Part shown: positions 1-64,000 of the stretch, one piece after another | Layout: every line of letters starts with the position of its first letter | How positions within the stretch are numbered: the first letter of the stretch is position 1 | NCBI GenBank assembly: GCA_964343835.1 | Contig: CAYFKR010000009.1 | Location: forward strand, 8,927 to 72,926 | DNA from: an uncultured Fibrobacteraceae bacterium | GTDB lineage: Bacteria > Krumholzibacteriota > Krumholzibacteriia > LZORAL124-64-63 | Reading direction: 5' to 3' | Length of the DNA stretch: 64,000 nucleotides | The notes under the pieces: model-generated | Told to the model about the DNA's origin: nothing | The model's input: the letters and a program-made list of their open reading frames with translations, nothing else | The model's database searches: none | Position numbers and translations under genes: made by a program

Positions 1-74
1 TCCGGGGCCTCCCCGGAAAGCTGCACAACAGCCGTGCGTTGAAGATCACCGAACGCATCGATCTGGAGGACTGA
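1..74 (+). CDS. 3' end of a gene truncated at the window start; tail RALKITERIDLED resembles the FliM C-terminus
   Basis: Open frame from the window edge to TGA at 72-74, immediately upstream of fliN (usual fliM-fliN synteny); weak similarity to the FliM tail. Confidence 0.3.
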   Translation, partial: RGLPGKLHNSRALKITERIDLED

Positions 75-75
75 G

Positions 76-450
76 ATGACCAGCGAAACCGCCACGCCCG
101 AGATCGCCAACCAGGAACTCGTCGACGCCAAGGGCGACGCCCCCGTCGAGACGCCCCTGCAGGACGATCTGGACACCATGGGTGCCGGAGCCGAGAACCT
201 CGGCGTCCTGCTGGACATCGACATGAAGGTCACCGTGGAGCTGGGCCGGACGCGCATGAAGGTCCGGGAGATCCTGGATCTGGCCCCGGGTTCGGTGGTG
301 GAGCTGGGCAAGTCGCCCAGCGAGCCCGTGGACCTGATGGTCAACGGCGTGCTGACCGCCCGCGGCGAGGTCGTGGTCGTGGACGACCACTTCGCCATCC
401 GCATCACCAAGCTGCTGCGCCGCGGCGAGCACATCCAGAAGCTGGCCTGA
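76..450 (+). CDS. fliN: Flagellar motor switch protein FliN
   Basis: 124 aa; SpoA/FliN domain signature VELGRTRMKVREILDLAPGSVVEL...VDLMVNGVLTARGEVVVVDDHFAIRI. Confidence 0.9.
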   Translation: MTSETATPEIANQELVDAKGDAPVETPLQDDLDTMGAGAENLGVLLDIDMKVTVELGRTRMKVREILDLAPGSVVELGKSPSEPVDLMVNGVLTARGEVVVVDDHFAIRITKLLRRGEHIQKLA

Positions 451-451
451 G

Positions 452-763
452 ATGGACCTGGGCACCTCGATCTGGCGGCTCCTCGGAGCGTTCCTGCTGG
501 TCACCGGCATCCTGCTGGTGACCCTCAGGCTGCTGACGCGCTGGCAGGCCGGCCGCGGCCCCGCGGACATGCGGCTGCTGGGCGTGTCGAGCCTGGGGCC
601 GAAACGCCAGGTGGAGCGGCTCCGCTACAAGGACGAGGAACTGGTGATCTACCGCAGCGAGAACGCCATGCTGCTCCTCGAGCGCCTGCCGGCGGGGGAG
701 GATCCGGAGCCGCCCGCGGCCCCCGGGGCCTCGACCCTGAAGCGACTGCTGGGCCGGGGCTGA
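452..763 (+). CDS. fliO: Flagellar biosynthesis protein FliO-like small membrane protein
   Basis: 103 aa, one N-terminal TM helix, sits between fliN and fliP; start 1 nt after the fliN stop. Confidence 0.55.
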   Translation: MDLGTSIWRLLGAFLLVTGILLVTLRLLTRWQAGRGPADMRLLGVSSLGPKRQVERLRYKDEELVIYRSENAMLLLERLPAGEDPEPPAAPGASTLKRLLGRG

Positions 764-800
764 CCGGTCCGAAATCCGCCAGAGGCGGCCACACCTCGAC

Positions 801-823
801 CGGCCCGCGCACCGCGCGGGCCG
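801..823 (+). terminator. GC-rich hairpin (9-bp perfect stem, CGGCCCGCGC-acc-GCGCGGGCCG) after fliO; possible intra-operon attenuator/terminator
   Basis: Perfect inverted repeat followed by a weak T-run (gtcgtcgtttc). Confidence 0.3.
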
Positions 824-855
824 TCGTCGTTTCAGGGCTTCGGCATCCTCATGCA

Positions 856-871
856 GGGCAACGCGTTGCCC
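856..871 (+). promoter_or_regulatory. Perfect 16-bp palindrome GGGCAACGCGTTGCCC about 20 bp upstream of the fliP sigma-54 promoter
   Basis: Seen in sequence; candidate protein-binding site or hairpin. Confidence 0.3.
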
Positions 872-890
872 GCGTCCCCTCCGGCCACCG

Positions 891-906
891 TGGCACGACG
901 GTTGCG
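891..906 (+). promoter_or_regulatory. Candidate sigma-54 (-24/-12) promoter upstream of fliP: TGGCAC-gacgg-TTGCG
   Basis: Near-perfect match to TGGCAC-N5-TTGCW about 40 nt upstream of the fliP GTG start, inside the only long (185 nt) gap of the flagellar operon. Confidence 0.5.
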
Positions 907-947
907 AAGACCCCGGTCGAACCGACGACCCCGACCGGAGGCCATCC

Positions 948-1715
948 GTGCGCGCACGCCCGACCATCCTGCTGTTCCTCGTGCTGACGACCCTGCTGGC
1001 AGCGGCTCCCGCCGCGGCCCAGGAAGCGGCCACGGCCGGCGCCCCCACGACCATCAGCCTGTCCCTGGGAGATGCCGACGGCGCCGCCCGCATGGACGTG
1101 GCCGTCGAGATCGTCCTGCTGATGACCCTGCTCTCGCTGGCGCCGGCCCTGCTGGTGACCCTGACGAGCTTCACGCGGATCATCATCGTGCTGGGCTTCC
1201 TGCGGCAGGCCATGGGCACCCAGCAGATGCCCTCGAACCAGATCGTCATCGGTCTGGCCCTCTTCCTGACCTTCGTCATCATGAGCCCGACCATCAGCCG
1301 CGTGAACGCCGAGGCCGTGCAGCCCTACCTGGCCGAGGAGATCTCCCAGCAGGAGGCCTTCTCCCGGGCCCAGGCGCCCCTCAAGGAGTTCATGCTGACC
1401 CAGGTCCGCGAGAAGGACGTGGGGCTGTTCCTGGAGCTGACCAACCAGGAGGCCCCGGAACTGCCCGAGGACCTGCCCATGCTGGTGGTCGTGCCGAGCT
1501 TCGTGCTGGGCGAGCTCAAGATGGCCTTCCAGATCGGATTCGTGCTCTTCCTGCCGTTCCTGATCATCGACATGGTCGTGGCGTCGGTCCTGATGTCCAT
1601 GGGCATGATGATGCTCCCGCCCGTGCTGATCAGCCTGCCCTTCAAGGTGCTGCTCTTCGTGCTGGTGGACGGCTGGTACCTCGTCGTGCGCTCCCTGGTC
1701 AGCGCCTTCCAGTAA
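948..1715 (+). CDS. fliP: Flagellar export apparatus protein FliP
   Basis: Signal peptide plus conserved FliP core (IVLLMTLLSLAPALLV..FTRIIIVLGFLRQAMG..PSNQIVIGLALFLTFFIM); GTG start with GGAGG 7 nt upstream. Confidence 0.9.
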   Translation: MRARPTILLFLVLTTLLAAAPAAAQEAATAGAPTTISLSLGDADGAARMDVAVEIVLLMTLLSLAPALLVTLTSFTRIIIVLGFLRQAMGTQQMPSNQIVIGLALFLTFVIMSPTISRVNAEAVQPYLAEEISQQEAFSRAQAPLKEFMLTQVREKDVGLFLELTNQEAPELPEDLPMLVVVPSFVLGELKMAFQIGFVLFLPFLIIDMVVASVLMSMGMMMLPPVLISLPFKVLLFVLVDGWYLVVRSLVSAFQ

Positions 1716-1730
1716 CTCCGCGGAGGAATC

Positions 1731-1994
1731 ATGACCCCCGAGACCGTCATCGAACTGGGCCAGACGGCCATGAAGACCACCCTGATGGTGGCGGGCCCCA
1801 TGCTCGCGGCCGGCATGCTGGTGGGTCTGACCATCAGCATCTTCCAGGCGGCGACCCACATCAACGAGATGACCATGACCTTCGTGCCGAAGATCGTGGC
1901 CGTGTTCGTGACCCTGGTGCTGTCGCTGCCCTGGATCATCGGCCAGCTCACCCGTTTCACCCACGGGATCTTCGAGCGCATCGCGGAGATGTAA
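1731..1994 (+). CDS. fliQ: Flagellar export apparatus protein FliQ
   Basis: 87 aa, two TM helices, typical FliQ sequence (MTPETVIELGQTAMKTTLMVAGPMLAAGMLVGLTISIFQAATHINEMT). Confidence 0.9.
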   Translation: MTPETVIELGQTAMKTTLMVAGPMLAAGMLVGLTISIFQAATHINEMTMTFVPKIVAVFVTLVLSLPWIIGQLTRFTHGIFERIAEM

Positions 1995-2000
1995 CAGGCC

Positions 2001-2786
2001 GTGCCGACCACGTTCGACGTCACCATGCTGGTCGTGACGGTGCTGCTGACGCTGCGCCTGTCCATCCTCGCGGCGGTGCTGCCCCTGATCTCGGGCCGCA
2101 CCGTTCCGGTGATCTGGCGACTGGCGTTGTGCGCGGTGGTCGCGGTGGCGGCGGCCCCCCTGGCGGCGTCGGAACTGCCGCCCGGCCCCCTGGTCCTGAC
2201 GTGGGAGTCGCTGCTGGGCGAGGCGGCGCGGAGCCTCATGATCGGCGCCCTGATCGCCTTCGTGGTGGGCATCCCCTTCGCCGCCGTGCGGTTCGCCGGC
2301 CAGGTGATCGGCGTGCAGATCGGCTTCTCGATGGTCAACACCGTCGACCCCCAGAGCGGCATCCAGGCATCGGTGCTGGCCCAGCTGCACTACCTGCTGG
2401 CGGTGATGCTCTTCTTCGCCATGGACCTCCACCACCTGCTGATCCGGGTCATGCTGGAGACGGCGCGGGTGGCGCCGCTCTTCGGCGCCATCGACGGCCG
2501 CTCCGGGTCCTGGTTCCTGGTGGAAGGGTTCTCCGAGTTCTTCCAGATCGGATTCGTGATCGCGGCTCCGGTGATCATCGTGCTGCTGCTGATCAGCGCC
2601 TGCATGGGCTTCGTGGTCAAGACCGTCCCCCAGATCAACGTGCTGGTGGTGGGCTTCCCCATCAAGATCGCCGTGGGTCTGGCCATGGTCGGCGCCTCGA
2701 TGATGTTCTTCGGGCGCATCTTCACGGGACTGATGACCGACATGGAAACGCAGCTGATGGAGCTCCTGGCCGCCCTGCAGGCCTAG
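2001..2786 (+). CDS. fliR: Flagellar export apparatus protein FliR
   Basis: 261 aa polytopic membrane protein in the fliPQR-flhB position. Confidence 0.85.
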   Translation: MPTTFDVTMLVVTVLLTLRLSILAAVLPLISGRTVPVIWRLALCAVVAVAAAPLAASELPPGPLVLTWESLLGEAARSLMIGALIAFVVGIPFAAVRFAGQVIGVQIGFSMVNTVDPQSGIQASVLAQLHYLLAVMLFFAMDLHHLLIRVMLETARVAPLFGAIDGRSGSWFLVEGFSEFFQIGFVIAAPVIIVLLLISACMGFVVKTVPQINVLVVGFPIKIAVGLAMVGASMMFFGRIFTGLMTDMETQLMELLAALQA

Positions 2787-2840
2787 GAGCATGACCGACG
2801 GGGCCGAGGAGGCTCCTGACGAACGGGGGAGGTGAACGGC

Positions 2841-3902
2841 ATGGCGGACGGACCGGGCGGCGAGAGGACAGAGAAAGCCACAGGCAGACGGCGGGAAAAG
2901 GCCCTCGAGGAGGGGCAGGTCGCCCTGAGCCAGGAAGTCAACAGCACCATCGTGCTGCTGCTGGCGTTCTCGCTGCTGTTCGTCTTCGGCGGGTTCATGT
3001 CCCGGGTCCTCAACGAGAACGCCCACTATCTCTTCGGACAGGCCCACATCTTCCTGCTCGACGATCCCTACGCCCTGGTGGAGATCGCCTCGGCCAACTT
3101 CTCCATCATCCTGAAGGCCCTGGCGCCGGTCATGCTCGTGGTGCTGGTGGCGGGATTCGCCGCCAACGTGCTGCAGGTGGGCTGGCACGTGAACGTGCAG
3201 GCCCTGGCCTTCCGCTGGAGCAAGCTGAATCCGATCAACGGCGCCAAGCAGCTCGTGTCGAAGAAGGCGGCCTTCGAGCTCGTCAAGAACGTCCTCAAGA
3301 TCGCCGTGATCAGCGCCCTGGGCTGGATCACGGTGAAGGGCGTGCTGGCCGAGGTGGTCGGCACGTCGCTGCTGTCCCTGGAGGGCGCCATGTCGGTGGG
3401 CCGCTCGACCATGGCCAAGCTGGTCTACCGCATGGTGGCCCTGATGGCCGTGCTGGCGGCCATGGACTGGGCCTACACCAAGTGGCAGCACGAGGAGGAC
3501 CTGAAGATGACCAAGCAGGAGGTGAAGGAGGAGGCCAAGGACATGGAGGGTGATCCCCAGGTCAAGGCCAGGATCCGCTCCCTCCAGTTCGAGATGCTGC
3601 GCAAGCGCATGATGGGTGAGGTGCCCACCGCCGACGTCGTGGTGACCAACCCGACCCACTTCGCTGTGGCCCTGAAGTACGTGCCCGGCGACCCGGCGCC
3701 GAAGGTCGTGGCCAAGGGCGCCGACGAGATCGCGCGGAAGATCAAGGAGATCGCCCGGAACGCCCGTGTGCCGGTGATCGAGAACAAACCGCTGGCACGA
3801 GCCCTGCATAGGACCGTGGACGTGGGCGCGTTCATCCCGGACGAGCTCTACAAGGCCGTGGCCGAGCTGCTGGCCTACGTGTACCGCCTCAAGAGGGCCT
3901 GA
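2841..3902 (+). CDS. flhB: Flagellar export apparatus switch protein FlhB
   Basis: FlhB N-terminus (EKTEKATGRRREKALEEGQVALSQEVNS), NPTH autocleavage motif (VVVTNPTHFAVAL) and C-terminal domain; ATG 2841 chosen over the track start 2832 because of GGAGG at 2828-2832. Confidence 0.9.
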   Translation: MADGPGGERTEKATGRRREKALEEGQVALSQEVNSTIVLLLAFSLLFVFGGFMSRVLNENAHYLFGQAHIFLLDDPYALVEIASANFSIILKALAPVMLVVLVAGFAANVLQVGWHVNVQALAFRWSKLNPINGAKQLVSKKAAFELVKNVLKIAVISALGWITVKGVLAEVVGTSLLSLEGAMSVGRSTMAKLVYRMVALMAVLAAMDWAYTKWQHEEDLKMTKQEVKEEAKDMEGDPQVKARIRSLQFEMLRKRMMGEVPTADVVVTNPTHFAVALKYVPGDPAPKVVAKGADEIARKIKEIARNARVPVIENKPLARALHRTVDVGAFIPDELYKAVAELLAYVYRLKRA

Positions 3903-3917
3903 CGAAGGATCTGACGC

Positions 3918-6020
3918 TTGTCCGAGACCGCGAACATGGATCGGGACATGGTCCTGGCGAACAGCAACGTGCTGAGCGCCCTGGCCGTGGTCGCCGTGAT
4001 CGGTCTGATGATCATGCCGGTGGCGCCGCTGGCGCTGGACCTGCTGATCACGTTCAACATCGCGTTCGCGGTGGTCATCCTGCTCGTCGCCCTGTACCTG
4101 AAGGAACCCCTCCAGTTCTCCAGTTTCCCGTCCCTGCTGCTGATGGTGACCCTGTTCAGGCTCTCCCTGAACGTGGCGTCCACGCGCCTGATCCTGGGGG
4201 AGGCCCAGGCCGGCAAGGTGATCCAGAGCTTCGGCGACTTCGTGGTGGGCGGGAACTACGTCATCGGCGTGATCGTCTTCGCGATCCTGATGATCGTGCA
4301 GTTCGTGGTGATCACCAAGGGCTCGGGCCGCATCGCCGAGGTGGCGGCGCGGTTCACCCTGGACGCCATGCCCGGCAAGCAGATGGCCATCGACGCCGAT
4401 CTGGGTGCCGGCCTGATCACGGAGAAGGAGGCCCGCAAGCGCCGTCAGGACGTGAGTTCCGAGGCCGAGTTCTTCGGCGCCATGGACGGTGCCAGCAAGT
4501 TCGTGCGCGGCGACGCCATTGCCGGAATCGTGATCACCCTGATCAATATCGTTGCAGGGTTCGTGATCGGCATGCTGCAGCTGGACCTGTCGGCCGGCGA
4601 CTCCCTGCGCCGCTTCACCACCCTGACGGTGGGCGACGGCCTCGTGAGCCAGCTGCCCGCCCTGCTCATCTCCACGGCCGCCGGTATGGTGGTCACGCGT
4701 CAGAGCAGCGCCCTGAACCTGGGCCAGGCCCTGACCATGCAGCTGTTCCGCCAGAGCCGCGCGTCGGATCTGGCGAGCGCCGCCCTGATCGTGTTCGGCC
4801 TGATCCCCGGTCTGCCGACCATGCCCTTCCTGGTTCTCGGTGCTGGCTTCGGCGTGGCGGGCCGTCTGCTGAGCCGCAAGGTCAAGGCTGCCGAGGAGGC
4901 CGCCGAGGAAGCCGAGCGCATGGCCGAAGAGGCCGAGGCACCGCCCGAGCGCGAGGGCCAGGACCGCTTCATCACCGACGTGCTGGAACTGGAGCTGGGC
5001 TACGGCCTGCTGCCCCTGGTGGACGAGCGCCGCGGCGGCGACCTCCTGCAGCGCATCAGCAAGATCCGCCGGCAGGTGGGGCAGGAGCTGGGCGTGGTGG
5101 TGCACCCGGTCCGCGTGCGCGACAACCTGCAGCTCGACGCCAACCACTACGTGATCAAGCTCAAGGGCGTGGAGATCGCGCGTTCGGAACTCATGCCCAA
5201 CCGCCTGATGGCCATGAACGCCGCCGGGTCCGACGCCGAGTTCGGCGGCGTGGCCACGGTGGAGCCCGCCTTCAGGCTGCCCGCGCTCTGGATCGAGCCC
5301 GGCGTCAAGGCCGCCGCCGAGATGGAGGGCTTCACCGTCGTGGAGCCGTCCGCCGTGCTGACCACCCACCTCTCGGAGATCGTCCGCGCCCACGCCGACG
5401 AACTCCTGTCCCGCCAGGACGTGAAGGACCTGTGCGAGATCGTGCGCGAGTTCGCCCCCTCGCTCATCGAGGATCTGGTGCCGGACCGCGTGCCCGTGAA
5501 CGCCCTGCACAACGTGCTGCGCCTGCTGCTCCACGAACGCATCCCCGTCAAGGACATCGTCACCATCCTGGAGACCATGGCCAACCACAACGCCGCCACG
5601 GCGTCGGCCGACGCCCTGGTGGAGAAGGTGCGCGAGGCCCTGCGCCGGACCATCAGCTCCCTCTACGTGGAGCCCGACGGGAACATGCACGTGGTCTCCC
5701 TGCACCCCGACGTGGAACAGGTCCTGTACCGCGCCACCCGCGACAGCGACCAGGCCGGCGCGGTGGTCCTGGACCCCATGTTTGCCCAGTCGTTCCTCGA
5801 GCGCCTCGAGCGCGTGCTCCAGGCGGCCTACCGCCGCGGCACGCCGCCGTCGCTCCTGGTGCCGACGCCGATCCGCATGTTCGTCAAACGGCTCGTCGAA
5901 CCCACCTTCCCCAGCCTGGCCGTCGTCGGTTACACGGAGATCACGTCGCAGACGCAGATCCGATCCGCCGGCACGGTCGCGATGAAGGACGTGAACAATG
6001 AACTCTCAGCCTCAGCGTGA
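3918..6020 (+). CDS. flhA: Flagellar export apparatus protein FlhA
   Basis: 700 aa; N-terminal TM domain plus cytoplasmic FlhA-C domain; TTG start with GAAGGA RBS. Confidence 0.92.
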   Translation: MSETANMDRDMVLANSNVLSALAVVAVIGLMIMPVAPLALDLLITFNIAFAVVILLVALYLKEPLQFSSFPSLLLMVTLFRLSLNVASTRLILGEAQAGKVIQSFGDFVVGGNYVIGVIVFAILMIVQFVVITKGSGRIAEVAARFTLDAMPGKQMAIDADLGAGLITEKEARKRRQDVSSEAEFFGAMDGASKFVRGDAIAGIVITLINIVAGFVIGMLQLDLSAGDSLRRFTTLTVGDGLVSQLPALLISTAAGMVVTRQSSALNLGQALTMQLFRQSRASDLASAALIVFGLIPGLPTMPFLVLGAGFGVAGRLLSRKVKAAEEAAEEAERMAEEAEAPPEREGQDRFITDVLELELGYGLLPLVDERRGGDLLQRISKIRRQVGQELGVVVHPVRVRDNLQLDANHYVIKLKGVEIARSELMPNRLMAMNAAGSDAEFGGVATVEPAFRLPALWIEPGVKAAAEMEGFTVVEPSAVLTTHLSEIVRAHADELLSRQDVKDLCEIVREFAPSLIEDLVPDRVPVNALHNVLRLLLHERIPVKDIVTILETMANHNAATASADALVEKVREALRRTISSLYVEPDGNMHVVSLHPDVEQVLYRATRDSDQAGAVVLDPMFAQSFLERLERVLQAAYRRGTPPSLLVPTPIRMFVKRLVEPTFPSLAVVGYTEITSQTQIRSAGTVAMKDVNNELSASA

Positions 6021-7116
6021 TCTGCCCGTGGTGACGGTGCGGGGGAGGACGGCCCAGGAGGCCCTGTCCAACGTGAAGCGCCGCTACGGTCCCCAGGCCC
6101 AGATCCTGGAGAGTCGCGAGATGAGCGAACGCAGTCGCGACGACCTCGGCGAGCGCCGCTACGTGGAAGTCGACGTGGTGCTGAACGGCATGGGCGACGC
6201 GTCCGGCCCCGGCGGCGTGGCAGGCGCCCTGGCCGCCGAGGTGGCCCGCATCGAGTCCCTGGTTCGCGAGATCGAGAAGGGCGGTTCCGCGTCCGGCGCG
6301 GACGACGGCGACGCGACGCTGATGGCCGCCTACCCGCTTTCCGGCCACCTGCTGAGGGCGGGCGCCACCCGGCCCGCCGTGCGCCAGCTGGCCCGCATGT
6401 GGCAGGCGGACGGTGACGGCGGCGAGCCCCTCGAGCACCTGGCGGGCGTGTTCCGCGCCAGCGGCGGCGACTGGGAATCGTTCGGCGGCAGGCACCTGCT
6501 GCTCGGCCGTCCCGGTGCCGGCAAGACCTCGCTGATCCTCGGCGCCGCCGCCCGGCTGCGGTCCCTGGACCGCAAGGTGCTGGTGCTTTCCCTCGGCCGC
6601 GAGCGCAAGGGCGACATGCGCTGGCTCCAGGAGGAGGCGCGCGAGCACGGCTACGACGCCGCCGTCCTGCGCAAGGGTGCCCAGCTCGAGAAGGCGACCT
6701 CCCACTTCGGCGGGTACGACGCCGTGCTCATGGACGCCCCCGCCCTCGACGACCCCTTCCTGGCCGACACCACCGTGCGCCACCTGCTGGCCGACGACGA
6801 GCACACCCACCGCCACATGGTCGTGCCGGTGGACGCCGACCCCTCAGCCCTGAACGGCCTGTGGACCGAGTGCCGCCAGTGGAACTGCGACTGGATCGCC
6901 CTGAGCCGCGGCGACCTGGCGGCCCACAGCGGACGGCTCGCCGATCTGCTCCTGGCGGCGCCCTGCGCCGTCTCCCTGTCGTCGCGCGGGGCGTGGCCCG
7001 GTGCCGGGCCCCTGATCCCGTCGTCGCGACAGCTCGTGGGCTCGACGCTGGCCGGTGCGGCCACGCGGAAGCCGGGACGCACCCGCGGCCTCGCCGCGAA
7101 GGCCCTGGAGGTCTGA
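5998..7116 (+). CDS. flhF: FlhF-like SRP-type flagellar GTPase homolog with degenerate G-motifs
   Basis: N-terminal B-domain-like region (VKRRYGPQAQILESRE) and P-loop GRPGAGKTS, but the DTxR, DTAG and TKxD motifs are replaced (GRERKGD, DAPA, SRGD); overlaps the flhA 3' end by 23 nt. Confidence 0.6.
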   Translation: MNSQPQRDLPVVTVRGRTAQEALSNVKRRYGPQAQILESREMSERSRDDLGERRYVEVDVVLNGMGDASGPGGVAGALAAEVARIESLVREIEKGGSASGADDGDATLMAAYPLSGHLLRAGATRPAVRQLARMWQADGDGGEPLEHLAGVFRASGGDWESFGGRHLLLGRPGAGKTSLILGAAARLRSLDRKVLVLSLGRERKGDMRWLQEEAREHGYDAAVLRKGAQLEKATSHFGGYDAVLMDAPALDDPFLADTTVRHLLADDEHTHRHMVVPVDADPSALNGLWTECRQWNCDWIALSRGDLAAHSGRLADLLLAAPCAVSLSSRGAWPGAGPLIPSSRQLVGSTLAGAATRKPGRTRGLAAKALEV

Positions 7117-7119
7117 TCC

Positions 7120-7452
7120 GTGCAGCGCCTGGTCAATACGATGGCCCTGACCGCCGCCCTCGTCGCCGTGGGGATGGCCCTGCTGCGCGATTACGGCCTG
7201 CTGGTCACCCTGAAACGGGCCGCCATCGCCTACTTCGCCTTCTACGCCCTGGGGGCGGCCCTGGTCTTCGTCTTCAAGACGGGGATCGAGGAGGAATGGA
7301 TCCGCGACGCCCATCGCCGCAGGGCCATCGCCGACGCGAAGCGGAAGAAGGCCCAGATGGAAGCCGAGCGGCAGCACTACGCCTCCATGGAGGCGGAAGC
7401 GGCGGAAGTGGAAGCGGAGAAGGCTCAGCAGAAGGAAACAGCCGGCGTCTAG
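7120..7452 (+). CDS. Hypothetical small membrane protein (2 TM helices plus charged coiled-coil tail), in the position where flhG is normally found
   Basis: 110 aa, GTG start 4 nt after the flhF stop; no recognizable domain. Confidence 0.4.
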   Translation: MQRLVNTMALTAALVAVGMALLRDYGLLVTLKRAAIAYFAFYALGAALVFVFKTGIEEEWIRDAHRRRAIADAKRKKAQMEAERQHYASMEAEAAEVEAEKAQQKETAGV

Positions 7453-7476
7453 GGACGGCCGATGAACGGTAACGGG

Positions 7477-7492
7477 TGGCACGGAATCTGCA
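7477..7492 (+). promoter_or_regulatory. Candidate sigma-54 (-24/-12) promoter upstream of fliA: TGGCAC-ggaat-CTGCA
   Basis: GG and GC at canonical spacing, about 35 nt upstream of the fliA ATG (7527). Confidence 0.5.
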
Positions 7493-7526
7493 CATCGCGT
7501 CCGGACACCAGCGAGAAAGGCAGCAC

Positions 7527-8483
7527 ATGCTCAAGACCGATACCCTCGCCCACAGGGAACTCTGGGACCAGCTGACCGCCGGCGACGGTGGCAAGGCCCG
7601 TCAGGACCTGGTCGAGATCTATGCGCGCGTGGTCAAGTACGTGGCCGGTCGCATGGCCATCGGCCTGCCCCACTACGTGGACCAGAACGACCTCGTCTCG
7701 GCGGGGCTGCTCGGCCTGATCCAGGCCATCGACAACTTCGATCCCGACCGCGGGATCAAGTTCGAGACCTACGCCATCCCGCGCATCCGCGGCGCCATCC
7801 TGGACGAGCTGCGCTCGCAGGACTGGTTCCCCCGTTCCCTGCGCCGCAAGGCGCGTCAGCTCGAGGAGGCCGTGACCGGCCTCGAGGCCCGGTTCGGACG
7901 CCCGGCCACCGACGAGGAGCTGGCCCGGGAGCTCGGCGTGAGCCGCGACGAGCTGGCGACGATGATCGAGGAGGTCTCCGTCGCCACCATCATCTCCCTG
8001 GACGCCGACAGCTCCAGCGACGGCGACGACTCCACCACCCTCGGCGAGTACCTGCCCGACCCCAAGGCGGAGGACGTGGAGGAGAAGGTGTCGTCCCAGG
8101 AGATGGTCAAGCTCATCGCGGGCGGCCTGGAGGAACTGCCCGAGAAGGAGCAGCTCGTCCTGGTGCTGTACTACTACGAGGACCTGACGCTGAAGGAGAT
8201 CGGCGCCATCCTCGACGTGACCGAATCGCGCGTCTGCCAGATCCACACCAAGGCCATCATGCGCCTGCGCGGCAAGCTGCACCAGACAGCCGGCAAGAAG
8301 AGCATCGGCCGGCTGACCAAGGAGATCCGCGACCGCCGTCGCAAGCAGGACGAGCTGGACGTGGTGGAGGCCAAGTCGCTCAACCTCATGGCCGGGCTCG
8401 CCGTGCCGCCGATGATCCGCCTGGCCGAGGTGCTGCTGGAGATGCGGGTCCCGTGGCTCGAGCTGGACCGCTGGATGGGGTAG
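7527..8483 (+). CDS. fliA: RNA polymerase sigma-28 factor FliA/WhiG family with a C-terminal ~65-aa extension
   Basis: Sigma-70 regions 2-4 (YVDQNDLVSAGLLGLIQAIDNFDPDRGIKFETYAIPRIRGAILDELR; LTLKEIGAILDVTESRVCQIHTKAIMRLR); ATG 7527 with GAGAAAGG RBS preferred over the upstream track start 7476. Confidence 0.85.
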   Translation: MLKTDTLAHRELWDQLTAGDGGKARQDLVEIYARVVKYVAGRMAIGLPHYVDQNDLVSAGLLGLIQAIDNFDPDRGIKFETYAIPRIRGAILDELRSQDWFPRSLRRKARQLEEAVTGLEARFGRPATDEELARELGVSRDELATMIEEVSVATIISLDADSSSDGDDSTTLGEYLPDPKAEDVEEKVSSQEMVKLIAGGLEELPEKEQLVLVLYYYEDLTLKEIGAILDVTESRVCQIHTKAIMRLRGKLHQTAGKKSIGRLTKEIRDRRRKQDELDVVEAKSLNLMAGLAVPPMIRLAEVLLEMRVPWLELDRWMG

Positions 8484-8492
8484 GAGAAGGCC

Positions 8493-8801
8493 ATGGCTAA
8501 CGGAGACGGATTCGCGGTCAAGACCACCATCGCCCAGATGGGCGCGGTGGCCAAGACCCAGCTGAAGTCCCAGCAGGCCCAGCCGGCCGGCGCGGAACAC
8601 GCCCGCAAGCCGGGGGAGAAGGAGAGCCGCGTCGAGAAGGTCCGCGAGGCCGAGGAGGCCCAGAAGACCAACGTGGACCCCGACCGCAGGCGCGACGGGA
8701 AGAAGGGGAGTGGCAAGGGCCGTGACGAGGACGACCCCGACCGCACCGAAGACGACCTGCACGACGACGACATCGGCCTGATGGTGGACATCAAGGCCTG
8801 A
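8493..8801 (+). CDS. Hypothetical acidic, low-complexity 102-aa protein; speculative FlgM-like anti-sigma-28 candidate
   Basis: Good AGGAGAAGG RBS, 9 nt after the fliA stop; no recognizable domain. Confidence 0.4.
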   Translation: MANGDGFAVKTTIAQMGAVAKTQLKSQQAQPAGAEHARKPGEKESRVEKVREAEEAQKTNVDPDRRRDGKKGSGKGRDEDDPDRTEDDLHDDDIGLMVDIKA

Positions 8802-8816
8802 TCCCGGAGGACGGAC

Positions 8817-9284
8817 ATGGACATCATCGGAGCCCTTCAGGACGGACAGGGAACCCTCGCGTGGGTCACCGCGGTGCTGCTGGCCCTGGGCGGCACGGCG
8901 GTGGTCGTGGCGGTCTGGCTGCAGCTCCGCCGCGGCGTGCCCGCCATGACCATCCTCAAGGCCGTGCTCGGCGTGAAGACAGGCGCGGCCCGCACCGAAG
9001 AAGGTCCCGAAGGCGCCAGGGGGACCGACGCCCCCGCCACCGCGCCTGCGGAAGCGAAGGATTCCCTCCGCGAGCCGGTGGAAGCCGCCCTGAACGCCTA
9101 CCGGGCCGCCGCGTCCGTGGCGGAGACGCCCGACACCGGGACCGAGGATGCCGTGCTCACCGAGCGTCAGCTGAACGTGTACCTCGCGCGCCTGCGCAGG
9201 GCCGGAGACGCCCTGGAGCAGCTGGCCGCACGGGATCGGTCCCGGTCCGGCGAGCGCGACACCGTCGGCGCCACCGTTTCCTGA
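8817..9284 (+). CDS. Hypothetical single-pass membrane protein
   Basis: 155 aa, GGAGG RBS, one TM helix (AWVTAVLLALGGTAVVVAVWL). Confidence 0.4.
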   Translation: MDIIGALQDGQGTLAWVTAVLLALGGTAVVVAVWLQLRRGVPAMTILKAVLGVKTGAARTEEGPEGARGTDAPATAPAEAKDSLREPVEAALNAYRAAASVAETPDTGTEDAVLTERQLNVYLARLRRAGDALEQLAARDRSRSGERDTVGATVS

Positions 9285-9315
9285 CCCGGTTCCCCAGCGA
9301 AATCGCCGGTTCGGA

Positions 9316-9344
9316 CTTGATCATCCGGACCGGCGTTCGTATGC
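9316..9344 (+). promoter_or_regulatory. Candidate sigma-70 promoter for the sigma-54 activator gene (TTGATC-N17-TATGCT)
   Basis: 4/6 plus 4/6 match with 17-nt spacer in a 100-nt intergenic region. Confidence 0.3.
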
Positions 9345-9350
9345 TGGGGC

Positions 9351-9367
9351 CTGTCATGACATGACAG
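9351..9367 (+). promoter_or_regulatory. Perfect 17-bp palindrome CTGTCATG-A-CATGACAG (candidate operator) between the putative -10 and the RBS of the sigma-54 activator gene
   Basis: Seen in sequence; placed over the predicted transcription start region. Confidence 0.4.
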
Positions 9368-9383
9368 ATCTTCAGGAGGAGCC

Positions 9384-10895
9384 GTGGAGCGCAACCTGAT
9401 CGTCCTGCTCGGACGCAACCCCCAGCTTTACAAGATCTTGGCCGACTGGCGACTGCCGGATGCGGACCTCTACGTCCACGACCAGGCGTCGGAGGCCCTG
9501 GCGGCCCTCGCCGACGGCCAGGCCAGCCTGTTCCTCTTCGATACGAGCGGCTACGGGAATGCCGGGCATATCATCGAGACCTTCCAGTCCCTCAAGGGCG
9601 ACGCCGACCTCATCGTCCTGGGCGAGCCGGCGGTGCTGGCCGACCTCCAGGAGCAGCCGCGGCGGGGGCGGATCCGGCGTCTCGACCTGTCCGCCTCTCC
9701 CGACGAGCTGCGCACCATGGTCGACCGCCTGCTCCGCCTGCGCAGCGTGCGGTCCCGCAGCGGCATCGTGGGCCGATCGGCAGGCGTCCAGCAGATGATC
9801 GCCCTGATCGCCCAGGCGGCGCCCCTGGACGTGAACGTGCTGATCCAGGGGGAGAGCGGCACCGGCAAGGAGCTGGTGGCCAGGGCCATCCACGCCCACT
9901 CCTCCCGGGCCGACGCGCCGTTCCTGAGCGTGAACTGCGGCGCCCTGAGCGAAGGCGTCCTGGAGAGCGAGCTCTTCGGGCACGAGAAAGGCGCCTTCAC
10001 CGGCGCGGTCCAGAAGCACGACGGCCTGTTCCGCCGCGCCGACGGCGGGACCCTGTTCCTGGACGAGGTGGCGGAGATGCCCCTGGGCATGCAGACCCGC
10101 TTCCTGCGCGCCCTGGAGACGGGGGAGTTCACGCCCGTGGGCGGTACCGCCATCCAGCGCAGCGACACCCGCCTGGTGGCGGCCACGCACCGCGACCTTG
10201 CGGCCGAGGTGGAGCGCGGCCGGTTCCGCCAGGACCTCTACTATCGCCTGCGGGTGGTGGTGATCCCCACGCCGCCGCTCCGGGAACGCATCGAGGACGT
10301 GCCGGTCCTGGCCCAGACCTTCCTCGACCAGGAAAACGAGCGCCACGGCCTCGCGGTGCGCGGGCTGAGCAAGCCGGCCCTGCGCGTGCTCGAGCAGTAC
10401 GGCTGGCCCGGGAACATCCGCGAGCTCCGGAATGTTGTGAGTTCCCTCGTGGTGCTCAAGCAGTCGGGGATGGTGGAGGCCGACGACCTGCCGGGCGATA
10501 TCGTGGAGTCGGTGGCCCACACGGGCAGCTCCCCCAACGTGCCCGTTCCCTTCGGCCCCTCCGGCGACGACGCCCTGCAGCTGGAGATCCTGCTGCGGAC
10601 CCTGTGGGAACTGCGCAACGACGTGAAGGAGATCAAGGACCGCCTCGGCCTGACTGCGGAACCCGCCCGCCAGTGGACCGACGACCGGGGCCTGCGCGTG
10701 GTGGACACCTACGCCGGGGAGGCGGGATACTCCACCGAGCCCGTGAGCGACGGCGGGGATCTCCAGAGCGCCGAGCGGACCCTGATCGAGTCGGCCCTGC
10801 GGGCCACCGGCGGACGTCGCCGCCAGGCCGCCGAACGGCTCGGCATCTCGGAACGGACGCTATACCGGAAACTCAAGAAGTACGGGCTGTCCTGA
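9384..10895 (+). CDS. Sigma-54-dependent transcriptional activator (bacterial enhancer-binding protein, FleQ/FlrA-like)
   Basis: AAA+ sigma-54 interaction domain (GESGTGKE, GAFTGA, GTLFLDEV), C-terminal Fis-type HTH; receiver-like N-domain lacks the acidic pocket; GTG start with AGGAGG RBS. Confidence 0.85.
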   Translation: MERNLIVLLGRNPQLYKILADWRLPDADLYVHDQASEALAALADGQASLFLFDTSGYGNAGHIIETFQSLKGDADLIVLGEPAVLADLQEQPRRGRIRRLDLSASPDELRTMVDRLLRLRSVRSRSGIVGRSAGVQQMIALIAQAAPLDVNVLIQGESGTGKELVARAIHAHSSRADAPFLSVNCGALSEGVLESELFGHEKGAFTGAVQKHDGLFRRADGGTLFLDEVAEMPLGMQTRFLRALETGEFTPVGGTAIQRSDTRLVAATHRDLAAEVERGRFRQDLYYRLRVVVIPTPPLRERIEDVPVLAQTFLDQENERHGLAVRGLSKPALRVLEQYGWPGNIRELRNVVSSLVVLKQSGMVEADDLPGDIVESVAHTGSSPNVPVPFGPSGDDALQLEILLRTLWELRNDVKEIKDRLGLTAEPARQWTDDRGLRVVDTYAGEAGYSTEPVSDGGDLQSAERTLIESALRATGGRRRQAAERLGISERTLYRKLKKYGLS

Positions 10896-10978
10896 ACTGG
10901 CCCGGGACGGCACGAAGGTCTATCATGACGGGGACGGATCGCCGCCCCCCAACGACCCCTGGGAATGCGAGGAACGAT

Positions 10979-12049
10979 ATGCGGAGAACCCGGATCATCC
11001 GCCGACGGATCGGCGTCGCCATGCTGCTCGGCACGGTGCTGGCCCTGACGGTCCCCACGACGGCACTGGCCGCGAAGTATGCGGGAGCCTTCATGGACGA
11101 CGGCGGAGGCGCGCGTGCGCTGGCCCTTGGCGGCGGCGCCTTCACCGCCGTGGCCGACGACCCCTCGGCCGCCTTCTGGAATCCCGCGGGCCTGAGCCTG
11201 ATCCCCACGCGCTCGGTGATGCTCATGCACTCCGAGCGCTTCGGCGACCTGGTGGACCGCGACTACGCCTCCTATGCCCAGCCCGTGGAGTGGTCCCTGC
11301 TGGGCGGCACCGACGCCGGCTTCGGCGTGTCGATGATCCGCCTCGGCGTGGAGGACATCCCCTTCACCGAGCACCTGACCGACGTGCTGGACACCAACGG
11401 CGACGGCACCGTGGACGACGACGAGCTCCTGGGCCTCTTCGATCGTCGCGACGAGATCCGCTACGTCACCGACGCCGAGTACGCCCTCTTCCTGTCCTAC
11501 TCCGAGCGCAAGGGCGACTGGCTGGTGGGCGGCTCCCTGAAGTTCCTGCACCAGAGCGTGGGCAAGTACTCCAGCTACGGCCTGGGCATGGACGTGGGCC
11601 TGCTGCGTCAGGGCTTCTGGCGCGGGCTGGACTTCGGGCTGAAGCTCCAGGACGTCACCACCACCTTCGTGTCCTGGAACACCGACGACGGCACCACCGA
11701 GAGCATCCTGCCCGCCGTGGTGCCGGCCCTGGCCTACCGCGTCGCGCTGCCCGAGTGGAACGCGTCGGTGCTGCTGACCACGAGCTTCGAGACCCGTTTC
11801 GAGAACCGCGGCGACGCCGACCAGTACTCCGCCGGCGGCATGAGCACGAACGTGCACTCCGGCGTGGAGGTCGGCTTCTCCGAGCAGGTCTTCCTGAGGG
11901 GCGGGTTCGACAGCGGCTGGGGCGTGAACGAGATGACCGCCGGCGCCGGCTTCCGCATGAGCCGGCTGGTGGTGGACTACGCCTACGCGGGGGACACCCT
12001 CGGCATCGACGAGGCCACCCACCGCGTCAGCATGACCGTCGGGTTCTGA
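10979..12049 (+). CDS. Outer-membrane beta-barrel protein, PorV/PorQ-like family (T9SS-associated)
   Basis: Signal peptide plus motif GARALALGGGAFTAVADDPSAAFWNPAGL typical of PorV/PorQ/SprF-type porins; start chosen at the Met preceding the signal peptide. Confidence 0.5.
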   Translation: MRRTRIIRRRIGVAMLLGTVLALTVPTTALAAKYAGAFMDDGGGARALALGGGAFTAVADDPSAAFWNPAGLSLIPTRSVMLMHSERFGDLVDRDYASYAQPVEWSLLGGTDAGFGVSMIRLGVEDIPFTEHLTDVLDTNGDGTVDDDELLGLFDRRDEIRYVTDAEYALFLSYSERKGDWLVGGSLKFLHQSVGKYSSYGLGMDVGLLRQGFWRGLDFGLKLQDVTTTFVSWNTDDGTTESILPAVVPALAYRVALPEWNASVLLTTSFETRFENRGDADQYSAGGMSTNVHSGVEVGFSEQVFLRGGFDSGWGVNEMTAGAGFRMSRLVVDYAYAGDTLGIDEATHRVSMTVGF

Positions 12050-12052
12050 TCC

Positions 12053-12078
12053 GGCGCCCGCTCTACGAGCGGGGCGCC
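12053..12078. terminator. GC-rich hairpin between convergent genes (OMP + / mltD -), overlapping the mltD stop codon
   Basis: GGCGCCCGCTC-tac-GAGCGGGGCGCC imperfect inverted repeat. Confidence 0.35.
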
Positions 12079-13850
12079 CTGTAGGCGTAGAGGCGCTGGC
12101 CGGGCCTGATGAGGCTCGAGCGGTGCATGTTGTTGACCTGCCGCAGATGCTTCAGCGATACGCCGAGCTTTCGGGCGATGCCACTCAGGGTGTCGCCCGA
12201 TTTCACTTTGTAGCTCACCCGTTCGTGCCCCCGCGGCGGCACGTAGTGTCCGGCCTCGGCCGCTCGGCCCGCGATGCGCTCGGCCAGGGCGCCGGGCATG
12301 GGGATCACCAGCTTGTCGCCGGGGTGGATCATGGCCACGTCGCGGATGCGGTTCACGCGGGCCACGTCCGAGACGGAGGTGCCGTAGCGGCGGGCGATGG
12401 CGCCGAGAGTCTCGCCCCGCTCGACGGTGTGACGGCGCCAGGTGAGGCGCTCGTTCAGGGGGATCCGCCGCAGCTTCGTCATGCAGGTGCGGCCGGTGCC
12501 GGCGGGGACCTTCACGGCGTAGTCGGAACGACCCGGCGGCGTGGCGCCCCGCACCAGGGCGGGGTTCAGGTCCCGGACCGCCTCGGCCTCGACGCCGGCG
12601 CAGCGGGCGATGAGGTCCAGGTCCGTGGCGTCGGTCACGTCCACCACGTCGAAGTCCATGTCCGGCCGCTCCGAGACGGTCAGGCCGTAGGCCTCGGGAT
12701 TCTCGCCGAGCCGCGCCACGGCGATGAACTTGGGGATGTGGTTGCGGGTCTGGGCGGGCAGGTGCAGGTCCCAGAAATCGTCGTGGCCGCAGCGCTTGAT
12801 GGCGCGGTCCACGCGCCCCTCGCCGGTGTTGTAGGCCGCCAGCACCAGGGCCCAGTCGCCGAAGTGGTTGTAGAGCTGGGAGAGGTACTTGGCGGCGGCG
12901 CGCGTGGAGAGGAGCATGTCCTGGCGTTCGTCCACCCACCAGTCGCAGCGCAGCTTGAAGTGGCGGGCGGTGGGAGCCATGAACTGCCAGGGTCCCACGG
13001 CGGCGGCGCTGGAGCGGGCGCGGGTGTTGAATCCGCTCTCGATGGCGGCGAGGTAGATGAGTTCGCGGGGGAGGCCCGCCGCGTCCAGCTCCGCGTAGAT
13101 CAGGGAGTCGACGGCGGACTTGCGCTCCAGCCAGCGTTCGAAGTGGGCCTTGGCGTCGCCGGTGAAGTAGCGGATCCAACGCTCCACCTTCTCGTTCTCC
13201 ACCGCCAGCAGGTCCGTCTCGATGGTGCGCCGCGCCGATCCCGAGACAGGGATCAGGGAGTCGGGAAAGGCGAGGCCGCGGATGCCGGCGTAGGCGGCGC
13301 CCAGCAGGGAGTCGTCGGGGGCGACGGAGATGTCCAGGGCGCTCTCTTCGGCCACCACGCCCGCAAGCAGGGAGACCCGTCGTCCCAGACTGGCGAGGTA
13401 GGCGGCCGCCACGCTGTCGGCGTCGGCCGGGACGGTGGCCACGCATTCCTCGCTGAGCTGGAAGAGCACGTCTTCCGCGGGCTCGAACTGGCGGCGGGCG
13501 AGGAGTTCCAGGGCCTGCCGGTACAGATGGTCCAGCTGGGCCAGGTCGGGACGATCCTCGAGGACGGACTCGAGGGCGCTCGGCTCGTCCACGGGGACCT
13601 CGGCGATGAGGGTCTCGGGGACTGCGGGAGCGGGCTCGGCGACGACCTCGTCGACGGCGACCTCGACGGGAGCCGCAACCACCGGTGCAGGGTCGTCGGT
13701 CATGTCGGAGGAGGGTAGCAGGGCGCAGCCGGAGAGGGCGGCGAAGGCGATGCTCAGGACGGCGAATCGGACGGGCGACTTCACGAATTCGGGCCTCCTT
13801 GCCCCAGTTCCGGGGGTTCGCGGCGCAAGATGGTGTTCTGATTGCAACAA
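12063..13850 (-). CDS. mltD: Membrane-bound lytic murein transglycosylase D-like (SLT domain plus LysM repeats) lipoprotein
   Basis: SLT catalytic region (LAAIESGFNTRARSSAAAVGPWQFM...AAYNTGEGRV) and C-terminal LysM repeats (YKVKSGDTLSGIARKLGV); probable lipobox ALSGC, true start may lie downstream of the ORF start. Confidence 0.8.
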   Translation of the reverse strand: MLQSEHHLAPRTPGTGARRPEFVKSPVRFAVLSIAFAALSGCALLPSSDMTDDPAPVVAAPVEVAVDEVVAEPAPAVPETLIAEVPVDEPSALESVLEDRPDLAQLDHLYRQALELLARRQFEPAEDVLFQLSEECVATVPADADSVAAAYLASLGRRVSLLAGVVAEESALDISVAPDDSLLGAAYAGIRGLAFPDSLIPVSGSARRTIETDLLAVENEKVERWIRYFTGDAKAHFERWLERKSAVDSLIYAELDAAGLPRELIYLAAIESGFNTRARSSAAAVGPWQFMAPTARHFKLRCDWWVDERQDMLLSTRAAAKYLSQLYNHFGDWALVLAAYNTGEGRVDRAIKRCGHDDFWDLHLPAQTRNHIPKFIAVARLGENPEAYGLTVSERPDMDFDVVDVTDATDLDLIARCAGVEAEAVRDLNPALVRGATPPGRSDYAVKVPAGTGRTCMTKLRRIPLNERLTWRRHTVERGETLGAIARRYGTSVSDVARVNRIRDVAMIHPGDKLVIPMPGALAERIAGRAAEAGHYVPPRGHERVSYKVKSGDTLSGIARKLGVSLKHLRQVNNMHRSSLIRPGQRLYAYRAPRS

Positions 13851-13870
13851 TCATGACCATGTGTCATAAT
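13842..13870 (+). promoter_or_regulatory. Candidate sigma-70 promoter for the GGDEF gene (TTGCAA-N17-CATAAT) containing inverted repeat ATGAC-N5-GTCAT
   Basis: Only AT-rich stretch in the window; divergent intergenic region between mltD and the GGDEF gene. Confidence 0.4.
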
Positions 13871-13926
13871 TGTAGGTGTGCCTCGCGCGTGGGGAAGCAA
13901 TATACGCGATTCCCGGGCGCTTGGGA

Positions 13927-15324
13927 ATGGACGATCCACCAGGAGCGATCCGCTTGGAAGAGCTGATCAGGCAACTTCTTGCCCAGGTGCGACTTGGGCC
14001 GAATCAGCGCGCGCTGTTGCAGCGGGCTGCCGCGTCGCGCGATCCGGACCGGTTGCGGCAGGCCCTGCAGAAGGTCGTCTCCCAGCTGGTGGCCCGCGGC
14101 GAACTGGTCCGTGTCACCGTGGACGGCCGGGAGGCCGGCCCCGGTCTGATGGCGGTGCGTGGGCGTTCCACGCTCCTGGATCTCGGTAGCCTCCTGGGGC
14201 CATTGCCAGTCGAACCCGCCCCTCCGACCGATGAACCAGGAGAACCGCCCGCGACCTCCCGCGGGCCCGTCGGGGGGCCGTCGTCCCGCGAGGACATCCT
14301 CGACGCCATGGAACGGGCCCAGGCCCTGCAGTCGGTCCAGGATCAGGATCACGGATCGGCGTCGTGGCTCGAGCCCATCGTGGAAATGCTGGCGGCGTCG
14401 CTGCCCGACGTGGAGCTGCTCCTGGAACTCTTCGGCGACGACGAGATCGTCGACCATCGCCCCCGGCTCTTCCGGACCGCCGACCGCAAGGCGTTCTGGA
14501 GCGATGCGCGGGTGGCCGGCGAGGCGGTCTGGCTGCCGGATGCTTCGCAGTGCCCGCCCCATGTCCGGGCCCTGGCCGGCGACGGTTTCGCCTCCGGCAT
14601 CGCCGTTCCCGTCTACACCCCGCTGGACGACACCGACGACGCCGGAAGCCGCGAGGAAGCCGGCCTGCTCTACGTGCTGGCCCTGGGCGGCATGGACCGC
14701 GACACCCTCATGAGCCTCGGCACGCGGCTCTCGCGTTTCGTCACCCGCAGCTGGCGCCGTCGCCTGTCCATGAACCGCCTGGTTCACACCGACAAGCTCA
14801 CCGGCGTGCACAACCGCGGCTACTTCGACTCCCAGTTCGCCCTCGAGCTGGAGCGCACGCGACGCCGGGGATCGGAGCTGGTGCTGCTGATCGGCGACAT
14901 CGACCACTTCAAGGGCATCAACGACACCTACGGCCACCAGATGGGCGACCAGGTCCTGCGCACCGTGGCCCGCGAGTTGCTGAACGGGCTGCGCAAGATC
15001 GACCTGGTGTGCCGCATCGGCGGCGAGGAGTTCGCCCTCATCCTGCCCGACACGCCGCTGCAGGCGGCGGGCGAGGTGGTGGCACGTCTCCAGGTGCGCG
15101 TGGCGAACCTGCGGCTCACGGCCCCCGATCACCCCGACCCCATCCGCGTGACCATCTCGTTCGGCGGCGTGGCCAGCCCTGAGGGCGGCGACACGGCCGA
15201 CGACCTCTACAAGACCGCCGACAGGATGCTCTACCTGTCCAAGCAGCGGGGGAGGAACCGGTGCCACTTCTGGCGTGCCGACGACGAGCCCCTGCTGATC
15301 CTGCCCCGCTACGAATCCGACTGA
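13927..15324 (+). CDS. Diguanylate cyclase (GGDEF domain) with unknown N-terminal sensor region
   Basis: GGEEF active site preceded by an RxxD I-site (RKIDLVCRIGGEEFALIL). Confidence 0.85.
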   Translation: MDDPPGAIRLEELIRQLLAQVRLGPNQRALLQRAAASRDPDRLRQALQKVVSQLVARGELVRVTVDGREAGPGLMAVRGRSTLLDLGSLLGPLPVEPAPPTDEPGEPPATSRGPVGGPSSREDILDAMERAQALQSVQDQDHGSASWLEPIVEMLAASLPDVELLLELFGDDEIVDHRPRLFRTADRKAFWSDARVAGEAVWLPDASQCPPHVRALAGDGFASGIAVPVYTPLDDTDDAGSREEAGLLYVLALGGMDRDTLMSLGTRLSRFVTRSWRRRLSMNRLVHTDKLTGVHNRGYFDSQFALELERTRRRGSELVLLIGDIDHFKGINDTYGHQMGDQVLRTVARELLNGLRKIDLVCRIGGEEFALILPDTPLQAAGEVVARLQVRVANLRLTAPDHPDPIRVTISFGGVASPEGGDTADDLYKTADRMLYLSKQRGRNRCHFWRADDEPLLILPRYESD

Positions 15325-15353
15325 CCCGATTCCGTTTCCGCGACGACCTCACG

Positions 15354-17654
15354 ATGCTTCTGCTGGTCTGGGGGGCCGGCTGGCTCCTGGGGTTCAGCGT
15401 CGAGGTACCTGTGCGATCGGCCGCCTGGGTGCCGCGGACGTTGACGCTGTCGCCCGTCGTGGGGCTCCTGGCAGGCGGCCCGGCGGCCGTCGTCGTGGCC
15501 GCCGGTGGCGGGTTCGTGGGCGGGGTCCTGCAAGCCGGAGGACTGGCCGCTGCTCGCCATGATGTTCCGCCGGTCCTCGCACCGGACCCGCTGGGACCGA
15601 GCATCCGGAACGGGCGGAAGTGCGGGGCTGCCCTGAGGATCACGGGCTGGGCCCGGGTGTCCGGTGACCACTGGAAAGTGCCGGCCGTGATCCTCGCGTG
15701 CGGTACTGCCGGAGAGGGCCCCCTGCCGACGCCACAGTCCGGTGAGGGAGTGCTGTTGGCTGGTGAAGGGACCGTGCCCGGTCCCGGGTCCATCGTCGCC
15801 GGCGTGGTCCGCTTCCGGGTGCCGGCGGGAGCGGCGGCTCCCGACGGATTCGACGAAGCCGTCTTCCTGGGTTACCGGGGGCTGCGCTACCGGGCGACCG
15901 TCATGGACGGGGAGGCGACGATCCTCGAGGGCGGGTCTCTCGACGCGACCGGTCGGAGGTTGCGGGGGCTGCGTCAGGGGATCAGGTCGGCGCTGGACCG
16001 CCTGGTTCCGCCGCGGGAGGCGTCCCTGCTGGCGAGCGTCCTGCTGGGCGACCGGACCCGGGACGACGGCGTGCCGAGGGAGGCGTTCGGGGCGCTGGGG
16101 TTGAGCCACCTCTTCGCCGTTTCCGGCCTCCACGTAGGCATCGTCGCCGCGGTGCTGCTCGCGGCGTTGCGCCCGCTGGGTGCCGGGCCCGGCTTGCGTC
16201 TCCCCGTCCTGGCCGTGGGGCTGGCGCTCTATGTCGTGCTGACGGGCATGGCGCCGTCGACGGTCCGGGCCGCCGTCATGGCGCTCGGTATGCTGGGAGC
16301 AGCGGTGGCGGGCCGGGCACGGCAGGCGCCGCTCCTGTTGGGGCTGGTCCTGTGGGGAACCCAGGTCTGGGATCCGCGGTCGGGTGGCGACATCGGGTTG
16401 CGCTTGTCGTTCCTGGCGGTCGGCGGCATCCTCGCCGCGAGTCGGGCTCCGGTGGCGGGGTTGCCTGGGCCGCTTCGCTGGATCGCGTCCGGCCTGACGG
16501 TGAGCGCGGGCGCCCAGGCCGCCACGGCGCCGGTCGTGGCCGGGGCGTTCGGCTGGCTGTCGCCGGTGGCGCCCCTGGTGAACCTGGTGGCCGTTCCCGT
16601 GTTCGGACTGGCGGTCTGGTGCGCGGTGCCGGCTCTGGCGTTGTCGGAGGTGCCTGGGGTCGGGAACACCTTCGGGGCGTGGGCCTGGCTCCTGCTGAGG
16701 GCTCTGGAGGGGGCGGCGGCATGGGGGAGTGCCGTCCTGGGCGCCCCCGCCGGCCTGATGCCCTGGGGCGCGGGGCGGCTGCTGGCCTGGGGGACGGGCT
16801 GGGTCCTGTGGTTGCGAGGGGGGAGGAGCATGGTCGCCGGTGCGATGCTCCTGGTCGCATTGCCCTTCCTGACGATCCGGATCGGCGGGGAGATGACGGT
16901 CCTCCAGGCCGACATCGGACAGGGCGATGCGGCGGTGCTGATCTTTCCGGACGACTCGGCCGTGCTGATCGATACAGGCGAGTCGTGGCGGGGTGGCGGG
17001 TCGCCCCTGGAGCGGACGGTGATGCCCTGGCTCAGGCGAAGGAACGTGGACACGCTGGCGGGGGTCGTCCTCAGTCATGCCCACGGCGATCATGACGGAG
17101 CGGCCGAGGCCGTGGCGCAGGCCCTGGAGGTCGAGCGCTGGTGGCTGGGCGGACGGACGACGGCGCCGGATGGAGCGACCTCTCACAGGCCGGAGGCTGG
17201 GGACACCCTCCACGCCGTTCCGCCCTGGAGCCTGGTCTGCCTCGCCAACGGGGGGCCGCCGGGTGCCGAGCACGAGAACGACCGATCCCTGGCCTGTGGC
17301 CTGGTTCGCGACGGTCGTCTGGCCATGCTCTGGACGGGCGACCTGGAGCTGGAGGGCGAGGAAGACCTCTTGCACCGGTGGCCGGAGGAGCTGATTGCCG
17401 ACGGGGTGATCCTCAAGGCGGGGCACCACGGCAGCCGGACGTCGTCGGGGGCGCCGTTGCTGGACTTCCTCGCCCCGGCGACGATCCTGGCGAGTTGCGG
17501 CATCGAGAGCCGTCACGGTCATCCCAGTCACGGACCGTTCCTGTCGCGCGGACGACCTATCTCCCTGCGCAGGACGGACCTGGAGGGTTCGCTGCAGGTG
17601 ACCTGGGAAGGGGCGGGCGGGGCGCGGATCGAAGGAACCCGCACGGCGCCTTGA
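15354..17654 (+). CDS. comEC: DNA internalization competence protein ComEC/Rec2 with C-terminal metallo-beta-lactamase domain
   Basis: Polytopic competence domain, then MBL motif VLSHAHGDHDGA. Confidence 0.8.
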   Translation: MLLLVWGAGWLLGFSVEVPVRSAAWVPRTLTLSPVVGLLAGGPAAVVVAAGGGFVGGVLQAGGLAAARHDVPPVLAPDPLGPSIRNGRKCGAALRITGWARVSGDHWKVPAVILACGTAGEGPLPTPQSGEGVLLAGEGTVPGPGSIVAGVVRFRVPAGAAAPDGFDEAVFLGYRGLRYRATVMDGEATILEGGSLDATGRRLRGLRQGIRSALDRLVPPREASLLASVLLGDRTRDDGVPREAFGALGLSHLFAVSGLHVGIVAAVLLAALRPLGAGPGLRLPVLAVGLALYVVLTGMAPSTVRAAVMALGMLGAAVAGRARQAPLLLGLVLWGTQVWDPRSGGDIGLRLSFLAVGGILAASRAPVAGLPGPLRWIASGLTVSAGAQAATAPVVAGAFGWLSPVAPLVNLVAVPVFGLAVWCAVPALALSEVPGVGNTFGAWAWLLLRALEGAAAWGSAVLGAPAGLMPWGAGRLLAWGTGWVLWLRGGRSMVAGAMLLVALPFLTIRIGGEMTVLQADIGQGDAAVLIFPDDSAVLIDTGESWRGGGSPLERTVMPWLRRRNVDTLAGVVLSHAHGDHDGAAEAVAQALEVERWWLGGRTTAPDGATSHRPEAGDTLHAVPPWSLVCLANGGPPGAEHENDRSLACGLVRDGRLAMLWTGDLELEGEEDLLHRWPEELIADGVILKAGHHGSRTSSGAPLLDFLAPATILASCGIESRHGHPSHGPFLSRGRPISLRRTDLEGSLQVTWEGAGGARIEGTRTAP

Positions 17655-17741
17655 CACCCCGCATCCGTGCTCGTACCATGCCCGCGTCGACCCCGGCCGT
17701 CCGGCCGAAAACCGTCGTTTTCCACCGAATCGGGAGCCCCC

Positions 17742-18647
17742 ATGAACGCGCTTCGCAGCACGGTCGATCTCGGCCTTTCGCCGGACCGCACCGGCAAGGT
17801 CCGCGAGATCTTCGACCTCGGCGACCAGCTCTTCATCGTCGCCACCGACAGGATCTCCGCCTACGACGTCGTCATGGACCAGCTCGTGCCCGGCCGCGGG
17901 TGCATGCTGACCATCATGACCCTGGCCTGGATGAAACGCTTCCCCGACGTGCCCAACCACCTGATCACCGCCGACCCCGACGCGTTCCCCGAGCCCTTCG
18001 CGTCCCACAAGGACGCCCTGGCCGGCCGGAGCATGCTGGTGCACAAGGCCGAGGCCTTTCCGGTGGAGTGCATCACGCGCGGCTACATCACCGGGTCGGG
18101 CTGGCGTTCCTACGTGGCCGAAGGCCACATCTGCGATCACGTGCTGCCCGAGGGGCTGCTCAAGAGCCAGAAGCTGCCGGAGATCCTGTTCACCCCGTCC
18201 ACCAAGGCGGACGAAGGGCACGACGAGAACATCTCCTGGGAGCAGATGGTGGAGATCATCGGCGAGGACGACGCCGTCGCCCTGCGGGACATCACCATGA
18301 AGCTCTACGGCGAGGGCGCCGAGTACGCCGCGTCCAAGGGCGTGCTCATCGCCGACACCAAGTTCGAGTTCGGCAAGGTGGACGGCCGCATCGTGCTGAT
18401 CGACGAGGCGCTGACCCCTGACTCCAGCCGCTTCTGGCCCGCCGACGAGCACGTGGCCGGTGAGGAGCCGCCGAGCTGGGACAAGCAGATCCTGCGCAAC
18501 CATCTCGACACCCTGGACTGGGACAAGTGCTACCCGCCCCCGCAGCTCCCCGACGAGGTGCTGGAGCGAACGGCCAGTCGTTATCGCGAAGTGCTGGACA
18601 TCCTGTTCCCCGAGGAGGCGGCCGCATGGCAGACGGTGCTGGACTGA
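17742..18647 (+). CDS. purC: Phosphoribosylaminoimidazole-succinocarboxamide synthase
   Basis: SAICAR synthetase motifs (KVREIFDLGDQLFIVATDRISAYDVVM). Confidence 0.9.
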   Translation: MNALRSTVDLGLSPDRTGKVREIFDLGDQLFIVATDRISAYDVVMDQLVPGRGCMLTIMTLAWMKRFPDVPNHLITADPDAFPEPFASHKDALAGRSMLVHKAEAFPVECITRGYITGSGWRSYVAEGHICDHVLPEGLLKSQKLPEILFTPSTKADEGHDENISWEQMVEIIGEDDAVALRDITMKLYGEGAEYAASKGVLIADTKFEFGKVDGRIVLIDEALTPDSSRFWPADEHVAGEEPPSWDKQILRNHLDTLDWDKCYPPPQLPDEVLERTASRYREVLDILFPEEAAAWQTVLD

Positions 18648-20179
18648 ACCGGGCGCGACGCGCCGTCCTGAGCGTGACCGACAAGACGGACCTGGGCATC
18701 GTGGCCGATGCCCTGCGCGACCACGGGTACGAGATGATCGCGAGCGGCGGCACCGCCGGCTGGCTGCGCGACAACGGCTACGAGGTCACCGACGTGAGCG
18801 ACGTGACCGGCTTTCCCGAGGTCTTCGGCGGCCGGGTGAAGACGCTGCACCCGCTGATCTTCGGCGGCATCCTCGGCAAGAACGAGGACGAGTTCCCCGC
18901 CGTGGCCGAGCACGGCCTCGCCCCGGTGGACGTGGTGGTCGTGAACCTCTACGCCTTCCAGGACACCGTGGACGCCGGGGGCACCGACGCCGAGATCATC
19001 GAGAAGATCGACATCGGCGGACCCTCGCTGCTGCGGGCTGCGGCCAAGAACCACCACCGCGTGTGCGTGCTGCCGGATCCGTCCTACTACTCCGACTTCG
19101 CCGACGCCTGCGACGTCGGCGGCGGCCTCCCGGATGCGGACTTCCGGCGCGTCATGGCGGCCCAGACCTTCGAGATGGTGATGGAGTACGACGCCGCCAT
19201 CGCCGACTGGTTCATGGGCGACTTCATGGGCGAGCAGGCCGCCGACCAGAGCATGCTGCCGCTGCGCTACGGCGAAAACCCGCACCAGAACGCCGAGGCC
19301 ATCGTGCCGGTGGGCGAGGACGGCCCCCTGGACGGCATCGGCCTGCGCCAGTGGAACGGCAAGGAGCTCTCCTACAACAACATGATCGACGTGATCGCCG
19401 CGGCGAAGCTGGTGGACGACCTGGACGGCGTGACCTGCGCCGCCATCAAGCACACCAACCCCTGCGGCGTGGGCACGGCCGACACGGCCGCCGTGGCCCT
19501 GGAACGGGCCCTGCGCTGCGATCCCGAGTCCGCGTTCGGCGGCATCTTCGCCTTCACGAGCGAGGTGGACGAGGGCGTGGTGGAGATCCTGGGCAAGCGG
19601 TTCTGCGAGGTGATCCTGGCCCCGTCGTACACCGAGGGCGCCATGGCCGCCCTGTGCAGGAAGAAGAACCTGCGGGTGCTGACGGTGGACTTCGAGGTCT
19701 TCGCCGCGACCACCAAGGGCCGCAGCGTCTCCTTCGGCGAGATGGCCCTGTTCCAGGACGAGGACGACGGCTTCCCCGAACTGGACGAGTGGACCCACGC
19801 CGCCGGCCCGGCGCCCGACGAGGCCACCACCGCGGCCCTGCGGATGAACTGGAAGGTCTGCAAGCACGTCAAGAGCAACGCCATCGTGCTGGGCAATGCC
19901 GAGGGCACCGTGGGGATCGGGGCCGGCCAGATGAGCCGGGTCGACTCCACGCGCATCGCCGTGCGCAAGGCCGGGGACCAGAACCTGGACCTCGCCGGGG
20001 CCGTGTGCGCCAGCGACGCCTTCTTCCCGTTCCCCGACAGCGTGGAGCGTCTCCACGAGGCCGGCGTCCGGGCGGTCATCGCGCCGTCGGGTTCGATCCG
20101 CGACGAGGAGGTCGCGGCCAAGGCCGAGGAGCTGGGCGTGACCCTCATCCACACCAACCGGCGCCACTTCCGCCACTGA
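18626..20179 (+). CDS. purH: Bifunctional AICAR transformylase / IMP cyclohydrolase
   Basis: MGS-like and AICARFT domains (VLSVTDKTDLGIVADAL...SGGTA; C-terminus RHFRH); 22-nt overlap with purC. Confidence 0.9.
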   Translation: MADGAGLNRARRAVLSVTDKTDLGIVADALRDHGYEMIASGGTAGWLRDNGYEVTDVSDVTGFPEVFGGRVKTLHPLIFGGILGKNEDEFPAVAEHGLAPVDVVVVNLYAFQDTVDAGGTDAEIIEKIDIGGPSLLRAAAKNHHRVCVLPDPSYYSDFADACDVGGGLPDADFRRVMAAQTFEMVMEYDAAIADWFMGDFMGEQAADQSMLPLRYGENPHQNAEAIVPVGEDGPLDGIGLRQWNGKELSYNNMIDVIAAAKLVDDLDGVTCAAIKHTNPCGVGTADTAAVALERALRCDPESAFGGIFAFTSEVDEGVVEILGKRFCEVILAPSYTEGAMAALCRKKNLRVLTVDFEVFAATTKGRSVSFGEMALFQDEDDGFPELDEWTHAAGPAPDEATTAALRMNWKVCKHVKSNAIVLGNAEGTVGIGAGQMSRVDSTRIAVRKAGDQNLDLAGAVCASDAFFPFPDSVERLHEAGVRAVIAPSGSIRDEEVAAKAEELGVTLIHTNRRHFRH

Positions 20180-20191
20180 TCCGGAGGCCCG

Positions 20192-21751
20192 ATGAACGCC
20201 GACGCCATCCACCACGTGCACGACGAGATCGCCGTGCTGGACTTCGGATCCCAGTACACCCAGCTCATCGCGCGCCGCCTGCGCGAGGTGGGCGTGTTCA
20301 GCCAGATCTACCCGTACCACGACTACGCGAAGGTGCTCGGCCGTCCGGAGGTGAAGGGCATCATCCTGTCGGGCGGCCCCTCTTCCGTGTCGGACGAGTA
20401 CGCTCCCGACGTGGGCCCGGAGGTGCTCGAGGCCGGCGTGCCCGTCCTGGGCATCTGCTACGGCATGCAGCTCATGGCCCTGAAGCTGGGCGGCCGCATC
20501 GACTCGTCGGACAAGCGCGAGTACGGGCCCGCACGGATCCGCGTGGAGGATCACGACGGTTTCTTCGCAGGCACGCCGGACGTGCAGGGCGTGTGGATGA
20601 GCCACGGCGACCGGGTGGGCGACCTGCCCGCCGGGTTCGAGGTGCTGGCCACCACCGACGACATCCCGTACGCCGCGGCGGCGGATCGGGAGCGCGGCTT
20701 CTGGTGCGTCCAGTTCCACCCGGAGGTGGTCCACACCGAGCACGGCATGACCATGCTGCGCAGTTTCGTCCGGGACATCTGCTCGGTCACGGAGGAATGG
20801 TCCGCCAGCGCCTTCGTGGACGAGGCCGTGGCCGACATCCGCGCCCGGGTGGGGGATCGCAAGGTGCTGTGCGGCGTGAGCGGCGGCGTGGATTCCACGG
20901 TGGTGGCGGCCCTGCTGGACAAGGCCATCGGCGATCAGCTCCACACCGTGTTCGTGGACAACGGCCTGCTGCGCCTCGGCGAGGCGGGCCAGGTGGAGCG
21001 CACCCTCAACGGGTTCCTGCACCGTCCCATCATGCGGGTCGACGCCCGCAACCAGTTCCTCAACGGCCTCGAGGGCGTGGCCGAGCCCGAGCGCAAGCGC
21101 AAGATCATCGGCAACACCTTCATCGACGTGTTCAAGTCGGCCACCCGCGACCTGGGCGACTTCGATTTCCTGGCCCAGGGCACGCTCTACCCGGACCGCA
21201 TCGAGTCGGTGTCCATCAACGGGCCGAGCCACGTGATCAAGACCCACCACAACGTGGGCGGTCTGCCCGAGGAACTTGGCTTCGAACTCATCGAGCCCCT
21301 GAAGGACCTGTTCAAGGACGAGGTTCGCCGCGTGGGGCGCAGCCTGGAGATCCCCGAGGACCTGTTGATGCGCCACCCCTTCCCGGGCCCCGGCCTGGGC
21401 GTGCGCATCCTCGGGCCGGTGGACCGCGACAAGGTGCGGCTGCTGCAGGAGGCGGACCACATCTACATCGAGGAGCTCCACGCCAGCGGCCAGTACGGGA
21501 AGATCTGGCAGGCGGGCGCGGTGCTGCTGCCGGTCCAGACCGTGGGCGTGATGGGCGACCAGCGCACCTACGAGTCGGCGGTGGCCCTGCGGGCGGTGAC
21601 GAGCATGGACGGGATGACCGCGGATTGGGCCCGGATCCCCGACGACGTGCTCGCGCGCGTCAGCAACCGTATCATTAACGAGGTCCCCGGCATCAACCGG
21701 GTGGTCTACGACATCAGCAGCAAGCCGCCGAGCACCATCGAGTGGGAATGA
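20192..21751 (+). CDS. guaA: GMP synthase (glutamine-hydrolysing)
   Basis: GATase1 domain (ICYGMQLM) plus PP-loop ATP-PPase (SGGVDSTV) plus C-terminal GMP synthase domain. Confidence 0.92.
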   Translation: MNADAIHHVHDEIAVLDFGSQYTQLIARRLREVGVFSQIYPYHDYAKVLGRPEVKGIILSGGPSSVSDEYAPDVGPEVLEAGVPVLGICYGMQLMALKLGGRIDSSDKREYGPARIRVEDHDGFFAGTPDVQGVWMSHGDRVGDLPAGFEVLATTDDIPYAAAADRERGFWCVQFHPEVVHTEHGMTMLRSFVRDICSVTEEWSASAFVDEAVADIRARVGDRKVLCGVSGGVDSTVVAALLDKAIGDQLHTVFVDNGLLRLGEAGQVERTLNGFLHRPIMRVDARNQFLNGLEGVAEPERKRKIIGNTFIDVFKSATRDLGDFDFLAQGTLYPDRIESVSINGPSHVIKTHHNVGGLPEELGFELIEPLKDLFKDEVRRVGRSLEIPEDLLMRHPFPGPGLGVRILGPVDRDKVRLLQEADHIYIEELHASGQYGKIWQAGAVLLPVQTVGVMGDQRTYESAVALRAVTSMDGMTADWARIPDDVLARVSNRIINEVPGINRVVYDISSKPPSTIEWE

Positions 21752-21758
21752 GGTGACG

Positions 21759-24443
21759 ATGCGCCGTCGCGGCGTGATCCGGAACCTGCGCGCGGCCGTC
21801 CTGATCGGGACGGCCGTGCTGTTGTGCGCCGGGTTGGCGGCGGCCGGGCTGTCGGAGAAGCGCGCGGCCCGCAGGGCGTCCCTCAAGACGGCCGCCCTCG
21901 CCGGCGAGGTCGCACCGTTCCGGATCCTGGTGGTGCCGGTGGACTTCGCCGACGCGCGGTTCCCCGACGACTGGGACGAGGCTCGTCTCTCCGCGCAGCT
22001 GGCCGGGCCGGGGGAGACCCTCGAGTCGTATTTCGACGCGGCGTCCCGCGGCCGTTGCGACGTGACCACGCTGCTGGCCCCCGTCGTCCACCTCGACGGC
22101 GATCGCCGGGCCTATTCCGACCTCGGCTACTTCGGCTACTTCCGGACCCGCGCCATGGCCCAGGAAGCCATGGAGGGCGCCGCGTCCACGATCCCCTTCC
22201 ATCTGGCCGACGGGGACGGCGACGGCGACGTGGACGGCGTGCTCATCCTCCATGCCGCCCCCGGCCTCGAGAACGACCACGAGGACGGCCTGATCGTTCC
22301 CCTCCAGTTCTGGACGGAAGAGCCGGTGCTGAGCAACGGCACGGCCGCCGATTTCTATGCGGTGGCCTCGGCACGATCGGGACTGGGCATCTGGGTGCAC
22401 GAGGCGGCCCACCTGCTGGGCCTGGACGACCGCTACCAGCTGGGGCTGGATCCGCCCGAGGGTGAACCCCTCGCGGGCGACGCTGGCTGGGGAGGCCTGG
22501 GACGCTTCAGCCTCATGGCCGCGGGGCACCTGGGCGGCGACGCGGGAGAGGGGCCGGCCCTGCTGGACGCCTACAGCGCCCTCCAGCTCGGCTGGGCCGA
22601 CGAGACCCTCCTCGACCCCGCCGACTCCGGAGACTTGACCCTCGCGCCGGGCGAGGTCCTGCGCTGGGACGTGCCCGGCACGGACGGCGCCGAGTCGTTC
22701 CTCCTGGAAACGAGGGGCGCGACGTCGTCCCACACCTTCGACGCGGGCATCCCCGCCGGCCGGCTGCTGGTCTACCATGTGGACCGCGACGTGCCCGACG
22801 ACGTGGTGCAGGACCACCTCCGTGTCCGCCTGGTGGAAGCCGACGGCGACGACGCCGTGGCCGACGGCCTGACCCTGGGCGTCGACGCCGACCTCTTCCC
22901 CCGCGACGGCGTGCGCCAGGACTGGACGCCCGAGACCACCCCCGGCACCGGCGGCTATGGCGCCCCCTCCGGTTTGGCTCTGGGTGCCATCCGCCCCGTC
23001 GAGGGCGGGGTGGCCTTCCACTGGGGGCTGGCCGACGGCGCGTGGTCCGTCGAGGCCTCCTTCGACGTGTCCGCCGCGGACACCCTGCTGGTGGTCCGGG
23101 CCCGCACGAGCGTGCACCCCGCCACGCTGTCCGCCGTCTGCACCGCCCTCGCCGGCGGCACGTTCGCCGACGGTCCGACGGTCCAGCGCGACCTGGAGTA
23201 TGGGGAAGGCGGCGTCTGGACGTTCGTCTCGCCGCCGGTGTGGCGTGCCGACCCCGCTGAGGAATCCCGCATCCGGCTCTCGTTCCTGGGCGACGACGTT
23301 CCGTCCGACATGACCGTCGTCCGCACCTGGACGGGGCTCGATCCCGATCCGGCCGTGACCGACTGGGCCTCCTGGACCCTGGGCGTGAACGAGGCCGCCG
23401 GCAGCTCATGGCGCCTCTGGGACCTGGACGGCCTGGTCCTGGCCTGCGTCGACGACGATTCCGCGCCCGCCGACTGGCCCGACGTGAGCTACGCCAACGG
23501 CACCGATGCCTGGATCGCCTCACCGGCCTTCACGGCGGACGACCGCGTCCTCGTCATGCTGCACCACGTGGACGTCCCGGAGGACGAACCGGGCTTCAGC
23601 GCCGACGGCTGCGCAGTCGAACTGGTGACGGCGGACGGCCTGGTGACTCCGGTCGCACCGGTCGACGGTTACGGGGGAGGCGTCCCCGGCTGGAGCGGCT
23701 CGTCCCTGCGCGGGCGACCCGCCTTCACGCGTCGTGGCGATCTGGACGACCTGGACCGGCCCGTCTGGCGCGTCGACGTGTTCGACCTGTCGCCCTGGGC
23801 CGGGACCGTGATCCGCCTGCGCCTGCGCCTGGCGGCCGACGCTCTCTGGCGTGGGCGCGGCTGGTACGTCCGGTCCCTGGAGTTCGCGGAGGAACGGCCC
23901 CGGACCGTGCCCGCCCGGACGGACGATGCCTGGACATGGGAGACGCCGTTCGCGGGAGTCACGTCGCAACTGCTCTCGCTCAGCGTGGACGGCGGCGGAA
24001 CCTGGGTCCCGGCAGGATCCCCGACCGCGACCACCTGGCCTGCTGCCTCGTTGCAGACCGTTCTGCGCGACCTGGACGCCACCGCCGGCCTGCTGCGGAT
24101 CCGCTGCCTGGCGGACCCGGGTGCGGTGGACCTGGGGCCCGTCGCATTCCGACGGGATGAAGCTCTGGACTTGGGGGCGAACCTCGGACGCCCGTGGCCG
24201 AACCCCGCCGTTGACGAGGTACGCATCCCGATCTCCGTGCCCGACGGCGTCGCCGACGCCGTGCTCAGCATCCACGACCTGCGGGGACGGACGGTCCGGA
24301 AGTGGCGACCGGGCCCCGGCGGACGCATCGTGTCCTGGGACGGACGGGACGACAGGGAACGTCGCCTGCCCGCCGGACGTTACCTCGTGCGCCTCGAGAC
24401 CGGCGCACACCACTCGACCAGGAGCCTGACCCTGCTGCCATGA
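21759..24443 (+). CDS. Secreted zinc metalloprotease (M6/InhA-like, HEXXH) with T9SS/FlgD-Ig-like C-terminal sorting domain
   Basis: Signal peptide, HEAAH motif (VHEAAHLLGLDDRY), C-terminal ~80 aa similar to the T9SS C-terminal secretion domain (WPNPAVDEVRI...LSIHDLRGRTVRKW...WDGRD...AGRYLVRLETG). Confidence 0.6.
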   Translation: MRRRGVIRNLRAAVLIGTAVLLCAGLAAAGLSEKRAARRASLKTAALAGEVAPFRILVVPVDFADARFPDDWDEARLSAQLAGPGETLESYFDAASRGRCDVTTLLAPVVHLDGDRRAYSDLGYFGYFRTRAMAQEAMEGAASTIPFHLADGDGDGDVDGVLILHAAPGLENDHEDGLIVPLQFWTEEPVLSNGTAADFYAVASARSGLGIWVHEAAHLLGLDDRYQLGLDPPEGEPLAGDAGWGGLGRFSLMAAGHLGGDAGEGPALLDAYSALQLGWADETLLDPADSGDLTLAPGEVLRWDVPGTDGAESFLLETRGATSSHTFDAGIPAGRLLVYHVDRDVPDDVVQDHLRVRLVEADGDDAVADGLTLGVDADLFPRDGVRQDWTPETTPGTGGYGAPSGLALGAIRPVEGGVAFHWGLADGAWSVEASFDVSAADTLLVVRARTSVHPATLSAVCTALAGGTFADGPTVQRDLEYGEGGVWTFVSPPVWRADPAEESRIRLSFLGDDVPSDMTVVRTWTGLDPDPAVTDWASWTLGVNEAAGSSWRLWDLDGLVLACVDDDSAPADWPDVSYANGTDAWIASPAFTADDRVLVMLHHVDVPEDEPGFSADGCAVELVTADGLVTPVAPVDGYGGGVPGWSGSSLRGRPAFTRRGDLDDLDRPVWRVDVFDLSPWAGTVIRLRLRLAADALWRGRGWYVRSLEFAEERPRTVPARTDDAWTWETPFAGVTSQLLSLSVDGGGTWVPAGSPTATTWPAASLQTVLRDLDATAGLLRIRCLADPGAVDLGPVAFRRDEALDLGANLGRPWPNPAVDEVRIPISVPDGVADAVLSIHDLRGRTVRKWRPGPGGRIVSWDGRDDRERRLPAGRYLVRLETGAHHSTRSLTLLP

Positions 24444-26476
24444 CCCGAGGACGGATCCTCCTGCTGCTGCTGGCGATCGTCGCCGCATCTCCCGCCCGGC
24501 CCGCCGTGGACCCCTTCCTCGAGGAATTCCGCGTCGGTCGCCCCCGTCTCCCTGATCATCTGCCCATGAGCGACGCCTGGCCCGCGGGTCTCTTCACGCC
24601 CCTGACGCCGGAACCGTTGTACGCGGAGGGCATCGTGGCCGGCCTGCAGGACCACGACGGCACCATCCGTTCCCGGAACGTCCTCGAGGCCGTCTTCGGA
24701 GGGCGCGAGGCGGCGGACGCCTGGCTGGCCGACCGCATCGGCCTGGCCCGCGCCCGGGACGCCCAGGAGATCCGCGCCGTCGCCGTACGGTCGGCGGCCG
24801 CCTGCGATTCCGTGCTCGCCCGCGCCGACCTGGAACCCGATGCACGGTTCATCTGGTCGCTGCGCCGTCGGGCCGCAACGGACGACCGGATCGGCGACGG
24901 GCTCTGGCCCGAGCTCCTGGACCTGGGCTCGTACGATCTCCAGGGCGGCTGGGACCTCTGGACGGCCCACCGTCGGAGCCGGGGCCTGCCCCTGCTGCCT
25001 GACGGCCTGACGGAGGAGCAGGCCCGCTGGGTCATGCGCCTGCGTAACAGCCGGCTTTCGAGCCGCGACATCGACCGCGCCGGGCTGGACCCGGCCCATC
25101 GCAGCGCCCTGGGGGCGGCGAGCCTGCCCCGGGCGTCATTGAAGCGGCACTACGGCCTCTATCCGGATCCCCCCGGGGACGCCCGCCTGGCCGAGGCCTG
25201 GGCCCGCGGCCGCTGGCGTTCCCTCGGTCACACCACGGCCGCCGCCGAGGCCCTCGGCGACCTGGCGGCCCTGCCGGTCCGTGTCCGGGCCGACTACTGG
25301 CGTCGGGCCGCCGACAAGCACGTTTCCGCCGGCCGCTGGGCCGAGGGGCGCCGCGCCCTGGAGCAGGCCGTGGAGCTGGCCAGGCGCACCGGCGTGTCCT
25401 GGGTGATGCGACGGGTGGGCGAGGAGGCGTCGCGGATCGCGGCGGCGGCCCGTCATGGCGGCCGAGCCGAGGATGCGCGGCGTGCGGAGCAGCATGCCGT
25501 CGCCCTGCTCCCCGGTACCGGGGAGGCGTCGGCTCACGGCCGGCTGGTCCGCGCCGGCGATGCGCCCGTCATCAAGGCCGCGGGCGCCGACGATTTCCCG
25601 GATGCCCTGCAACGGATCGACGCCGCGACGTGGGACGCCTGGTACGCCCTGGGCCGCCGCCTGGCTGCCCGCACCGACGCCGGCCTGGCCGAGGCCTTCG
25701 CCCGGCGCGAGCCCGCCGCCGCCATCGTGTGCCGGATCCTCCGCCATCACGCCCTGCGCGACGACGCTCTCTGGTGGCTGGTGGTCCTGGACCTCGAGCG
25801 CCTGTCCGGCGACGGCGCACCGGCCCACGCCAGCCCCGTGCCCGCCTGGCTGCGGACGCTGGGCAGCGGGGACGACGACCATGTCGTCAGGGTCGGTCTC
25901 CTCGGTCTCTGCCACCTGGCCGGCGACACCCGCGGTCGCCTGGCCTGCGCCGTCTCCATGCCCCGGCCGGGTCTGGGCAGCGCGGACCGGCTGCTGACCC
26001 ATCCGCTGCCGTCGCGGGCCGACATCGTGGCCGCGGTGGCTGCCTCGCCGGATCCTGCTCTCGTGCTCGGCGTCGCCCGCAACGAGTCCCTCTTCGATCC
26101 CGCCGTCCGTTCCCGCGCCGGCGCCCTGGGCTGGATGCAGGTCATGCCCTTCCACTTCAAGGGCCGCGGCGTGGAAGGCGGGGAGGCCGTCTGGCGACGA
26201 CCGGCGGTCTCGGTTCGCCTGGGGCTGGGCCTCCTGGAGGAGAATCGCCGTCGCTACGACGGCGACCCGTACCGCACCGCCGCCGCCTACAACGCCGGCC
26301 CCGGCGCCGTGAAGCGCTGGGACAGGCAACTGGGGGGCACACCCTCGCGCGCCGACTTCCTGGGCTGGATCGGCTATCCCGAGACGCGGCGCTACGTGGA
26401 GAAGGTTTTGATTGACCGCCAGATCTATGCGGAGGTACTTAGGGAGTTCGGAGGGGAGGACCCCGCATCACCATGA
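24440..26476 (+). CDS. slt: Soluble lytic murein transglycosylase (Slt family) with helical N-terminal region
   Basis: Signal peptide; C-terminal SLT domain (ARNESLFDPAVRSRAGALGWMQVMP...AAAYNAGPGAV); ATGA overlap with the upstream gene. Confidence 0.7.
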   Translation: MTRGRILLLLLAIVAASPARPAVDPFLEEFRVGRPRLPDHLPMSDAWPAGLFTPLTPEPLYAEGIVAGLQDHDGTIRSRNVLEAVFGGREAADAWLADRIGLARARDAQEIRAVAVRSAAACDSVLARADLEPDARFIWSLRRRAATDDRIGDGLWPELLDLGSYDLQGGWDLWTAHRRSRGLPLLPDGLTEEQARWVMRLRNSRLSSRDIDRAGLDPAHRSALGAASLPRASLKRHYGLYPDPPGDARLAEAWARGRWRSLGHTTAAAEALGDLAALPVRVRADYWRRAADKHVSAGRWAEGRRALEQAVELARRTGVSWVMRRVGEEASRIAAAARHGGRAEDARRAEQHAVALLPGTGEASAHGRLVRAGDAPVIKAAGADDFPDALQRIDAATWDAWYALGRRLAARTDAGLAEAFARREPAAAIVCRILRHHALRDDALWWLVVLDLERLSGDGAPAHASPVPAWLRTLGSGDDDHVVRVGLLGLCHLAGDTRGRLACAVSMPRPGLGSADRLLTHPLPSRADIVAAVAASPDPALVLGVARNESLFDPAVRSRAGALGWMQVMPFHFKGRGVEGGEAVWRRPAVSVRLGLGLLEENRRRYDGDPYRTAAAYNAGPGAVKRWDRQLGGTPSRADFLGWIGYPETRRYVEKVLIDRQIYAEVLREFGGEDPASP

Positions 26477-27156
26477 CGACCGAGCCGCTGCAAGGTAACG
26501 GGACGCCCGCTGCGGGCAGGTCCTGGCGCGAGAGCGTGGAATGGGGCCGAAAGGCCATCCACGCCTCGTCGACCCTGCTCGCCGTCTGGGTGCTGATGGT
26601 GGAGGACCCGCTGGCCTCGTTCGGCCTGGCGGCGGCCACCCTCTTCGTCATCGCGGTGGACCTGGCGCGCCTGCGGGCCAAGCGCTGGGCCCTGTGGGTC
26701 TACCGGACCTTTCCCCTGATCTTCCGGCGGGACGAGCGGTACACCCTGAGCGGCGCCTCGGTCATGATGGCCGGAGCCACCGTCACCTCGTACCTTTTCC
26801 CTGCCGGCCCGGCCGCAGCCGGCATCCTGTGCCTGGCCTGGGGCGATTCCGCCGCCGCGGTGGTGGGGCAGGCGGTGTCGTTCCGCCGCCAGCAGCTGGG
26901 TCTGGAGGAAGCCGACCCGAACCGTGCCCCCGTCGTGACGCGGCGCGGTTCCAAGACCTGGGCCGGCACCGGCGCCTGCCTGGCCGCCTCGGCGGCCGTC
27001 ATCGGCCTGGTGCTGGACTGGAATCCGATCCCCATGGCGGCGGGTGCCGTCGCCGCCGCGGCCATGGAGCGCTGGACGCCCGGCCGCTGGGACAACCTGG
27101 CGATCCCGCTGGTCACCGCGGGAGTCGTCCAGATCTGCCTGACCTGGGTGCGCTGA
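26473..27156 (+). CDS. CTP-transferase-1 family membrane protein (CdsA / dolichol-kinase-like)
   Basis: 227 aa polytopic membrane protein with a CdsA-like motif region (LAWGDSAAAVVG); ATGA overlap with slt. Confidence 0.45.
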   Translation: MTTEPLQGNGTPAAGRSWRESVEWGRKAIHASSTLLAVWVLMVEDPLASFGLAAATLFVIAVDLARLRAKRWALWVYRTFPLIFRRDERYTLSGASVMMAGATVTSYLFPAGPAAAGILCLAWGDSAAAVVGQAVSFRRQQLGLEEADPNRAPVVTRRGSKTWAGTGACLAASAAVIGLVLDWNPIPMAAGAVAAAAMERWTPGRWDNLAIPLVTAGVVQICLTWVR

Positions 27157-27189
27157 CGCACCTCTCGACCCGAACGAGACGAGTTCCCC

Positions 27190-30213
<3,024 letters not shown>

Positions 30214-30234
30214 CATCGGCCGGGGGGCCGTAAC

Positions 30235-30648
30235 TTGCCCCACCGGCATCCCTGTGCTAACGTGCCGTGCCCGACACCGGAGGAATCCTTGCACCGATCG
30301 CGCGACAAACTCCGCGAGGCCCTGGTCGAACTGATCCAGGCATCGTTCAATGACGTCCCGCCCCCCGTCCGGCCTGCCGTGCCCGTCGCCGTCCGCAGCG
30401 AGCGCGTGTTCTCGGAAGGGGAGGAGGCCGTGCTCACGTCCGCCGCCAGGGGCTACCTGCTGGCGCTGATGGCCGGCGGGCAGATCGACCGCACGCAGAT
30501 GGACCTGATCGTCCACTACGTGTCCCTGTTCTGGAGCGCGCCGGTTGATGTCCGCGACCTGGAAAGCCTGCTCGACCAGGTGGTCTTCGGCCTGGCGCCG
30601 GAAGATCCCGAGGAGCCCGGACCCTGGTCCGTCACCAGCGTGCACTGA
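30235..30648 (+). CDS. Hypothetical protein, possibly Smg/DUF494-like (usually found upstream of topA)
   Basis: Weak similarity to Smg (ARGYLLALMAGGQIDRTQMDLIV vs Smg [23 protein letters not shown]); alternative in-frame TTG start at 30289 preceded by GGAGGA. Confidence 0.35.
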   Translation: MPHRHPCANVPCPTPEESLHRSRDKLREALVELIQASFNDVPPPVRPAVPVAVRSERVFSEGEEAVLTSAARGYLLALMAGGQIDRTQMDLIVHYVSLFWSAPVDVRDLESLLDQVVFGLAPEDPEEPGPWSVTSVH

Positions 30649-30666
30649 CCGATCCCGAGGAGTACC

Positions 30667-33363
30667 GTGAAGCTGATCATCGTGGAGTCGCCGGCCAAGT
30701 CCCGCACCATCGAGAAGTTCCTGGGCAAGGACTACACGGTGGCCGCCAGCTACGGACACATCCGGGACCTGCCGGGCTCCGCCGCGGAGATCCCGGAGGC
30801 CTACAAGGGCCAGCCCTGGGCCCGCCTGGGCGTGAATCCCGAGGACGACTTCGCCCCGGTCTACGTGGTCTCCCGCGAGAGCCGCAAGCACGTGACCGCC
30901 CTGAAGAAGCTCATGAAGGGCGCCGAGGAACTGCTGCTGGCCACGGATGAGGACCGCGAGGGGGAGGCCATCAGCTGGCACATCCTCGAGGAGCTGAACC
31001 CGAGCATCCCCGTCCGCCGGATCACCTTCCACGAGATCACGAAGAACGCCATCCGCGAGGCCCTGGAGCACCCCAGGGAGGTGGACGACAAGCTCGTCCG
31101 CGCCCAGGAGAGCCGCCGCATCCTCGACCGCCTCTTCGGCTACGAGTTGTCGCCCGTGCTCTGGAAGAAGGTCCGCACCAAGCTGAGCGCCGGCCGCGTG
31201 CAGAGCGTGGCCCTGCGCATCGTGGTGGAGCGCGAGGAGGAACGCCTGGCCTTCCGCACTGCCGAGTTCTGGGATCTGGAAGCGGACCTCGCGGGGCCGG
31301 ACGGCACCCCCTTCGTCGCCCGCCTCCATGAGGTGGACGGCAAGCGCGTGGCCCAGGGCAAGGACTTCAGCGGCGACACGGGCGAGCTCGTGAAGCCGGA
31401 CAGGGTGCACCACCTGGATGGCGACGCCGCCCGCGCCCTGGCCGCCGCCACCATGTCCGCCGCTCCCTGGAACGTGGCGTCGGTGGAGCGCAAGGAGACG
31501 CGCAAGCGTCCCTCGCCCCCGTTCATCACTTCGACCCTCCAACAGGCCGCCAGCTCGCGCCTGGGCATGACCCCGCGCCGCACCATGCAGGTGGCCCAGA
31601 AGCTGTACGAGGGCGTGGAGCTGGGTGGAGGCGAACGGACCGGTCTGATCACCTACATGAGGACCGACTCGTTCACCCTGTCGAACGAGGCCCTGTCGGC
31701 TGCCCAGACCCTCATCCGCGATACCTGGGGCCCCGAATACACCGACGGCCCGCGCTTCTACCGCAGCAAGTCCAAGAGCGCCCAGGAGGCCCACGAGGCC
31801 ATCCGCCCCACGGACCTGTTCCGCCGTCCGGAGTCCGTGGCCTCCCGCCTGGACAAGGACGAGCTGGCCCTCTACAGGCTGATCTGGGAGCGGACGATCG
31901 CCTCGCAGATGACGGACGCCCGCCTCGACCGCACGACCCTCGACCTGACCGTCGCCCCCGCGGATGCCGCGCCGTGCCTGTTCCGGGCCACGGGCTCCGT
32001 CGTGCGCTTCCCCGGTTTCCTGGCCGTCACCGGTGGCGGCCGCGACGAGTCCATCCTGCCCGAGCTGACCGAGGGCGACCTGATCCACGCCGCCGGCAGC
32101 GACACCGACGGCGCCGTCCTGACCGCCGTCCGCCCCGAGGGTCACGAGACCTCGCCGCCGTCGCGCTTCACCGAGGCGTCGCTCATCAAGCGCCTCGAAG
32201 AGGCGGGCATCGGCCGGCCGTCCACCTACGCGCCCACCATCTCCACCATCCTGGCCCGCGAGTACGTGGTGAAGCGCAAGGGCAGCCTGGTGCCCACCTA
32301 CGTGGGCATGGCCGTGACGCGGCTGCTGCGCGACCACTTCGAGCGCTACATCGACGAGGGCTTCACCGCCCGCATGGAGGACGACCTGGACCTCATCGCC
32401 TCGGGCGAGGTGGACTGGAAGACCTTCCTGCACGCCTTCTATCACGGGGCGGGGGACTCGGACGGCCTGATGGCCGACATCGCCGTGCAGCTGCCGGATA
32501 TCGACTATCCCGCGATCCCCATCGGCGACGAGCCCGAGACCGGCGACGCCCTGACCGTGCGCATCGGCCGGACCGCCGCCTACCTCGTGGCCGGCGAGGG
32601 CGACGACGCCCGCCGCGCCACCATCCCCGTGGACCTGCTCATCGACGAGCTCACGCCCGACAAGGCCCGCGAGCTGCTGCTGGCCAAGGAGCGTTCCCGC
32701 GAGCCCCTGGGGCAGGACCCGGAAAGCGGCGAGAACATCTACGTGCTGGTCGGTCCGTTCGGCCCGTACATCCAGCTCGGCGAGGTGGTGGACGAGGGCC
32801 CCAAGCCCAAGCGCGTGGGACTGGGCCGCGGCACCGACCCCGCCGGCGTGGACCTGGAGATGGCCCTGCGCCTGCTGTCGTTGCCGCGTGTGCTGGGGGA
32901 GGACCCCGAGTCCGGCAAGAAGGTCCGGGCCGGCCTCGGCCGCTTCGGCCCCTACGTGGAGTGCAACCGCGTGTACGCCAGCGTGGAAGACGTGTCGGTG
33001 CTGTTCACCGTCACCCTCGACGAGGCCCTCGAGCGCATCCGCAACAAGAACAAGAAGCCCGTGCTCAAGGATCTGGGCCCCCACCCCGAGACGGGCGAGC
33101 CCGTGCAGGTCCTCAAGGGCCGCTACGGCCCCTACGTGACCGACGGCACCGCCAACGCCACCCTCAAGGGTGTGGACGACCCCACGACCCTGACCATGGA
33201 GCAGGCGCTGCCGCTGCTGGCCGAGGCCGCCACCCGCAAGGGCAAGAAGAAGACGCGCAAGAAGGCGACGACGAAGAAGACCACGAAGAAGGCCGCCAAG
33301 AAGACGACGACGAAGAAGACCACGAAGAAGGCCGCCAAGAAGACGACCAAGAAGAAGGCCTGA
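30667..33363 (+). CDS. topA: DNA topoisomerase I with GxxGPY C-terminal repeats and lysine-rich tail
   Basis: TOPRIM (IVESPAKSRTIEKFLG...YGHIRDL), Topo IA core, three GPY repeats, KKTTKKAAKK tail; GTG start with GAGGAG RBS. Confidence 0.92.
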   Translation: MKLIIVESPAKSRTIEKFLGKDYTVAASYGHIRDLPGSAAEIPEAYKGQPWARLGVNPEDDFAPVYVVSRESRKHVTALKKLMKGAEELLLATDEDREGEAISWHILEELNPSIPVRRITFHEITKNAIREALEHPREVDDKLVRAQESRRILDRLFGYELSPVLWKKVRTKLSAGRVQSVALRIVVEREEERLAFRTAEFWDLEADLAGPDGTPFVARLHEVDGKRVAQGKDFSGDTGELVKPDRVHHLDGDAARALAAATMSAAPWNVASVERKETRKRPSPPFITSTLQQAASSRLGMTPRRTMQVAQKLYEGVELGGGERTGLITYMRTDSFTLSNEALSAAQTLIRDTWGPEYTDGPRFYRSKSKSAQEAHEAIRPTDLFRRPESVASRLDKDELALYRLIWERTIASQMTDARLDRTTLDLTVAPADAAPCLFRATGSVVRFPGFLAVTGGGRDESILPELTEGDLIHAAGSDTDGAVLTAVRPEGHETSPPSRFTEASLIKRLEEAGIGRPSTYAPTISTILAREYVVKRKGSLVPTYVGMAVTRLLRDHFERYIDEGFTARMEDDLDLIASGEVDWKTFLHAFYHGAGDSDGLMADIAVQLPDIDYPAIPIGDEPETGDALTVRIGRTAAYLVAGEGDDARRATIPVDLLIDELTPDKARELLLAKERSREPLGQDPESGENIYVLVGPFGPYIQLGEVVDEGPKPKRVGLGRGTDPAGVDLEMALRLLSLPRVLGEDPESGKKVRAGLGRFGPYVECNRVYASVEDVSVLFTVTLDEALERIRNKNKKPVLKDLGPHPETGEPVQVLKGRYGPYVTDGTANATLKGVDDPTTLTMEQALPLLAEAATRKGKKKTRKKATTKKTTKKAAKKTTTKKTTKKAAKKTTKKKA
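33265..33345 (+). repeat. Tandem ~36-39 bp coding repeat (x2) encoding the lysine-rich KKTTKKAAKK tail of TopA
   Basis: acgaagaagaccacgaagaaggccgccaagaag repeated in tandem. Confidence 0.6.
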
Positions 33364-33365
33364 CC

Positions 33366-34733
33366 ATGACCAGCCAGCTCCCGGATCCCCCCGTGCACGT
33401 GGCGGGCGGCGGTCTCGCCGGCTGCGAAGCCGCCCTCCAGCTCGCCCGCTTCGGCATCCCCGTCGTGCTCCACGAAATGCGCCCCGCGGTGACGACCCCG
33501 GCCCACGGCTCCGAGGGCCTGGCGGAGATCGTGTGCAGCAACTCCCTCAAGAGCACTGTCGCGACCACGGCTTCCGGCGTCTTCAAAGGGGAGCTGGACC
33601 TGCTTGGCTGTCGCCTCCTGGAGGCCGCCCGCGCCTCCGCGGTTCCGGCCGGCGCAGCTCTGGCCGTGGACCGCGAGGCCTTCTCGGCGGCGGTCGAGGC
33701 CCGCATCGCCGCGGAGCCGCTGATCACCGTCGTCAGGGACGAGGTCAGCGAGCTGGACGACCGCCCCTGGATCATCGCCACGGGTCCCCTGACCAGTCCG
33801 GCCCTCCAGTCCGTGATCGCCGACGGCACCGGCCGCGACGGCCTGCACTTCTACGACGCCATCGCCCCGACGGTCACCCTCGAGTCCCTGGACCTCGACG
33901 TGCTGTACCGCGCCGCCCGTTACGGCAAGGGCGACGACGACTACCTCAACGCCCCCCTGGACCGCGAGCAGTACCACGCGTTCATCGCGGCCCTGGACGC
34001 CGCCGAGCGCGCCGATGTCCAGTCCTTCGACCGCACCGAGCTCTTCGAGGGCTGCATGCCCGTGGAGGAGATCTCCGCCCGTGGACCCGAGACCCTTGCG
34101 CACGGCCCCATGCGGCCCGTCGGCCTGCGCCATCCGGTGACGGGCGAGCGCCCATACGCCGTGGTCCAGCTGCGCCAGGAGAACGAGGCCGGCACCCTGT
34201 TCGGTCTGGTCGGCTTCCAGACGCGGCTGAAGCAGGGGGAGCAACGCCGCATCTTCCGCATGATCCCCGGCCTGGAGAAGGCCGAGTTCGTGCGCTACGG
34301 CCAGCTCCACCGCAACACCTACCTGGACACGCCGCGGGTCCTGGAACGGTGCTTCGCCCTGCCGGAGCGCCGCAACGTCCGCTTCGCCGGTCAGATCACC
34401 GGGGTCGAGGGCTATGTGGAGTCCATCGGCTCCGGGCTGTGGACGGCCTGGCGCCTGGCCGCCGAGCTCCTCGACGCCGACCTGTTCGACCTGCCCTGCA
34501 CGAGCCTCGCCGGCTCCCTGCTCAACGGCCACCTCTTCGACGACACCACCCCCCGCCTGACGCCCATGAACGTCAACTTCGGCCTCCTGCCGCCCCTGGA
34601 CGACCCGCCGCGCGGTCGACGCGGCAAGCACGCCCGCAAGGAGATGCTGGGGGAGAGGGCCCTGGAGGACGTCGCCGCCTGGCTGGAGGAGGACGGCCCC
34701 GTGGCCCTGCTTGCCCGCGAGGCGCGCCGGTGA
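33366..34733 (+). CDS. trmFO: Methylenetetrahydrofolate--tRNA-(uracil54-C5)-methyltransferase TrmFO (Gid)
   Basis: FAD-binding GGGLAGCEAA N-terminus and TrmFO-type core. Confidence 0.85.
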   Translation: MTSQLPDPPVHVAGGGLAGCEAALQLARFGIPVVLHEMRPAVTTPAHGSEGLAEIVCSNSLKSTVATTASGVFKGELDLLGCRLLEAARASAVPAGAALAVDREAFSAAVEARIAAEPLITVVRDEVSELDDRPWIIATGPLTSPALQSVIADGTGRDGLHFYDAIAPTVTLESLDLDVLYRAARYGKGDDDYLNAPLDREQYHAFIAALDAAERADVQSFDRTELFEGCMPVEEISARGPETLAHGPMRPVGLRHPVTGERPYAVVQLRQENEAGTLFGLVGFQTRLKQGEQRRIFRMIPGLEKAEFVRYGQLHRNTYLDTPRVLERCFALPERRNVRFAGQITGVEGYVESIGSGLWTAWRLAAELLDADLFDLPCTSLAGSLLNGHLFDDTTPRLTPMNVNFGLLPPLDDPPRGRRGKHARKEMLGERALEDVAAWLEEDGPVALLAREARR

Positions 34734-34755
34734 TAGCATCCCCGCCGGAGGCGTG

Positions 34756-35706
34756 ATGGAGCTGCTCTCGGCATTCCTGGACCACCTGAGACTCGAGAAG
34801 GGGCACAGCCCGCGGACCGTGGAGGGCTACGGCCGTGACGTGCGTGCGTTCCTGACGGGCGTCGTCGCCGCCGGCCATGCGGATGCCGCGGACTCCCGCG
34901 CTCCCTGGGGTCGGCTGGCCGAGGACCGTTCGGTCCTCCGCGGCCATCTCGCATCCCTGCGCAATCGTGGCCTGGAGCCCGCAACCATCGACAGGAAACT
35001 GGCTTCCGTCCGCGCCTTCTACCGTTTTCTCGTGCTCGAGGGCGTCCTCTCGACCCTGCCCGAGCAGCTCGGCCGCGGGATCGGCGGCGGTCGTCGGCGC
35101 ACCCTGCCCAAGCAGCTGCCGGAGGAGGTCGTGGAGCGGCTCATCGAGCTGCCGGACACCGCCACGCCCCGGGGCCGCCGCGATCGGGCCCTCTTCGAGC
35201 TCATCTACGGCCTGGGCCTTCGCCTCGCGGAGGCCGTGGGGCTGGACCTGGGCGCCCTGGACCTGCCCGGCGAGCGTGTCAGGGTCACGGGCAAGGGCGA
35301 CAAGGAGCGGATCCTGCCCCTGGCGGGCATCACGGCCCGGGCCCTCCTGGAGCATCTGGGGGGCAGGCTGGAACCTGACCTCATGAGCCGCGTCCTGGAT
35401 GGCCGGACGCCCGCCGACGCCTTGGGGCTCCCCGTCTTCACCGGGCGCAGGGACCGGCGCATCCATCCCCGCACGGTCCAGGCCCGGGTGGCCCGCTACG
35501 CCCAGGAACTGGCGGGCGTATCCGGTGTCTCACCGCACGTCCTGCGCCATTCCTTCGCCACGCACCTGCTGGACGGGGGAGCCGGCATCCGCGTCGTCCA
35601 GGAACTGCTCGGGCACGAGCACCTGACGACCACCCAGATCTACACGCACCTGTCCCGGGCCCGCCTGCGGGAGGAGTTCCGGAAGGCTCACCCGAGATCC
35701 CGCTGA
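34756..35706 (+). CDS. xerC: Tyrosine site-specific recombinase, XerC-like
   Basis: Phage-integrase catalytic domain ([12 protein letters not shown]...[16 protein letters not shown]); which copy is XerC versus XerD is tentative. Confidence 0.7.
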
Positions 35707-35732
35707 GGATCTCGCACATACGGAGACACGAT

Positions 35733-36274
35733 ATGCAGCTTCATGCGACCACCGTCCTGGCCGTCCTGCGCGACGGCGGGGGCGCCATCGGCAGCGACGG
35801 CCAGGTGACCCTGGGCAACACCGTCGTCAAGAGCGGGGCCGTGAAGGTCCGCACCCTCTTCGGGGGACGGGTCCTGGCGGGCTTCGCCGGAGGAGTGGCC
35901 GACGCCCTGACCCTCTTCGAGAAGTTCGAGGGCCACCTGGAGCGCTACCGCGGCAACCTGCGCCGGGCCACCGTGGAGATGGCCCGCGAGTGGCGGAGCG
36001 ACAAGATCCTGCGCCGCCTCGAGGCCATGCTCATCGTCATGGACGACCAGGAGATCTTCACCGTCTCCGGCAACGGGGACGTGCTGGAGGGCGACGGCGG
36101 CATCGCCTCGGTGGGCAGTGGCTCGCCCTACGCCCTGGCCGCGGCCCGGGCCCTGCGCCGGCACACGTCCATGAGCGCCCCGGAGATCGTGGCCGAATCC
36201 CTCCAGCTGGCCGGCGAGATCTGCATCTACACCAACCGCAACGTGACGGTGCTGGAACTGGGGGAGGGCGACGA

Positions 36275-36278
<4 letters not shown>
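35733..36278 (+). CDS. hslV: ATP-dependent protease subunit HslV (with 5-residue N-terminal extension before the Thr nucleophile)
   Basis: [11 protein letters not shown]...[11 protein letters not shown] matches the HslV N-terminus; 4-nt overlap with hslU. Confidence 0.9.
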
Positions 36279-37630
<1,352 letters not shown>

Positions 37631-37661
37631 GCAACGGGGCCCCGCGCCCCCGGAGGCATCC

Positions 37662-38579
37662 ATGAGTCTGGGCAAGAAGGACTTTCTCTCCATCGCGGAT
37701 CACACCACCGAGGACCTGCGCCGGATCCTCGACCTGGCCAAGGAGCAGAAGCCCCTGGCCCGCCGTCACGAGCTGCCCCACAGCCACCCGAACCGCACCC
37801 TGGCCTGCGTGTTCGCCAAGCCGAGCCTGCGCACGCGCATCAGCTTCGAGACGGCCATGATGCAGCTGGGCGGCAAGTCCCTGTTCATCACCGACAAGGA
37901 GATCGGGATGGGCGTGCGGGAGAGCATCTACGACGTGGCCAAGGTCATGAGCCGCTTCGTGGACGGCATCATGATCCGCTGGTTCGACGACGGCGAGGTG
38001 CGCGAGCTGGCGCAGCACGCCGACGTGCCCGTGATCAACGGCCTCACCGACCTGCTGCATCCCTGCCAGGTGATGGGGGACATCCTGACGGTCGAGGAGC
38101 ACCTCGGGACCATCGAGAACAAGACGGTCTGCATGGTGGGCGACGGCAACAACCTGGCCAACAGCTGGATCAACGCCTCGCGTCGCTTCGGCTTCAACTT
38201 CATCCTGGCCTGCCCCGAGGGCTACGAGCCCGACGCCGCCATCATGGACGCGGCCGAGAAGGACGGCGCCTCGTTCTGCGTCATGAATGACCCGGCCGAG
38301 GCCGTCGAGGGCGCCCACGTGATCTACAGCGACGCCTTCTACAGCATGGGCCAGGAGGAGGAGGCCGTGAAGCGCCGCGCCGACTTCGCGCCCTTCCAGA
38401 TCACCAGCGACCTGCTGAAGGCGGCGGACGAGCAGCACATCGTGCTGCACTGCCTGCCCGCCCACCGCGGTGAGGAGATCACCGACGAGGTCATGGACGG
38501 CCCCCACTCCGCCGTCTTCGACGAGGCCGAGAACCGCCAGCACGCCCAGCGGGCCGTCATCGCCCTGCTGATGGGCTAG
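37662..38579 (+). CDS. argF: Ornithine carbamoyltransferase
   Basis: SLRTR, HPCQ and HCLP motifs of the OTCase family. Confidence 0.85.
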   Translation: MSLGKKDFLSIADHTTEDLRRILDLAKEQKPLARRHELPHSHPNRTLACVFAKPSLRTRISFETAMMQLGGKSLFITDKEIGMGVRESIYDVAKVMSRFVDGIMIRWFDDGEVRELAQHADVPVINGLTDLLHPCQVMGDILTVEEHLGTIENKTVCMVGDGNNLANSWINASRRFGFNFILACPEGYEPDAAIMDAAEKDGASFCVMNDPAEAVEGAHVIYSDAFYSMGQEEEAVKRRADFAPFQITSDLLKAADEQHIVLHCLPAHRGEEITDEVMDGPHSAVFDEAENRQHAQRAVIALLMG

Positions 38580-38602
38580 GCGGTCCGGTGCGGGGCGCAC
38601 GC

Positions 38603-39823
38603 ATGGGACGCAGGGGCGGGGCCGTCGGCCTCGCCCTGCTCCTCTGCCTCGCGGCGTCCTGCGCCACCATGGAGATGCCGACGGGAGGCCCGCCCGACAT
38701 CACGCCGCCCGAGATCATCGCCTTCAGTCCGGACAGCGCCGCCGTGGGCCTGGTCGGCGTGGACCGGCTCGTCTTCCAGTTCTCCGAGAAGATGACACGC
38801 CGTCCCGCCGAGTCCTTCATGCGGTTCTACCCGGACCTCGAGGTCCGCAAGACCAAGTGGAAGAGCCGGCGCACCCTGACGGTGATCCTGGCCGACACCC
38901 TGCCCGCCGACACGGTGATCGTGGTGGAGATCCCCAAGGGACTCCAGGACGCGCACCGCGTGCCGAGCGTGGGCAGCCTCGTGTTCCCCATCGCCACCGC
39001 CGACAGCATTCCGGACGGGGTGCTCGCGGGCCAGGCGCTCCTCGAGGGCGAACCCGCGGCCGGCGCCGTCGTGGAGCTGTACGAGGTGCCGCCGGACTCG
39101 GTCGACTGGACCCGGCAGCCCGTGGTGCGACGCGCCGAGGCGGACACCATCGGCCGCTTTACAGTGCCGTGGCTCACACGTCCGGCCGGGCCGTGGCTCG
39201 TGCGCGTCTTCTTCGACGACAACGACGACCTCCGCCCGGGCGAGAGCGAACCGTCGCGGCTGTGGCCGGGGGAGTTCTCCCTGACCGCCGATCTGGCCGA
39301 GCGCGACCTGGGCGTGCTGACGGTCTACAAGCCCACGACGCCCGGCTCCATCATCGGGCTGCCGGCGGAGGGCGACTCGACCGTGTTCGGCTGGCCCCTC
39401 TCCATCGCCGAGGACGACACGGGCTTCGCCCCGGGCCACGCCCGCTCGGCACCGGCCGGGCTGCTGGCCGTTTCGCCCGGCGACACCAACGTCTGGAGCG
39501 AAGCCGGCCCCGGCCTCACGCGTCTCGTGCTGTTCCGGGACCTGGACGGGGACAGCCTCATGAGTGCCATCCCGGATTCAGTGGCAGCCGACTCCGTGGC
39601 CTGGCTCTGGGAACCGTTCGCTTTGGTCGACTCCCTGGAGATCGAGGCGGGACTACCCGTCGAGGTCCAACTGCCGGCGGTGCCCGACACCATGATCCGA
39701 TGCCTCGTGCCTCCGCCGCTGCCCGCGCCGGCGGATACCGCCTCCGCGGCGACCGACACCCTGTGCACCGTCGAGGCTCCCGCCGACAGCATCGCGCAGC
39801 CCGCCGAGGAGGAAGAGCCGTGA
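38603..39823 (+). CDS. Hypothetical lipoprotein with Ig-like domain(s)
   Basis: Lipobox LAAS/C after MGRRGGAVGLALLLCL; PDITPPEIIAFSPDS Ig-like motif. Confidence 0.45.
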   Translation: MGRRGGAVGLALLLCLAASCATMEMPTGGPPDITPPEIIAFSPDSAAVGLVGVDRLVFQFSEKMTRRPAESFMRFYPDLEVRKTKWKSRRTLTVILADTLPADTVIVVEIPKGLQDAHRVPSVGSLVFPIATADSIPDGVLAGQALLEGEPAAGAVVELYEVPPDSVDWTRQPVVRRAEADTIGRFTVPWLTRPAGPWLVRVFFDDNDDLRPGESEPSRLWPGEFSLTADLAERDLGVLTVYKPTTPGSIIGLPAEGDSTVFGWPLSIAEDDTGFAPGHARSAPAGLLAVSPGDTNVWSEAGPGLTRLVLFRDLDGDSLMSAIPDSVAADSVAWLWEPFALVDSLEIEAGLPVEVQLPAVPDTMIRCLVPPPLPAPADTASAATDTLCTVEAPADSIAQPAEEEEP

Positions 39824-40638
39824 GCCGATCCGTCCCCTTCGCCAAGATGCACGGCGCCGGCAACGACTTCGTGGTCTTCGCCGCCGCCGACCTGCTGGAC
39901 GCCGGCGTGGAGCTGGACCGCGGAGCCATCGCACGGCTCTGCCACCGCCGCACCGGCATCGGCGCCGACGGCCTGCTCGTGGTGGGCTCCGACCCCGACC
40001 ACGACTTCCGCATGACCTACTTCAACAGCGACGGCGGCGAGGCCGAGATGTGCGGCAACGGCGCCCGCTGCGCCTTCGCCTTCGCCCGTGAGCTCGGCCT
40101 GTGCAGCGACCAGGGCACCTTCGCGTCGTTCTCCGGCTCCCATACCGGCGCCCTCGACGGCGACGACGTCCGCGTCTCCCTGACCCCGCCCCACGGCATC
40201 GCCCTGGACGTGGCCACGGGGGTGGAGCATCCCTTCGGCCCCGGCCACGCGGCCGACACGGGCGTGCCTCATCTGGTCTTCCCGGTGGAGAACATCGAGA
40301 CCGTGGACCTGCCACGCTGGGGCCGCACCCTGCGTGAGTCCGAGGCCTTCGCCCCCGCCGGCACCAACGTCAACTGGGTCCAGCGTCGCGACGACGGCAC
40401 CTGGCTGATCCGCACCTACGAGCGCGGCGTGGAGGACGAGACCCTGGCCTGCGGCACCGGCGCCTCGGCGGCCGGACTGCTGCTCTGCCTGCTGGGGGAG
40501 GCGGCATCGCCCGTCCGCCTGTTGACACGGGGCGGGGACCGGTTGACCATCACCGTCACCGACCCTCAGGGGTCTCCCGTCATCGAACTGACCGGACCGG
40601 CCGTGACCGCGTTCCGGGGAGAGGTCGCGATCTCATGA
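39819..40638 (+). CDS. dapF: Diaminopimelate epimerase
   Basis: MHGAGNDFVVF, catalytic CGNGARC and second Cys region GTGA; GTG start overlapping the upstream stop. Confidence 0.85.
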
Positions 40639-41531
40639 CCGCACGAGCGAGGCTGCCGGAAGGCATCTACACGGCCCTGATCACCCCCTTCCGCGACGGC
40701 GCCGTGGACGACGCCGCCTGGGAGACCCTGGTGGCCCGTCAGGTCGACGCCGGCGTGGCCGGCATCGTGCCGGTGGGCTGCACGGGGGAGGCCGCCGCCC
40801 TGGACGCCGCGGAGCGGGAGCGCCTGGTGCGCGCCTGCGTCGAGATCGCCGACGGCCGTTGCTGCGTGCTGGCGGGTTCCGGCACCAACGTCACCGCCTC
40901 GACCATCGAAATGACGAAGCTGGTGAAGGCGTGGGGCGCCGACGCCGCCATGCTCATCTCCCCCTACTACAACAAGCCCCAGCAGCACGGTCTGGTGGCC
41001 CACTACACGGCGGTGGCACGAGCCGTGGACATCCCCCAGGTCGTCTACAACGTGCCGGGTCGGACGGCCGTGAACATCCTGCCGTCGACGGTGCGGGCGA
41101 TCGCCGTCGAGCCCAACGTGGCGGCGGTGAAGGAGGCCAGCGGCGACCTGGACCAGATCGGCGAGATGTGCACCACCGACCTGCAGATCTTCTCCGGCGA
41201 CGACGGCCTGAACCTGGAGATCCTGGCCCGCGGCGCCCACGGCGCCATCTCCGTGCTGAGCAACCTGCTGCCCGCCCACCTGGTGCGGATGTGGAAGGCC
41301 TGGCGCGACGGGCGCGAGGACGAGGCCCGCGCGATCTTCGCGGCCACGGAGCCGGTGGTCGCCGCCTGCTTCCGCGAGACCAATCCCGTCCCCACCAAGG
41401 AACTGCTGTCGCTGTCCGGCTACTGCACTCCCGAGCCGCGGTTGCCCCTGGTGACCGCCCTGCCGGAGAACAGGGAGTGGCTGGCCCGCTTCCATGCCGA
41501 GACCCTGGCGCCGCTGCTGGAGGCCGAGTGA
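40635..41531 (+). CDS. dapA: 4-hydroxy-tetrahydrodipicolinate synthase
   Basis: DHDPS family (ALITPF...GIVPVGCTGEAAAL...YNVPGRT). Confidence 0.9.
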   Translation: MTARARLPEGIYTALITPFRDGAVDDAAWETLVARQVDAGVAGIVPVGCTGEAAALDAAERERLVRACVEIADGRCCVLAGSGTNVTASTIEMTKLVKAWGADAAMLISPYYNKPQQHGLVAHYTAVARAVDIPQVVYNVPGRTAVNILPSTVRAIAVEPNVAAVKEASGDLDQIGEMCTTDLQIFSGDDGLNLEILARGAHGAISVLSNLLPAHLVRMWKAWRDGREDEARAIFAATEPVVAACFRETNPVPTKELLSLSGYCTPEPRLPLVTALPENREWLARFHAETLAPLLEAE

Positions 41532-42280
41532 TGTCGGCCCTGGTGGTGAGCGTTCACGGGGCGGAAGGCCGCATGGGGCGACTGGTGACCGAACTGGTGG
41601 AGGCCACCGACGGCTTCACCCTGGGCGCGCTGCTCACCGAGGTTGGTCGCGGCCGCGACGTCGGCGACTTCCATCCCTCGCTCCCGCTGACCCCCCAGGA
41701 CCGGTTCGCCGACGTGGTGCCGGAAGGGTCGGTGGTCGTGGACTTCTCCCTGGCGCCCGCCCTGGAGGGACTCCTGGCCGGAGCGAAGGACGTGGGCGCC
41801 GGCCTCGTGATCGGCACCACCGGCTATTCGGACGATCAGGAGGACGCCCTGCGCCGCCACGCGGAATCGCTGCCCGTCGTCCACGCCACCAACTTCAGCG
41901 TCGGCGTCCCCCTGATGGCCATGCTGCTGGAGCGTCTGGCGGACGTGCTGCCCGACGGCTTCGGCGCGGAGCAGGTGGAGACCCATCACCGGCACAAGGT
42001 GGATCGGCCCAGCGGCACGGCCCGCACCCTGTCCACGGTCTGGACGAACCGGCGCGGGGGCGAGGCTCCGCCCACCCATTCGCTGCGCATCGGCGGCATC
42101 ACCGGCGAGCACCGCTGGACCTTCGCCGACGACGAGGAGACCATCGAGGTGGTCCACCGGGCCCAGTCGCGCCGGGCGTTCCTCAGGGGCGTGGTGCCGG
42201 CGGTTCGGTTCGTGGCGGGGCAGGAGTCGGGGCTCTACGGCATGGGGGACGTGCTGGCGGCCGCTGCGGCGGCTCGATGA
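41531..42280 (+). CDS. dapB: 4-hydroxy-tetrahydrodipicolinate reductase
   Basis: DapB N- and C-domains (GRMGRLV...EVETHHRHKVDRPSGTA); 1-nt overlap with dapA. Confidence 0.85.
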   Translation: MSALVVSVHGAEGRMGRLVTELVEATDGFTLGALLTEVGRGRDVGDFHPSLPLTPQDRFADVVPEGSVVVDFSLAPALEGLLAGAKDVGAGLVIGTTGYSDDQEDALRRHAESLPVVHATNFSVGVPLMAMLLERLADVLPDGFGAEQVETHHRHKVDRPSGTARTLSTVWTNRRGGEAPPTHSLRIGGITGEHRWTFADDEETIEVVHRAQSRRAFLRGVVPAVRFVAGQESGLYGMGDVLAAAAAAR

Positions 42281-42300
42281 CCGGCGACCGGCAGGCACGG

Positions 42301-42335
42301 AAAAAGGGGCCGAACATTCGTCCGGTCCCTTTTCT
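42301..42335. terminator. Bidirectional Rho-independent terminator between convergent dapB (+) and rpsT (-)
   Basis: AAAAAGGGGCCGAAC-attc-GTCCGGTCCCTTTTCT: stem flanked by an A-tract and a T-tract. Confidence 0.65.
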
Positions 42336-42375
42336 CGATCGCACGGCGATGTCTCGGTCGTCCGACCCTCTTCGC

Positions 42376-42630
42376 TTACTTGGCGAAGAGCGCGGCGGCC
42401 CGGGCCTTCAGGCGCGAGGCGCGCTTGCGGGGGATGACACCCTTGCGGGCCTGGACGTCGAGCATGCTGTAGATGCCCGTCAGCGTCTCGGGGGCGTTAT
42501 CGCCCTCAGCGACGCAAGCGGCCCTGAAGTTCTTCAGCGCGGTACGCATCTCGGCGCGGTTCTCGCGGTTGTTCGAGCGGCGGACCTTGTCCTGCTTCAG
42601 GCGCTTCTTGCAACTCTTGTGATGCGGCAA
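42376..42630 (-). CDS. rpsT: 30S ribosomal protein S20
   Basis: 84 aa basic protein, S20 family (HKSCKKRLKQDKVRRSNNRENRAEMRTALKNF); TTG start with AAGGAGG RBS. Confidence 0.85.
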   Translation of the reverse strand: MPHHKSCKKRLKQDKVRRSNNRENRAEMRTALKNFRAACVAEGDNAPETLTGIYSMLDVQARKGVIPRKRASRLKARAAALFAK

Positions 42631-42680
42631 CTTGGGACCTCCTTATGCACATCAGCCGCAGAACTTAGCAGGGAAACCCC

Positions 42681-44537
42681 ATGATGTCAAGGAAACACGA
42701 CCACGACGACGACGCCCTGGAGCACAAGCTCGGGCTCCTGCCGCCGTCCCCCGGCGTGTACCTCCACAAGGACGCCCGGGGCAAGGTCCTGTACGTGGGC
42801 AAGGCCCTGCGCCTCAACCAGCGCGTCCGCTCGTATTTCCAGGATTCCAGCGACCATCCCCCCAGGATCAGGGACCTCGTAAACCGGGTCCACGACGTGG
42901 ATTACATCGTCACGGGCACCGAGCAGGAGGCCCTCGTCCTCGAGGACCAGCTCATCAAGGAGTACCGGCCCCGTTACAACGTCCGCCTCAAGGACGACAA
43001 GCGGTACCCGTACATCCGGATCAGCGTGCAGGAGCCCCTGCCGCGGGTGGAGGTCGTGCGCCGCATCGCCGACGACGGGGCCCGCTACTTCGGCCCCTTC
43101 ACCGCCGTCCGCGACATGCGCGAGACCCTGCAGCACGCCCTGCGGGCCTTCCAGGTGAGGACCTGCGGTCTGGACCTGCCCGGCGAGACCGTGCCGCGCC
43201 CCTGCCTGGACTACCAGATCGGCCGCTGTTCCGCCCCCTGCGTGGACCTGGACCCGCCCGAGAGCTACGGCCGTAAGGTGAAGGCCATGGTCCGGTTCCT
43301 CGAAGGGGCGGACGACAGCATCCTGGACGACATGCGCGCCGAGATGGACGAATACTCCGCCGCCTACCGCTACGAGGAGGCGGCCTCGGTCCGGGACCGC
43401 ATCGGGGTGCTGGAACGCACCATCGGCGGGCTGAGCCGCATCCACGGCCTGACCGACGACGTGGACGCCTGCGCCGTGGTCCGCGACGGCGCCGACGGCT
43501 GCGGCGTGGTCTTCCGCATCCGCGGCGGCCGGGTGCTCACCACCCATCATTTCCTGCTGGAGGACCGGCTGGAGAGTTCGCCCGAGCGGTTCATGGCCCA
43601 GCTCCTGCGCGAGTACTATCCGCGCGCCGGCGACATCCCGGCCCGCATCCTCGTTTCCCACGAGCCCGGCACCAAGGGGGAGTGGGAGGCCTGGCTCGCC
43701 TCCCTGCGCGGGCGGAAGGTCTCGCTGAACGTGCCGCAGCGCGGCCCCCGACGAGACGCCATGGAGATGGCCCTGGCCAACGCCGCCTGGAAGCTCAACG
43801 AGCGGCGCATGAAGGACGGCCGCGTGCGCAAGGTGTCGCCGGGGCGTGCCCGCGAGCTGCAGGACGCCCTGGACCTGCGCTCGGTGCCCGAGACCATCGA
43901 GTGCTTCGACATCTCCAACTTCCAGGGCCGCGAGACCGTGGCTTCGCTAGTCTACTTCCGCAACGGCAAGCCTTTCAAGTCACGCTACCGCCGCTTCCGG
44001 ATCCGCGACGTGGAGGGCGTGGACGACTTCGCCAGCATGCGCGAGGTACTGCACCGCTACTACACGCGCCTCCAGGAGAAGGAGCTGCCGCCGGCGGACC
44101 TGGTCATGGTGGACGGCGGGGCCGGCCAGCTCTCGGCAGCCCGGACCACCCTCACGGAGCTCGGGCTCCACGAGGTGGAGCTCATCGGACTGGCCAAGCG
44201 CGAGGAGGAGATCCATCGCGAGCGGGGCCTCGACCCGGTGCGCCTGCCCCGGACCAGCCCTGCGCTCCAGCTGCTGCAGCAGGTGCGCGACGAGGCCCAC
44301 CGCTTCGCCATCACCTACCACCGGCTGCTGCGCGACAAGCGGACGACCCACTCGGTGCTGGACAACATCCCCGGCATCGGACGGGTCAAGAAGCTGAGCC
44401 TGTTGCACCACTTCGATTCGGTGGACGCCGTGCGGCAGGCCTCGGCCGAGGAGCTGTCGGAGGTGCGGGGGGTGTCCGCGGCCGACGCCCAGCGCATCAT
44501 CGCCTATTTCGCGGCGGAAGGGAGCGGAGGCGCATGA
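42681..44537 (+). CDS. uvrC: Excinuclease ABC subunit C
   Basis: GIY-YIG (GVYLHKDARGKVLYVGKA), UVR domain, RNase H-like domain, C-terminal HhH. Confidence 0.92.
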   Translation: MMSRKHDHDDDALEHKLGLLPPSPGVYLHKDARGKVLYVGKALRLNQRVRSYFQDSSDHPPRIRDLVNRVHDVDYIVTGTEQEALVLEDQLIKEYRPRYNVRLKDDKRYPYIRISVQEPLPRVEVVRRIADDGARYFGPFTAVRDMRETLQHALRAFQVRTCGLDLPGETVPRPCLDYQIGRCSAPCVDLDPPESYGRKVKAMVRFLEGADDSILDDMRAEMDEYSAAYRYEEAASVRDRIGVLERTIGGLSRIHGLTDDVDACAVVRDGADGCGVVFRIRGGRVLTTHHFLLEDRLESSPERFMAQLLREYYPRAGDIPARILVSHEPGTKGEWEAWLASLRGRKVSLNVPQRGPRRDAMEMALANAAWKLNERRMKDGRVRKVSPGRARELQDALDLRSVPETIECFDISNFQGRETVASLVYFRNGKPFKSRYRRFRIRDVEGVDDFASMREVLHRYYTRLQEKELPPADLVMVDGGAGQLSAARTTLTELGLHEVELIGLAKREEEIHRERGLDPVRLPRTSPALQLLQQVRDEAHRFAITYHRLLRDKRTTHSVLDNIPGIGRVKKLSLLHHFDSVDAVRQASAEELSEVRGVSAADAQRIIAYFAAEGSGGA

Positions 44538-45436
44538 ACCGCTGGGACGGAGCCGTCGACGCCTTCCTGGCCCACACCGCGGCCGAGAAGGGTCTCGCCG
44601 ACGCCACGCGCAAGGCCTACGCCCACGACCTCGACCGCCTGCGCCGCTGGGCCGAAGCCGCCGACCGTACCGGTCCCCAGGACGTGTCGCCCGCCGACCT
44701 CCGGGCCTTCCTGATCCGCACCGCGCAGGACCTGTCCGCCCGCTCCAGGGCCCGCCTGGTCTCGACCCTCCGCTCCTTCTACGGCTTCCTCGCCGCCGAG
44801 GGCGACGTCTCGTCCGACCCGACCCTGCTGATCCTGGCGCCCAAGGTCGGACGCAAGCTGCCCACGGTCCTGGGTCGCGAGCAGATCACCCGTCTGCTCG
44901 ACGCTCCGGATCCCGCCGCGAAGGGCGGCGCCCGCGACCGCGTGATCGTGGAGCTCCTCTACGGCTGCGGCCTGCGCGTGAGCGAGCTCTGCGGCCTCGA
45001 CCTGACCGACCTCGACGAGCGCGAGGCCCTGCTGCGGGTCCGCGGCAAGGGGAGCAAGGAGCGCATCGTACCGGTGGGCGACCCCGCTCTCGCCGCCATC
45101 CGCGACTGGTGCGCGGGGGAGAGGGGCGACTTCCTTGGCAAGCGCCCCTCGCCGGCCCTGCTGCTCAACCAGCGGGGAGGCCGGCTCAGCCGCGTGTCGG
45201 TGTGGAACCGGTTGAAGGCTCTGGCGCGGGCCGCGGACCTGGCCGACACGGTCACCCCCCACACCCTGCGCCACACCTACGCCACCCATCTGCTGGAAGG
45301 CGGGGCGGATCTGCGCGTCGTGCAGGAACTGTTGGGTCACGCCTCCATCGGCACCACCGAGATCTACACCCACGTGGACAGGGCGTATCTGGCCGAGGCC
45401 TATCGGTCCGCCCATCCCCGGGCCCGCCGACGCTGA
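44534..45436 (+). CDS. xerD: Tyrosine site-specific recombinase, XerD-like
   Basis: [39 protein letters not shown]; ATGA overlap with uvrC. Confidence 0.7.
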   Translation: MNRWDGAVDAFLAHTAAEKGLADATRKAYAHDLDRLRRWAEAADRTGPQDVSPADLRAFLIRTAQDLSARSRARLVSTLRSFYGFLAAEGDVSSDPTLLILAPKVGRKLPTVLGREQITRLLDAPDPAAKGGARDRVIVELLYGCGLRVSELCGLDLTDLDEREALLRVRGKGSKERIVPVGDPALAAIRDWCAGERGDFLGKRPSPALLLNQRGGRLSRVSVWNRLKALARAADLADTVTPHTLRHTYATHLLEGGADLRVVQELLGHASIGTTEIYTHVDRAYLAEAYRSAHPRARRR

Positions 45437-45465
45437 CGGGTCCTCGCCACGCGGCAGGGGCTGCT

Positions 45466-45494
45466 TTGACACCGCCCCGCGGCGATGGTACTGT
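45466..45494 (+). promoter_or_regulatory. Candidate sigma-70 promoter for trpS (TTGACA-N17-TACTGT)
   Basis: Perfect -35, 17-nt spacer, TAnnnT -10. Confidence 0.4.
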
Positions 45495-45546
45495 TCACCG
45501 TCATCATCCACCCACCCGAGCGTACGATCCCGAGGACGGAACCGAC

Positions 45547-46530
45547 GTGACCAAGCCCATCATCCTGAGCGGGAACCGCCCCACCGGCCGGCTGCACTGG
45601 GGCAACTACACCGGCGCCCTCGAGAACTGGGTGCGCCTGCAGGACGACTACGACTGCTACTTCATGGTGGCCGACTGGCACGTGCTGACCACGGCCCTGG
45701 ACAAGGCCGCCGAGATCCGCGGCAACAGCCGCGAGATGATCCTCGACTGGCTCGGCGCCGGCCTCGACCCCGAGCGCTCGGTGCTGTTCATCCAGTCGGA
45801 GATCAAGGAGCACGCGGAGCTCTACCTGCTCTTCTGCATGATGATCTCCATGGGCCGCCTGGAGCGGAACCCGACGTTCAAGGAGCAGATCCGCGACCTC
45901 AACATGCAGGGCGAGATCAGCTTCGGTCACCTGGGCTACCCCGTGCTGCAGGCAGCGGACATCATGGCCTACCGCGCCGACGCCGTGCCGGTGGGCGAGG
46001 ACCAGCTGCCCCATTTGGAGCTGACCCGCGAGATCGCGCGTCGCTTCAACCACCACTTCGGCGAGATCTTCCCGGAGCCCGAGGGCCTGGTCACCAAGTT
46101 CGGTCGCTTCCCCGGCACCGACGGCAAGCGCATGAGCAAGTCCCTGGGCAACACCATCGAGATCGCGGCGAGCCCCGAGGAGATCGCCGCGCAGCTGCGC
46201 ACCGCCTTCACCGATCCGAACCGCCTGCGCCGCACCGATCCGGGCGACCCTGAGATCTGCGCCATCCACACCTACTACAAGAAATTCCTGCCCGACGACG
46301 TCGAGGCCTGCGCCGAGGAATGCCGTGCGGCGACCCGCGGCTGCGTGGACTGCAAGAAGCAGCTGGTCGAGGGCGTCAACGCCCACTTCGAGCCGCTGCG
46401 CGAGCGTCGTCAGCACTACGTGGACAAGCCGGAGCTCGTGGACGAGATCATCGCCGAGGGCAACCGCCGCGCGCGGGCCGCCGCCGAGGCCACCCTCCAG
46501 GTGGCGCGTGACGCCCTGGGACTCTGGTAG
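45547..46530 (+). CDS. trpS: Tryptophan--tRNA ligase
   Basis: Class I aaRS HIGH-like (TGRLHWGNY) and KMSKS; GTG start. Confidence 0.9.
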   Translation: MTKPIILSGNRPTGRLHWGNYTGALENWVRLQDDYDCYFMVADWHVLTTALDKAAEIRGNSREMILDWLGAGLDPERSVLFIQSEIKEHAELYLLFCMMISMGRLERNPTFKEQIRDLNMQGEISFGHLGYPVLQAADIMAYRADAVPVGEDQLPHLELTREIARRFNHHFGEIFPEPEGLVTKFGRFPGTDGKRMSKSLGNTIEIAASPEEIAAQLRTAFTDPNRLRRTDPGDPEICAIHTYYKKFLPDDVEACAEECRAATRGCVDCKKQLVEGVNAHFEPLRERRQHYVDKPELVDEIIAEGNRRARAAAEATLQVARDALGLW

Positions 46531-46539
46531 GAGAGCACC

Positions 46540-47424
46540 GTGAGCGAGACACCCGACATCACGCCGGAGACCCCGCAGCCGCCGCTGCCCCACCCGGCCG
46601 ACTCCCCGCCGCCGGACCCCACCATCTCGGTGGACCTGCCGCCCGAGCTGGAATACTTCCGTACCAGCGAGGCGTACCGCGTGGAGCTCGACGAGTTCAA
46701 CGGCCCCCTGGACCTGCTGCTCTATCTCATCCAGAAGGACGAGATGGACATCTACGACATCCCCATCGGCCGCATCACCGAGCAGTACCTGGCCTACGTG
46801 GAGGTCATGGAGAAGCTGTCGCTGGACGTGGCCGGGGAGTTCATCGTGATGGCCGCCACCCTCATGCGCATCAAGGCACGCATGCTGCTGCCGGTACAGC
46901 CCGACGACGAGGAGATCGACGAGGAGGATCCGCGCGCCGAGCTGGTCCGTCGCCTCCTGGAATACAAGCGCTACAAGGAGATGGCCGAGAACCTGCGCAA
47001 GCTCGAGGACGAACGGACCCGCCTGCACGTGCGCAGCGCGAAGCCCGACAACCTTGAGGAGAACCAGGAGGAGCCCGAGCTCCGCGTGGGCCTGTTCGAC
47101 CTGCTCAACGCCCTGAGCGGCATCTTCGACCGCGTCAGCAAGGAGGCGGTCCACAACGTCCGGCGCGAGGTCTACACCGTCGAGCAGAAGGTCGACCTCA
47201 TCAGGACCCGCCTCGTCGACGAAGGCACCATCCGCTTCGACGAGCTCTTCAAGGACGACGCCATCAAGATGGAGGTCGTCGTGACCTTCGTGGCCATCCT
47301 CGAGCTGGCCAAGGGCCAGCAGATCCGCCTGACCCAGACCGACACCCACGGCCTGATCTGGGTCAGCGCCGCCGACACCGATCCCAAGGTCGCCGAGGCG
47401 GCCGCTGGAGGCACGCCGTCGTGA
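46540..47424 (+). CDS. scpA: Segregation and condensation protein A
   Basis: ScpA core (FNGPLDLLLYLIQKDEMDIYDIPIGRITEQYLAYV). Confidence 0.85.
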   Translation: MSETPDITPETPQPPLPHPADSPPPDPTISVDLPPELEYFRTSEAYRVELDEFNGPLDLLLYLIQKDEMDIYDIPIGRITEQYLAYVEVMEKLSLDVAGEFIVMAATLMRIKARMLLPVQPDDEEIDEEDPRAELVRRLLEYKRYKEMAENLRKLEDERTRLHVRSAKPDNLEENQEEPELRVGLFDLLNALSGIFDRVSKEAVHNVRREVYTVEQKVDLIRTRLVDEGTIRFDELFKDDAIKMEVVVTFVAILELAKGQQIRLTQTDTHGLIWVSAADTDPKVAEAAAGGTPS

Positions 47425-48182
47425 AGCACGATCTCGAAGCCCTGCTCTTCGCCACCGACTCGCCACTGACGGCGGCGCGGCTCAAGCCCATCCTGGAGCT
47501 CGGGTCCAAGGAGATCCGCGAGCTGGTGGACGAACTCAACGCCGAGTACGAGGCCCAGGAGCGCGCGTTCTCCATCGTGGAGTTCGGGGGAGGGTGGCAG
47601 CTCGCGAGCCGTCCCGAGTACATGGCCATGATCCAGAAGCTCTACAAGGGTCGTCGCTACGTGCGGCTGTCCAAGGCGGCCCTGGAGGTGCTGGCCATCA
47701 TCGCGTACCGCCAGCCCGTCACGCGCATGGAGATCGAGGAGATCCGCGGCGTGCAGGTGAGCGGCGTGCTGCAGACCCTCACCGAGCGCAACCTGGTGAC
47801 GGTGGTGGGACGCAGCGAGGCCGTGGGCAACCCGATCCTCTACGGCACCACCCGCGAGTTCCTGAATCACATGGGCCTGAAGGGCCTGCACCAGCTGCCG
47901 CCCCTGCCCGAGCTCGAGGGCATCATGGGCGACCGCGACGAGATCAAGCGCTTCGCCGCCCAGCTGGGCGAGGAGATCGACGACTCCACCTTCGAGACCG
48001 TCCGCGTGGACGGCGAGCAGATCGTGGTGGTGGATACCTCCGCTGAAGAGTCACCGGTCGACGCCCCGGAAGGGGAGGAGACGTCTGGAGTTGCCGTGGA
48101 CGACGCCCCCGAGGACGCACCCGTCGAGTCGGCCGCCGCCGCCGGCGACGACTCCGGGCACACCCCCGATGACCCCCGCTGA
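47421..48182 (+). CDS. scpB: Segregation and condensation protein B
   Basis: ScpB winged-helix domains (LEALLFATDSPL...AYRQPVTRMEIEEIRGV). Confidence 0.85.
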   Translation: MKHDLEALLFATDSPLTAARLKPILELGSKEIRELVDELNAEYEAQERAFSIVEFGGGWQLASRPEYMAMIQKLYKGRRYVRLSKAALEVLAIIAYRQPVTRMEIEEIRGVQVSGVLQTLTERNLVTVVGRSEAVGNPILYGTTREFLNHMGLKGLHQLPPLPELEGIMGDRDEIKRFAAQLGEEIDDSTFETVRVDGEQIVVVDTSAEESPVDAPEGEETSGVAVDDAPEDAPVESAAAAGDDSGHTPDDPR

Positions 48183-48915
48183 CGAACTGCGCCTGAACCG
48201 CTTCCTCGCCCGCGCCGGCGTCGGCTCGCGCCGCGGCGTGGAGGAGCTGATCCGCGCCGGCCGCGTGGCCGTGGACGGGGAGACCGTCTCGGACCTGGGT
48301 CGTCGCGTCCCCGCCCGGGGGGCCGTCGTGACGGTGGACGGTCGCCCGGTGACCCTGCCGGAAACCTGGCGCGTCTTCGCTTTCCACAAGCCTGCGGGTG
48401 TCGTATCCTCCCTGCGCGGTCAGGGGGATGCACCCTGCCTCGCGGAGTTCCGCGAGCGCGCGGATCTGCCCGCGTCCGTCATTCCCGTCGGACGCCTTGA
48501 CGCCCCCACGACCGGCTTGCTCATTTGGACCGACGACGGCACCCTCGCCGAGGCGCTCATGCTGCCCCGGCGCAAGGTCTGGAAGCGCTACCGGCTGACC
48601 CTGGACCGGCCCCTCGACCCCACGCTGGTCGGGACGCTGACCGAAGGCCGCATCGAACTGGACGGCCGCCCCTGCCGACCCGCCCGCCTCGAGCCGGTCG
48701 GAACCGGCGGGACCGTCTGGACCATGTGGCTCTCCGAGGGTCGCAACCGGCAGATCCGGCGCATGATCCGGGCCGTCGGGCGCCGTGTGACGGACCTCCA
48801 CCGCGAGGCGGTGGGTCCGGTGGAACTGGACGACCTCGCGGCGGGCTCCTTCCGGGAGCTCGACGCCCCTGAGATCGACGCCTTGCGGGAGGCCCTGGGC
48901 CCCCCGGAGTCCTGA
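48169..48915 (+). CDS. Pseudouridine synthase (RsuA/RluB family) with S4 domain
   Basis: S4 (LRLNRFLARAGVGSRR) plus catalytic GRLD motif (VIPVGRLDAPTTGLLI); 14-nt overlap with scpB. Confidence 0.75.
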   Translation: MTPADELRLNRFLARAGVGSRRGVEELIRAGRVAVDGETVSDLGRRVPARGAVVTVDGRPVTLPETWRVFAFHKPAGVVSSLRGQGDAPCLAEFRERADLPASVIPVGRLDAPTTGLLIWTDDGTLAEALMLPRRKVWKRYRLTLDRPLDPTLVGTLTEGRIELDGRPCRPARLEPVGTGGTVWTMWLSEGRNRQIRRMIRAVGRRVTDLHREAVGPVELDDLAAGSFRELDAPEIDALREALGPPES

Positions 48916-48932
48916 TAGCCACGGAGGCAGCC

Positions 48933-50036
48933 ATGGATTTCGAGCGCCTGTTCCGACCCGGTATCCTCGCCACCAAGCCGTACACCCCGGGCAAGCCCGT
49001 CAGCGAGGTCCAGCGCGAGCTGGGCCTGGACGACATCGTCAAGCTGGCCAGCAACGAGAACCCCGAGGGGCCGCCCGCGGCCATCGTGGAGGCCGTCCGG
49101 GCCGCCGCCGCGGACCTGAACCGCTACCCCGACGGCTCCTGCTACGAGCTGACCCGGGCCCTCGCCGCCAAGCTCGGCGTGGAGACCGGCTCGATCCTCC
49201 TGGGCAACGGTTCCAACGAGGTCATCGACATGCTCATCCGCGCCCTGGTCTCGCCGGGGGAGAACGTGGTCTTCGGGCATCCGTCGTTCATCGTCTATCC
49301 GCTGTCCACCGGGATCCAGTTCGAGAGCGGCCGCGCCGTGCCCCTGGACGGGGACGACCGTCACGACCTGGGCGCGATGGCCGACGCCGTGGACGAGAAC
49401 ACCAAGCTCGTGATCGTCTGCAACCCGAACAACCCGACCGGCACCTACAACACGGCCGCCGAGTTCGCCGAGTTCATGAAGCGCATCCCGGAGCGCGTGA
49501 TCGTGGCCGTGGACGAGGCCTACTACGAGTACGTGTGGGCCGACGACTACCCGCAAACCATCCCCATGCTCGCCGACCACCCGAACCTGGTGATCTGCAG
49601 GACCTTCTCCAAGATCCACAGCATGGCGGGCCTGCGGGTGGGCTACGGCGTGGGCCATCCCGGCCTCATCGGCCAGCTCCACAAGACCCGCGAGCCCTTC
49701 AACGTGAACAGCCTGGCCCAGGCCGCCTGCCTCGCGGCCCTGGAGCTCGACGACGAGATCGCCGCCCGGGCCCGCCGCAACCAGGAGTGGCTGACGGAGC
49801 TCTCGGCCGGACTGGAGGCCCTGGGCCTCGAGGTCGTGCCCGCCCAGACCAACTTCATCCTCGTGCGCATCCCCGGGCGCAACGCCACCGAGGTCACCCA
49901 GGAGCTGCTGCACAAGGGCGTGATCGTGCGTCCCATGAACGCCTTCGGCCTGGGCGACGGCGCCATGCGCATCAGCGTGGGCCTGCCCGCGGAGAACGCC
50001 CGTTGCCTCGAGGCCCTGGGGGAGATCCTGGCGTGA
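48933..50036 (+). CDS. hisC: Histidinol-phosphate aminotransferase
   Basis: Class II aminotransferase, PLP-Lys region TFSKIHSMAGLRVGY. Confidence 0.85.
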   Translation: MDFERLFRPGILATKPYTPGKPVSEVQRELGLDDIVKLASNENPEGPPAAIVEAVRAAAADLNRYPDGSCYELTRALAAKLGVETGSILLGNGSNEVIDMLIRALVSPGENVVFGHPSFIVYPLSTGIQFESGRAVPLDGDDRHDLGAMADAVDENTKLVIVCNPNNPTGTYNTAAEFAEFMKRIPERVIVAVDEAYYEYVWADDYPQTIPMLADHPNLVICRTFSKIHSMAGLRVGYGVGHPGLIGQLHKTREPFNVNSLAQAACLAALELDDEIAARARRNQEWLTELSAGLEALGLEVVPAQTNFILVRIPGRNATEVTQELLHKGVIVRPMNAFGLGDGAMRISVGLPAENARCLEALGEILA

Positions 50037-50902
50037 TGGAACGCCCCGCACACGACCCTGCCTACGCCGGACTGGATCCGGACGCCCTGCGGCACACCCT
50101 GCGAACGGCTTCGTCGCCCCGTGTCGAAGTGCGTGTGGGCGACGTCGTCTTCGGAGGCGACCGGATCGTCCTGGCCGCCGGGCCGTGCTCCGTGGAGCCC
50201 ACCGGCACCCTGGCCGCCACGGCCGCCGGTGTGGCCGAGGCCGGCGCCTCCCTGCTCCGCGCCGGGGCGTACAAGCCCCGCACGTCCCCCTACGACTTCC
50301 AGGGACTCGGTCCTTCCGGCCTCGCCCTGCTGGCCGAGGCGCGCGAGGCCACGGGCCTGCCCGTGGTGACCGAGGTCCTCGATCCCCGCGACGTGGAGCG
50401 CGTGGCGTCAGTGGCCGACATGCTCCAGGTGGGCAGCCGCAACGTCCAGAACGTCCCCCTGCTCCGGGAAGTCGGCGCCTCGGGGATGCCGGTGCTGCTC
50501 AAGCGGGGCATGATGACCACCGTCTTCGAGTGGCTCTCCGCCGCGGAGTACGTGCTGGAGGCCGGGGAAGGAGACGTTCCCCTGGTGCTCTGCGAACGGG
50601 GCGTGCGCACCTTCGAGACCGCCTCGCGCAACACCCTGGACCTGAACGCCGTGAGCCTGCTGCGCGAGATCTGCCGCCTGCCCGTCATCGTGGACCCGAG
50701 CCACGCCGCCGGTCGGGCCGACCTCGTGCCCGCGCTGTCCCGCGCGGCCCTCGCCGCCGGCGCGGACGGCCTGCTCGTGGAGGTCCACGCCTCGCCCTCG
50801 GAAGCTTGGAGCGACGGCGCCCAGTCCCTCGACCTGCCGTCGTTCACCGCCCTCGCCCGCTCCTGCGGGCCGCTGGCCGAGGCCCTGGGGCGTTCCCTGT
50901 GA
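50036..50902 (+). CDS. 3-deoxy-7-phosphoheptulonate synthase (short AroA-Ibeta / KDO8PS-like type)
   Basis: 288 aa DAHPS/KDSA-fold protein (GPCSVE...GAYKPRTSPYDFQG...SRNVQN...IVDPSHA); 1-nt overlap with hisC. Confidence 0.7.
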   Translation: MERPAHDPAYAGLDPDALRHTLRTASSPRVEVRVGDVVFGGDRIVLAAGPCSVEPTGTLAATAAGVAEAGASLLRAGAYKPRTSPYDFQGLGPSGLALLAEAREATGLPVVTEVLDPRDVERVASVADMLQVGSRNVQNVPLLREVGASGMPVLLKRGMMTTVFEWLSAAEYVLEAGEGDVPLVLCERGVRTFETASRNTLDLNAVSLLREICRLPVIVDPSHAAGRADLVPALSRAALAAGADGLLVEVHASPSEAWSDGAQSLDLPSFTALARSCGPLAEALGRSL

Positions 50903-52365
50903 GTCGCGCCGCTTCCCCGTACTCGGTTCCCGCCGACACGGTGGTGGCCATCGACGGCCCCGCCGGCTCCGGCAAGTCCACCACCGCCCGCGCCCTCGCC
51001 GACCGTTTCGGCCTGCTCTACGTGGACACGGGCGCCATGTACCGGGCCCTGACCTGGGCCGCCCTGGACGGCGGCGTCCGCCCCGACGACGGCGAGGCCC
51101 TGGAGCGCCTGCTGGCCGACGCCGACCTCGAGCTCGACCCCGCCCGCCAGGAGACCCGCGTCCACTGGAACGGTCGCGACATCTCCGGGGAGATCCGCAC
51201 GCCAGGCGTGGAGTCGCAGGTCTCGGCCGTGGCCGCCCACCAGGGGGTGCGGGCCGCCATGGTGGAGCGCCAGCGCGCCTTCGCCCGCCGTCGCGGCGTG
51301 GTCATGGAGGGGCGCGACATCGGCACCGTGGTCTTTCCCCTGGCCACCGCGAAGATCTACCTGGACGCCAGCATCGAAGCCCGGGCCGAGCGCCGCCTGG
51401 CCCAGCACCGCAGGCGCGGCAACGAGATGTCCTTCGACCAGGTCGTGGCCGAGGTGGCTGCCCGGGACAAGCGCGACAGCGAGCGCGAGGAGAGCCCCCT
51501 GAGCATCCCGCCCGACGCCGTGGTGGTGGACAACAGCAACTTCTCGCTGGACGAGCAACTGGACCGGACCGCCGACGCGGTCATGGCCGTGCTGGCCGAG
51601 CGCGACACCGGTCCCCTGGACCCCGACTGCCCCACCGCCCGACCCGACTGGCGCTACCGCATCGCCTACGCCGTGTTCACGGCCCTGGCCCGCGCCTTCG
51701 GCCTGAAGATCGGGGGCCGGGAGTACGTGGAGACCTGCGAGGGCCAGATCGTGGCCTGCAACCACGTGAGCAACTGGGATCCCCCCATGCTGGGCGCCGC
51801 CCTCGCCGGCCTCGGCCACTACCGTTCGGTGGCCAAGGAGGAGCTCTTCAAGATCTGGCCCATGGGGCCCATGTTCCGGTTCCTCGACGCCATCCCCATC
51901 AAGCGCCGCGTCTTCGACGAAGGCGCCTTCCTGCAGGTGGAGCGCTTCCTGGGCGAGGGGCAGAACGTGGTCTTCTTCCCGGAAGGGACCCGCCGCGTGG
52001 TGGGGGAGCCCGGACCCGTGCGCACGGGCCTCGGCACCCTGATGCAGCGCTCAGGCGCCCCTGCCGTTCCCGCCTTCGTCCGGGGAACCCCCTGCCTCGA
52101 GACCCTCGGATCGCCGTCCACGCCCCTCGAGCTTGTCTTCGCCCCTCCGGTCCGCCTGAGGGCCCTGCCCACTCTCCGTGAGCGTCACGACGAGCGCGAA
52201 ATCAGCCGCCTGGTGGCCGCCCTCTTCGAGCAGATCTACCTGGAGATGCAGGCCCGCAGCCACGACCGCGCCCCCTTCTCCGAGGCCGAGCGGGAGCAGG
52301 CCGAGCGCATGCGCCCCCGGGTCGCCCGGAAGGACGCCCGCACCTTCCGGAATCGGGCCTCCTGA
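50899..52365 (+). CDS. cmk: Bifunctional cytidylate kinase / 1-acyl-sn-glycerol-3-phosphate acyltransferase fusion
   Basis: N-terminal Cmk (AIDGPAGSGKST...YVDTGAMYRA) fused in one continuous frame to a PlsC-type acyltransferase (NHVSNWDPP ... FPEGTR); GTG start overlapping the aroF stop. Confidence 0.75.
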   Translation: MSRAASPYSVPADTVVAIDGPAGSGKSTTARALADRFGLLYVDTGAMYRALTWAALDGGVRPDDGEALERLLADADLELDPARQETRVHWNGRDISGEIRTPGVESQVSAVAAHQGVRAAMVERQRAFARRRGVVMEGRDIGTVVFPLATAKIYLDASIEARAERRLAQHRRRGNEMSFDQVVAEVAARDKRDSEREESPLSIPPDAVVVDNSNFSLDEQLDRTADAVMAVLAERDTGPLDPDCPTARPDWRYRIAYAVFTALARAFGLKIGGREYVETCEGQIVACNHVSNWDPPMLGAALAGLGHYRSVAKEELFKIWPMGPMFRFLDAIPIKRRVFDEGAFLQVERFLGEGQNVVFFPEGTRRVVGEPGPVRTGLGTLMQRSGAPAVPAFVRGTPCLETLGSPSTPLELVFAPPVRLRALPTLRERHDEREISRLVAALFEQIYLEMQARSHDRAPFSEAEREQAERMRPRVARKDARTFRNRAS

Positions 52366-52389
52366 GCCGGAATTCGGGCCCGGATTCCC

Positions 52390-52418
52390 TTGCAACAGGA
52401 CCCGACGGGGTGTATATT
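52390..52418 (+). promoter_or_regulatory. Candidate sigma-70 promoter for rpsA (TTGCAA-N17-TATATT) followed by a structured 5'UTR hairpin (52428-52445) and AGGAGG RBS
   Basis: Strong match in the 112-nt cmk-rpsA intergenic region. Confidence 0.5.
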
Positions 52419-52476
52419 CGCCTGACGCCCGGCGTTCCCGCCGGGTGAATCTGCGTTATTAGGAGGAAAAAGTAAC

Positions 52477-54573
<2,097 letters not shown>

Positions 54574-54596
54574 TCCCGCCAGGGATCCGTGCGGCG

Positions 54597-54622
54597 AAGG
54601 GGTGGCTCGTCCACCCCTTTTC
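54597..54622 (+). terminator. Rho-independent terminator after rpsA
   Basis: AAGGGGTGG-ctcgt-CCACCCCTT followed by TT. Confidence 0.65.
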
Positions 54623-54641
54623 CGTCCCCGGAGGTGACGAC

Positions 54642-56003
54642 GTGACTGCCAGCGACGATCGGACCGCCGTGGTCCGCATCGCCTTCCACACCCTCGGCTG
54701 CCGTCTCAACCAGTACGACACCGAGGTCATGAAGACCCGCCTGCCGGGCGACCTGCGCTGCGAGGTCGTGGACTGGGAGGAACGGGCCGACGTCTACGTC
54801 GTGAACAGCTGCACCGTCACGGGCAAGGCGGACCAGAAATGCCGCCAGCTCGCGCGCCAGGTGCGGCGGCGTTGTCCGGACGCCAAGATCGTCGTCACCG
54901 GTTGCTACGCCCAGACCCAGCCCGAGGCCCTGGCCGCCATGGACGAGCTGGACGGCGTGATCGGCATCGGCGAGCGCGAGGACATCCACCAGTGGCTCCC
55001 TCGTCTGCTGGAGGAGGAGCGGCGGCTGATCGAGGTCTCCCAGTACTCCAAGCGCCCCGCCTTCCGTGACCACCGCATCACCGACTTCGACGGCCGCACC
55101 CGCGCCTTCGTGAAGATCCAGGACGGCTGCGACCTGCGCTGCACCTACTGCCTGATCTGGAAGGCCCGCGGCCCCGGCCGCAGCCGCTCGCCCGAGGACG
55201 TCCAGGGACAGGTGGACGACCTGCGCCGCGCCGGCTTCACCGAGATCGTCCTGACGGGCGTCCACATGGGCAGCTACGGTCGCGACATCCGCTTCCGACC
55301 GGGCCTGGTGGGCCTGGTGGACCGCGTGGCCGCCGCCTTCCCCGATATGCGCTTCCGCATGAGCAGCATCCACCCCAACGAGGTGGACGAGGCGCTCCTG
55401 GGTCTCTTCAGGCGCCACATGAACCTGCGCCCGTATCTGCATGTCTCCATGCAGTCGGGGAGCGACACGGTTCTCCAGCGGATGCGGCGGCCCTACGCCG
55501 CTGCGGATGTGGAGCGGGCCGTCTGCGAAGCCGCGGAACTGGCGCCGGGGTTCGGGATCGGAGCCGACGTCATCGTGGGCTTCCCGGGGGAGACGGACGA
55601 GGAGTTCGAGGAGACCCGCGCCATGATCGAGCGGGCGCCGTTCAGCTACCTCCACGTCTTCCGGTACTCCTCGCGGCCCGGAACGAAAGCCGCCGAACTG
55701 AAGCCCTGCCACACCGAGACCGTGACCTCCCGCTCGGCCGTCCTCAGGGAACTGAGCGCCGCCAAGCGCCTCGCCTTCGAGCAGGGGCTGGTGGGGCGGA
55801 CCATCGAGGCCACCGTGGAGACCGACCGCCCCCGTCCCGGCTGGGTGCAGGCCACCACCGGCAACTACGCCACCGTCCAGGTTCCCGACACCTGGGCCCA
55901 GGGTTCGGCCGTGCTGGTCACGCCGGCCGGCTTCCACGACGGCGTGCTCTGGGCCGAGCGCGTCGAGACCGCAGGCCGCAAGGCCGACGGAGGTGCCGCA
56001 TGA
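54642..56003 (+). CDS. MiaB-like tRNA methylthiotransferase (MtaB/RimO type)
   Basis: UPF0004 N-domain Cys triad, radical-SAM CDLRCTYC, TRAM domain; GTG start with GGAGGTG RBS. Confidence 0.75.
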   Translation: MTASDDRTAVVRIAFHTLGCRLNQYDTEVMKTRLPGDLRCEVVDWEERADVYVVNSCTVTGKADQKCRQLARQVRRRCPDAKIVVTGCYAQTQPEALAAMDELDGVIGIGEREDIHQWLPRLLEEERRLIEVSQYSKRPAFRDHRITDFDGRTRAFVKIQDGCDLRCTYCLIWKARGPGRSRSPEDVQGQVDDLRRAGFTEIVLTGVHMGSYGRDIRFRPGLVGLVDRVAAAFPDMRFRMSSIHPNEVDEALLGLFRRHMNLRPYLHVSMQSGSDTVLQRMRRPYAAADVERAVCEAAELAPGFGIGADVIVGFPGETDEEFEETRAMIERAPFSYLHVFRYSSRPGTKAAELKPCHTETVTSRSAVLRELSAAKRLAFEQGLVGRTIEATVETDRPRPGWVQATTGNYATVQVPDTWAQGSAVLVTPAGFHDGVLWAERVETAGRKADGGAA

Positions 56004-57361
56004 GCGGATCCGCCCGCGACGGGCGCGTGAAGGTCTGGATCGAGACCTACGGCTGCCAGATGAACTCCTACGACACGTCGGCCATGTACGGCATCCTCGA
56101 GCGTCACGGCTACGTCCGCTCGGACACCCTGGAGATCGCCGACGTGATCCTGCTCAACACCTGTTCCGTCCGCGACCTGGCCGAACACAAGGTGAACAGC
56201 CGCGTGGGCGAGCTGCGCAGCATGCACCGCCGCGGCCTGACCCGTGCCGGCGTGGTGGGCGTGACCGGCTGCATGGCCGAGCGCCTGTCCGGAGACCTGA
56301 CCCGCGGCGAGCGCGGGGCCGACCTGGTGCTGGGCGTGGACCAGTACGAGCGGCTGCCCGAGATGCTCGACACCGTGCTGGGAGAGGACGCCCCCGGCGA
56401 CGTGGTGGCCACCGGCCACCGTGCCGACGTCCACTACGTGGCCCCTCCGGACGCCTACCCCACCAACAACTCGCACCTGGTGACCATCCACAAGGGCTGC
56501 GACTACAAGTGCACCTACTGCATCGTGCCCGCCACCCGCGGCCCCCAGCGCGAGAAGGCCCCTGACGTGATCGAAGACGAGATCCGCGCCATCGTGGATG
56601 CCGGCGGCACCGAGGTCACCCTGCTGGGGCAGAACGTCACGGCCTACCGGTCTCCCGACCTGGATTTCGCCGGGTTGCTGCGACGCGTCGACGCCATCGA
56701 GGGACTGCGCCGCGTGCGCTTCCTCACCGGTCACCCCTGCGACATGAACGAGGAACTGATGCGGGCGGTGGGAGAACTGCCCACGGTCATGCCCTGGCTC
56801 CACGTGCCGGCCCAGAGCGGCAGCGACCGCGTCCTGAAGCGCATGAAGCGCTACTACACCTCGTCCGACTACCTGCGCATGGTCGAGACCGCCCGGCGCC
56901 ACGTACCGGAGGTGACGTTCTCCGGCGACTTCATCGTGGGCTTCCCCGGGGAGACCGACGAGGACTTCCGCATGACCCTTGAGTTGGTCCGCGAGGTCCG
57001 ATACGATCAGACCTTCAACTTCAAGTACTCGGAACGACCGGGGACCCCGGCGGCCAAACTCGCCGACGACGTTCCCGTGGAGATCAAGAAGGAGCGCCTG
57101 GCCGCACTGATGGCCCTGCAGGAGGATGTCTGGGCCGCCATGGCCGCCGAAGCGGTGGGCGAGGTCTGGGACGTCGCGGTGGAGGAGGAGGCCCGTCGCC
57201 CGGAGGGCGCCTGGCGCGCCCGCTCCCCCCACAACCGCAAGGTCCTGCTGACCGATCACGACGGCCGGCTCGGAGAGGAACTCCGGGTGCGCATCACCGG
57301 CTGCCGGTCCACCACGTTCACCGGTGAGATCGTCGGAACGGAGGAACACGCATGTCCCTGA
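56000..57361 (+). CDS. miaB: tRNA-2-methylthio-N6-dimethylallyladenosine synthase
   Basis: MiaB signature (VWIETYGCQMNSYDT...NTCSVR), radical-SAM CDYKCTYC, TRAM; ATGA overlap with the upstream gene. Confidence 0.85.
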   Translation: MSGSARDGRVKVWIETYGCQMNSYDTSAMYGILERHGYVRSDTLEIADVILLNTCSVRDLAEHKVNSRVGELRSMHRRGLTRAGVVGVTGCMAERLSGDLTRGERGADLVLGVDQYERLPEMLDTVLGEDAPGDVVATGHRADVHYVAPPDAYPTNNSHLVTIHKGCDYKCTYCIVPATRGPQREKAPDVIEDEIRAIVDAGGTEVTLLGQNVTAYRSPDLDFAGLLRRVDAIEGLRRVRFLTGHPCDMNEELMRAVGELPTVMPWLHVPAQSGSDRVLKRMKRYYTSSDYLRMVETARRHVPEVTFSGDFIVGFPGETDEDFRMTLELVREVRYDQTFNFKYSERPGTPAAKLADDVPVEIKKERLAALMALQEDVWAAMAAEAVGEVWDVAVEEEARRPEGAWRARSPHNRKVLLTDHDGRLGEELRVRITGCRSTTFTGEIVGTEEHACP

Positions 57362-57666
57362 TCAAGTGGATCGTCGCCCTGCTCGTCGCGGTGGCCCTCG
57401 CGGTCCTGTTCGCCCAGAACAGCGGCCAGTCCGTGGACCTGCGCGCCTTCGGCCGCGAGTACCTGGACATCCCCCTGTACTACGTGCTCGCCGGCGCCTT
57501 CCTGCTGGGGATCGTCGTGAGCATGCTGCTCGGCGGGGTCCGCGAGATCCGGCTGCGCAACCGCATCCGCGGTCTCCAGAAGGACCTCCGCGAGCGCGAC
57601 ACGGAGATCGGCGAGCTCCGCTCCCTGCCGCTCCAGGACCTGGACGCCGGGGCCGACGAGCGATGA
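57352..57666 (+). CDS. lapA: Lipopolysaccharide assembly protein A-like (LapA/YciS, DUF1049)
   Basis: 104 aa, two TM helices plus C-terminal coiled-coil, immediately upstream of lapB. Confidence 0.6.
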   Translation: MSLIKWIVALLVAVALAVLFAQNSGQSVDLRAFGREYLDIPLYYVLAGAFLLGIVVSMLLGGVREIRLRNRIRGLQKDLRERDTEIGELRSLPLQDLDAGADER

Positions 57667-58838
57667 CCGCACCGGTGGAGATCGCCATCCTGGTGGTGGC
57701 CGCGGTCCTCCTGGCCGCGATCCTCTGGCTCGTGCTCCGTCGCAGCGGCGACGCTCCCGCCCAGGAGGACGCCTACACCCAGGGCCTCGAACTCTGGCTC
57801 GCCGGGGATCGCCCAGGCGCCGTGGACGCCATGCGGCGGGCCGTGGCCGTCGCCCCCCAGTCCGTGGACCCGTACCTGCAGCTCGGCCTCTTCCTGCGCC
57901 AGAGCGGCGACGCTCGCCGTGCCGCGGCCCTTCATCGTGGTCTGGCCGCCCGTCCCGGGCTGGACCGGGCCCAGCGCACGTCCATCGCCCTGGCCCTGGC
58001 CGAGGACCTCAACGACCTGGGCCGCTGGGACGAGTCCCGGGCCCTGCTGGACGACCTCCAGAAACGCAAGCCCGCCATGCCCCGCTTCTGGCACGCCCGC
58101 TTCCACCAGTGGCTCGGCCAGGAGAACCCCGACGAGGCCGCCCGCAGCCTCCGCGAGGCGGCCCGCCGTGCCGAGAAGGACCACCAGGAATCCTTCCACC
58201 GCCGCTGGCAGCTCTTCCAGCTCGACCGTGCGCTGGAGGCTGTCCGCGCCGAGGACGGCCGGGAGGTCCGACGCCTGCTGAAGGACGTGCCCGACGACGG
58301 TCCCTACGCCGCCCGCGTGGCCCACGTGCGCAGCCTCGCCAGGCTCGCCGACGGCGAACCCGAGCAGGCGGCGGAGATCGCCACCGCCGGCCTCCTGGAA
58401 GCGCCCGAGGAATCCGAGCTCCTGCTGCCCATCCTCCAGAAGTCGCTCCTGGAGAGCGGGCGCTACGAGCGCACCATCCCCATCCTCGAGAGCGCCTGCC
58501 AGTCGGACCGGGCGCCGGCATCGTTGTGGATCGCCCTGGCGCTGCTCCACGAGAAGGTGGGGGACCGGGAGATGGCCATCCGCCTGCTGGAGGGCAAGGC
58601 CGGCGACCAGCGCCTGACCCTCGCCGCCGCGGCGCCCTTCCTGCGCATCCTCGTGCACGATCTGCCGGACTGCGACTTCACCCGCATCTGGAGCGCCATC
58701 CACACGCGCACCGGCCCCGTGCAGTGGCACTGCAGCGACTGCAGCGGTTCGTGGTCCGAGGTGCACTGGTTCTGCCCCGACTGCCGGTCCTTCGACACCA
58801 TCGAACCGGGACCGGCCCGCGCGGCGGTGGACGGTTGA
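57663..58838 (+). CDS. lapB: Lipopolysaccharide assembly protein B-like (LapB/YciM: TM plus TPR plus rubredoxin-like C4 domain)
   Basis: N-terminal TM helix, TPR repeats, C-terminal WHCSDCSGSW...FCPDCRSF metal-binding motif. Confidence 0.7.
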   Translation: MTAPVEIAILVVAAVLLAAILWLVLRRSGDAPAQEDAYTQGLELWLAGDRPGAVDAMRRAVAVAPQSVDPYLQLGLFLRQSGDARRAAALHRGLAARPGLDRAQRTSIALALAEDLNDLGRWDESRALLDDLQKRKPAMPRFWHARFHQWLGQENPDEAARSLREAARRAEKDHQESFHRRWQLFQLDRALEAVRAEDGREVRRLLKDVPDDGPYAARVAHVRSLARLADGEPEQAAEIATAGLLEAPEESELLLPILQKSLLESGRYERTIPILESACQSDRAPASLWIALALLHEKVGDREMAIRLLEGKAGDQRLTLAAAAPFLRILVHDLPDCDFTRIWSAIHTRTGPVQWHCSDCSGSWSEVHWFCPDCRSFDTIEPGPARAAVDG

Positions 58839-59797
58839 TCCGCGCGGTCCTGACGACCTGCATGCTCCTGGCGGCGGCCGCCTCCGCGGCGGACTGGTCC
58901 GCCGTCCGCGAAGCCTGGAGCTCCGGCGACGTCCACGCCGCCCGGGATCTCCTGGCCGCCATGCCGGCCGAGGACCTGGCGTCGGTCGAGGGCGGCGCGT
59001 GGGCTTCGCTCCTGGCGTCCCGACCCGATCTCGCCGACAGTCTTTCCGCCTCCGATGAAGCCTGGATCGCCTGGGGCAGGGGCGACGCCCAGGGAGTCGT
59101 CGACGCCCTCGCCGTCCCGGGTGACGAGCCGCCCTCCGGCCACGGGCTCCTGCTTGGCCTGGCCCGTGTGCGCCTCGGCGACGCCGACGCCGCCCGCGAA
59201 TCCCTGGCCGGCGTCCGACCGGACGACCCCGGCTTCTCCTGGGCCCGCTACCTGCTCGGCCGCCTGGCCGTCGAGGACGGCGGCCCCGTGCTCGCCCGGC
59301 GCTACTACCGCAACGCCGAGGAGGCCGACCGGTCCGCCTGCCGGGCCGACGTCCTCGCCGCCGTCTGGGAACTGTCCCGCGACACCGACCCGCGGGAGGC
59401 GTCGCGCCTCCGCCGCGAGCTCATGAACCGCTTCCCCGACTCCCTCGCCATGATGCGCGTCCTGGAACTGGAGCGCCGCCGCGACGACGCCGAGCAGCGC
59501 TTCCAGGAGACGGAGGTCGTCGAGGCCGCGCCCGCGCCGGCTGTCGACGACGCCCGCTTCACGCTCCAGCTCGGCGCCTTCGGCGACCGTGGCCGGGCCC
59601 TGGGCCATCGTGACCGCTGCCGCGCCTGGCTCGACCCGGTCGAGGTGGAAGAGATCGACGGCGCCGACGGCCGGACCCTCTACCGGGTCCGCGGCGGACG
59701 TTTCGCCTCGCGCACCCACGCCGCCGAACAGGCGGCGGCCCTGTCCGCCGAGCACGGCGTGGAGGCCGTGGTGGTGGAGAGGAGCGCGGACCGGTGA
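58835..59797 (+). CDS. SPOR-domain (peptidoglycan-binding) protein with helical N-terminal region
   Basis: C-terminal SPOR-like domain (FTLQLGAFGDRGRA...YRVRGGRFASRTHAEQAA); TTG start overlapping the lapB stop (or ATG at 58862). Confidence 0.55.
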   Translation: MIRAVLTTCMLLAAAASAADWSAVREAWSSGDVHAARDLLAAMPAEDLASVEGGAWASLLASRPDLADSLSASDEAWIAWGRGDAQGVVDALAVPGDEPPSGHGLLLGLARVRLGDADAARESLAGVRPDDPGFSWARYLLGRLAVEDGGPVLARRYYRNAEEADRSACRADVLAAVWELSRDTDPREASRLRRELMNRFPDSLAMMRVLELERRRDDAEQRFQETEVVEAAPAPAVDDARFTLQLGAFGDRGRALGHRDRCRAWLDPVEVEEIDGADGRTLYRVRGGRFASRTHAAEQAAALSAEHGVEAVVVERSADR

Positions 59798-62454
59798 GCC
59801 CGAAGAAGTCCGACGGCGGCCCCAAGCTGACCCCCATGCTCGCCCAGTACATGGAGATCAAGAAGGACCATGCCGACGCGGTCCTCCTGTTCCGCATGGG
59901 CGACTTCTACGAGACCTTCTTCGACGACGCCGCCCGCCTGGCCGAGATCTGCGGCGTGACCCTCACCACTCGCGACAAGAACAGCGACCACCCCGTACCC
60001 CTCGCCGGCGTCCCGTACCACGCCCTGGACACCTACCTCGGGCGCCTGTTGAAGGCCGGCGTCACCGTCGCCATCTGCGAGCAGACCGAGGATCCGGCCC
60101 AGGCCAAGGGGTTGGTGAAGCGCGAGGTCGTGGAGGTCATCAGCCCGGGCACCCTGACCTCGCCCGAACTCCTGGGCGGCGATGCGGGCCATTACTGCCT
60201 GGCCTTCTCCGCGGCGACGTCCGGCCTCCACGGCTGGGCCATCCTCGACGCCTCCACCGGCGACTTCCGCTGTGGCGTGGACGACGGCGGCCTGATGACC
60301 CTGGCCGAGCGCTACGGGGCCCGCGAGATCATCGTGGCCGAGACCGTCGACCCCCAGGACCTGCTGGCCTGGCGCGCGGCTTTGCCCGGCGTCGTGATCA
60401 ATCCGGCGAGCGCGGCCTGGTTCCACCCGGGCTTCGCCGTGGACACCCTCTGCGACCACTTCGGCGTGCGCGACCTCTCGCCCTTCGGCCTCGATGCCGA
60501 GGTCCTGCAGCCCGCGGCCTGCGCCGCCGGCGCCGCCCTGCGCTACCTGACGACCCTGAACCTGCGCCGCCCGGACCAGATCACGTCGGTGCAGGTCACC
60601 GCGCGCGGATCGCGCCTGCAGCTGGACGAGGAGACCCTGCGCAACCTCGAGATCTTCCGCACCTTCCGCGGCGAGGTCGGGGAGGGGACCCTGATCCACC
60701 ACCTGGACGACACGGTCACCCCCATGGGGCGTCGACTCCTGGAGCGTCGCCTGGCCGAGCCCCTGACCGACCTGGACGTCCTGGCGCGCTGGCACGCCGG
60801 CGTGGACGGCTTCCGACAGGACCGCCCCTGGCGTGAATCCCTGCGGCTGATCCTCGGCCGCATCGGCGACCTGGACCGCTGGAGCGTCCGGGCGGCGTCG
60901 GGACGCCTGGGCCCGGCACGCACGCGCCTGCTGGGGGAGTCGATCCGCGCGGTGGAGGAAGCCGCCGCCTGCATCCGCGGCGCCGGTCACGACGACCACC
61001 CCGCCGTCGACGTCGTCGACGCCCTGCCGGACCTCCACGACCTCTCCACACGCATCCTCGACCTCATCGCCGAGCAGGCCCCGGCCCAGCTCAAGGCCGG
61101 CGACGTGGTCCGCCCCGGCTACGACGCCGACCTGGACGCCGCCAAGGCCGTGGCCAGCGACACCCGCGGCTTCCTGGCCTCCCTGCAGGCCGACGAGCGG
61201 GAGCGCACCGGCATCGGCAGCCTGAAGGTCGGCTTCAACAAGGTGTTCGGGTACTACTTCGAGGTCACCAACAAGCACCTGGACAAGGTCCCCGAGCACT
61301 ACGTCCAGAAGCAGACGCTGGTCAACGCGGCCCGCTTCCACACCCCCGAGCTGAAGGACGCCGAGCAGACGATCCTCGAGGCCGAGGAACGCATCCAGGC
61401 CCGCGAGCAGGAGCTCTTCACCGAGCTGCTCGGGGCCATCGGGGAGCGCCTGTCGGACCTGCGCCGCGCCGCGGACCGCACCGGCGAGCTGGACCTCATG
61501 TCCGCCCTGGCCGAGATCGCCGACCGTCGCGACTACTGCCGCCCCGTCTGCGACGACTCCGACGTGCTGGAGATCGTCGACGGCCGCCACCCCGTGGTGG
61601 AGCGCCTCATCGAGGGCGACTTCATCCCCAACGACACGCGCCTCGACTGCGGCGGCGACCAGATCGTCCTGCTGACCGGACCCAACATGGGCGGCAAGAG
61701 CACCTACCTGCGCCAGACGGCCCTGATCTGCCTCATGGCCCAGGCCGGCGGTTTCGTGCCGGCCAGGTCGGCCCGCATCGGCGTCACCGACCGCATCTTC
61801 ACCCGCGTCGGCGCCAGCGACAACGTGGCCCGGGGCCAGTCCACCTTCTTCGCCGAGATGAGCGAGACCGCCCGCATCCTCCACCAGTGCAGCCGCCGCT
61901 CCCTGGTGATCCTCGACGAGGTCGGCCGCGGCACCTCCACCCACGACGGTCTGTCGCTGGCCTGGGCCATCACCGAGTTCCTGCACCACGAGGACGGCCC
62001 GCGTCCCCGCACGATCTTCGCCACCCACTACCACGAGCTCACCGCCCTCGAGGGCGACCTCCCGCGCCTGGTGAACATGCGCATGGACGTGAAGGAGTGG
62101 GAGGGGAGGATCATCTTCCTCCACGCCGTCCGCCCCGGCTGCAGCGACAAGAGCTACGGCATCCACGTGGCGCGCCTGGCCGGCGTGCCGGAGACGGTGC
62201 TGCGCCGGGCCGAGACCCTCCTCGGCGAGCTCTCCCGCGGCGAACAGCGCATCCACGAGGCCGTGGGTTTCACCACCGGAGCCGACGGCCACGCCATGGC
62301 CGCCGAGGCCGGAGGCCACGCCCAGCTCTCCCTGTTCCACGACCGCGAACGCGACGTGCTGGACGACCTGAAGGAGCTGGACATGGACCACCTGAGCCCC
62401 ATGGACGCCTTCCTCTGGCTCGCCCGTGTCCGCAAGCGCCTCGATGATTCCTGA
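59794..62454 (+). CDS. mutS: DNA mismatch repair protein MutS
   Basis: Mismatch-binding N-domain (DFYETFFDDA), Walker A GPNMGGKST, C-terminal dimerization HTH; GTG start overlapping the upstream stop. Confidence 0.95.
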   Translation: MSPKKSDGGPKLTPMLAQYMEIKKDHADAVLLFRMGDFYETFFDDAARLAEICGVTLTTRDKNSDHPVPLAGVPYHALDTYLGRLLKAGVTVAICEQTEDPAQAKGLVKREVVEVISPGTLTSPELLGGDAGHYCLAFSAATSGLHGWAILDASTGDFRCGVDDGGLMTLAERYGAREIIVAETVDPQDLLAWRAALPGVVINPASAAWFHPGFAVDTLCDHFGVRDLSPFGLDAEVLQPAACAAGAALRYLTTLNLRRPDQITSVQVTARGSRLQLDEETLRNLEIFRTFRGEVGEGTLIHHLDDTVTPMGRRLLERRLAEPLTDLDVLARWHAGVDGFRQDRPWRESLRLILGRIGDLDRWSVRAASGRLGPARTRLLGESIRAVEEAAACIRGAGHDDHPAVDVVDALPDLHDLSTRILDLIAEQAPAQLKAGDVVRPGYDADLDAAKAVASDTRGFLASLQADERERTGIGSLKVGFNKVFGYYFEVTNKHLDKVPEHYVQKQTLVNAARFHTPELKDAEQTILEAEERIQAREQELFTELLGAIGERLSDLRRAADRTGELDLMSALAEIADRRDYCRPVCDDSDVLEIVDGRHPVVERLIEGDFIPNDTRLDCGGDQIVLLTGPNMGGKSTYLRQTALICLMAQAGGFVPARSARIGVTDRIFTRVGASDNVARGQSTFFAEMSETARILHQCSRRSLVILDEVGRGTSTHDGLSLAWAITEFLHHEDGPRPRTIFATHYHELTALEGDLPRLVNMRMDVKEWEGRIIFLHAVRPGCSDKSYGIHVARLAGVPETVLRRAETLLGELSRGEQRIHEAVGFTTGADGHAMAAEAGGHAQLSLFHDRERDVLDDLKELDMDHLSPMDAFLWLARVRKRLDDS

Positions 62455-62529
62455 CAACGTTCTCATGTTCGGGTTGACACCGCCGATGGGTTCGATGTTG
62501 GATCGTCCCAACCAGCGAGGTCGACACCC

Positions 62530-64000
62530 ATGAGGACCATCGCCCTGTACATGCCCGGCGAACGCGAGATCGATCTGCTGTCCCTGGTCCGGGACCGCGA
62601 CGACGTCTCGGTGCGCTGTGTCGTCGACCCCACCGGCATCGCCACGGGCACCCTCGTGGCCGAGGTCCTCGGCCTTCCCGTCCATCTCTCCTTCAAGGCC
62701 GCACGGCTGGATCCCGCCGACCGTCTCGTCGGTCCCGCCGCCGTGCTCGACGAGGCCCGCCGCGCCGCCGGCCGCGACGGCCACGAGGTGGACCTGGTGG
62801 ATACCGCCTCGTTCCTGGCCACCCTCGACCGCCCCGCCCCGGCGGCCGTGGAACCGGAACCCGCCGCAGCACCTCCGCAGCCTGCCGTGCCCGCGGCCGC
62901 CCGCTTGGATGAACCGGTCCGACCCGTGCCGCCCCCTGCCACGGACATCGACGAGATCGACCGTACCCTGGCCCGCATCGACGATGTCCTGGAACGCGAT
63001 CGCCTGCTGTCCTGGCTCATGTCCCTGGCCATGGAGGCCGTCGGAGCCGACGGCGGTTCCCTCATGCTCCGCGACCCCAACGGCGACGAGCTCTTCATCG
63101 CGGTGGCCCGAGGCCTGAGCGACGCCGTGCTCCGCCGCACCCGCGTGGCCGTGGGCAGCGGCATCGCGGGTCGCGTGGCCGAGAGCGGCCGGGCTGAGCT
63201 CGTGCTTTCCCGTCCGGGCGACAAGCCCCGGGAGAGGGGCCCCCTGTCGTCGGCGCTGTGCGTCCCGCTGACCGGCGGCGACGAGGTGCTCGGGGTCCTG
63301 AACCTCAGCCTCACGGCCGGCGTCGAGCCCTTCGGCGACGCCCACCTGGCCCGGGCCGAGGAGATCTCCGAGCGCATCGGCCGCATCCTCCAGCGCTTCG
63401 AGGGCGTGTCGCGCACCCGCGAGGGAGAGCTGCGCCAGCTCATCGCGCGCCACCTCATGACCTTCTCCGACGACGCCGACGACCTGGCCGCCGCCCTCGC
63501 CGGCTGGAGCGGCGCCCTGACCATGGACCTGGGCGCCGAGAGCGCGTCGCTGGCCGTCCTGCGCGATGACGGCACCCTGCTGCTGGCCGAAGGCGACGCC
63601 CTCGGCGAGACGCGCACCGGCACCATCCTGCAGTCCCACCCCGCCTGGGACGACGTCATCCGCACCGGTCGACCCGTGGTGGCCCGCCAGGCCACGGCCG
63701 ACGGCGACGACGAACTCTCCCTCTTCTTCCTGCCCGTCGGCCGCCCCCACCTGGGCGCCGTGCTGGGCATGACCTTCACCTCGTCGGAAGAGGCCCACCG
63801 CTTCCAGGGGCGCTCCGCGGCCGTCGTCGATCTGCTGGAGCGGCGCCTGCCGCCCCTGCTGCGCCGCTTCCGGCGCCGCGACCAGCTCCGGCGCCAGAAC
63901 GACCTCCTGACCCACCTCGCCGACCGGACCACCGACCCGGAGCGGGGCGACCGGACCATCAGGCTGACGGCCCTGCGCGTGGCGGCGGCGCGTATCGTGG
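62530..64000 (+). CDS. GAF-domain-containing signalling protein, 3'-truncated at the window end (absent from the ORF track)
   Basis: Hand translation from ATG 62530 is open to the window end; GAF-like region (GGSLMLRDPNGDELFIAVARGLSDAVLRRTRVAVGSGIAGRVAESGRAELV) and a possible second GAF. Confidence 0.6.
   Translation, partial: MRTIALYMPGEREIDLLSLVRDRDDVSVRCVVDPTGIATGTLVAEVLGLPVHLSFKAARLDPADRLVGPAAVLDEARRAAGRDGHEVDLVDTASFLATLDRPAPAAVEPEPAAAPPQPAVPAAARLDEPVRPVPPPATDIDEIDRTLARIDDVLERDRLLSWLMSLAMEAVGADGGSLMLRDPNGDELFIAVARGLSDAVLRRTRVAVGSGIAGRVAESGRAELVLSRPGDKPRERGPLSSALCVPLTGGDEVLGVLNLSLTAGVEPFGDAHLARAEEISERIGRILQRFEGVSRTREGELRQLIARHLMTFSDDADDLAAALAGWSGALTMDLGAESASLAVLRDDGTLLLAEGDALGETRTGTILQSHPAWDDVIRTGRPVVARQATADGDDELSLFFLPVGRPHLGAVLGMTFTSSEEAHRFQGRSAAVVDLLERRLPPLLRRFRRRDQLRRQNDLLTHLADRTTDPERGDRTIRLTALRVAAARIV

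Follow-up and report, generated by a model that had tools for sequence, protein, structure and literature searches.

An FlhF homologue with degenerate GTPase motifs and no neighbouring flhG in the flagellar operon of a Krumholzibacteriota-like lineage

The position and number of flagella are set in many bacteria by a switch composed of an SRP-type GTPase, FlhF, which uses GTP to define both, and a MinD-type ATPase, FlhG, and the two proteins are treated as an inseparable pair of GTPase and activator. FlhF also has an interaction partner, FipA. A 2025 review describes FlhF and FlhG as consistently encoded together, with flhG lying directly downstream of flhF across bacteria, and places a FliG-interacting domain in the N-terminal region of canonical FlhF (PMC12826062). 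FipA, a DUF2802 protein featuring an N-terminal transmembrane segment and a cytoplasmic helical part, has been reported only from genomes that carry both FlhF and FlhG (PMC11620751).

Here, we analysed a 64-kb window (the whole stretch of DNA under study, ~70% GC), in which positions 5998-9284 are part of a flagellar export and regulatory operon from a Krumholzibacteriota-like lineage, with the gene order fliN-fliO-fliP-fliQ-fliR-flhB-flhA-flhF-orf110-fliA-orf102-orf155. All of the features described below lie on the plus strand, and all sequences used for comparison are metagenome-derived. The five open reading frames that the initial annotation had called in this interval are all present, with GC3 values of 0.88-0.94, and encode a homologue of FlhF, a 110-aa protein with two transmembrane segments, FliA, a charged protein of 102 aa and a single-pass membrane protein of 155 aa. 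The block is preceded by flhA (3918-6020; TIGR01398, 844 bits, above the family cut-off), which defines the canonical position of flhF, and is followed, in conserved synteny, by a gene for a sigma-54 enhancer-binding protein whose N-terminal domain could not be assigned (9384-10895). Its synteny is kept in 25 unique loci, including that of one Krumholzibacteriia MAG from NCBI. The first 23 nt of flhF overlap the end of flhA, and the genes of the block, of which those after fliA had been described as translationally coupled, turned out to be separated by 3-15 nt, to carry SD-like sequences and not to overlap. A search with Rfam found no RNA families in the window. Compared with the FlhF/FlhG switch of Bacillus, Vibrio, Shewanella, Pseudomonas and Campylobacter, the locus is alike in the flhA-adjacent position of flhF, in the B-N-G architecture, N-terminal motif and NG fold of the encoded protein, and in having fliA in the same operon; it differs in the substitution of motifs G2-G5, in a protein score that reaches neither the FlhF nor the SRP54 threshold, and in having no flhG downstream.

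The FlhF homologue (5998-7116, 372 aa) is, on the evidence of a predicted fold and its gene neighbourhood, a positional and structural orthologue of FlhF, because it immediately follows flhA in the export operon, matches an FlhF N-terminal profile, retrieves FlhF as its best match in the PDB and is modelled with the FlhF fold. A profile built from 55 canonical FlhF N-termini recognises the B-domain motif at 6040-6171 (23.8 bits, E=5.6e-8), with E-values down to 4e-12 in relatives. The top matches of a PDB sequence search were the FlhF structures 2px0 (best) and 8r9r, and an AlphaFold2 model computed from a three-sequence alignment has an SRP NG fold (pLDDT 71 overall, 80-90 in the NG region), which Foldseek aligned to FlhF 8r9r with a TMt of 0.74 and an rmsd of 4.0 and to 2px0 and 2px3 with scores of 0.65-0.67, Ffh and FtsY being found at similar E-values. 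The protein falls well below the TIGR03499 FlhF cut-off (46 bits against 174) and below threshold for Pfam SRP54 (E=0.15; PF00448, 12 bits against 22.7). Protein homologue searches with the sequence or its alignment returned only 2-3 proteins, and a scan of genome contigs with patterns from this protein found nothing. The same scan with FlhA was dominated by the universal DAMPGKQM pattern and retrieved only distant FlhAs, at most 51% identical, whose loci serve as a comparison set and not as relatives.

GTP hydrolysis and nucleotide-dependent dimerisation need the Asp/Arg of G2, the Gly of G3, the Lys of G4 and the G5 motif, and the G3 Gly and G5 make contacts to the gamma-phosphate and the base. 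As originally noted, the window protein retains both its N-terminal B-domain and an intact G1 P-loop (GRPGAGKTS, 6505-6531), and has GRERKGD (6595-6615; clade consensus PRHxGE) in place of the G2 motif DTxR, DAPA (6733-6744) in place of DTAG at G3, and SRGD (6904-6915), preceded by a clade-invariant WNCDW, in place of TKxD at G4. G5 is lost as well, with GAWPG standing where GQxxPED is expected. By alignment, the window copy keeps an arginine (R203) at the position of the canonical G2 arginine, where the clade consensus is His, and it keeps the Asp of G3 (D246) and of G4 (D306), both at least 90% conserved in the clade. Since the P-loop and these two aspartates are intact, this particular copy could still bind nucleotide.

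The substitutions are a trait of the clade. They are common to ~65 cluster representatives, drawn from a family with 42 representatives at E<1e-30 and 84 at E<1e-10; G2 is retained in none of ~70 full-length members, and the P-loop lysine is replaced or lost in 22 of these ~70 with the rest of the conserved sequence kept. The replacement motifs PRHxGE, DTPA, WNCDW, TRxD and GPWP are among the most conserved columns of the clade alignment, and dN/dS is 0.19-0.30, with nonsynonymous evolution two to three times faster than in FlhA. Because the G2 Asp/Arg, G3 Gly, G4 Lys and G5 have given way to other motifs, which the clade in turn conserves, the protein is a predicted pseudo-GTPase.

No gene for FlhG accompanies it. 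As the initial annotation had proposed, flhG is missing from its usual slot and from the window, and an HMM made from 53 canonical FlhGs had no match in these 64 kb or in ~450 kb of related loci (10 kb on either side in each relative). An flhG/MinD gene was thus present in 0 of 24 clade loci, compared with 57 of 70 comparison loci. The suggestion that the two losses belong together also fits, in that FlhF motifs and flhG are both missing in 27 of 27 clade loci. Among unrelated comparison loci, FlhG was present in 51 and absent from 3 with an intact FlhF core and was present in 5 and absent from 5 where the core is lost (p=0.0015 by Fisher's test, without phylogenetic correction); because five comparison loci pair a degenerate FlhF with FlhG, the coupling is not absolute.

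The 110-aa protein encoded next to the degenerate flhF (orf110, 7120-7452) has the two transmembrane segments ascribed to it (two hydrophobic peaks, KD 2.06 and 2.17), followed by a charged tail, and belongs to a family found directly upstream of fliA. It had been thought to occupy the slot of FlhG, which does not hold: the same family coexists with canonical FlhF and FlhG in four loci, where its gene is placed between flhG and fliA or immediately before fliA, ruling it out as a replacement. Its HMM matches all clade loci and, in addition, L003, L010, L036, L046 and L063. Given this coexistence with flhG in canonical loci, the arrangement here is best described as a putative deletion, without replacement, of the gene for the GTPase activator of FlhF from between flhF and orf110. 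The dN/dS of orf110 is 0.21-0.41 and it has no Pfam match; more generally, all three small open reading frames are kept under purifying selection in ~20 related loci, and none of them matches FlgM, FipA or any Pfam family.

We consider a nucleotide-independent FlhF scaffold, left after the loss of flhG, to be the best reading of the locus and a reasonably probable one. The degenerate FlhF would act as a scaffold or landmark whose N-terminal domain still engages early basal-body components and which is no longer switched off by an FlhG-stimulated GTPase cycle, and the control of flagellar number and timing would have moved elsewhere, the candidates being the clade-specific features around fliA, namely the sigma-28, which ends in a hydrophobic helix, and the conserved orf102/orf155 pair. 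The rewired, GTP-independent control proposed at the outset survives in so far as G2-G5 and flhG are lost together, and not in its use of orf110 in the place of flhG. An alternative that retains nucleotide would have the protein bind GTP and be unable to hydrolyse it, yielding a permanently GTP-locked dimer that depends on nucleotide, does not cycle and needs no activator. The window copy would suit such a dimer, with its GxxGxGKT/S loop, the Mg-coordinating D246 and the guanine-specifying D306, these aspartates being widely conserved; however, the P-loop lysine has gone from almost a third of clade members whose other conserved sequence is kept, and the G3 Gly and G5 have gone from nearly all, so we hold this alternative to be rather unlikely.

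A MinD/ParA-family gene encoded elsewhere in the genome might take over the role of FlhG in trans, in which case the lack at this locus would be only apparent; we judge this very unlikely. The FlhG search in this genome covered 64 kb, and in some species MinD can stand in for FlhG and vice versa (PMC12826062), yet a gene reported to lie consistently directly downstream of flhF is missing from all 24 clade loci, and the FlhF residues on which an activator would act (G2 Arg/Asp, G3) are themselves gone. The faster nonsynonymous evolution of the degenerate FlhF relative to FlhA might also suggest that it and the small open reading frames are remnants, decaying as the lineage loses its motility, an explanation to which we give almost no weight: the frames are intact in more than 60 representatives, GC3 is high, the flagellar operon on either side is conserved in full, and the dN/dS of 0.2-0.4 for all four genes largely refutes it. 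The scaffold reading remains the preferred one, and flagellar control appears to be wired differently in this lineage.

The sigma factor of the operon is fliA (7527-8483), which contains regions 2, 3 and 4 and matches TIGR02479 (FliA_WhiG) with 270.8 bits against a cut-off of 189.6; its start is probably the ATG at 7527, giving 318 aa, and not the alternative GTG at 7476. Beyond the initial annotation, we observed that FliA carries a clade-specific C-terminal extension of roughly 60 aa with a hydrophobic end (8289-8480), in which a basic motif and a linker precede a hydrophobic helix (8379-8444). Past region 4.2, the FliAs of clade loci continue for 56-81 aa, whereas the tails of 66 comparison FliAs have a median length of 8 aa and never exceed 19. 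Lengths of 303-342 aa are found throughout the 120 nearest FliA clusters, a 17-residue stretch with KD of at least 1.6 occurs near the C-terminus in 95 of 117, and AlphaFold2 models residues 287-305 of the 318 as a helix (pLDDT ~80). In our literature searches, we met no description of a sigma-28 that has such a helix at its C-terminus. With its additional segment past region 4.2, FliA recalls those ECF sigma factors whose C-terminal extensions are regulatory, and also membrane-tethered or pro-sigma factors, although it is a group-3 sigma-28 and not an ECF factor; the extension could regulate or localise FliA. A read-through fusion of fliA and orf102 was rejected, since the two share a frame in the window and do not do so consistently in relatives.

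The gene flgM does not usually lie directly after fliA. Here, that position is taken by orf102 (8493-8801), whose 102-aa product, flagged earlier as acidic, is so only mildly (pI 5.2; 23 acidic and 19 basic residues), is 41% charged and probably disordered, and is conserved at its N-terminus (GDGxSxxTTxAQxGxVA) and C-terminus (GxLxDxKA). It is present in 19-20 of 20 evaluable clade loci, with dN/dS of 0.17-0.41, and in ~20 of 20 begins 9 nt downstream of fliA with an SD-like sequence of its own. It has no match in Pfam or the PDB, and the FlgM HMM (PF04316) had none at E<=1 in 17 members, which excludes it from the FlgM family. It might nevertheless, as first proposed, be a functional FlgM analogue, an anti-sigma-28 factor made together with FliA. 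In keeping with this, it resembles FlgM in its small size, its charge and probable disorder, and its co-transcription with flagellar genes, and no FlgM is listed in the KEGG annotation of a Krumholzibacteriota MAG that has most of the flagellar genes (PMC10936416 supplement); on the other hand, sequence, profile and structure-database similarity to FlgM are all lacking, and its conserved end motifs differ from the sigma-binding helices of FlgM. Its sole homologue outside the clade belongs to the deltaproteobacterial locus L057, where fliA is 2 kb away and the next gene downstream is FipA-like; this ties orf102 to a membrane partner more than to sigma-28, and we regard the anti-sigma-28 role as unlikely.

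The last gene, orf155 (8817-9284), encodes a protein that is single-pass as predicted (one hydrophobic peak, KD 2.34), occurs at all 20 clade loci that could be evaluated and has a conserved C-terminal helix, LxxLLxRLxxAxDxLEE. It shares with FipA and DUF6115 proteins a layout in which a short N-terminus leads into one transmembrane helix and then a helical domain in the cytoplasm, and its gene, too, is downstream of the flhF-fliA operon. Membership of either DUF2802 or DUF6115 was rejected, as their HMMs had no match in 16 orf155 members, alignment with 17 FipA-like proteins gave an hhalign probability of 0.3%, and the conserved G...E..L domain was not found. A search for FipA motifs in gammaproteobacterial loci found nothing within 10-kb flanks. 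In L057, the gene after the orf102 homologue encodes a DUF6115/DUF2802 protein, and in L003 a degenerate FlhF and orf110 come before a gene for a FipA-like transmembrane protein (70% probability in hhalign), after which the same HDOD pair is found. Judged from these gene orders, the place of orf155, after orf102 and before the HDOD pair, is that of candidate FipA-like membrane partners of FlhF elsewhere.

A more far-reaching version of the scaffold reading, which we think quite unlikely, is that the FlhF-GTP/FlhG switch and FlgM-type control may have been replaced in Krumholzibacteriota-like bacteria by a tail-anchored sigma-28 checkpoint. The nucleotide-independent FlhF scaffold would mark the assembly site, and sigma-28 would stay at the membrane, anchored through the hydrophobic helix at its own C-terminus and kept there jointly with orf102, orf155 and possibly orf110, to be freed only on completion of the basal body.

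A whole lineage keeps FlhF under purifying selection after loss of its catalytic motifs and of flhG, and such lineages are natural separation-of-function variants that may tell which FlhF roles, such as FliF/FliG capture and landmarking, need no nucleotide cycle, with the conserved small partners and the extended sigma-28 as concrete candidates for an alternative control of number and timing. Separately, a similar retention of FlhF after loss of the motifs and of flhG was seen in Chloroflexota, Thermoleophilia/Gaiellales and Opitutales.

The 372-aa protein encoded immediately 3' of flhA (5998-7116) scores only 46 bits against the FlhF model TIGR03499 (cut-off 174) and falls far under the family threshold for Pfam SRP54 (E=0.15). 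A profile made from 55 canonical FlhF N-termini aligns with residues 15-58 (E=5.6e-8), and the AF2 model (pLDDT 71 overall, 80-90 within its NG part) resembles SRP-type NG domains, with the top target-normalised TM-scores belonging to FlhF structures (0.74 for 8r9r, 0.65-0.67 for 2px0/2px3). Based on its position after flhA, its N-terminal profile and its predicted fold, we identified the protein as FlhF. FlhF 2px0 also ranked first in a PDB profile search, and alignment to this structure was used to set the equivalences of the GTPase motifs G1-G5. The P-loop (G1, GRPGAGKTS) is intact, while DTxR (G2) is replaced by GRER(KGD), DTAG (G3) by DAPA, TKxD (G4) by SRGD and GQxxPED (G5) by GAWPG. The proposal in the initial annotation that this FlhF keeps its N-terminus and P-loop and has lost DTxR, DTAG and T/NKxD is therefore borne out.

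The gene order flhA-flhF-orf110-fliA-orf102-orf155, with flhF in its degenerate form, is found in 25 unique related loci, referred to here as the clade, in which FlhA identity ranges from 62% to 84%. An exhaustive HMMER search over 1.84 billion representatives recovered 42 relatives of the degenerate FlhF at E<1e-30 and 84 at E<1e-10, with canonical FlhFs ranking below them. G2 is kept in none of the ~70 full-length members and G3 or G5 in almost none; TKxD is retained in one subgroup. The best-conserved columns include the substituted positions themselves (PRHxGE, DTPA/C, HRH, WNCDW, (S/T)RxD and GPWP). These conserved replacement motifs, together with a dN/dS of 0.19-0.30, rule out a decaying gene; the non-synonymous rate is 2-3 times that of FlhA. 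Judged from its sequence, the protein is remodelled and maintained, and this FlhF orthologue is a conserved pseudo-GTPase. As such it would act as a scaffold via its retained N-terminal domain and need no nucleotide cycle. The main rival explanation is that the window FlhF may still bind GTP in a locked-on form: it retains the P-loop and both key aspartates. Across the ~70 full-length members, the P-loop lysine is substituted or lost in 22 (GxGRT or worse). Alongside an FlhF that serves as a scaffold independently of nucleotide turnover, control would have moved to the module around fliA.

Searching with an HMM of 53 canonical FlhG sequences gave no match at E<=1e-3 in the 64-kb window or in any related locus (~450 kb in total), and at E<=10 the sole matches in clade loci were the degenerate FlhF proteins. 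Of 70 evaluable comparison loci (distant flhA loci, mostly with canonical FlhF and FlhG), 57 have flhG in the 3.5 kb that follow flhA, as against 0 of 24 clade loci. The gene is thus gone from the locus throughout the clade, in line with the absence first noted in the window. The further claim that the two losses are mutually consistent holds as a tendency. Comparison FlhFs with intact G2 D..R and G3 D..G divide into 51 with FlhG and 3 without, as against 5 and 5 for those in which G2 or G3 is lost (Fisher p=0.0015, a value that ignores phylogeny), but the coupling is not absolute: two Bdellovibrionota-like loci (L041, L081), for example, keep flhG together with a degenerate FlhF whose P-loop is lost too. 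Degenerate FlhFs lacking an adjacent flhG occur in Chloroflexota (L008 and L044, both with a GxGRT P-loop), Thermoleophilia/Gaiellales (L017, L032) and Opitutales (L026).

The three small genes are real and conserved. All are under purifying selection (dN/dS ~0.2-0.4), and none matches a Pfam family or PDB entry. The 110-aa product of orf110, which has two TM helices, had been thought to fill the FlhG slot. However, the orf110-family HMM detects homologues (E=1e-14 to 1e-22) immediately 5' of fliA in four loci where FlhF and FlhG are both canonical (L010 10174-10542, L036 19789-20100, L046 19790-20134 and L063 16275-16589), the first of which has the order flhA-flhF-flhG-orf110-fliA; this coexistence rules out a role as FlhG stand-in. 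The hosts of these four loci are an unclassified marine bacterium, Lachnospiraceae and Bacillota. On homology and gene position, the family is best described as an uncharacterised fliA-upstream gene spanning phyla. Another locus, L003, has an orf110 homologue downstream of a degenerate FlhF.

In the orf102 product, a charged middle separates a conserved N-terminus from a C-terminal GxLxDxKA motif that is also conserved. Outside the clade it has a single homologue, in L057, a deltaproteobacterial locus whose FlhF and FlhG are canonical. This homologue lies directly 5' of a TM protein that is FipA-like according to its matches to DUF6115 (33.8 bits, above cut-off) and DUF2802 (E=2e-4); both, followed by fliK and an flhB-C-like gene, fall within 17079-18000. 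This suggests that orf102 and a membrane partner form a conserved pairing. orf155 shares the architecture and gene position of FipA (PMC11620751), yet its profile shows no resemblance to 17 FipA-like proteins (hhalign probability 0.3%), and so it is a positional analogue whose family membership is not demonstrable. The slot ahead of the HDOD gene pair that related loci share is filled in L003 by a TM protein that hhalign rates as FipA-like (probability 70%).

FliA itself carries a C-terminal extension of ~64 aa in the window (8289-8480, hydrophobic part 8379-8444). In the clade it measures 56-81 aa; the tails of 66 comparison FliAs reach at most 19 aa (median 8). A variable linker joins its conserved basic motif (HEGKxSIGxxT) to a hydrophobic segment that lies 2-14 residues short of the C-terminus. 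All 120 of the 120 nearest FliA clusters (303-342 aa) conserve the extension, which is absent from the 66 comparison proteins. A tail 17-mer with KD>=1.6 is present in 95 of 117 clusters (median 1.89), the window FliA's own tail being lower at 1.4-1.5, and AF2 (64 sequences) predicts a helix in the hydrophobic segment (pLDDT ~80). The extension may be a membrane tether or regulatory tail on sigma-28; a literature search found no report of a sigma-28 with such a hydrophobic C-terminal extension. FlgM is missing from a published KEGG table for a Krumholzibacteriota MAG in which most flagellar genes are present (supplement of PMC10936416), but so small a protein is readily overlooked, which makes this weak evidence.

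The five genes end a single compact plus-strand operon that occupies the first 9.3 kb of the window (GC ~70%) and begins with fliN, a fliO-like ORF, fliP, fliQ, fliR, flhB and flhA. Their GC3 of 0.88-0.94 matches the coding signature of the host genome. flhF starts inside flhA, with a 23-nt overlap, and the gaps that follow flhF are 3, ~70, 9 and 15 nt, with an SD-like sequence at each. A scan found no promoter-like sites and no excess of terminator-like sites (2 versus 1.4 expected from shuffling). The ORF in the fliO position (356-763, 135 aa), between fliN and fliP, matches no NCBIfam model.

Downstream, related loci usually continue with two HDOD genes, a sigma-54 activator, a divergent SLT/LysM gene and a GGDEF gene. 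The tandem HDOD/HD-domain pair separates orf155 from the activator in most relatives (e.g. L110 13553-15396, L114 11882-13718), follows the FipA-like gene in L003, and is missing between 9284 and 9384 of the window and from its closest relatives (L083-L087). The window's syntenic sigma-54 enhancer-binding protein (9384-10895) has an unassigned N-terminal domain of ~120 aa that matches neither REC nor FleQ domains; in other bacteria, FlhG/FleN inhibits activators of this type. The SLT-LysM transglycosylase (12063-13850, minus strand) and the GGDEF diguanylate cyclase (13876-15324, plus strand) also keep their syntenic places downstream of this block in related loci. A permuted tmRNA called by ARAGORN at 51149-51593 (tag ATASARRAP) is probably a false positive, since Rfam at gathering thresholds matched neither tmRNA nor any other family in the whole window. 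FliA homologues at 65-70% identity carry the NCBI names Candidatus Krumholzibacteriia or Krumholzibacteria, and one related locus comes from MAG GCA_046484865.1. A large ORF at 21618-24443 ends in an FlgD_ig-type domain, known from sorting domains in the FCB superphylum, which fits the Krumholzibacteriota assignment.

Follow-up and report, generated by a model that had tools for sequence, protein, structure and literature searches.

Sigma-28 and its secreted antagonist FlgM represent a textbook morphogenetic checkpoint in gene regulation. In the 64-kb stretch of DNA analysed here (the window), a gene for such a sigma factor runs on well beyond the last conserved region, which raises the question of whether this extension is real, how far it is conserved and what it could do for the protein that carries it. 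An earlier reading of the sequence alone had taken positions 7527-8483 for sigma-28 (FliA) with an extension of about 65 residues beyond region 4.2, and had proposed an autoinhibitory, an anti-sigma-like or a membrane/partner-docking role.

A complete sigma-28 core

The open reading frame 7527-8483 on the + strand (ATG at 7527, TAG at 8481-8483) encodes a 318-aa FliA/WhiG sigma factor, with the ATG at 7527 preferred over the upstream GTG at 7476 on the basis of the homologue N-termini (M..T.QIAH..LW). It divides into the following parts:

7527..8279, + strand: fliA core, residues 1-251, sigma-28 regions 2, 3 and 4 (Pfam r2/r3/r4, TIGR02479, Foldseek)
8280..8339, + strand: tail module A, residues 252-271, HQTAGKKSIGRLTKEIRDRR, a conserved amphipathic helix of basic character
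8340..8378, + strand: tail linker, residues 272-284, unconserved charged spacer
8379..8483, + strand: tail module B, residues 285-318 plus stop codon, hydrophobic C-terminal segment LNLMAGLAVPPMIRLAEVLLEMRVPWLELDRWMG, putative membrane anchor

The assignment to sigma-28 is borne out by Pfam, with Sigma70_r2 at residues 28-100 (4e-19), r3 at 108-186 (4e-9) and r4 at 201-248 (8e-24), and by the NCBIfam model TIGR02479 FliA_WhiG, which spans residues 28-251 with 271 bits against a cutoff of 189.6. The top Foldseek matches are RpsD, WhiG (6PFV) and sigma-28/FlgM (1RP3, 9WSF) at probability 1.0, and the protein is 36-43% identical to the solved sigma-28 and WhiG structures found in this way. With canonical sigma-28 factors (FliA/SigD/WhiG; 1RP3, 6PFV, 6PMI) it shares regions 2, 3 and 4 and the setting in a flagellar cluster after flhA and an flhF-like gene. 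The canonical factors end 7-15 residues after region 4.2, whereas the window FliA adds a three-part tail of about 65 aa. The solved sigma-28 structures among the Foldseek matches comprise 220-254 aa, and a FliA protein would be expected to end shortly after region 4.2, at about 240-260 aa, compared to 318 aa in the window. Public annotation lists the tailed proteins as plain FliA/WhiG.

Reality and distribution of the tail

Past the end of the TIGR02479 model at residue 251, 64-67 residues follow in frame. Since tail-less relatives themselves continue for 7-15 aa past the R-L-R of region 4.2, the true excess over them is about 55-63 aa, and the earlier estimate of about 65 was a fair one. Codon-position GC amounts to 0.72/0.39/0.98 for the tail, compared to 0.69/0.38/0.95 for the fliA core, while the other two frames across the tail contain stops or lack such a pattern; hence, the tail is translated in the fliA frame and does not arise from a frameshift or read-through. 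In line with this, it is present in all of the 120 best database homologues (60-84% identity), which come from Krumholzibacteria-labelled MAGs, as well as in ten loci of GTDB species (62-70% identity) with tails of 63-78 aa. One of these, L009, reads on abnormally to 127 aa, probably by a sequence error, which tells us that such MAG errors do occur; nevertheless, the idea that an earlier true stop was missed or a downstream small ORF was fused to fliA by annotation or assembly is already refuted and deserves practically no credence, as the codon-position GC of the tail equals that of the core, the architecture is identical in 120 independent clusters and ten GTDB species, and no stand-alone tail homologue exists among 1.84 billion representatives. 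The sequencing or frameshift error that the first reading had named as one of two possible refutations is thereby disposed of. The tail is real and translated, and two of its modules are under purifying selection.

The conservation in relatives that the sequence-only reading had asked about thus holds, and so does its premise that typical FliA proteins stop soon after region 4.2: about 70 next-best FliA sequences, among them those of Spirochaetota, Acidimicrobiia, Zixibacteria and KSB1, stop 7-15 aa past it. A tail of similar length is therefore no common feature of the FliA family, and among the FliA compared it is, by sequence, restricted to a Krumholzibacteria-type clade. A profile built from 56 tails and run against the 1.84 billion representatives gave 13 matches, nearly all of them C-terminal pieces of FliA or chimeric calls; a stand-alone family was not among them. 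In Pfam, neither FlgM (PF04316) nor any other domain matched residues 252-318 at E<=0.01. Together, the empty Pfam scan and the tail profile search speak against a fused known domain or a fused FlgM, and the anti-sigma-like, FlgM-like tail proposed earlier finds no support in them. Judged by these comparisons, the product of 7527-8483 is a complete sigma-28 with an added, clade-specific C-terminal tail. The literature that we searched described neither a tailed or membrane-bound FliA nor a sigma-28 fused to a regulatory or membrane module.

Two conserved modules and a spacer

The basic stretch and the following amphipathic or hydrophobic segment noted at first sight correspond to modules A and B. 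Module A, with the consensus EGKxSIGRLTxEIR, follows directly after region 4.2 and is predicted as a helix by AlphaFold. G256 is invariant (120/120 sequences), S259, I260, G261, L263, T264 and I267 are strongly conserved, and across the family the module contains 27% K/R and has a mean pairwise identity of 52%. Its hydrophobic moment reaches 0.78. The linker, acidic, rich in proline and presumably flexible, behaves as a spacer, at least by its sequence: in the family it varies from 8 to 27 aa, with 14.5% pairwise identity, 22% D/E and 10% Pro.

Module B is an apolar segment of 20-25 aa (VNxMAGLAL...P) that includes the conserved N286, A289 and P309 and ends 0-15 residues before the C-terminus. 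Its composition in the family is 63% apolar and 2.6% K/R. In 119/120 members hydrophobicity, averaged over 19 aa, peaks at the extreme C-terminus of the protein, and the first 20 aa of the module have no charged residue in 60/120 and at most one in 108/120. Basic residues flank it on the N-terminal side, with a mean K+R of 2.1 in the 12 aa before the segment compared to 0.34 after it. The mean Kyte-Doolittle value is 1.2-2.4 in the family (at least 1.6 in 80/120) and 1.37 in the window copy. With Wimley-White octanol values, dG is below 0 for 118/120 tails, with a median of -4.5, in contrast to 3/120 cores.

The window carries the least hydrophobic variant of the family (octanol dG -0.41 kcal/mol, two charges in the segment). 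Its module B holds R298, E301, E305 and R307 and consists of 13 apolar residues, Pro-Pro and then an amphipathic helix (second-half moment 0.52), whereas in most family members the module is a uniformly apolar and uncharged segment of 19-25 aa with a hydrophobic moment of 0.04-0.25.

A conserved neighbourhood without flhG

The genes and sites around fliA are as follows:

5998..7116, + strand: divergent FlhF-like P-loop protein, 372 aa, sub-threshold TIGR03499 match
7120..7452, + strand: small membrane protein with two hydrophobic helices (MQRLVN...LKR..AY.AFF), in the usual place of flhG
7477..7492, + strand: sigma-54-type promoter TGGCACGGAATCTGCA, about 35 nt ahead of the fliA ATG
8493..8801, + strand: conserved 102-aa highly charged protein (M.GDGVSL.TTIAQ.G.VAKTQ.KGQQ ... 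G.LID..A), from an 11-orthologue alignment
8817..9284, + strand: conserved 155-aa protein, a single hydrophobic helix and RR near the N-terminus, a conserved ARLR..A..LE helix at the C-terminus, from a three-orthologue alignment
9384..10895, + strand: sigma-54 enhancer-binding protein (Pfam Sigma54_activat 5e-68, AAA_lid_14, HTH_8)

The order fliPQR-flhB-flhA-(flhF-like)-x-fliA is found in the window and on related contigs. The FlhF-like protein reaches 46 bits with TIGR03499 against a cutoff of 174, and its orthologues have no recorded Pfam match. Canonical loci usually have flhG just upstream of fliA, in contrast to the tailed loci: flhG occupies this place in none of 12 tail-bearing loci compared to 52 of 61 tail-less ones. 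In the related loci that were examined, the gene immediately before fliA instead encodes the two-helix membrane protein, which has no Pfam or NCBIfam match; it is followed by tailed fliA, a charged protein of about 105 aa and a single-helix protein of about 150 aa.

The gene for the 102-aa protein begins 9 nt downstream of fliA, with a ribosome-binding site that overlaps the fliA stop, and the related locus L084 shares its synteny. Its family has 288 database members, all of 104-124 aa and none with a Pfam domain; 11 members searched against Pfam at E<=10 gave nothing relevant. We also considered this protein as a candidate FlgM, for which a PDB-sequence profile search returned chance matches only (E>1). 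No FlgM was found within the 64-kb window by Pfam. The position of the 155-aa protein gene is conserved in related loci.

The motif TGGCAY-N6-TGCA occurs twice in 64 kb (0.16 expected), both times within the flagellar cluster, and a sigma-54-type site is kept 50-70 nt upstream of fliA in 11 of 13 related loci, with near-variants in the other two. The enhancer-binding protein, whose gene is also present in related loci, likely activates the sigma-54 promoters of the cluster. Sigma-28 promoters of the form TAAA-N15-GCCGATAA are absent from the 64-kb window, which holds no late flagellar genes.

A putative membrane anchor

In its composition, its position and its charge asymmetry, module B looks like a tail anchor. 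Tail-anchored proteins carry one apolar stretch of about 20 aa at the extreme C-terminus, with at most about 30 residues beyond it and no further hydrophobic segment; in the tailed FliA family 0-15 residues follow the stretch, and the sigma core has a favourable octanol window in 3/120. The K+R bias of 2.1 before and 0.34 after the segment fits the positive-inside rule for an N-in/C-out orientation. In E. coli, C-terminal transmembrane domains with Kyte-Doolittle values of 1.04-2.83 insert as tail anchors (PMC6794478). The family range of 1.2-2.4 lies inside these limits. By hydropathy the family-median hydrophobicity would clearly be sufficient for insertion, and the marginal 1.37 of the window copy is still within the range of 1.04-1.57 that inserted in E. 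coli (PMC6794478). As the weakest anchor of its family, the window's module B may be interfacial rather than membrane-spanning. A C-terminal sorting signal (LPXTG, PEP-CTERM or GlyGly-CTERM) was rejected on account of the wrong charge polarity, with basic residues preceding the apolar segment, and of the missing N-terminal signal peptide, FliA having no N-terminal hydrophobic segment.

The evidence for the anchor consists of hydropathy statistics; that the tail inserts into the membrane, that sigma-28 is sequestered there and that it is later released are inferences. The conserved membrane-protein neighbours that flank fliA, together with the absence of flhG, count in its favour. Against it counts that a membrane-tethered sigma factor would have to be set free by some mechanism or find its DNA at the membrane, and the VNxMAG...P motif, which exceeds the needs of a generic anchor, could form a protein-protein interface instead. 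On balance, we see about an even chance that tailed FliA is a membrane-tethered sigma-28. The three roles first suggested thus fared differently: membrane or partner docking is favoured by the C-terminal hydrophobic maximum (119/120), the near-absence of charges (at most one in 108/120) and a basic flank on the N-terminal side only, while the anti-sigma-like option lacks sequence support and the autoinhibitory one is less likely.

If the anchor reading is right, a clade-specific tether and anchor would have been added to a complete sigma-28, with the apolar C-terminal helix acting as the transmembrane domain of an N-in, C-out tail-anchored protein. Sigma-28 would then be kept at the cytoplasmic membrane, probably next to the export apparatus of the flagellum, whose genes precede fliA, and could be controlled either through proteolytic release, in the linker or within the membrane, or through contacts with the three small, clade-specific proteins whose genes surround fliA. 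A more specific form of this model, in which the secreted-FlgM checkpoint is replaced by a tail-anchored sigma-28 at the export gate that is released by cleavage, or unmasked by the small clade-specific proteins, once the basal body is finished, appears to us rather improbable as a whole.

Other roles for the tail

One alternative is that the tail binds a dedicated partner, either a clade-specific neighbour protein or the FlhA/FlhB gate, with the partner being the real anti-sigma or checkpoint factor. The order around fliA is strictly conserved in every related locus examined, the charged-protein family downstream (288 members) occurs in no other kind of MAG, and its +1 position is the usual site of ECF anti-sigma genes (PMC7826278). 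Besides, the conserved Asn and the small residues of VNxMAG would suit helix-helix packing. The neighbours, however, resemble neither a known anti-sigma domain nor FlgM. Docking to a partner also overlaps with membrane anchoring and does not exclude it; as a separate explanation of the sequence pattern we regard it as a minority option, roughly a one-in-a-handful prospect.

Alternatively, module B, with or without module A, could cover the RNAP-binding surfaces of sigma-2 and sigma-4 as a built-in FlgM, comparable to the self-regulating C-terminal extensions of ECF41 and ECF42. ECF sigma factors regulated via C-terminal extensions are well documented (PMC8999054, PMC7826278), the window's subclade shows amphipathic character in the second half of module B (moment 0.52) and, strongly, in module A (0.78), and the conserved motifs go beyond mere hydrophobicity. 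Furthermore, the AlphaFold model of full-length FliA superposes better on compact anti-sigma-bound forms (WhiG-RsiG 10 A, sigma-28/FlgM 11.6-15 A) than on sigma-28 in the holoenzyme (about 21 A), although AlphaFold sigma models tend towards compactness anyway. Docking was judged by a proxy, the pLDDT of the tail in AlphaFold predictions with and without the sigma domains: module B scores 85/79 with them and 87/83 without, and module A even gains confidence when they are left out. In these models the tail is thus predicted independently of the sigma domains, which leaves the autoinhibitory docking proposed earlier unsupported. A mostly uncharged apolar segment of 19-25 aa with a moment of 0.04-0.25 would also be atypical for a soluble docking helix, and the tail has no FlgM similarity in Pfam. 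We therefore consider intramolecular autoinhibition unlikely, to about the same degree as the partner model.

Finally, the apolar C-terminus might be a degron through which a protease such as FtsH, Lon or ClpXP limits the amount of sigma-28 as long as the factor is unprotected. Several AAA+ proteases recognise apolar tails at the C-terminus, and in enterobacteria Lon is known to degrade FliA; nevertheless, a tail of 65 residues, built from a spacer and two modules that are each conserved in their own right, goes far beyond the needs of a degron. The final residues, on which degrons depend, are moreover unconserved (endings WMG, PLRT, GPPA, WPGLSI), which makes this explanation very improbable.

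Relation to known tethered sigma factors

The closest parallels to the membrane-anchor reading come from the ECF hybrids (IutY/ECF243, SCO4117/ECF52, ECF48/53), in which the C-terminus of the sigma factor is covalently joined to a membrane-spanning segment. The studied cases are activated by proteolytic release, with IutY and ECF52 as precedents (PMC8999054). These hybrids are group-4 factors with extensions of up to about 400 aa that include anti-sigma (zinc-finger) and periplasmic sensor domains, whereas tailed FliA belongs to group 3 and adds no more than a helix, a linker and a putative anchor. It contains region 3, its tail has no anti-sigma domain, and no more than 15 residues (0-15 in the family) follow the apolar segment, so that it lacks a sensor domain.

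Among non-ECF factors, Pro-sigmaK and Pro-sigmaE of Bacillus subtilis carry a short terminal peptide that prevents their activity and holds them at the membrane, and are activated at a morphogenetic checkpoint by the intramembrane/membrane proteases SpoIVFB and SpoIIGA (PMC11486902, PMC6242693). Their pro-sequence is N-terminal and about 20-27 aa long, in contrast to the C-terminal addition of about 65 aa in FliA. In its single apolar C-terminal helix with a basic N-side, the FliA tail is similar to the tail-anchored proteins Flk, DjlC and ElaB, of which Flk regulates a flagellar checkpoint (PMC6794478). Their sequences are not similar to the tail, and for FliA insertion is predicted from hydropathy. 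To our knowledge, no tail-anchored protein with a sigma-factor domain has been described.

With FlgM, the tail may share the role of holding sigma-28 in check up to the completion of the basal body. FlgM is, like the tail, largely helical or disordered, and it is a separate protein that is exported; the FliA tail, in contrast, is covalently attached and apolar and has no sequence similarity to FlgM.

Implications for flagellar gene control

The conserved tail suggests, short of proof, that this lineage controls its late flagellar genes by holding sigma-28 at the membrane. If sigma-28 is indeed tethered by its tail, release on cue from the membrane would be a principle that reaches beyond the ECF hybrids and the sporulation pro-sigma factors to group-3 flagellar sigma factors, and about 65 aa would make up a compact, portable module for the membrane sequestration of transcription factors. 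Should the replacement of FlgM also prove true, this would be a new coupling of flagellar assembly to late transcription and the first tail-anchored non-ECF sigma factor. A tethered sigma-28 would further mean that a whole candidate phylum runs its flagellar hierarchy differently: fliA has a sigma-54 promoter and lies among three small genes specific to the lineage, and flhG is missing from its usual place.

The fliA reading frame and its extension

The open reading frame of FliA, from 7527 (ATG) to 8481-8483 (TAG) on the + strand, encodes 318 residues with sigma-70 regions 2, 3 and 4 at residues 28-100, 108-186 and 201-248 (Pfam). Residues 28-251 match the FliA/WhiG model TIGR02479 (NCBIfam; 271 bits, cutoff 189.6), and by every tested feature except length the protein belongs to this family. 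As the match stops at 251, 64-67 residues count as lying beyond the family model, which bears out the extension of about 65 aa described in the sequence-only reading. GC content by codon position in this tail (0.72/0.39/0.98) resembles that of the FliA core (0.69/0.38/0.95; 70% GC in the window overall), therefore the tail is translated in the same frame as the core. A second, independent ENA contig encodes the identical protein. With this core-like composition and with the tail recurring in homologues, there is practically no room left for an annotation or assembly artefact, a concern that the earlier reading had raised itself.

Distribution of the tail

In a search of 5.8 billion protein clusters, all of the 120 best matches (303-342 aa, 60-84% identity) carry the tail. 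Where named, they are labelled Krumholzibacteria, Krumholzibacteriia or only "bacterium", and public annotation lists them as plain "FliA/WhiG family sigma factor". We also scanned GTDB with one genome per species and retained the 80 best FliA loci. Ten of these loci (62-70% identity) have tails of 63-78 aa (127 aa in one, L009); their records name them as Krumholzibacteriia or, with doubtful assignment, as Fibrobacteraceae or Gemmatimonadales. The C-terminus of the other ~70 (44-53% identity; Spirochaetota, Acidimicrobiia, Zixibacteria, KSB1, Hydrogenedentes, Ignavibacteriales and others) lies 7-15 residues past the R-L-R of region 4.2. Because these next-best loci end so soon after region 4.2 and sigma-28 and WhiG chains of solved structure comprise 220-254 aa, the tail is, by sequence comparison, a clade-specific addition to FliA, and the possibility that similar tails are common in the FliA family does not hold.

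Some individual loci deserve a comment. In the Krumholzibacteria MAG L009 (6001-7131), the FliA reading frame extends 127 aa beyond region 4.2, and no separate ORF was found for the downstream "GDGVS" gene; a frameshift or an assembly error is the probable cause of this read-on. In the long-read contig L085, flhA is fragmented and fliA was not called. Four loci with the clade-specific FliA (L004-L006, L011) are labelled Fibrobacter, Fibrobacteraceae or Gemmatimonadales, while their nearest relatives are labelled Krumholzibacteriia; their taxonomy labels are probably inconsistent.

Anatomy and origin of the tail

The tail is composed of two modules and a linker:

Residues 252-271: module A, consensus EGKxSIGRLTxEIRxxR
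Residues 272-284: linker in the window copy, 8-27 aa across the family
Residue 285 to C-terminus: module B, consensus VNVMAGLAL...P, with N286, A289 and P309 conserved

In module A (K/R 27%, mean pairwise identity 52%), all 120 sequences share G256, which lies at the break between the last region 4.2 helix and the tail helix; in the window copy the module is a strongly amphipathic helix (hydrophobic moment 0.78). The linker, with a pairwise identity of 14.5%, 22% D/E and 10% Pro across the family, behaves as a spacer.

Module B is apolar to 63%, with 2.6% each of K/R and D/E, and contains the most hydrophobic 19-aa window of the whole protein in 119 of 120 sequences, ending 0-15 residues before the C-terminus. 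Kyte-Doolittle means range from 1.2 to 2.4 and are at least 1.6 in 80/120. A favourable Wimley-White octanol window occurs in 118/120 tails (median -4.5 kcal/mol) versus 3/120 sigma cores. The first 20 positions are free of charged residues in half of the sequences (60/120) and hold at most one in 108/120; the mean number of K+R is 2.1 in the 12 residues preceding module B and 0.34 following it. Taken together, these measures amount to the sequence hallmarks that define a tail-anchored membrane protein with N-in/C-out topology. In E. coli experiments, C-terminal segments with GRAVY values down to 1.04-1.57 insert as tail anchors, and natural tail anchors, among them the flagellar regulator Flk, span 1.03-2.83 (PMC6794478).

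The window copy of module B is among the weakest in the family (Kyte-Doolittle 1.37, octanol dG -0.41). It consists of 13 apolar residues, Pro-Pro and a moderately amphipathic helix with R298, E301, E305 and R307, and might reside in the membrane interface instead of spanning the membrane. In its apolar part, module B conserves residues that destabilise helices: N286, G290 and, in roughly half of the sequences, P294/P295. Speculatively, these resemble the residues that site-2 proteases need in their substrates.

The tail profile retrieved 13 matches from 1.84 billion representative proteins, nearly all of them C-terminal fragments of FliA-family proteins or chimeric calls; neither a stand-alone homologue nor an alternative fusion partner was found in this search. 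A Pfam scan of the tail found no domain, FlgM included. One 210-aa predicted protein (P0131) contains the module B motif QVNIMAGLALC four times in Cys/Arg-rich surroundings and resembles a repetitive DNA element translated in error.

Structure prediction

AlphaFold2 was applied to full-length FliA with 103 homologues and, separately, to the isolated tail, with 56 aligned tails as input. In the full-length model, the sigma core is predicted with confidence and the tail is helical throughout (helix 254-281, pLDDT 61-68; helix 287-305, pLDDT ~85). This model superposes at 10-15 Å on compact anti-sigma-bound sigma-28 and WhiG versus ~21 Å on holoenzyme forms, to which we give little weight because AlphaFold commonly yields compact models of sigma factors. 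In the tail-only prediction, the confidence of module A was raised (81-82) and that of module B was kept (87/83); in these models, tail confidence is therefore not derived from packing on the sigma domains. As a proxy test, this comparison gives no support to intramolecular autoinhibition, in which the tail would fold back on the sigma domains and which we consider unlikely.

Genomic context

The features around fliA are:

3793-3808, + strand: putative sigma-54-type promoter just upstream of flhA, TGGCAY-N6-TGCA
5998-7116, + strand: gene at the flhF position, strongly divergent
7120-7452, + strand: two-helix small membrane protein
7477-7492, + strand: putative sigma-54-type promoter of fliA itself, TGGCACGGAATCTGCA
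8493-8801, + strand: charged 102-aa protein
8817-9284, + strand: ~150-aa protein
9384-10895, + strand: sigma-54 activator

The window and every related contig examined share one gene order: fliPQR - flhB - flhA - divergent FlhF-like P-loop protein - two-helix small membrane protein - fliA with tail - ~105-aa charged protein - ~150-aa one-hydrophobic-helix protein - (HDOD proteins) - sigma-54 activator. The product of the FlhF-position gene stays below threshold for TIGR03499 (46 bits, cutoff 174) and keeps the P-loop GRPGAGKTS; its orthologues have no recorded Pfam match. Of the tail-less loci, 52/61 encode a MinD/FlhG-type Walker A motif (GKGGxGK[ST]) no more than 3 kb upstream of fliA, versus 0/12 of the tail-bearing loci; judged by this motif, flhG is absent from its usual site between flhF and fliA in the latter. 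The site is occupied by the small membrane protein, which has no family match and is conserved (L002-L013, L084).

Downstream, the gene of the charged protein starts 9 nt past the fliA stop, its ribosome-binding site overlaps that stop, and it is probably translationally coupled with fliA. Both ends of the protein are conserved (GDGVSLPTTIAQMGxVAKTQAKGQQ at the N-terminus, GxLIDxRA at the C-terminus). All 288 members of its family are 104-124 aa long, lack a Pfam domain and are confined to similar MAGs. Pfam and PDB comparisons detected no similarity to FlgM or to PDB sequences; it is a candidate FliA partner or anti-sigma analogue. The single hydrophobic helix of the ~150-aa protein, which is always encoded two genes downstream of fliA, is N-terminal and precedes an RR pair; the C-terminal helix, ARLR..A..LE, is conserved.

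The sigma-54-type pattern TGGCAY-N6-TGCA matches twice in the 64-kb window (0.16 expected), upstream of fliA and flhA, and the fliA site is kept in 11/13 related loci. Neither FlgM nor a sigma-28-type promoter was found in the 64-kb window, the remainder of which is housekeeping (ComEC, PurH, GuaA, SecA, TopA, XerC/D-like recombinase, PyrB, DapA, UvrC, ScpB, S1). A 1618-aa antisense ORF across fliR, flhB and flhA (849-5705, - strand; GC1 0.94, GC3 0.67) was rejected as a gene, its GC pattern being that of a shadow ORF of high-GC + strand genes. An 896-aa protein unrelated to the flagellar cluster (21753-24443, + strand) has a C-terminal FlgD_ig-like sequence as its sole, sub-threshold Pfam match (25.4 bits, cutoff 27); this domain may be of a secretion or sorting type.

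Possible function of the tail

Our data describe a complete sigma-28 factor with a conserved, clade-restricted tail, which is built from a basic helix, a spacer and an apolar C-terminal helix and shares its sequence properties with tail anchors. We give membrane tethering an even chance of being the primary role of this tail. FliA would insert into, or sit on, the cytoplasmic membrane, and this location could sequester it from core RNA polymerase or confine it near the export apparatus; either a release step or the neighbouring clade-specific proteins would control its activity. This mechanism draws on sequence statistics, by which the window copy is among the least anchor-like.

Module A, basic and directly after the -35-recognition helix, might instead make contact with DNA further upstream or with acidic lipids. 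Docking of a dedicated partner by the tail overlaps with tethering and is, on its own, rather improbable; a degron is more improbable still. Of the functions first proposed for the extension, the tail-anchor features favour membrane or partner docking, and autoinhibition found no backing in the structural proxy.

A tethered FliA would work much like the hybrid ECF factors IutY and ECF52 (sigma/anti-sigma) with their C-terminal membrane segments (PMC8999054), Pro-sigmaK and Pro-sigmaE with their membrane-associating pro-sequences (PMC11486902), and bacterial tail anchors such as Flk (PMC6794478). However, it stands outside these families: it is a group-3 sigma factor, lacks anti-sigma and sensor domains, and carries its added peptide at the C-terminus. 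Literature searches turned up no sigma-28 with a comparable tail. For specialists in flagellar regulation, conservation of a tail-anchored sigma-28 throughout a candidate phylum would come as a surprise, and the idea is open to heterologous testing.
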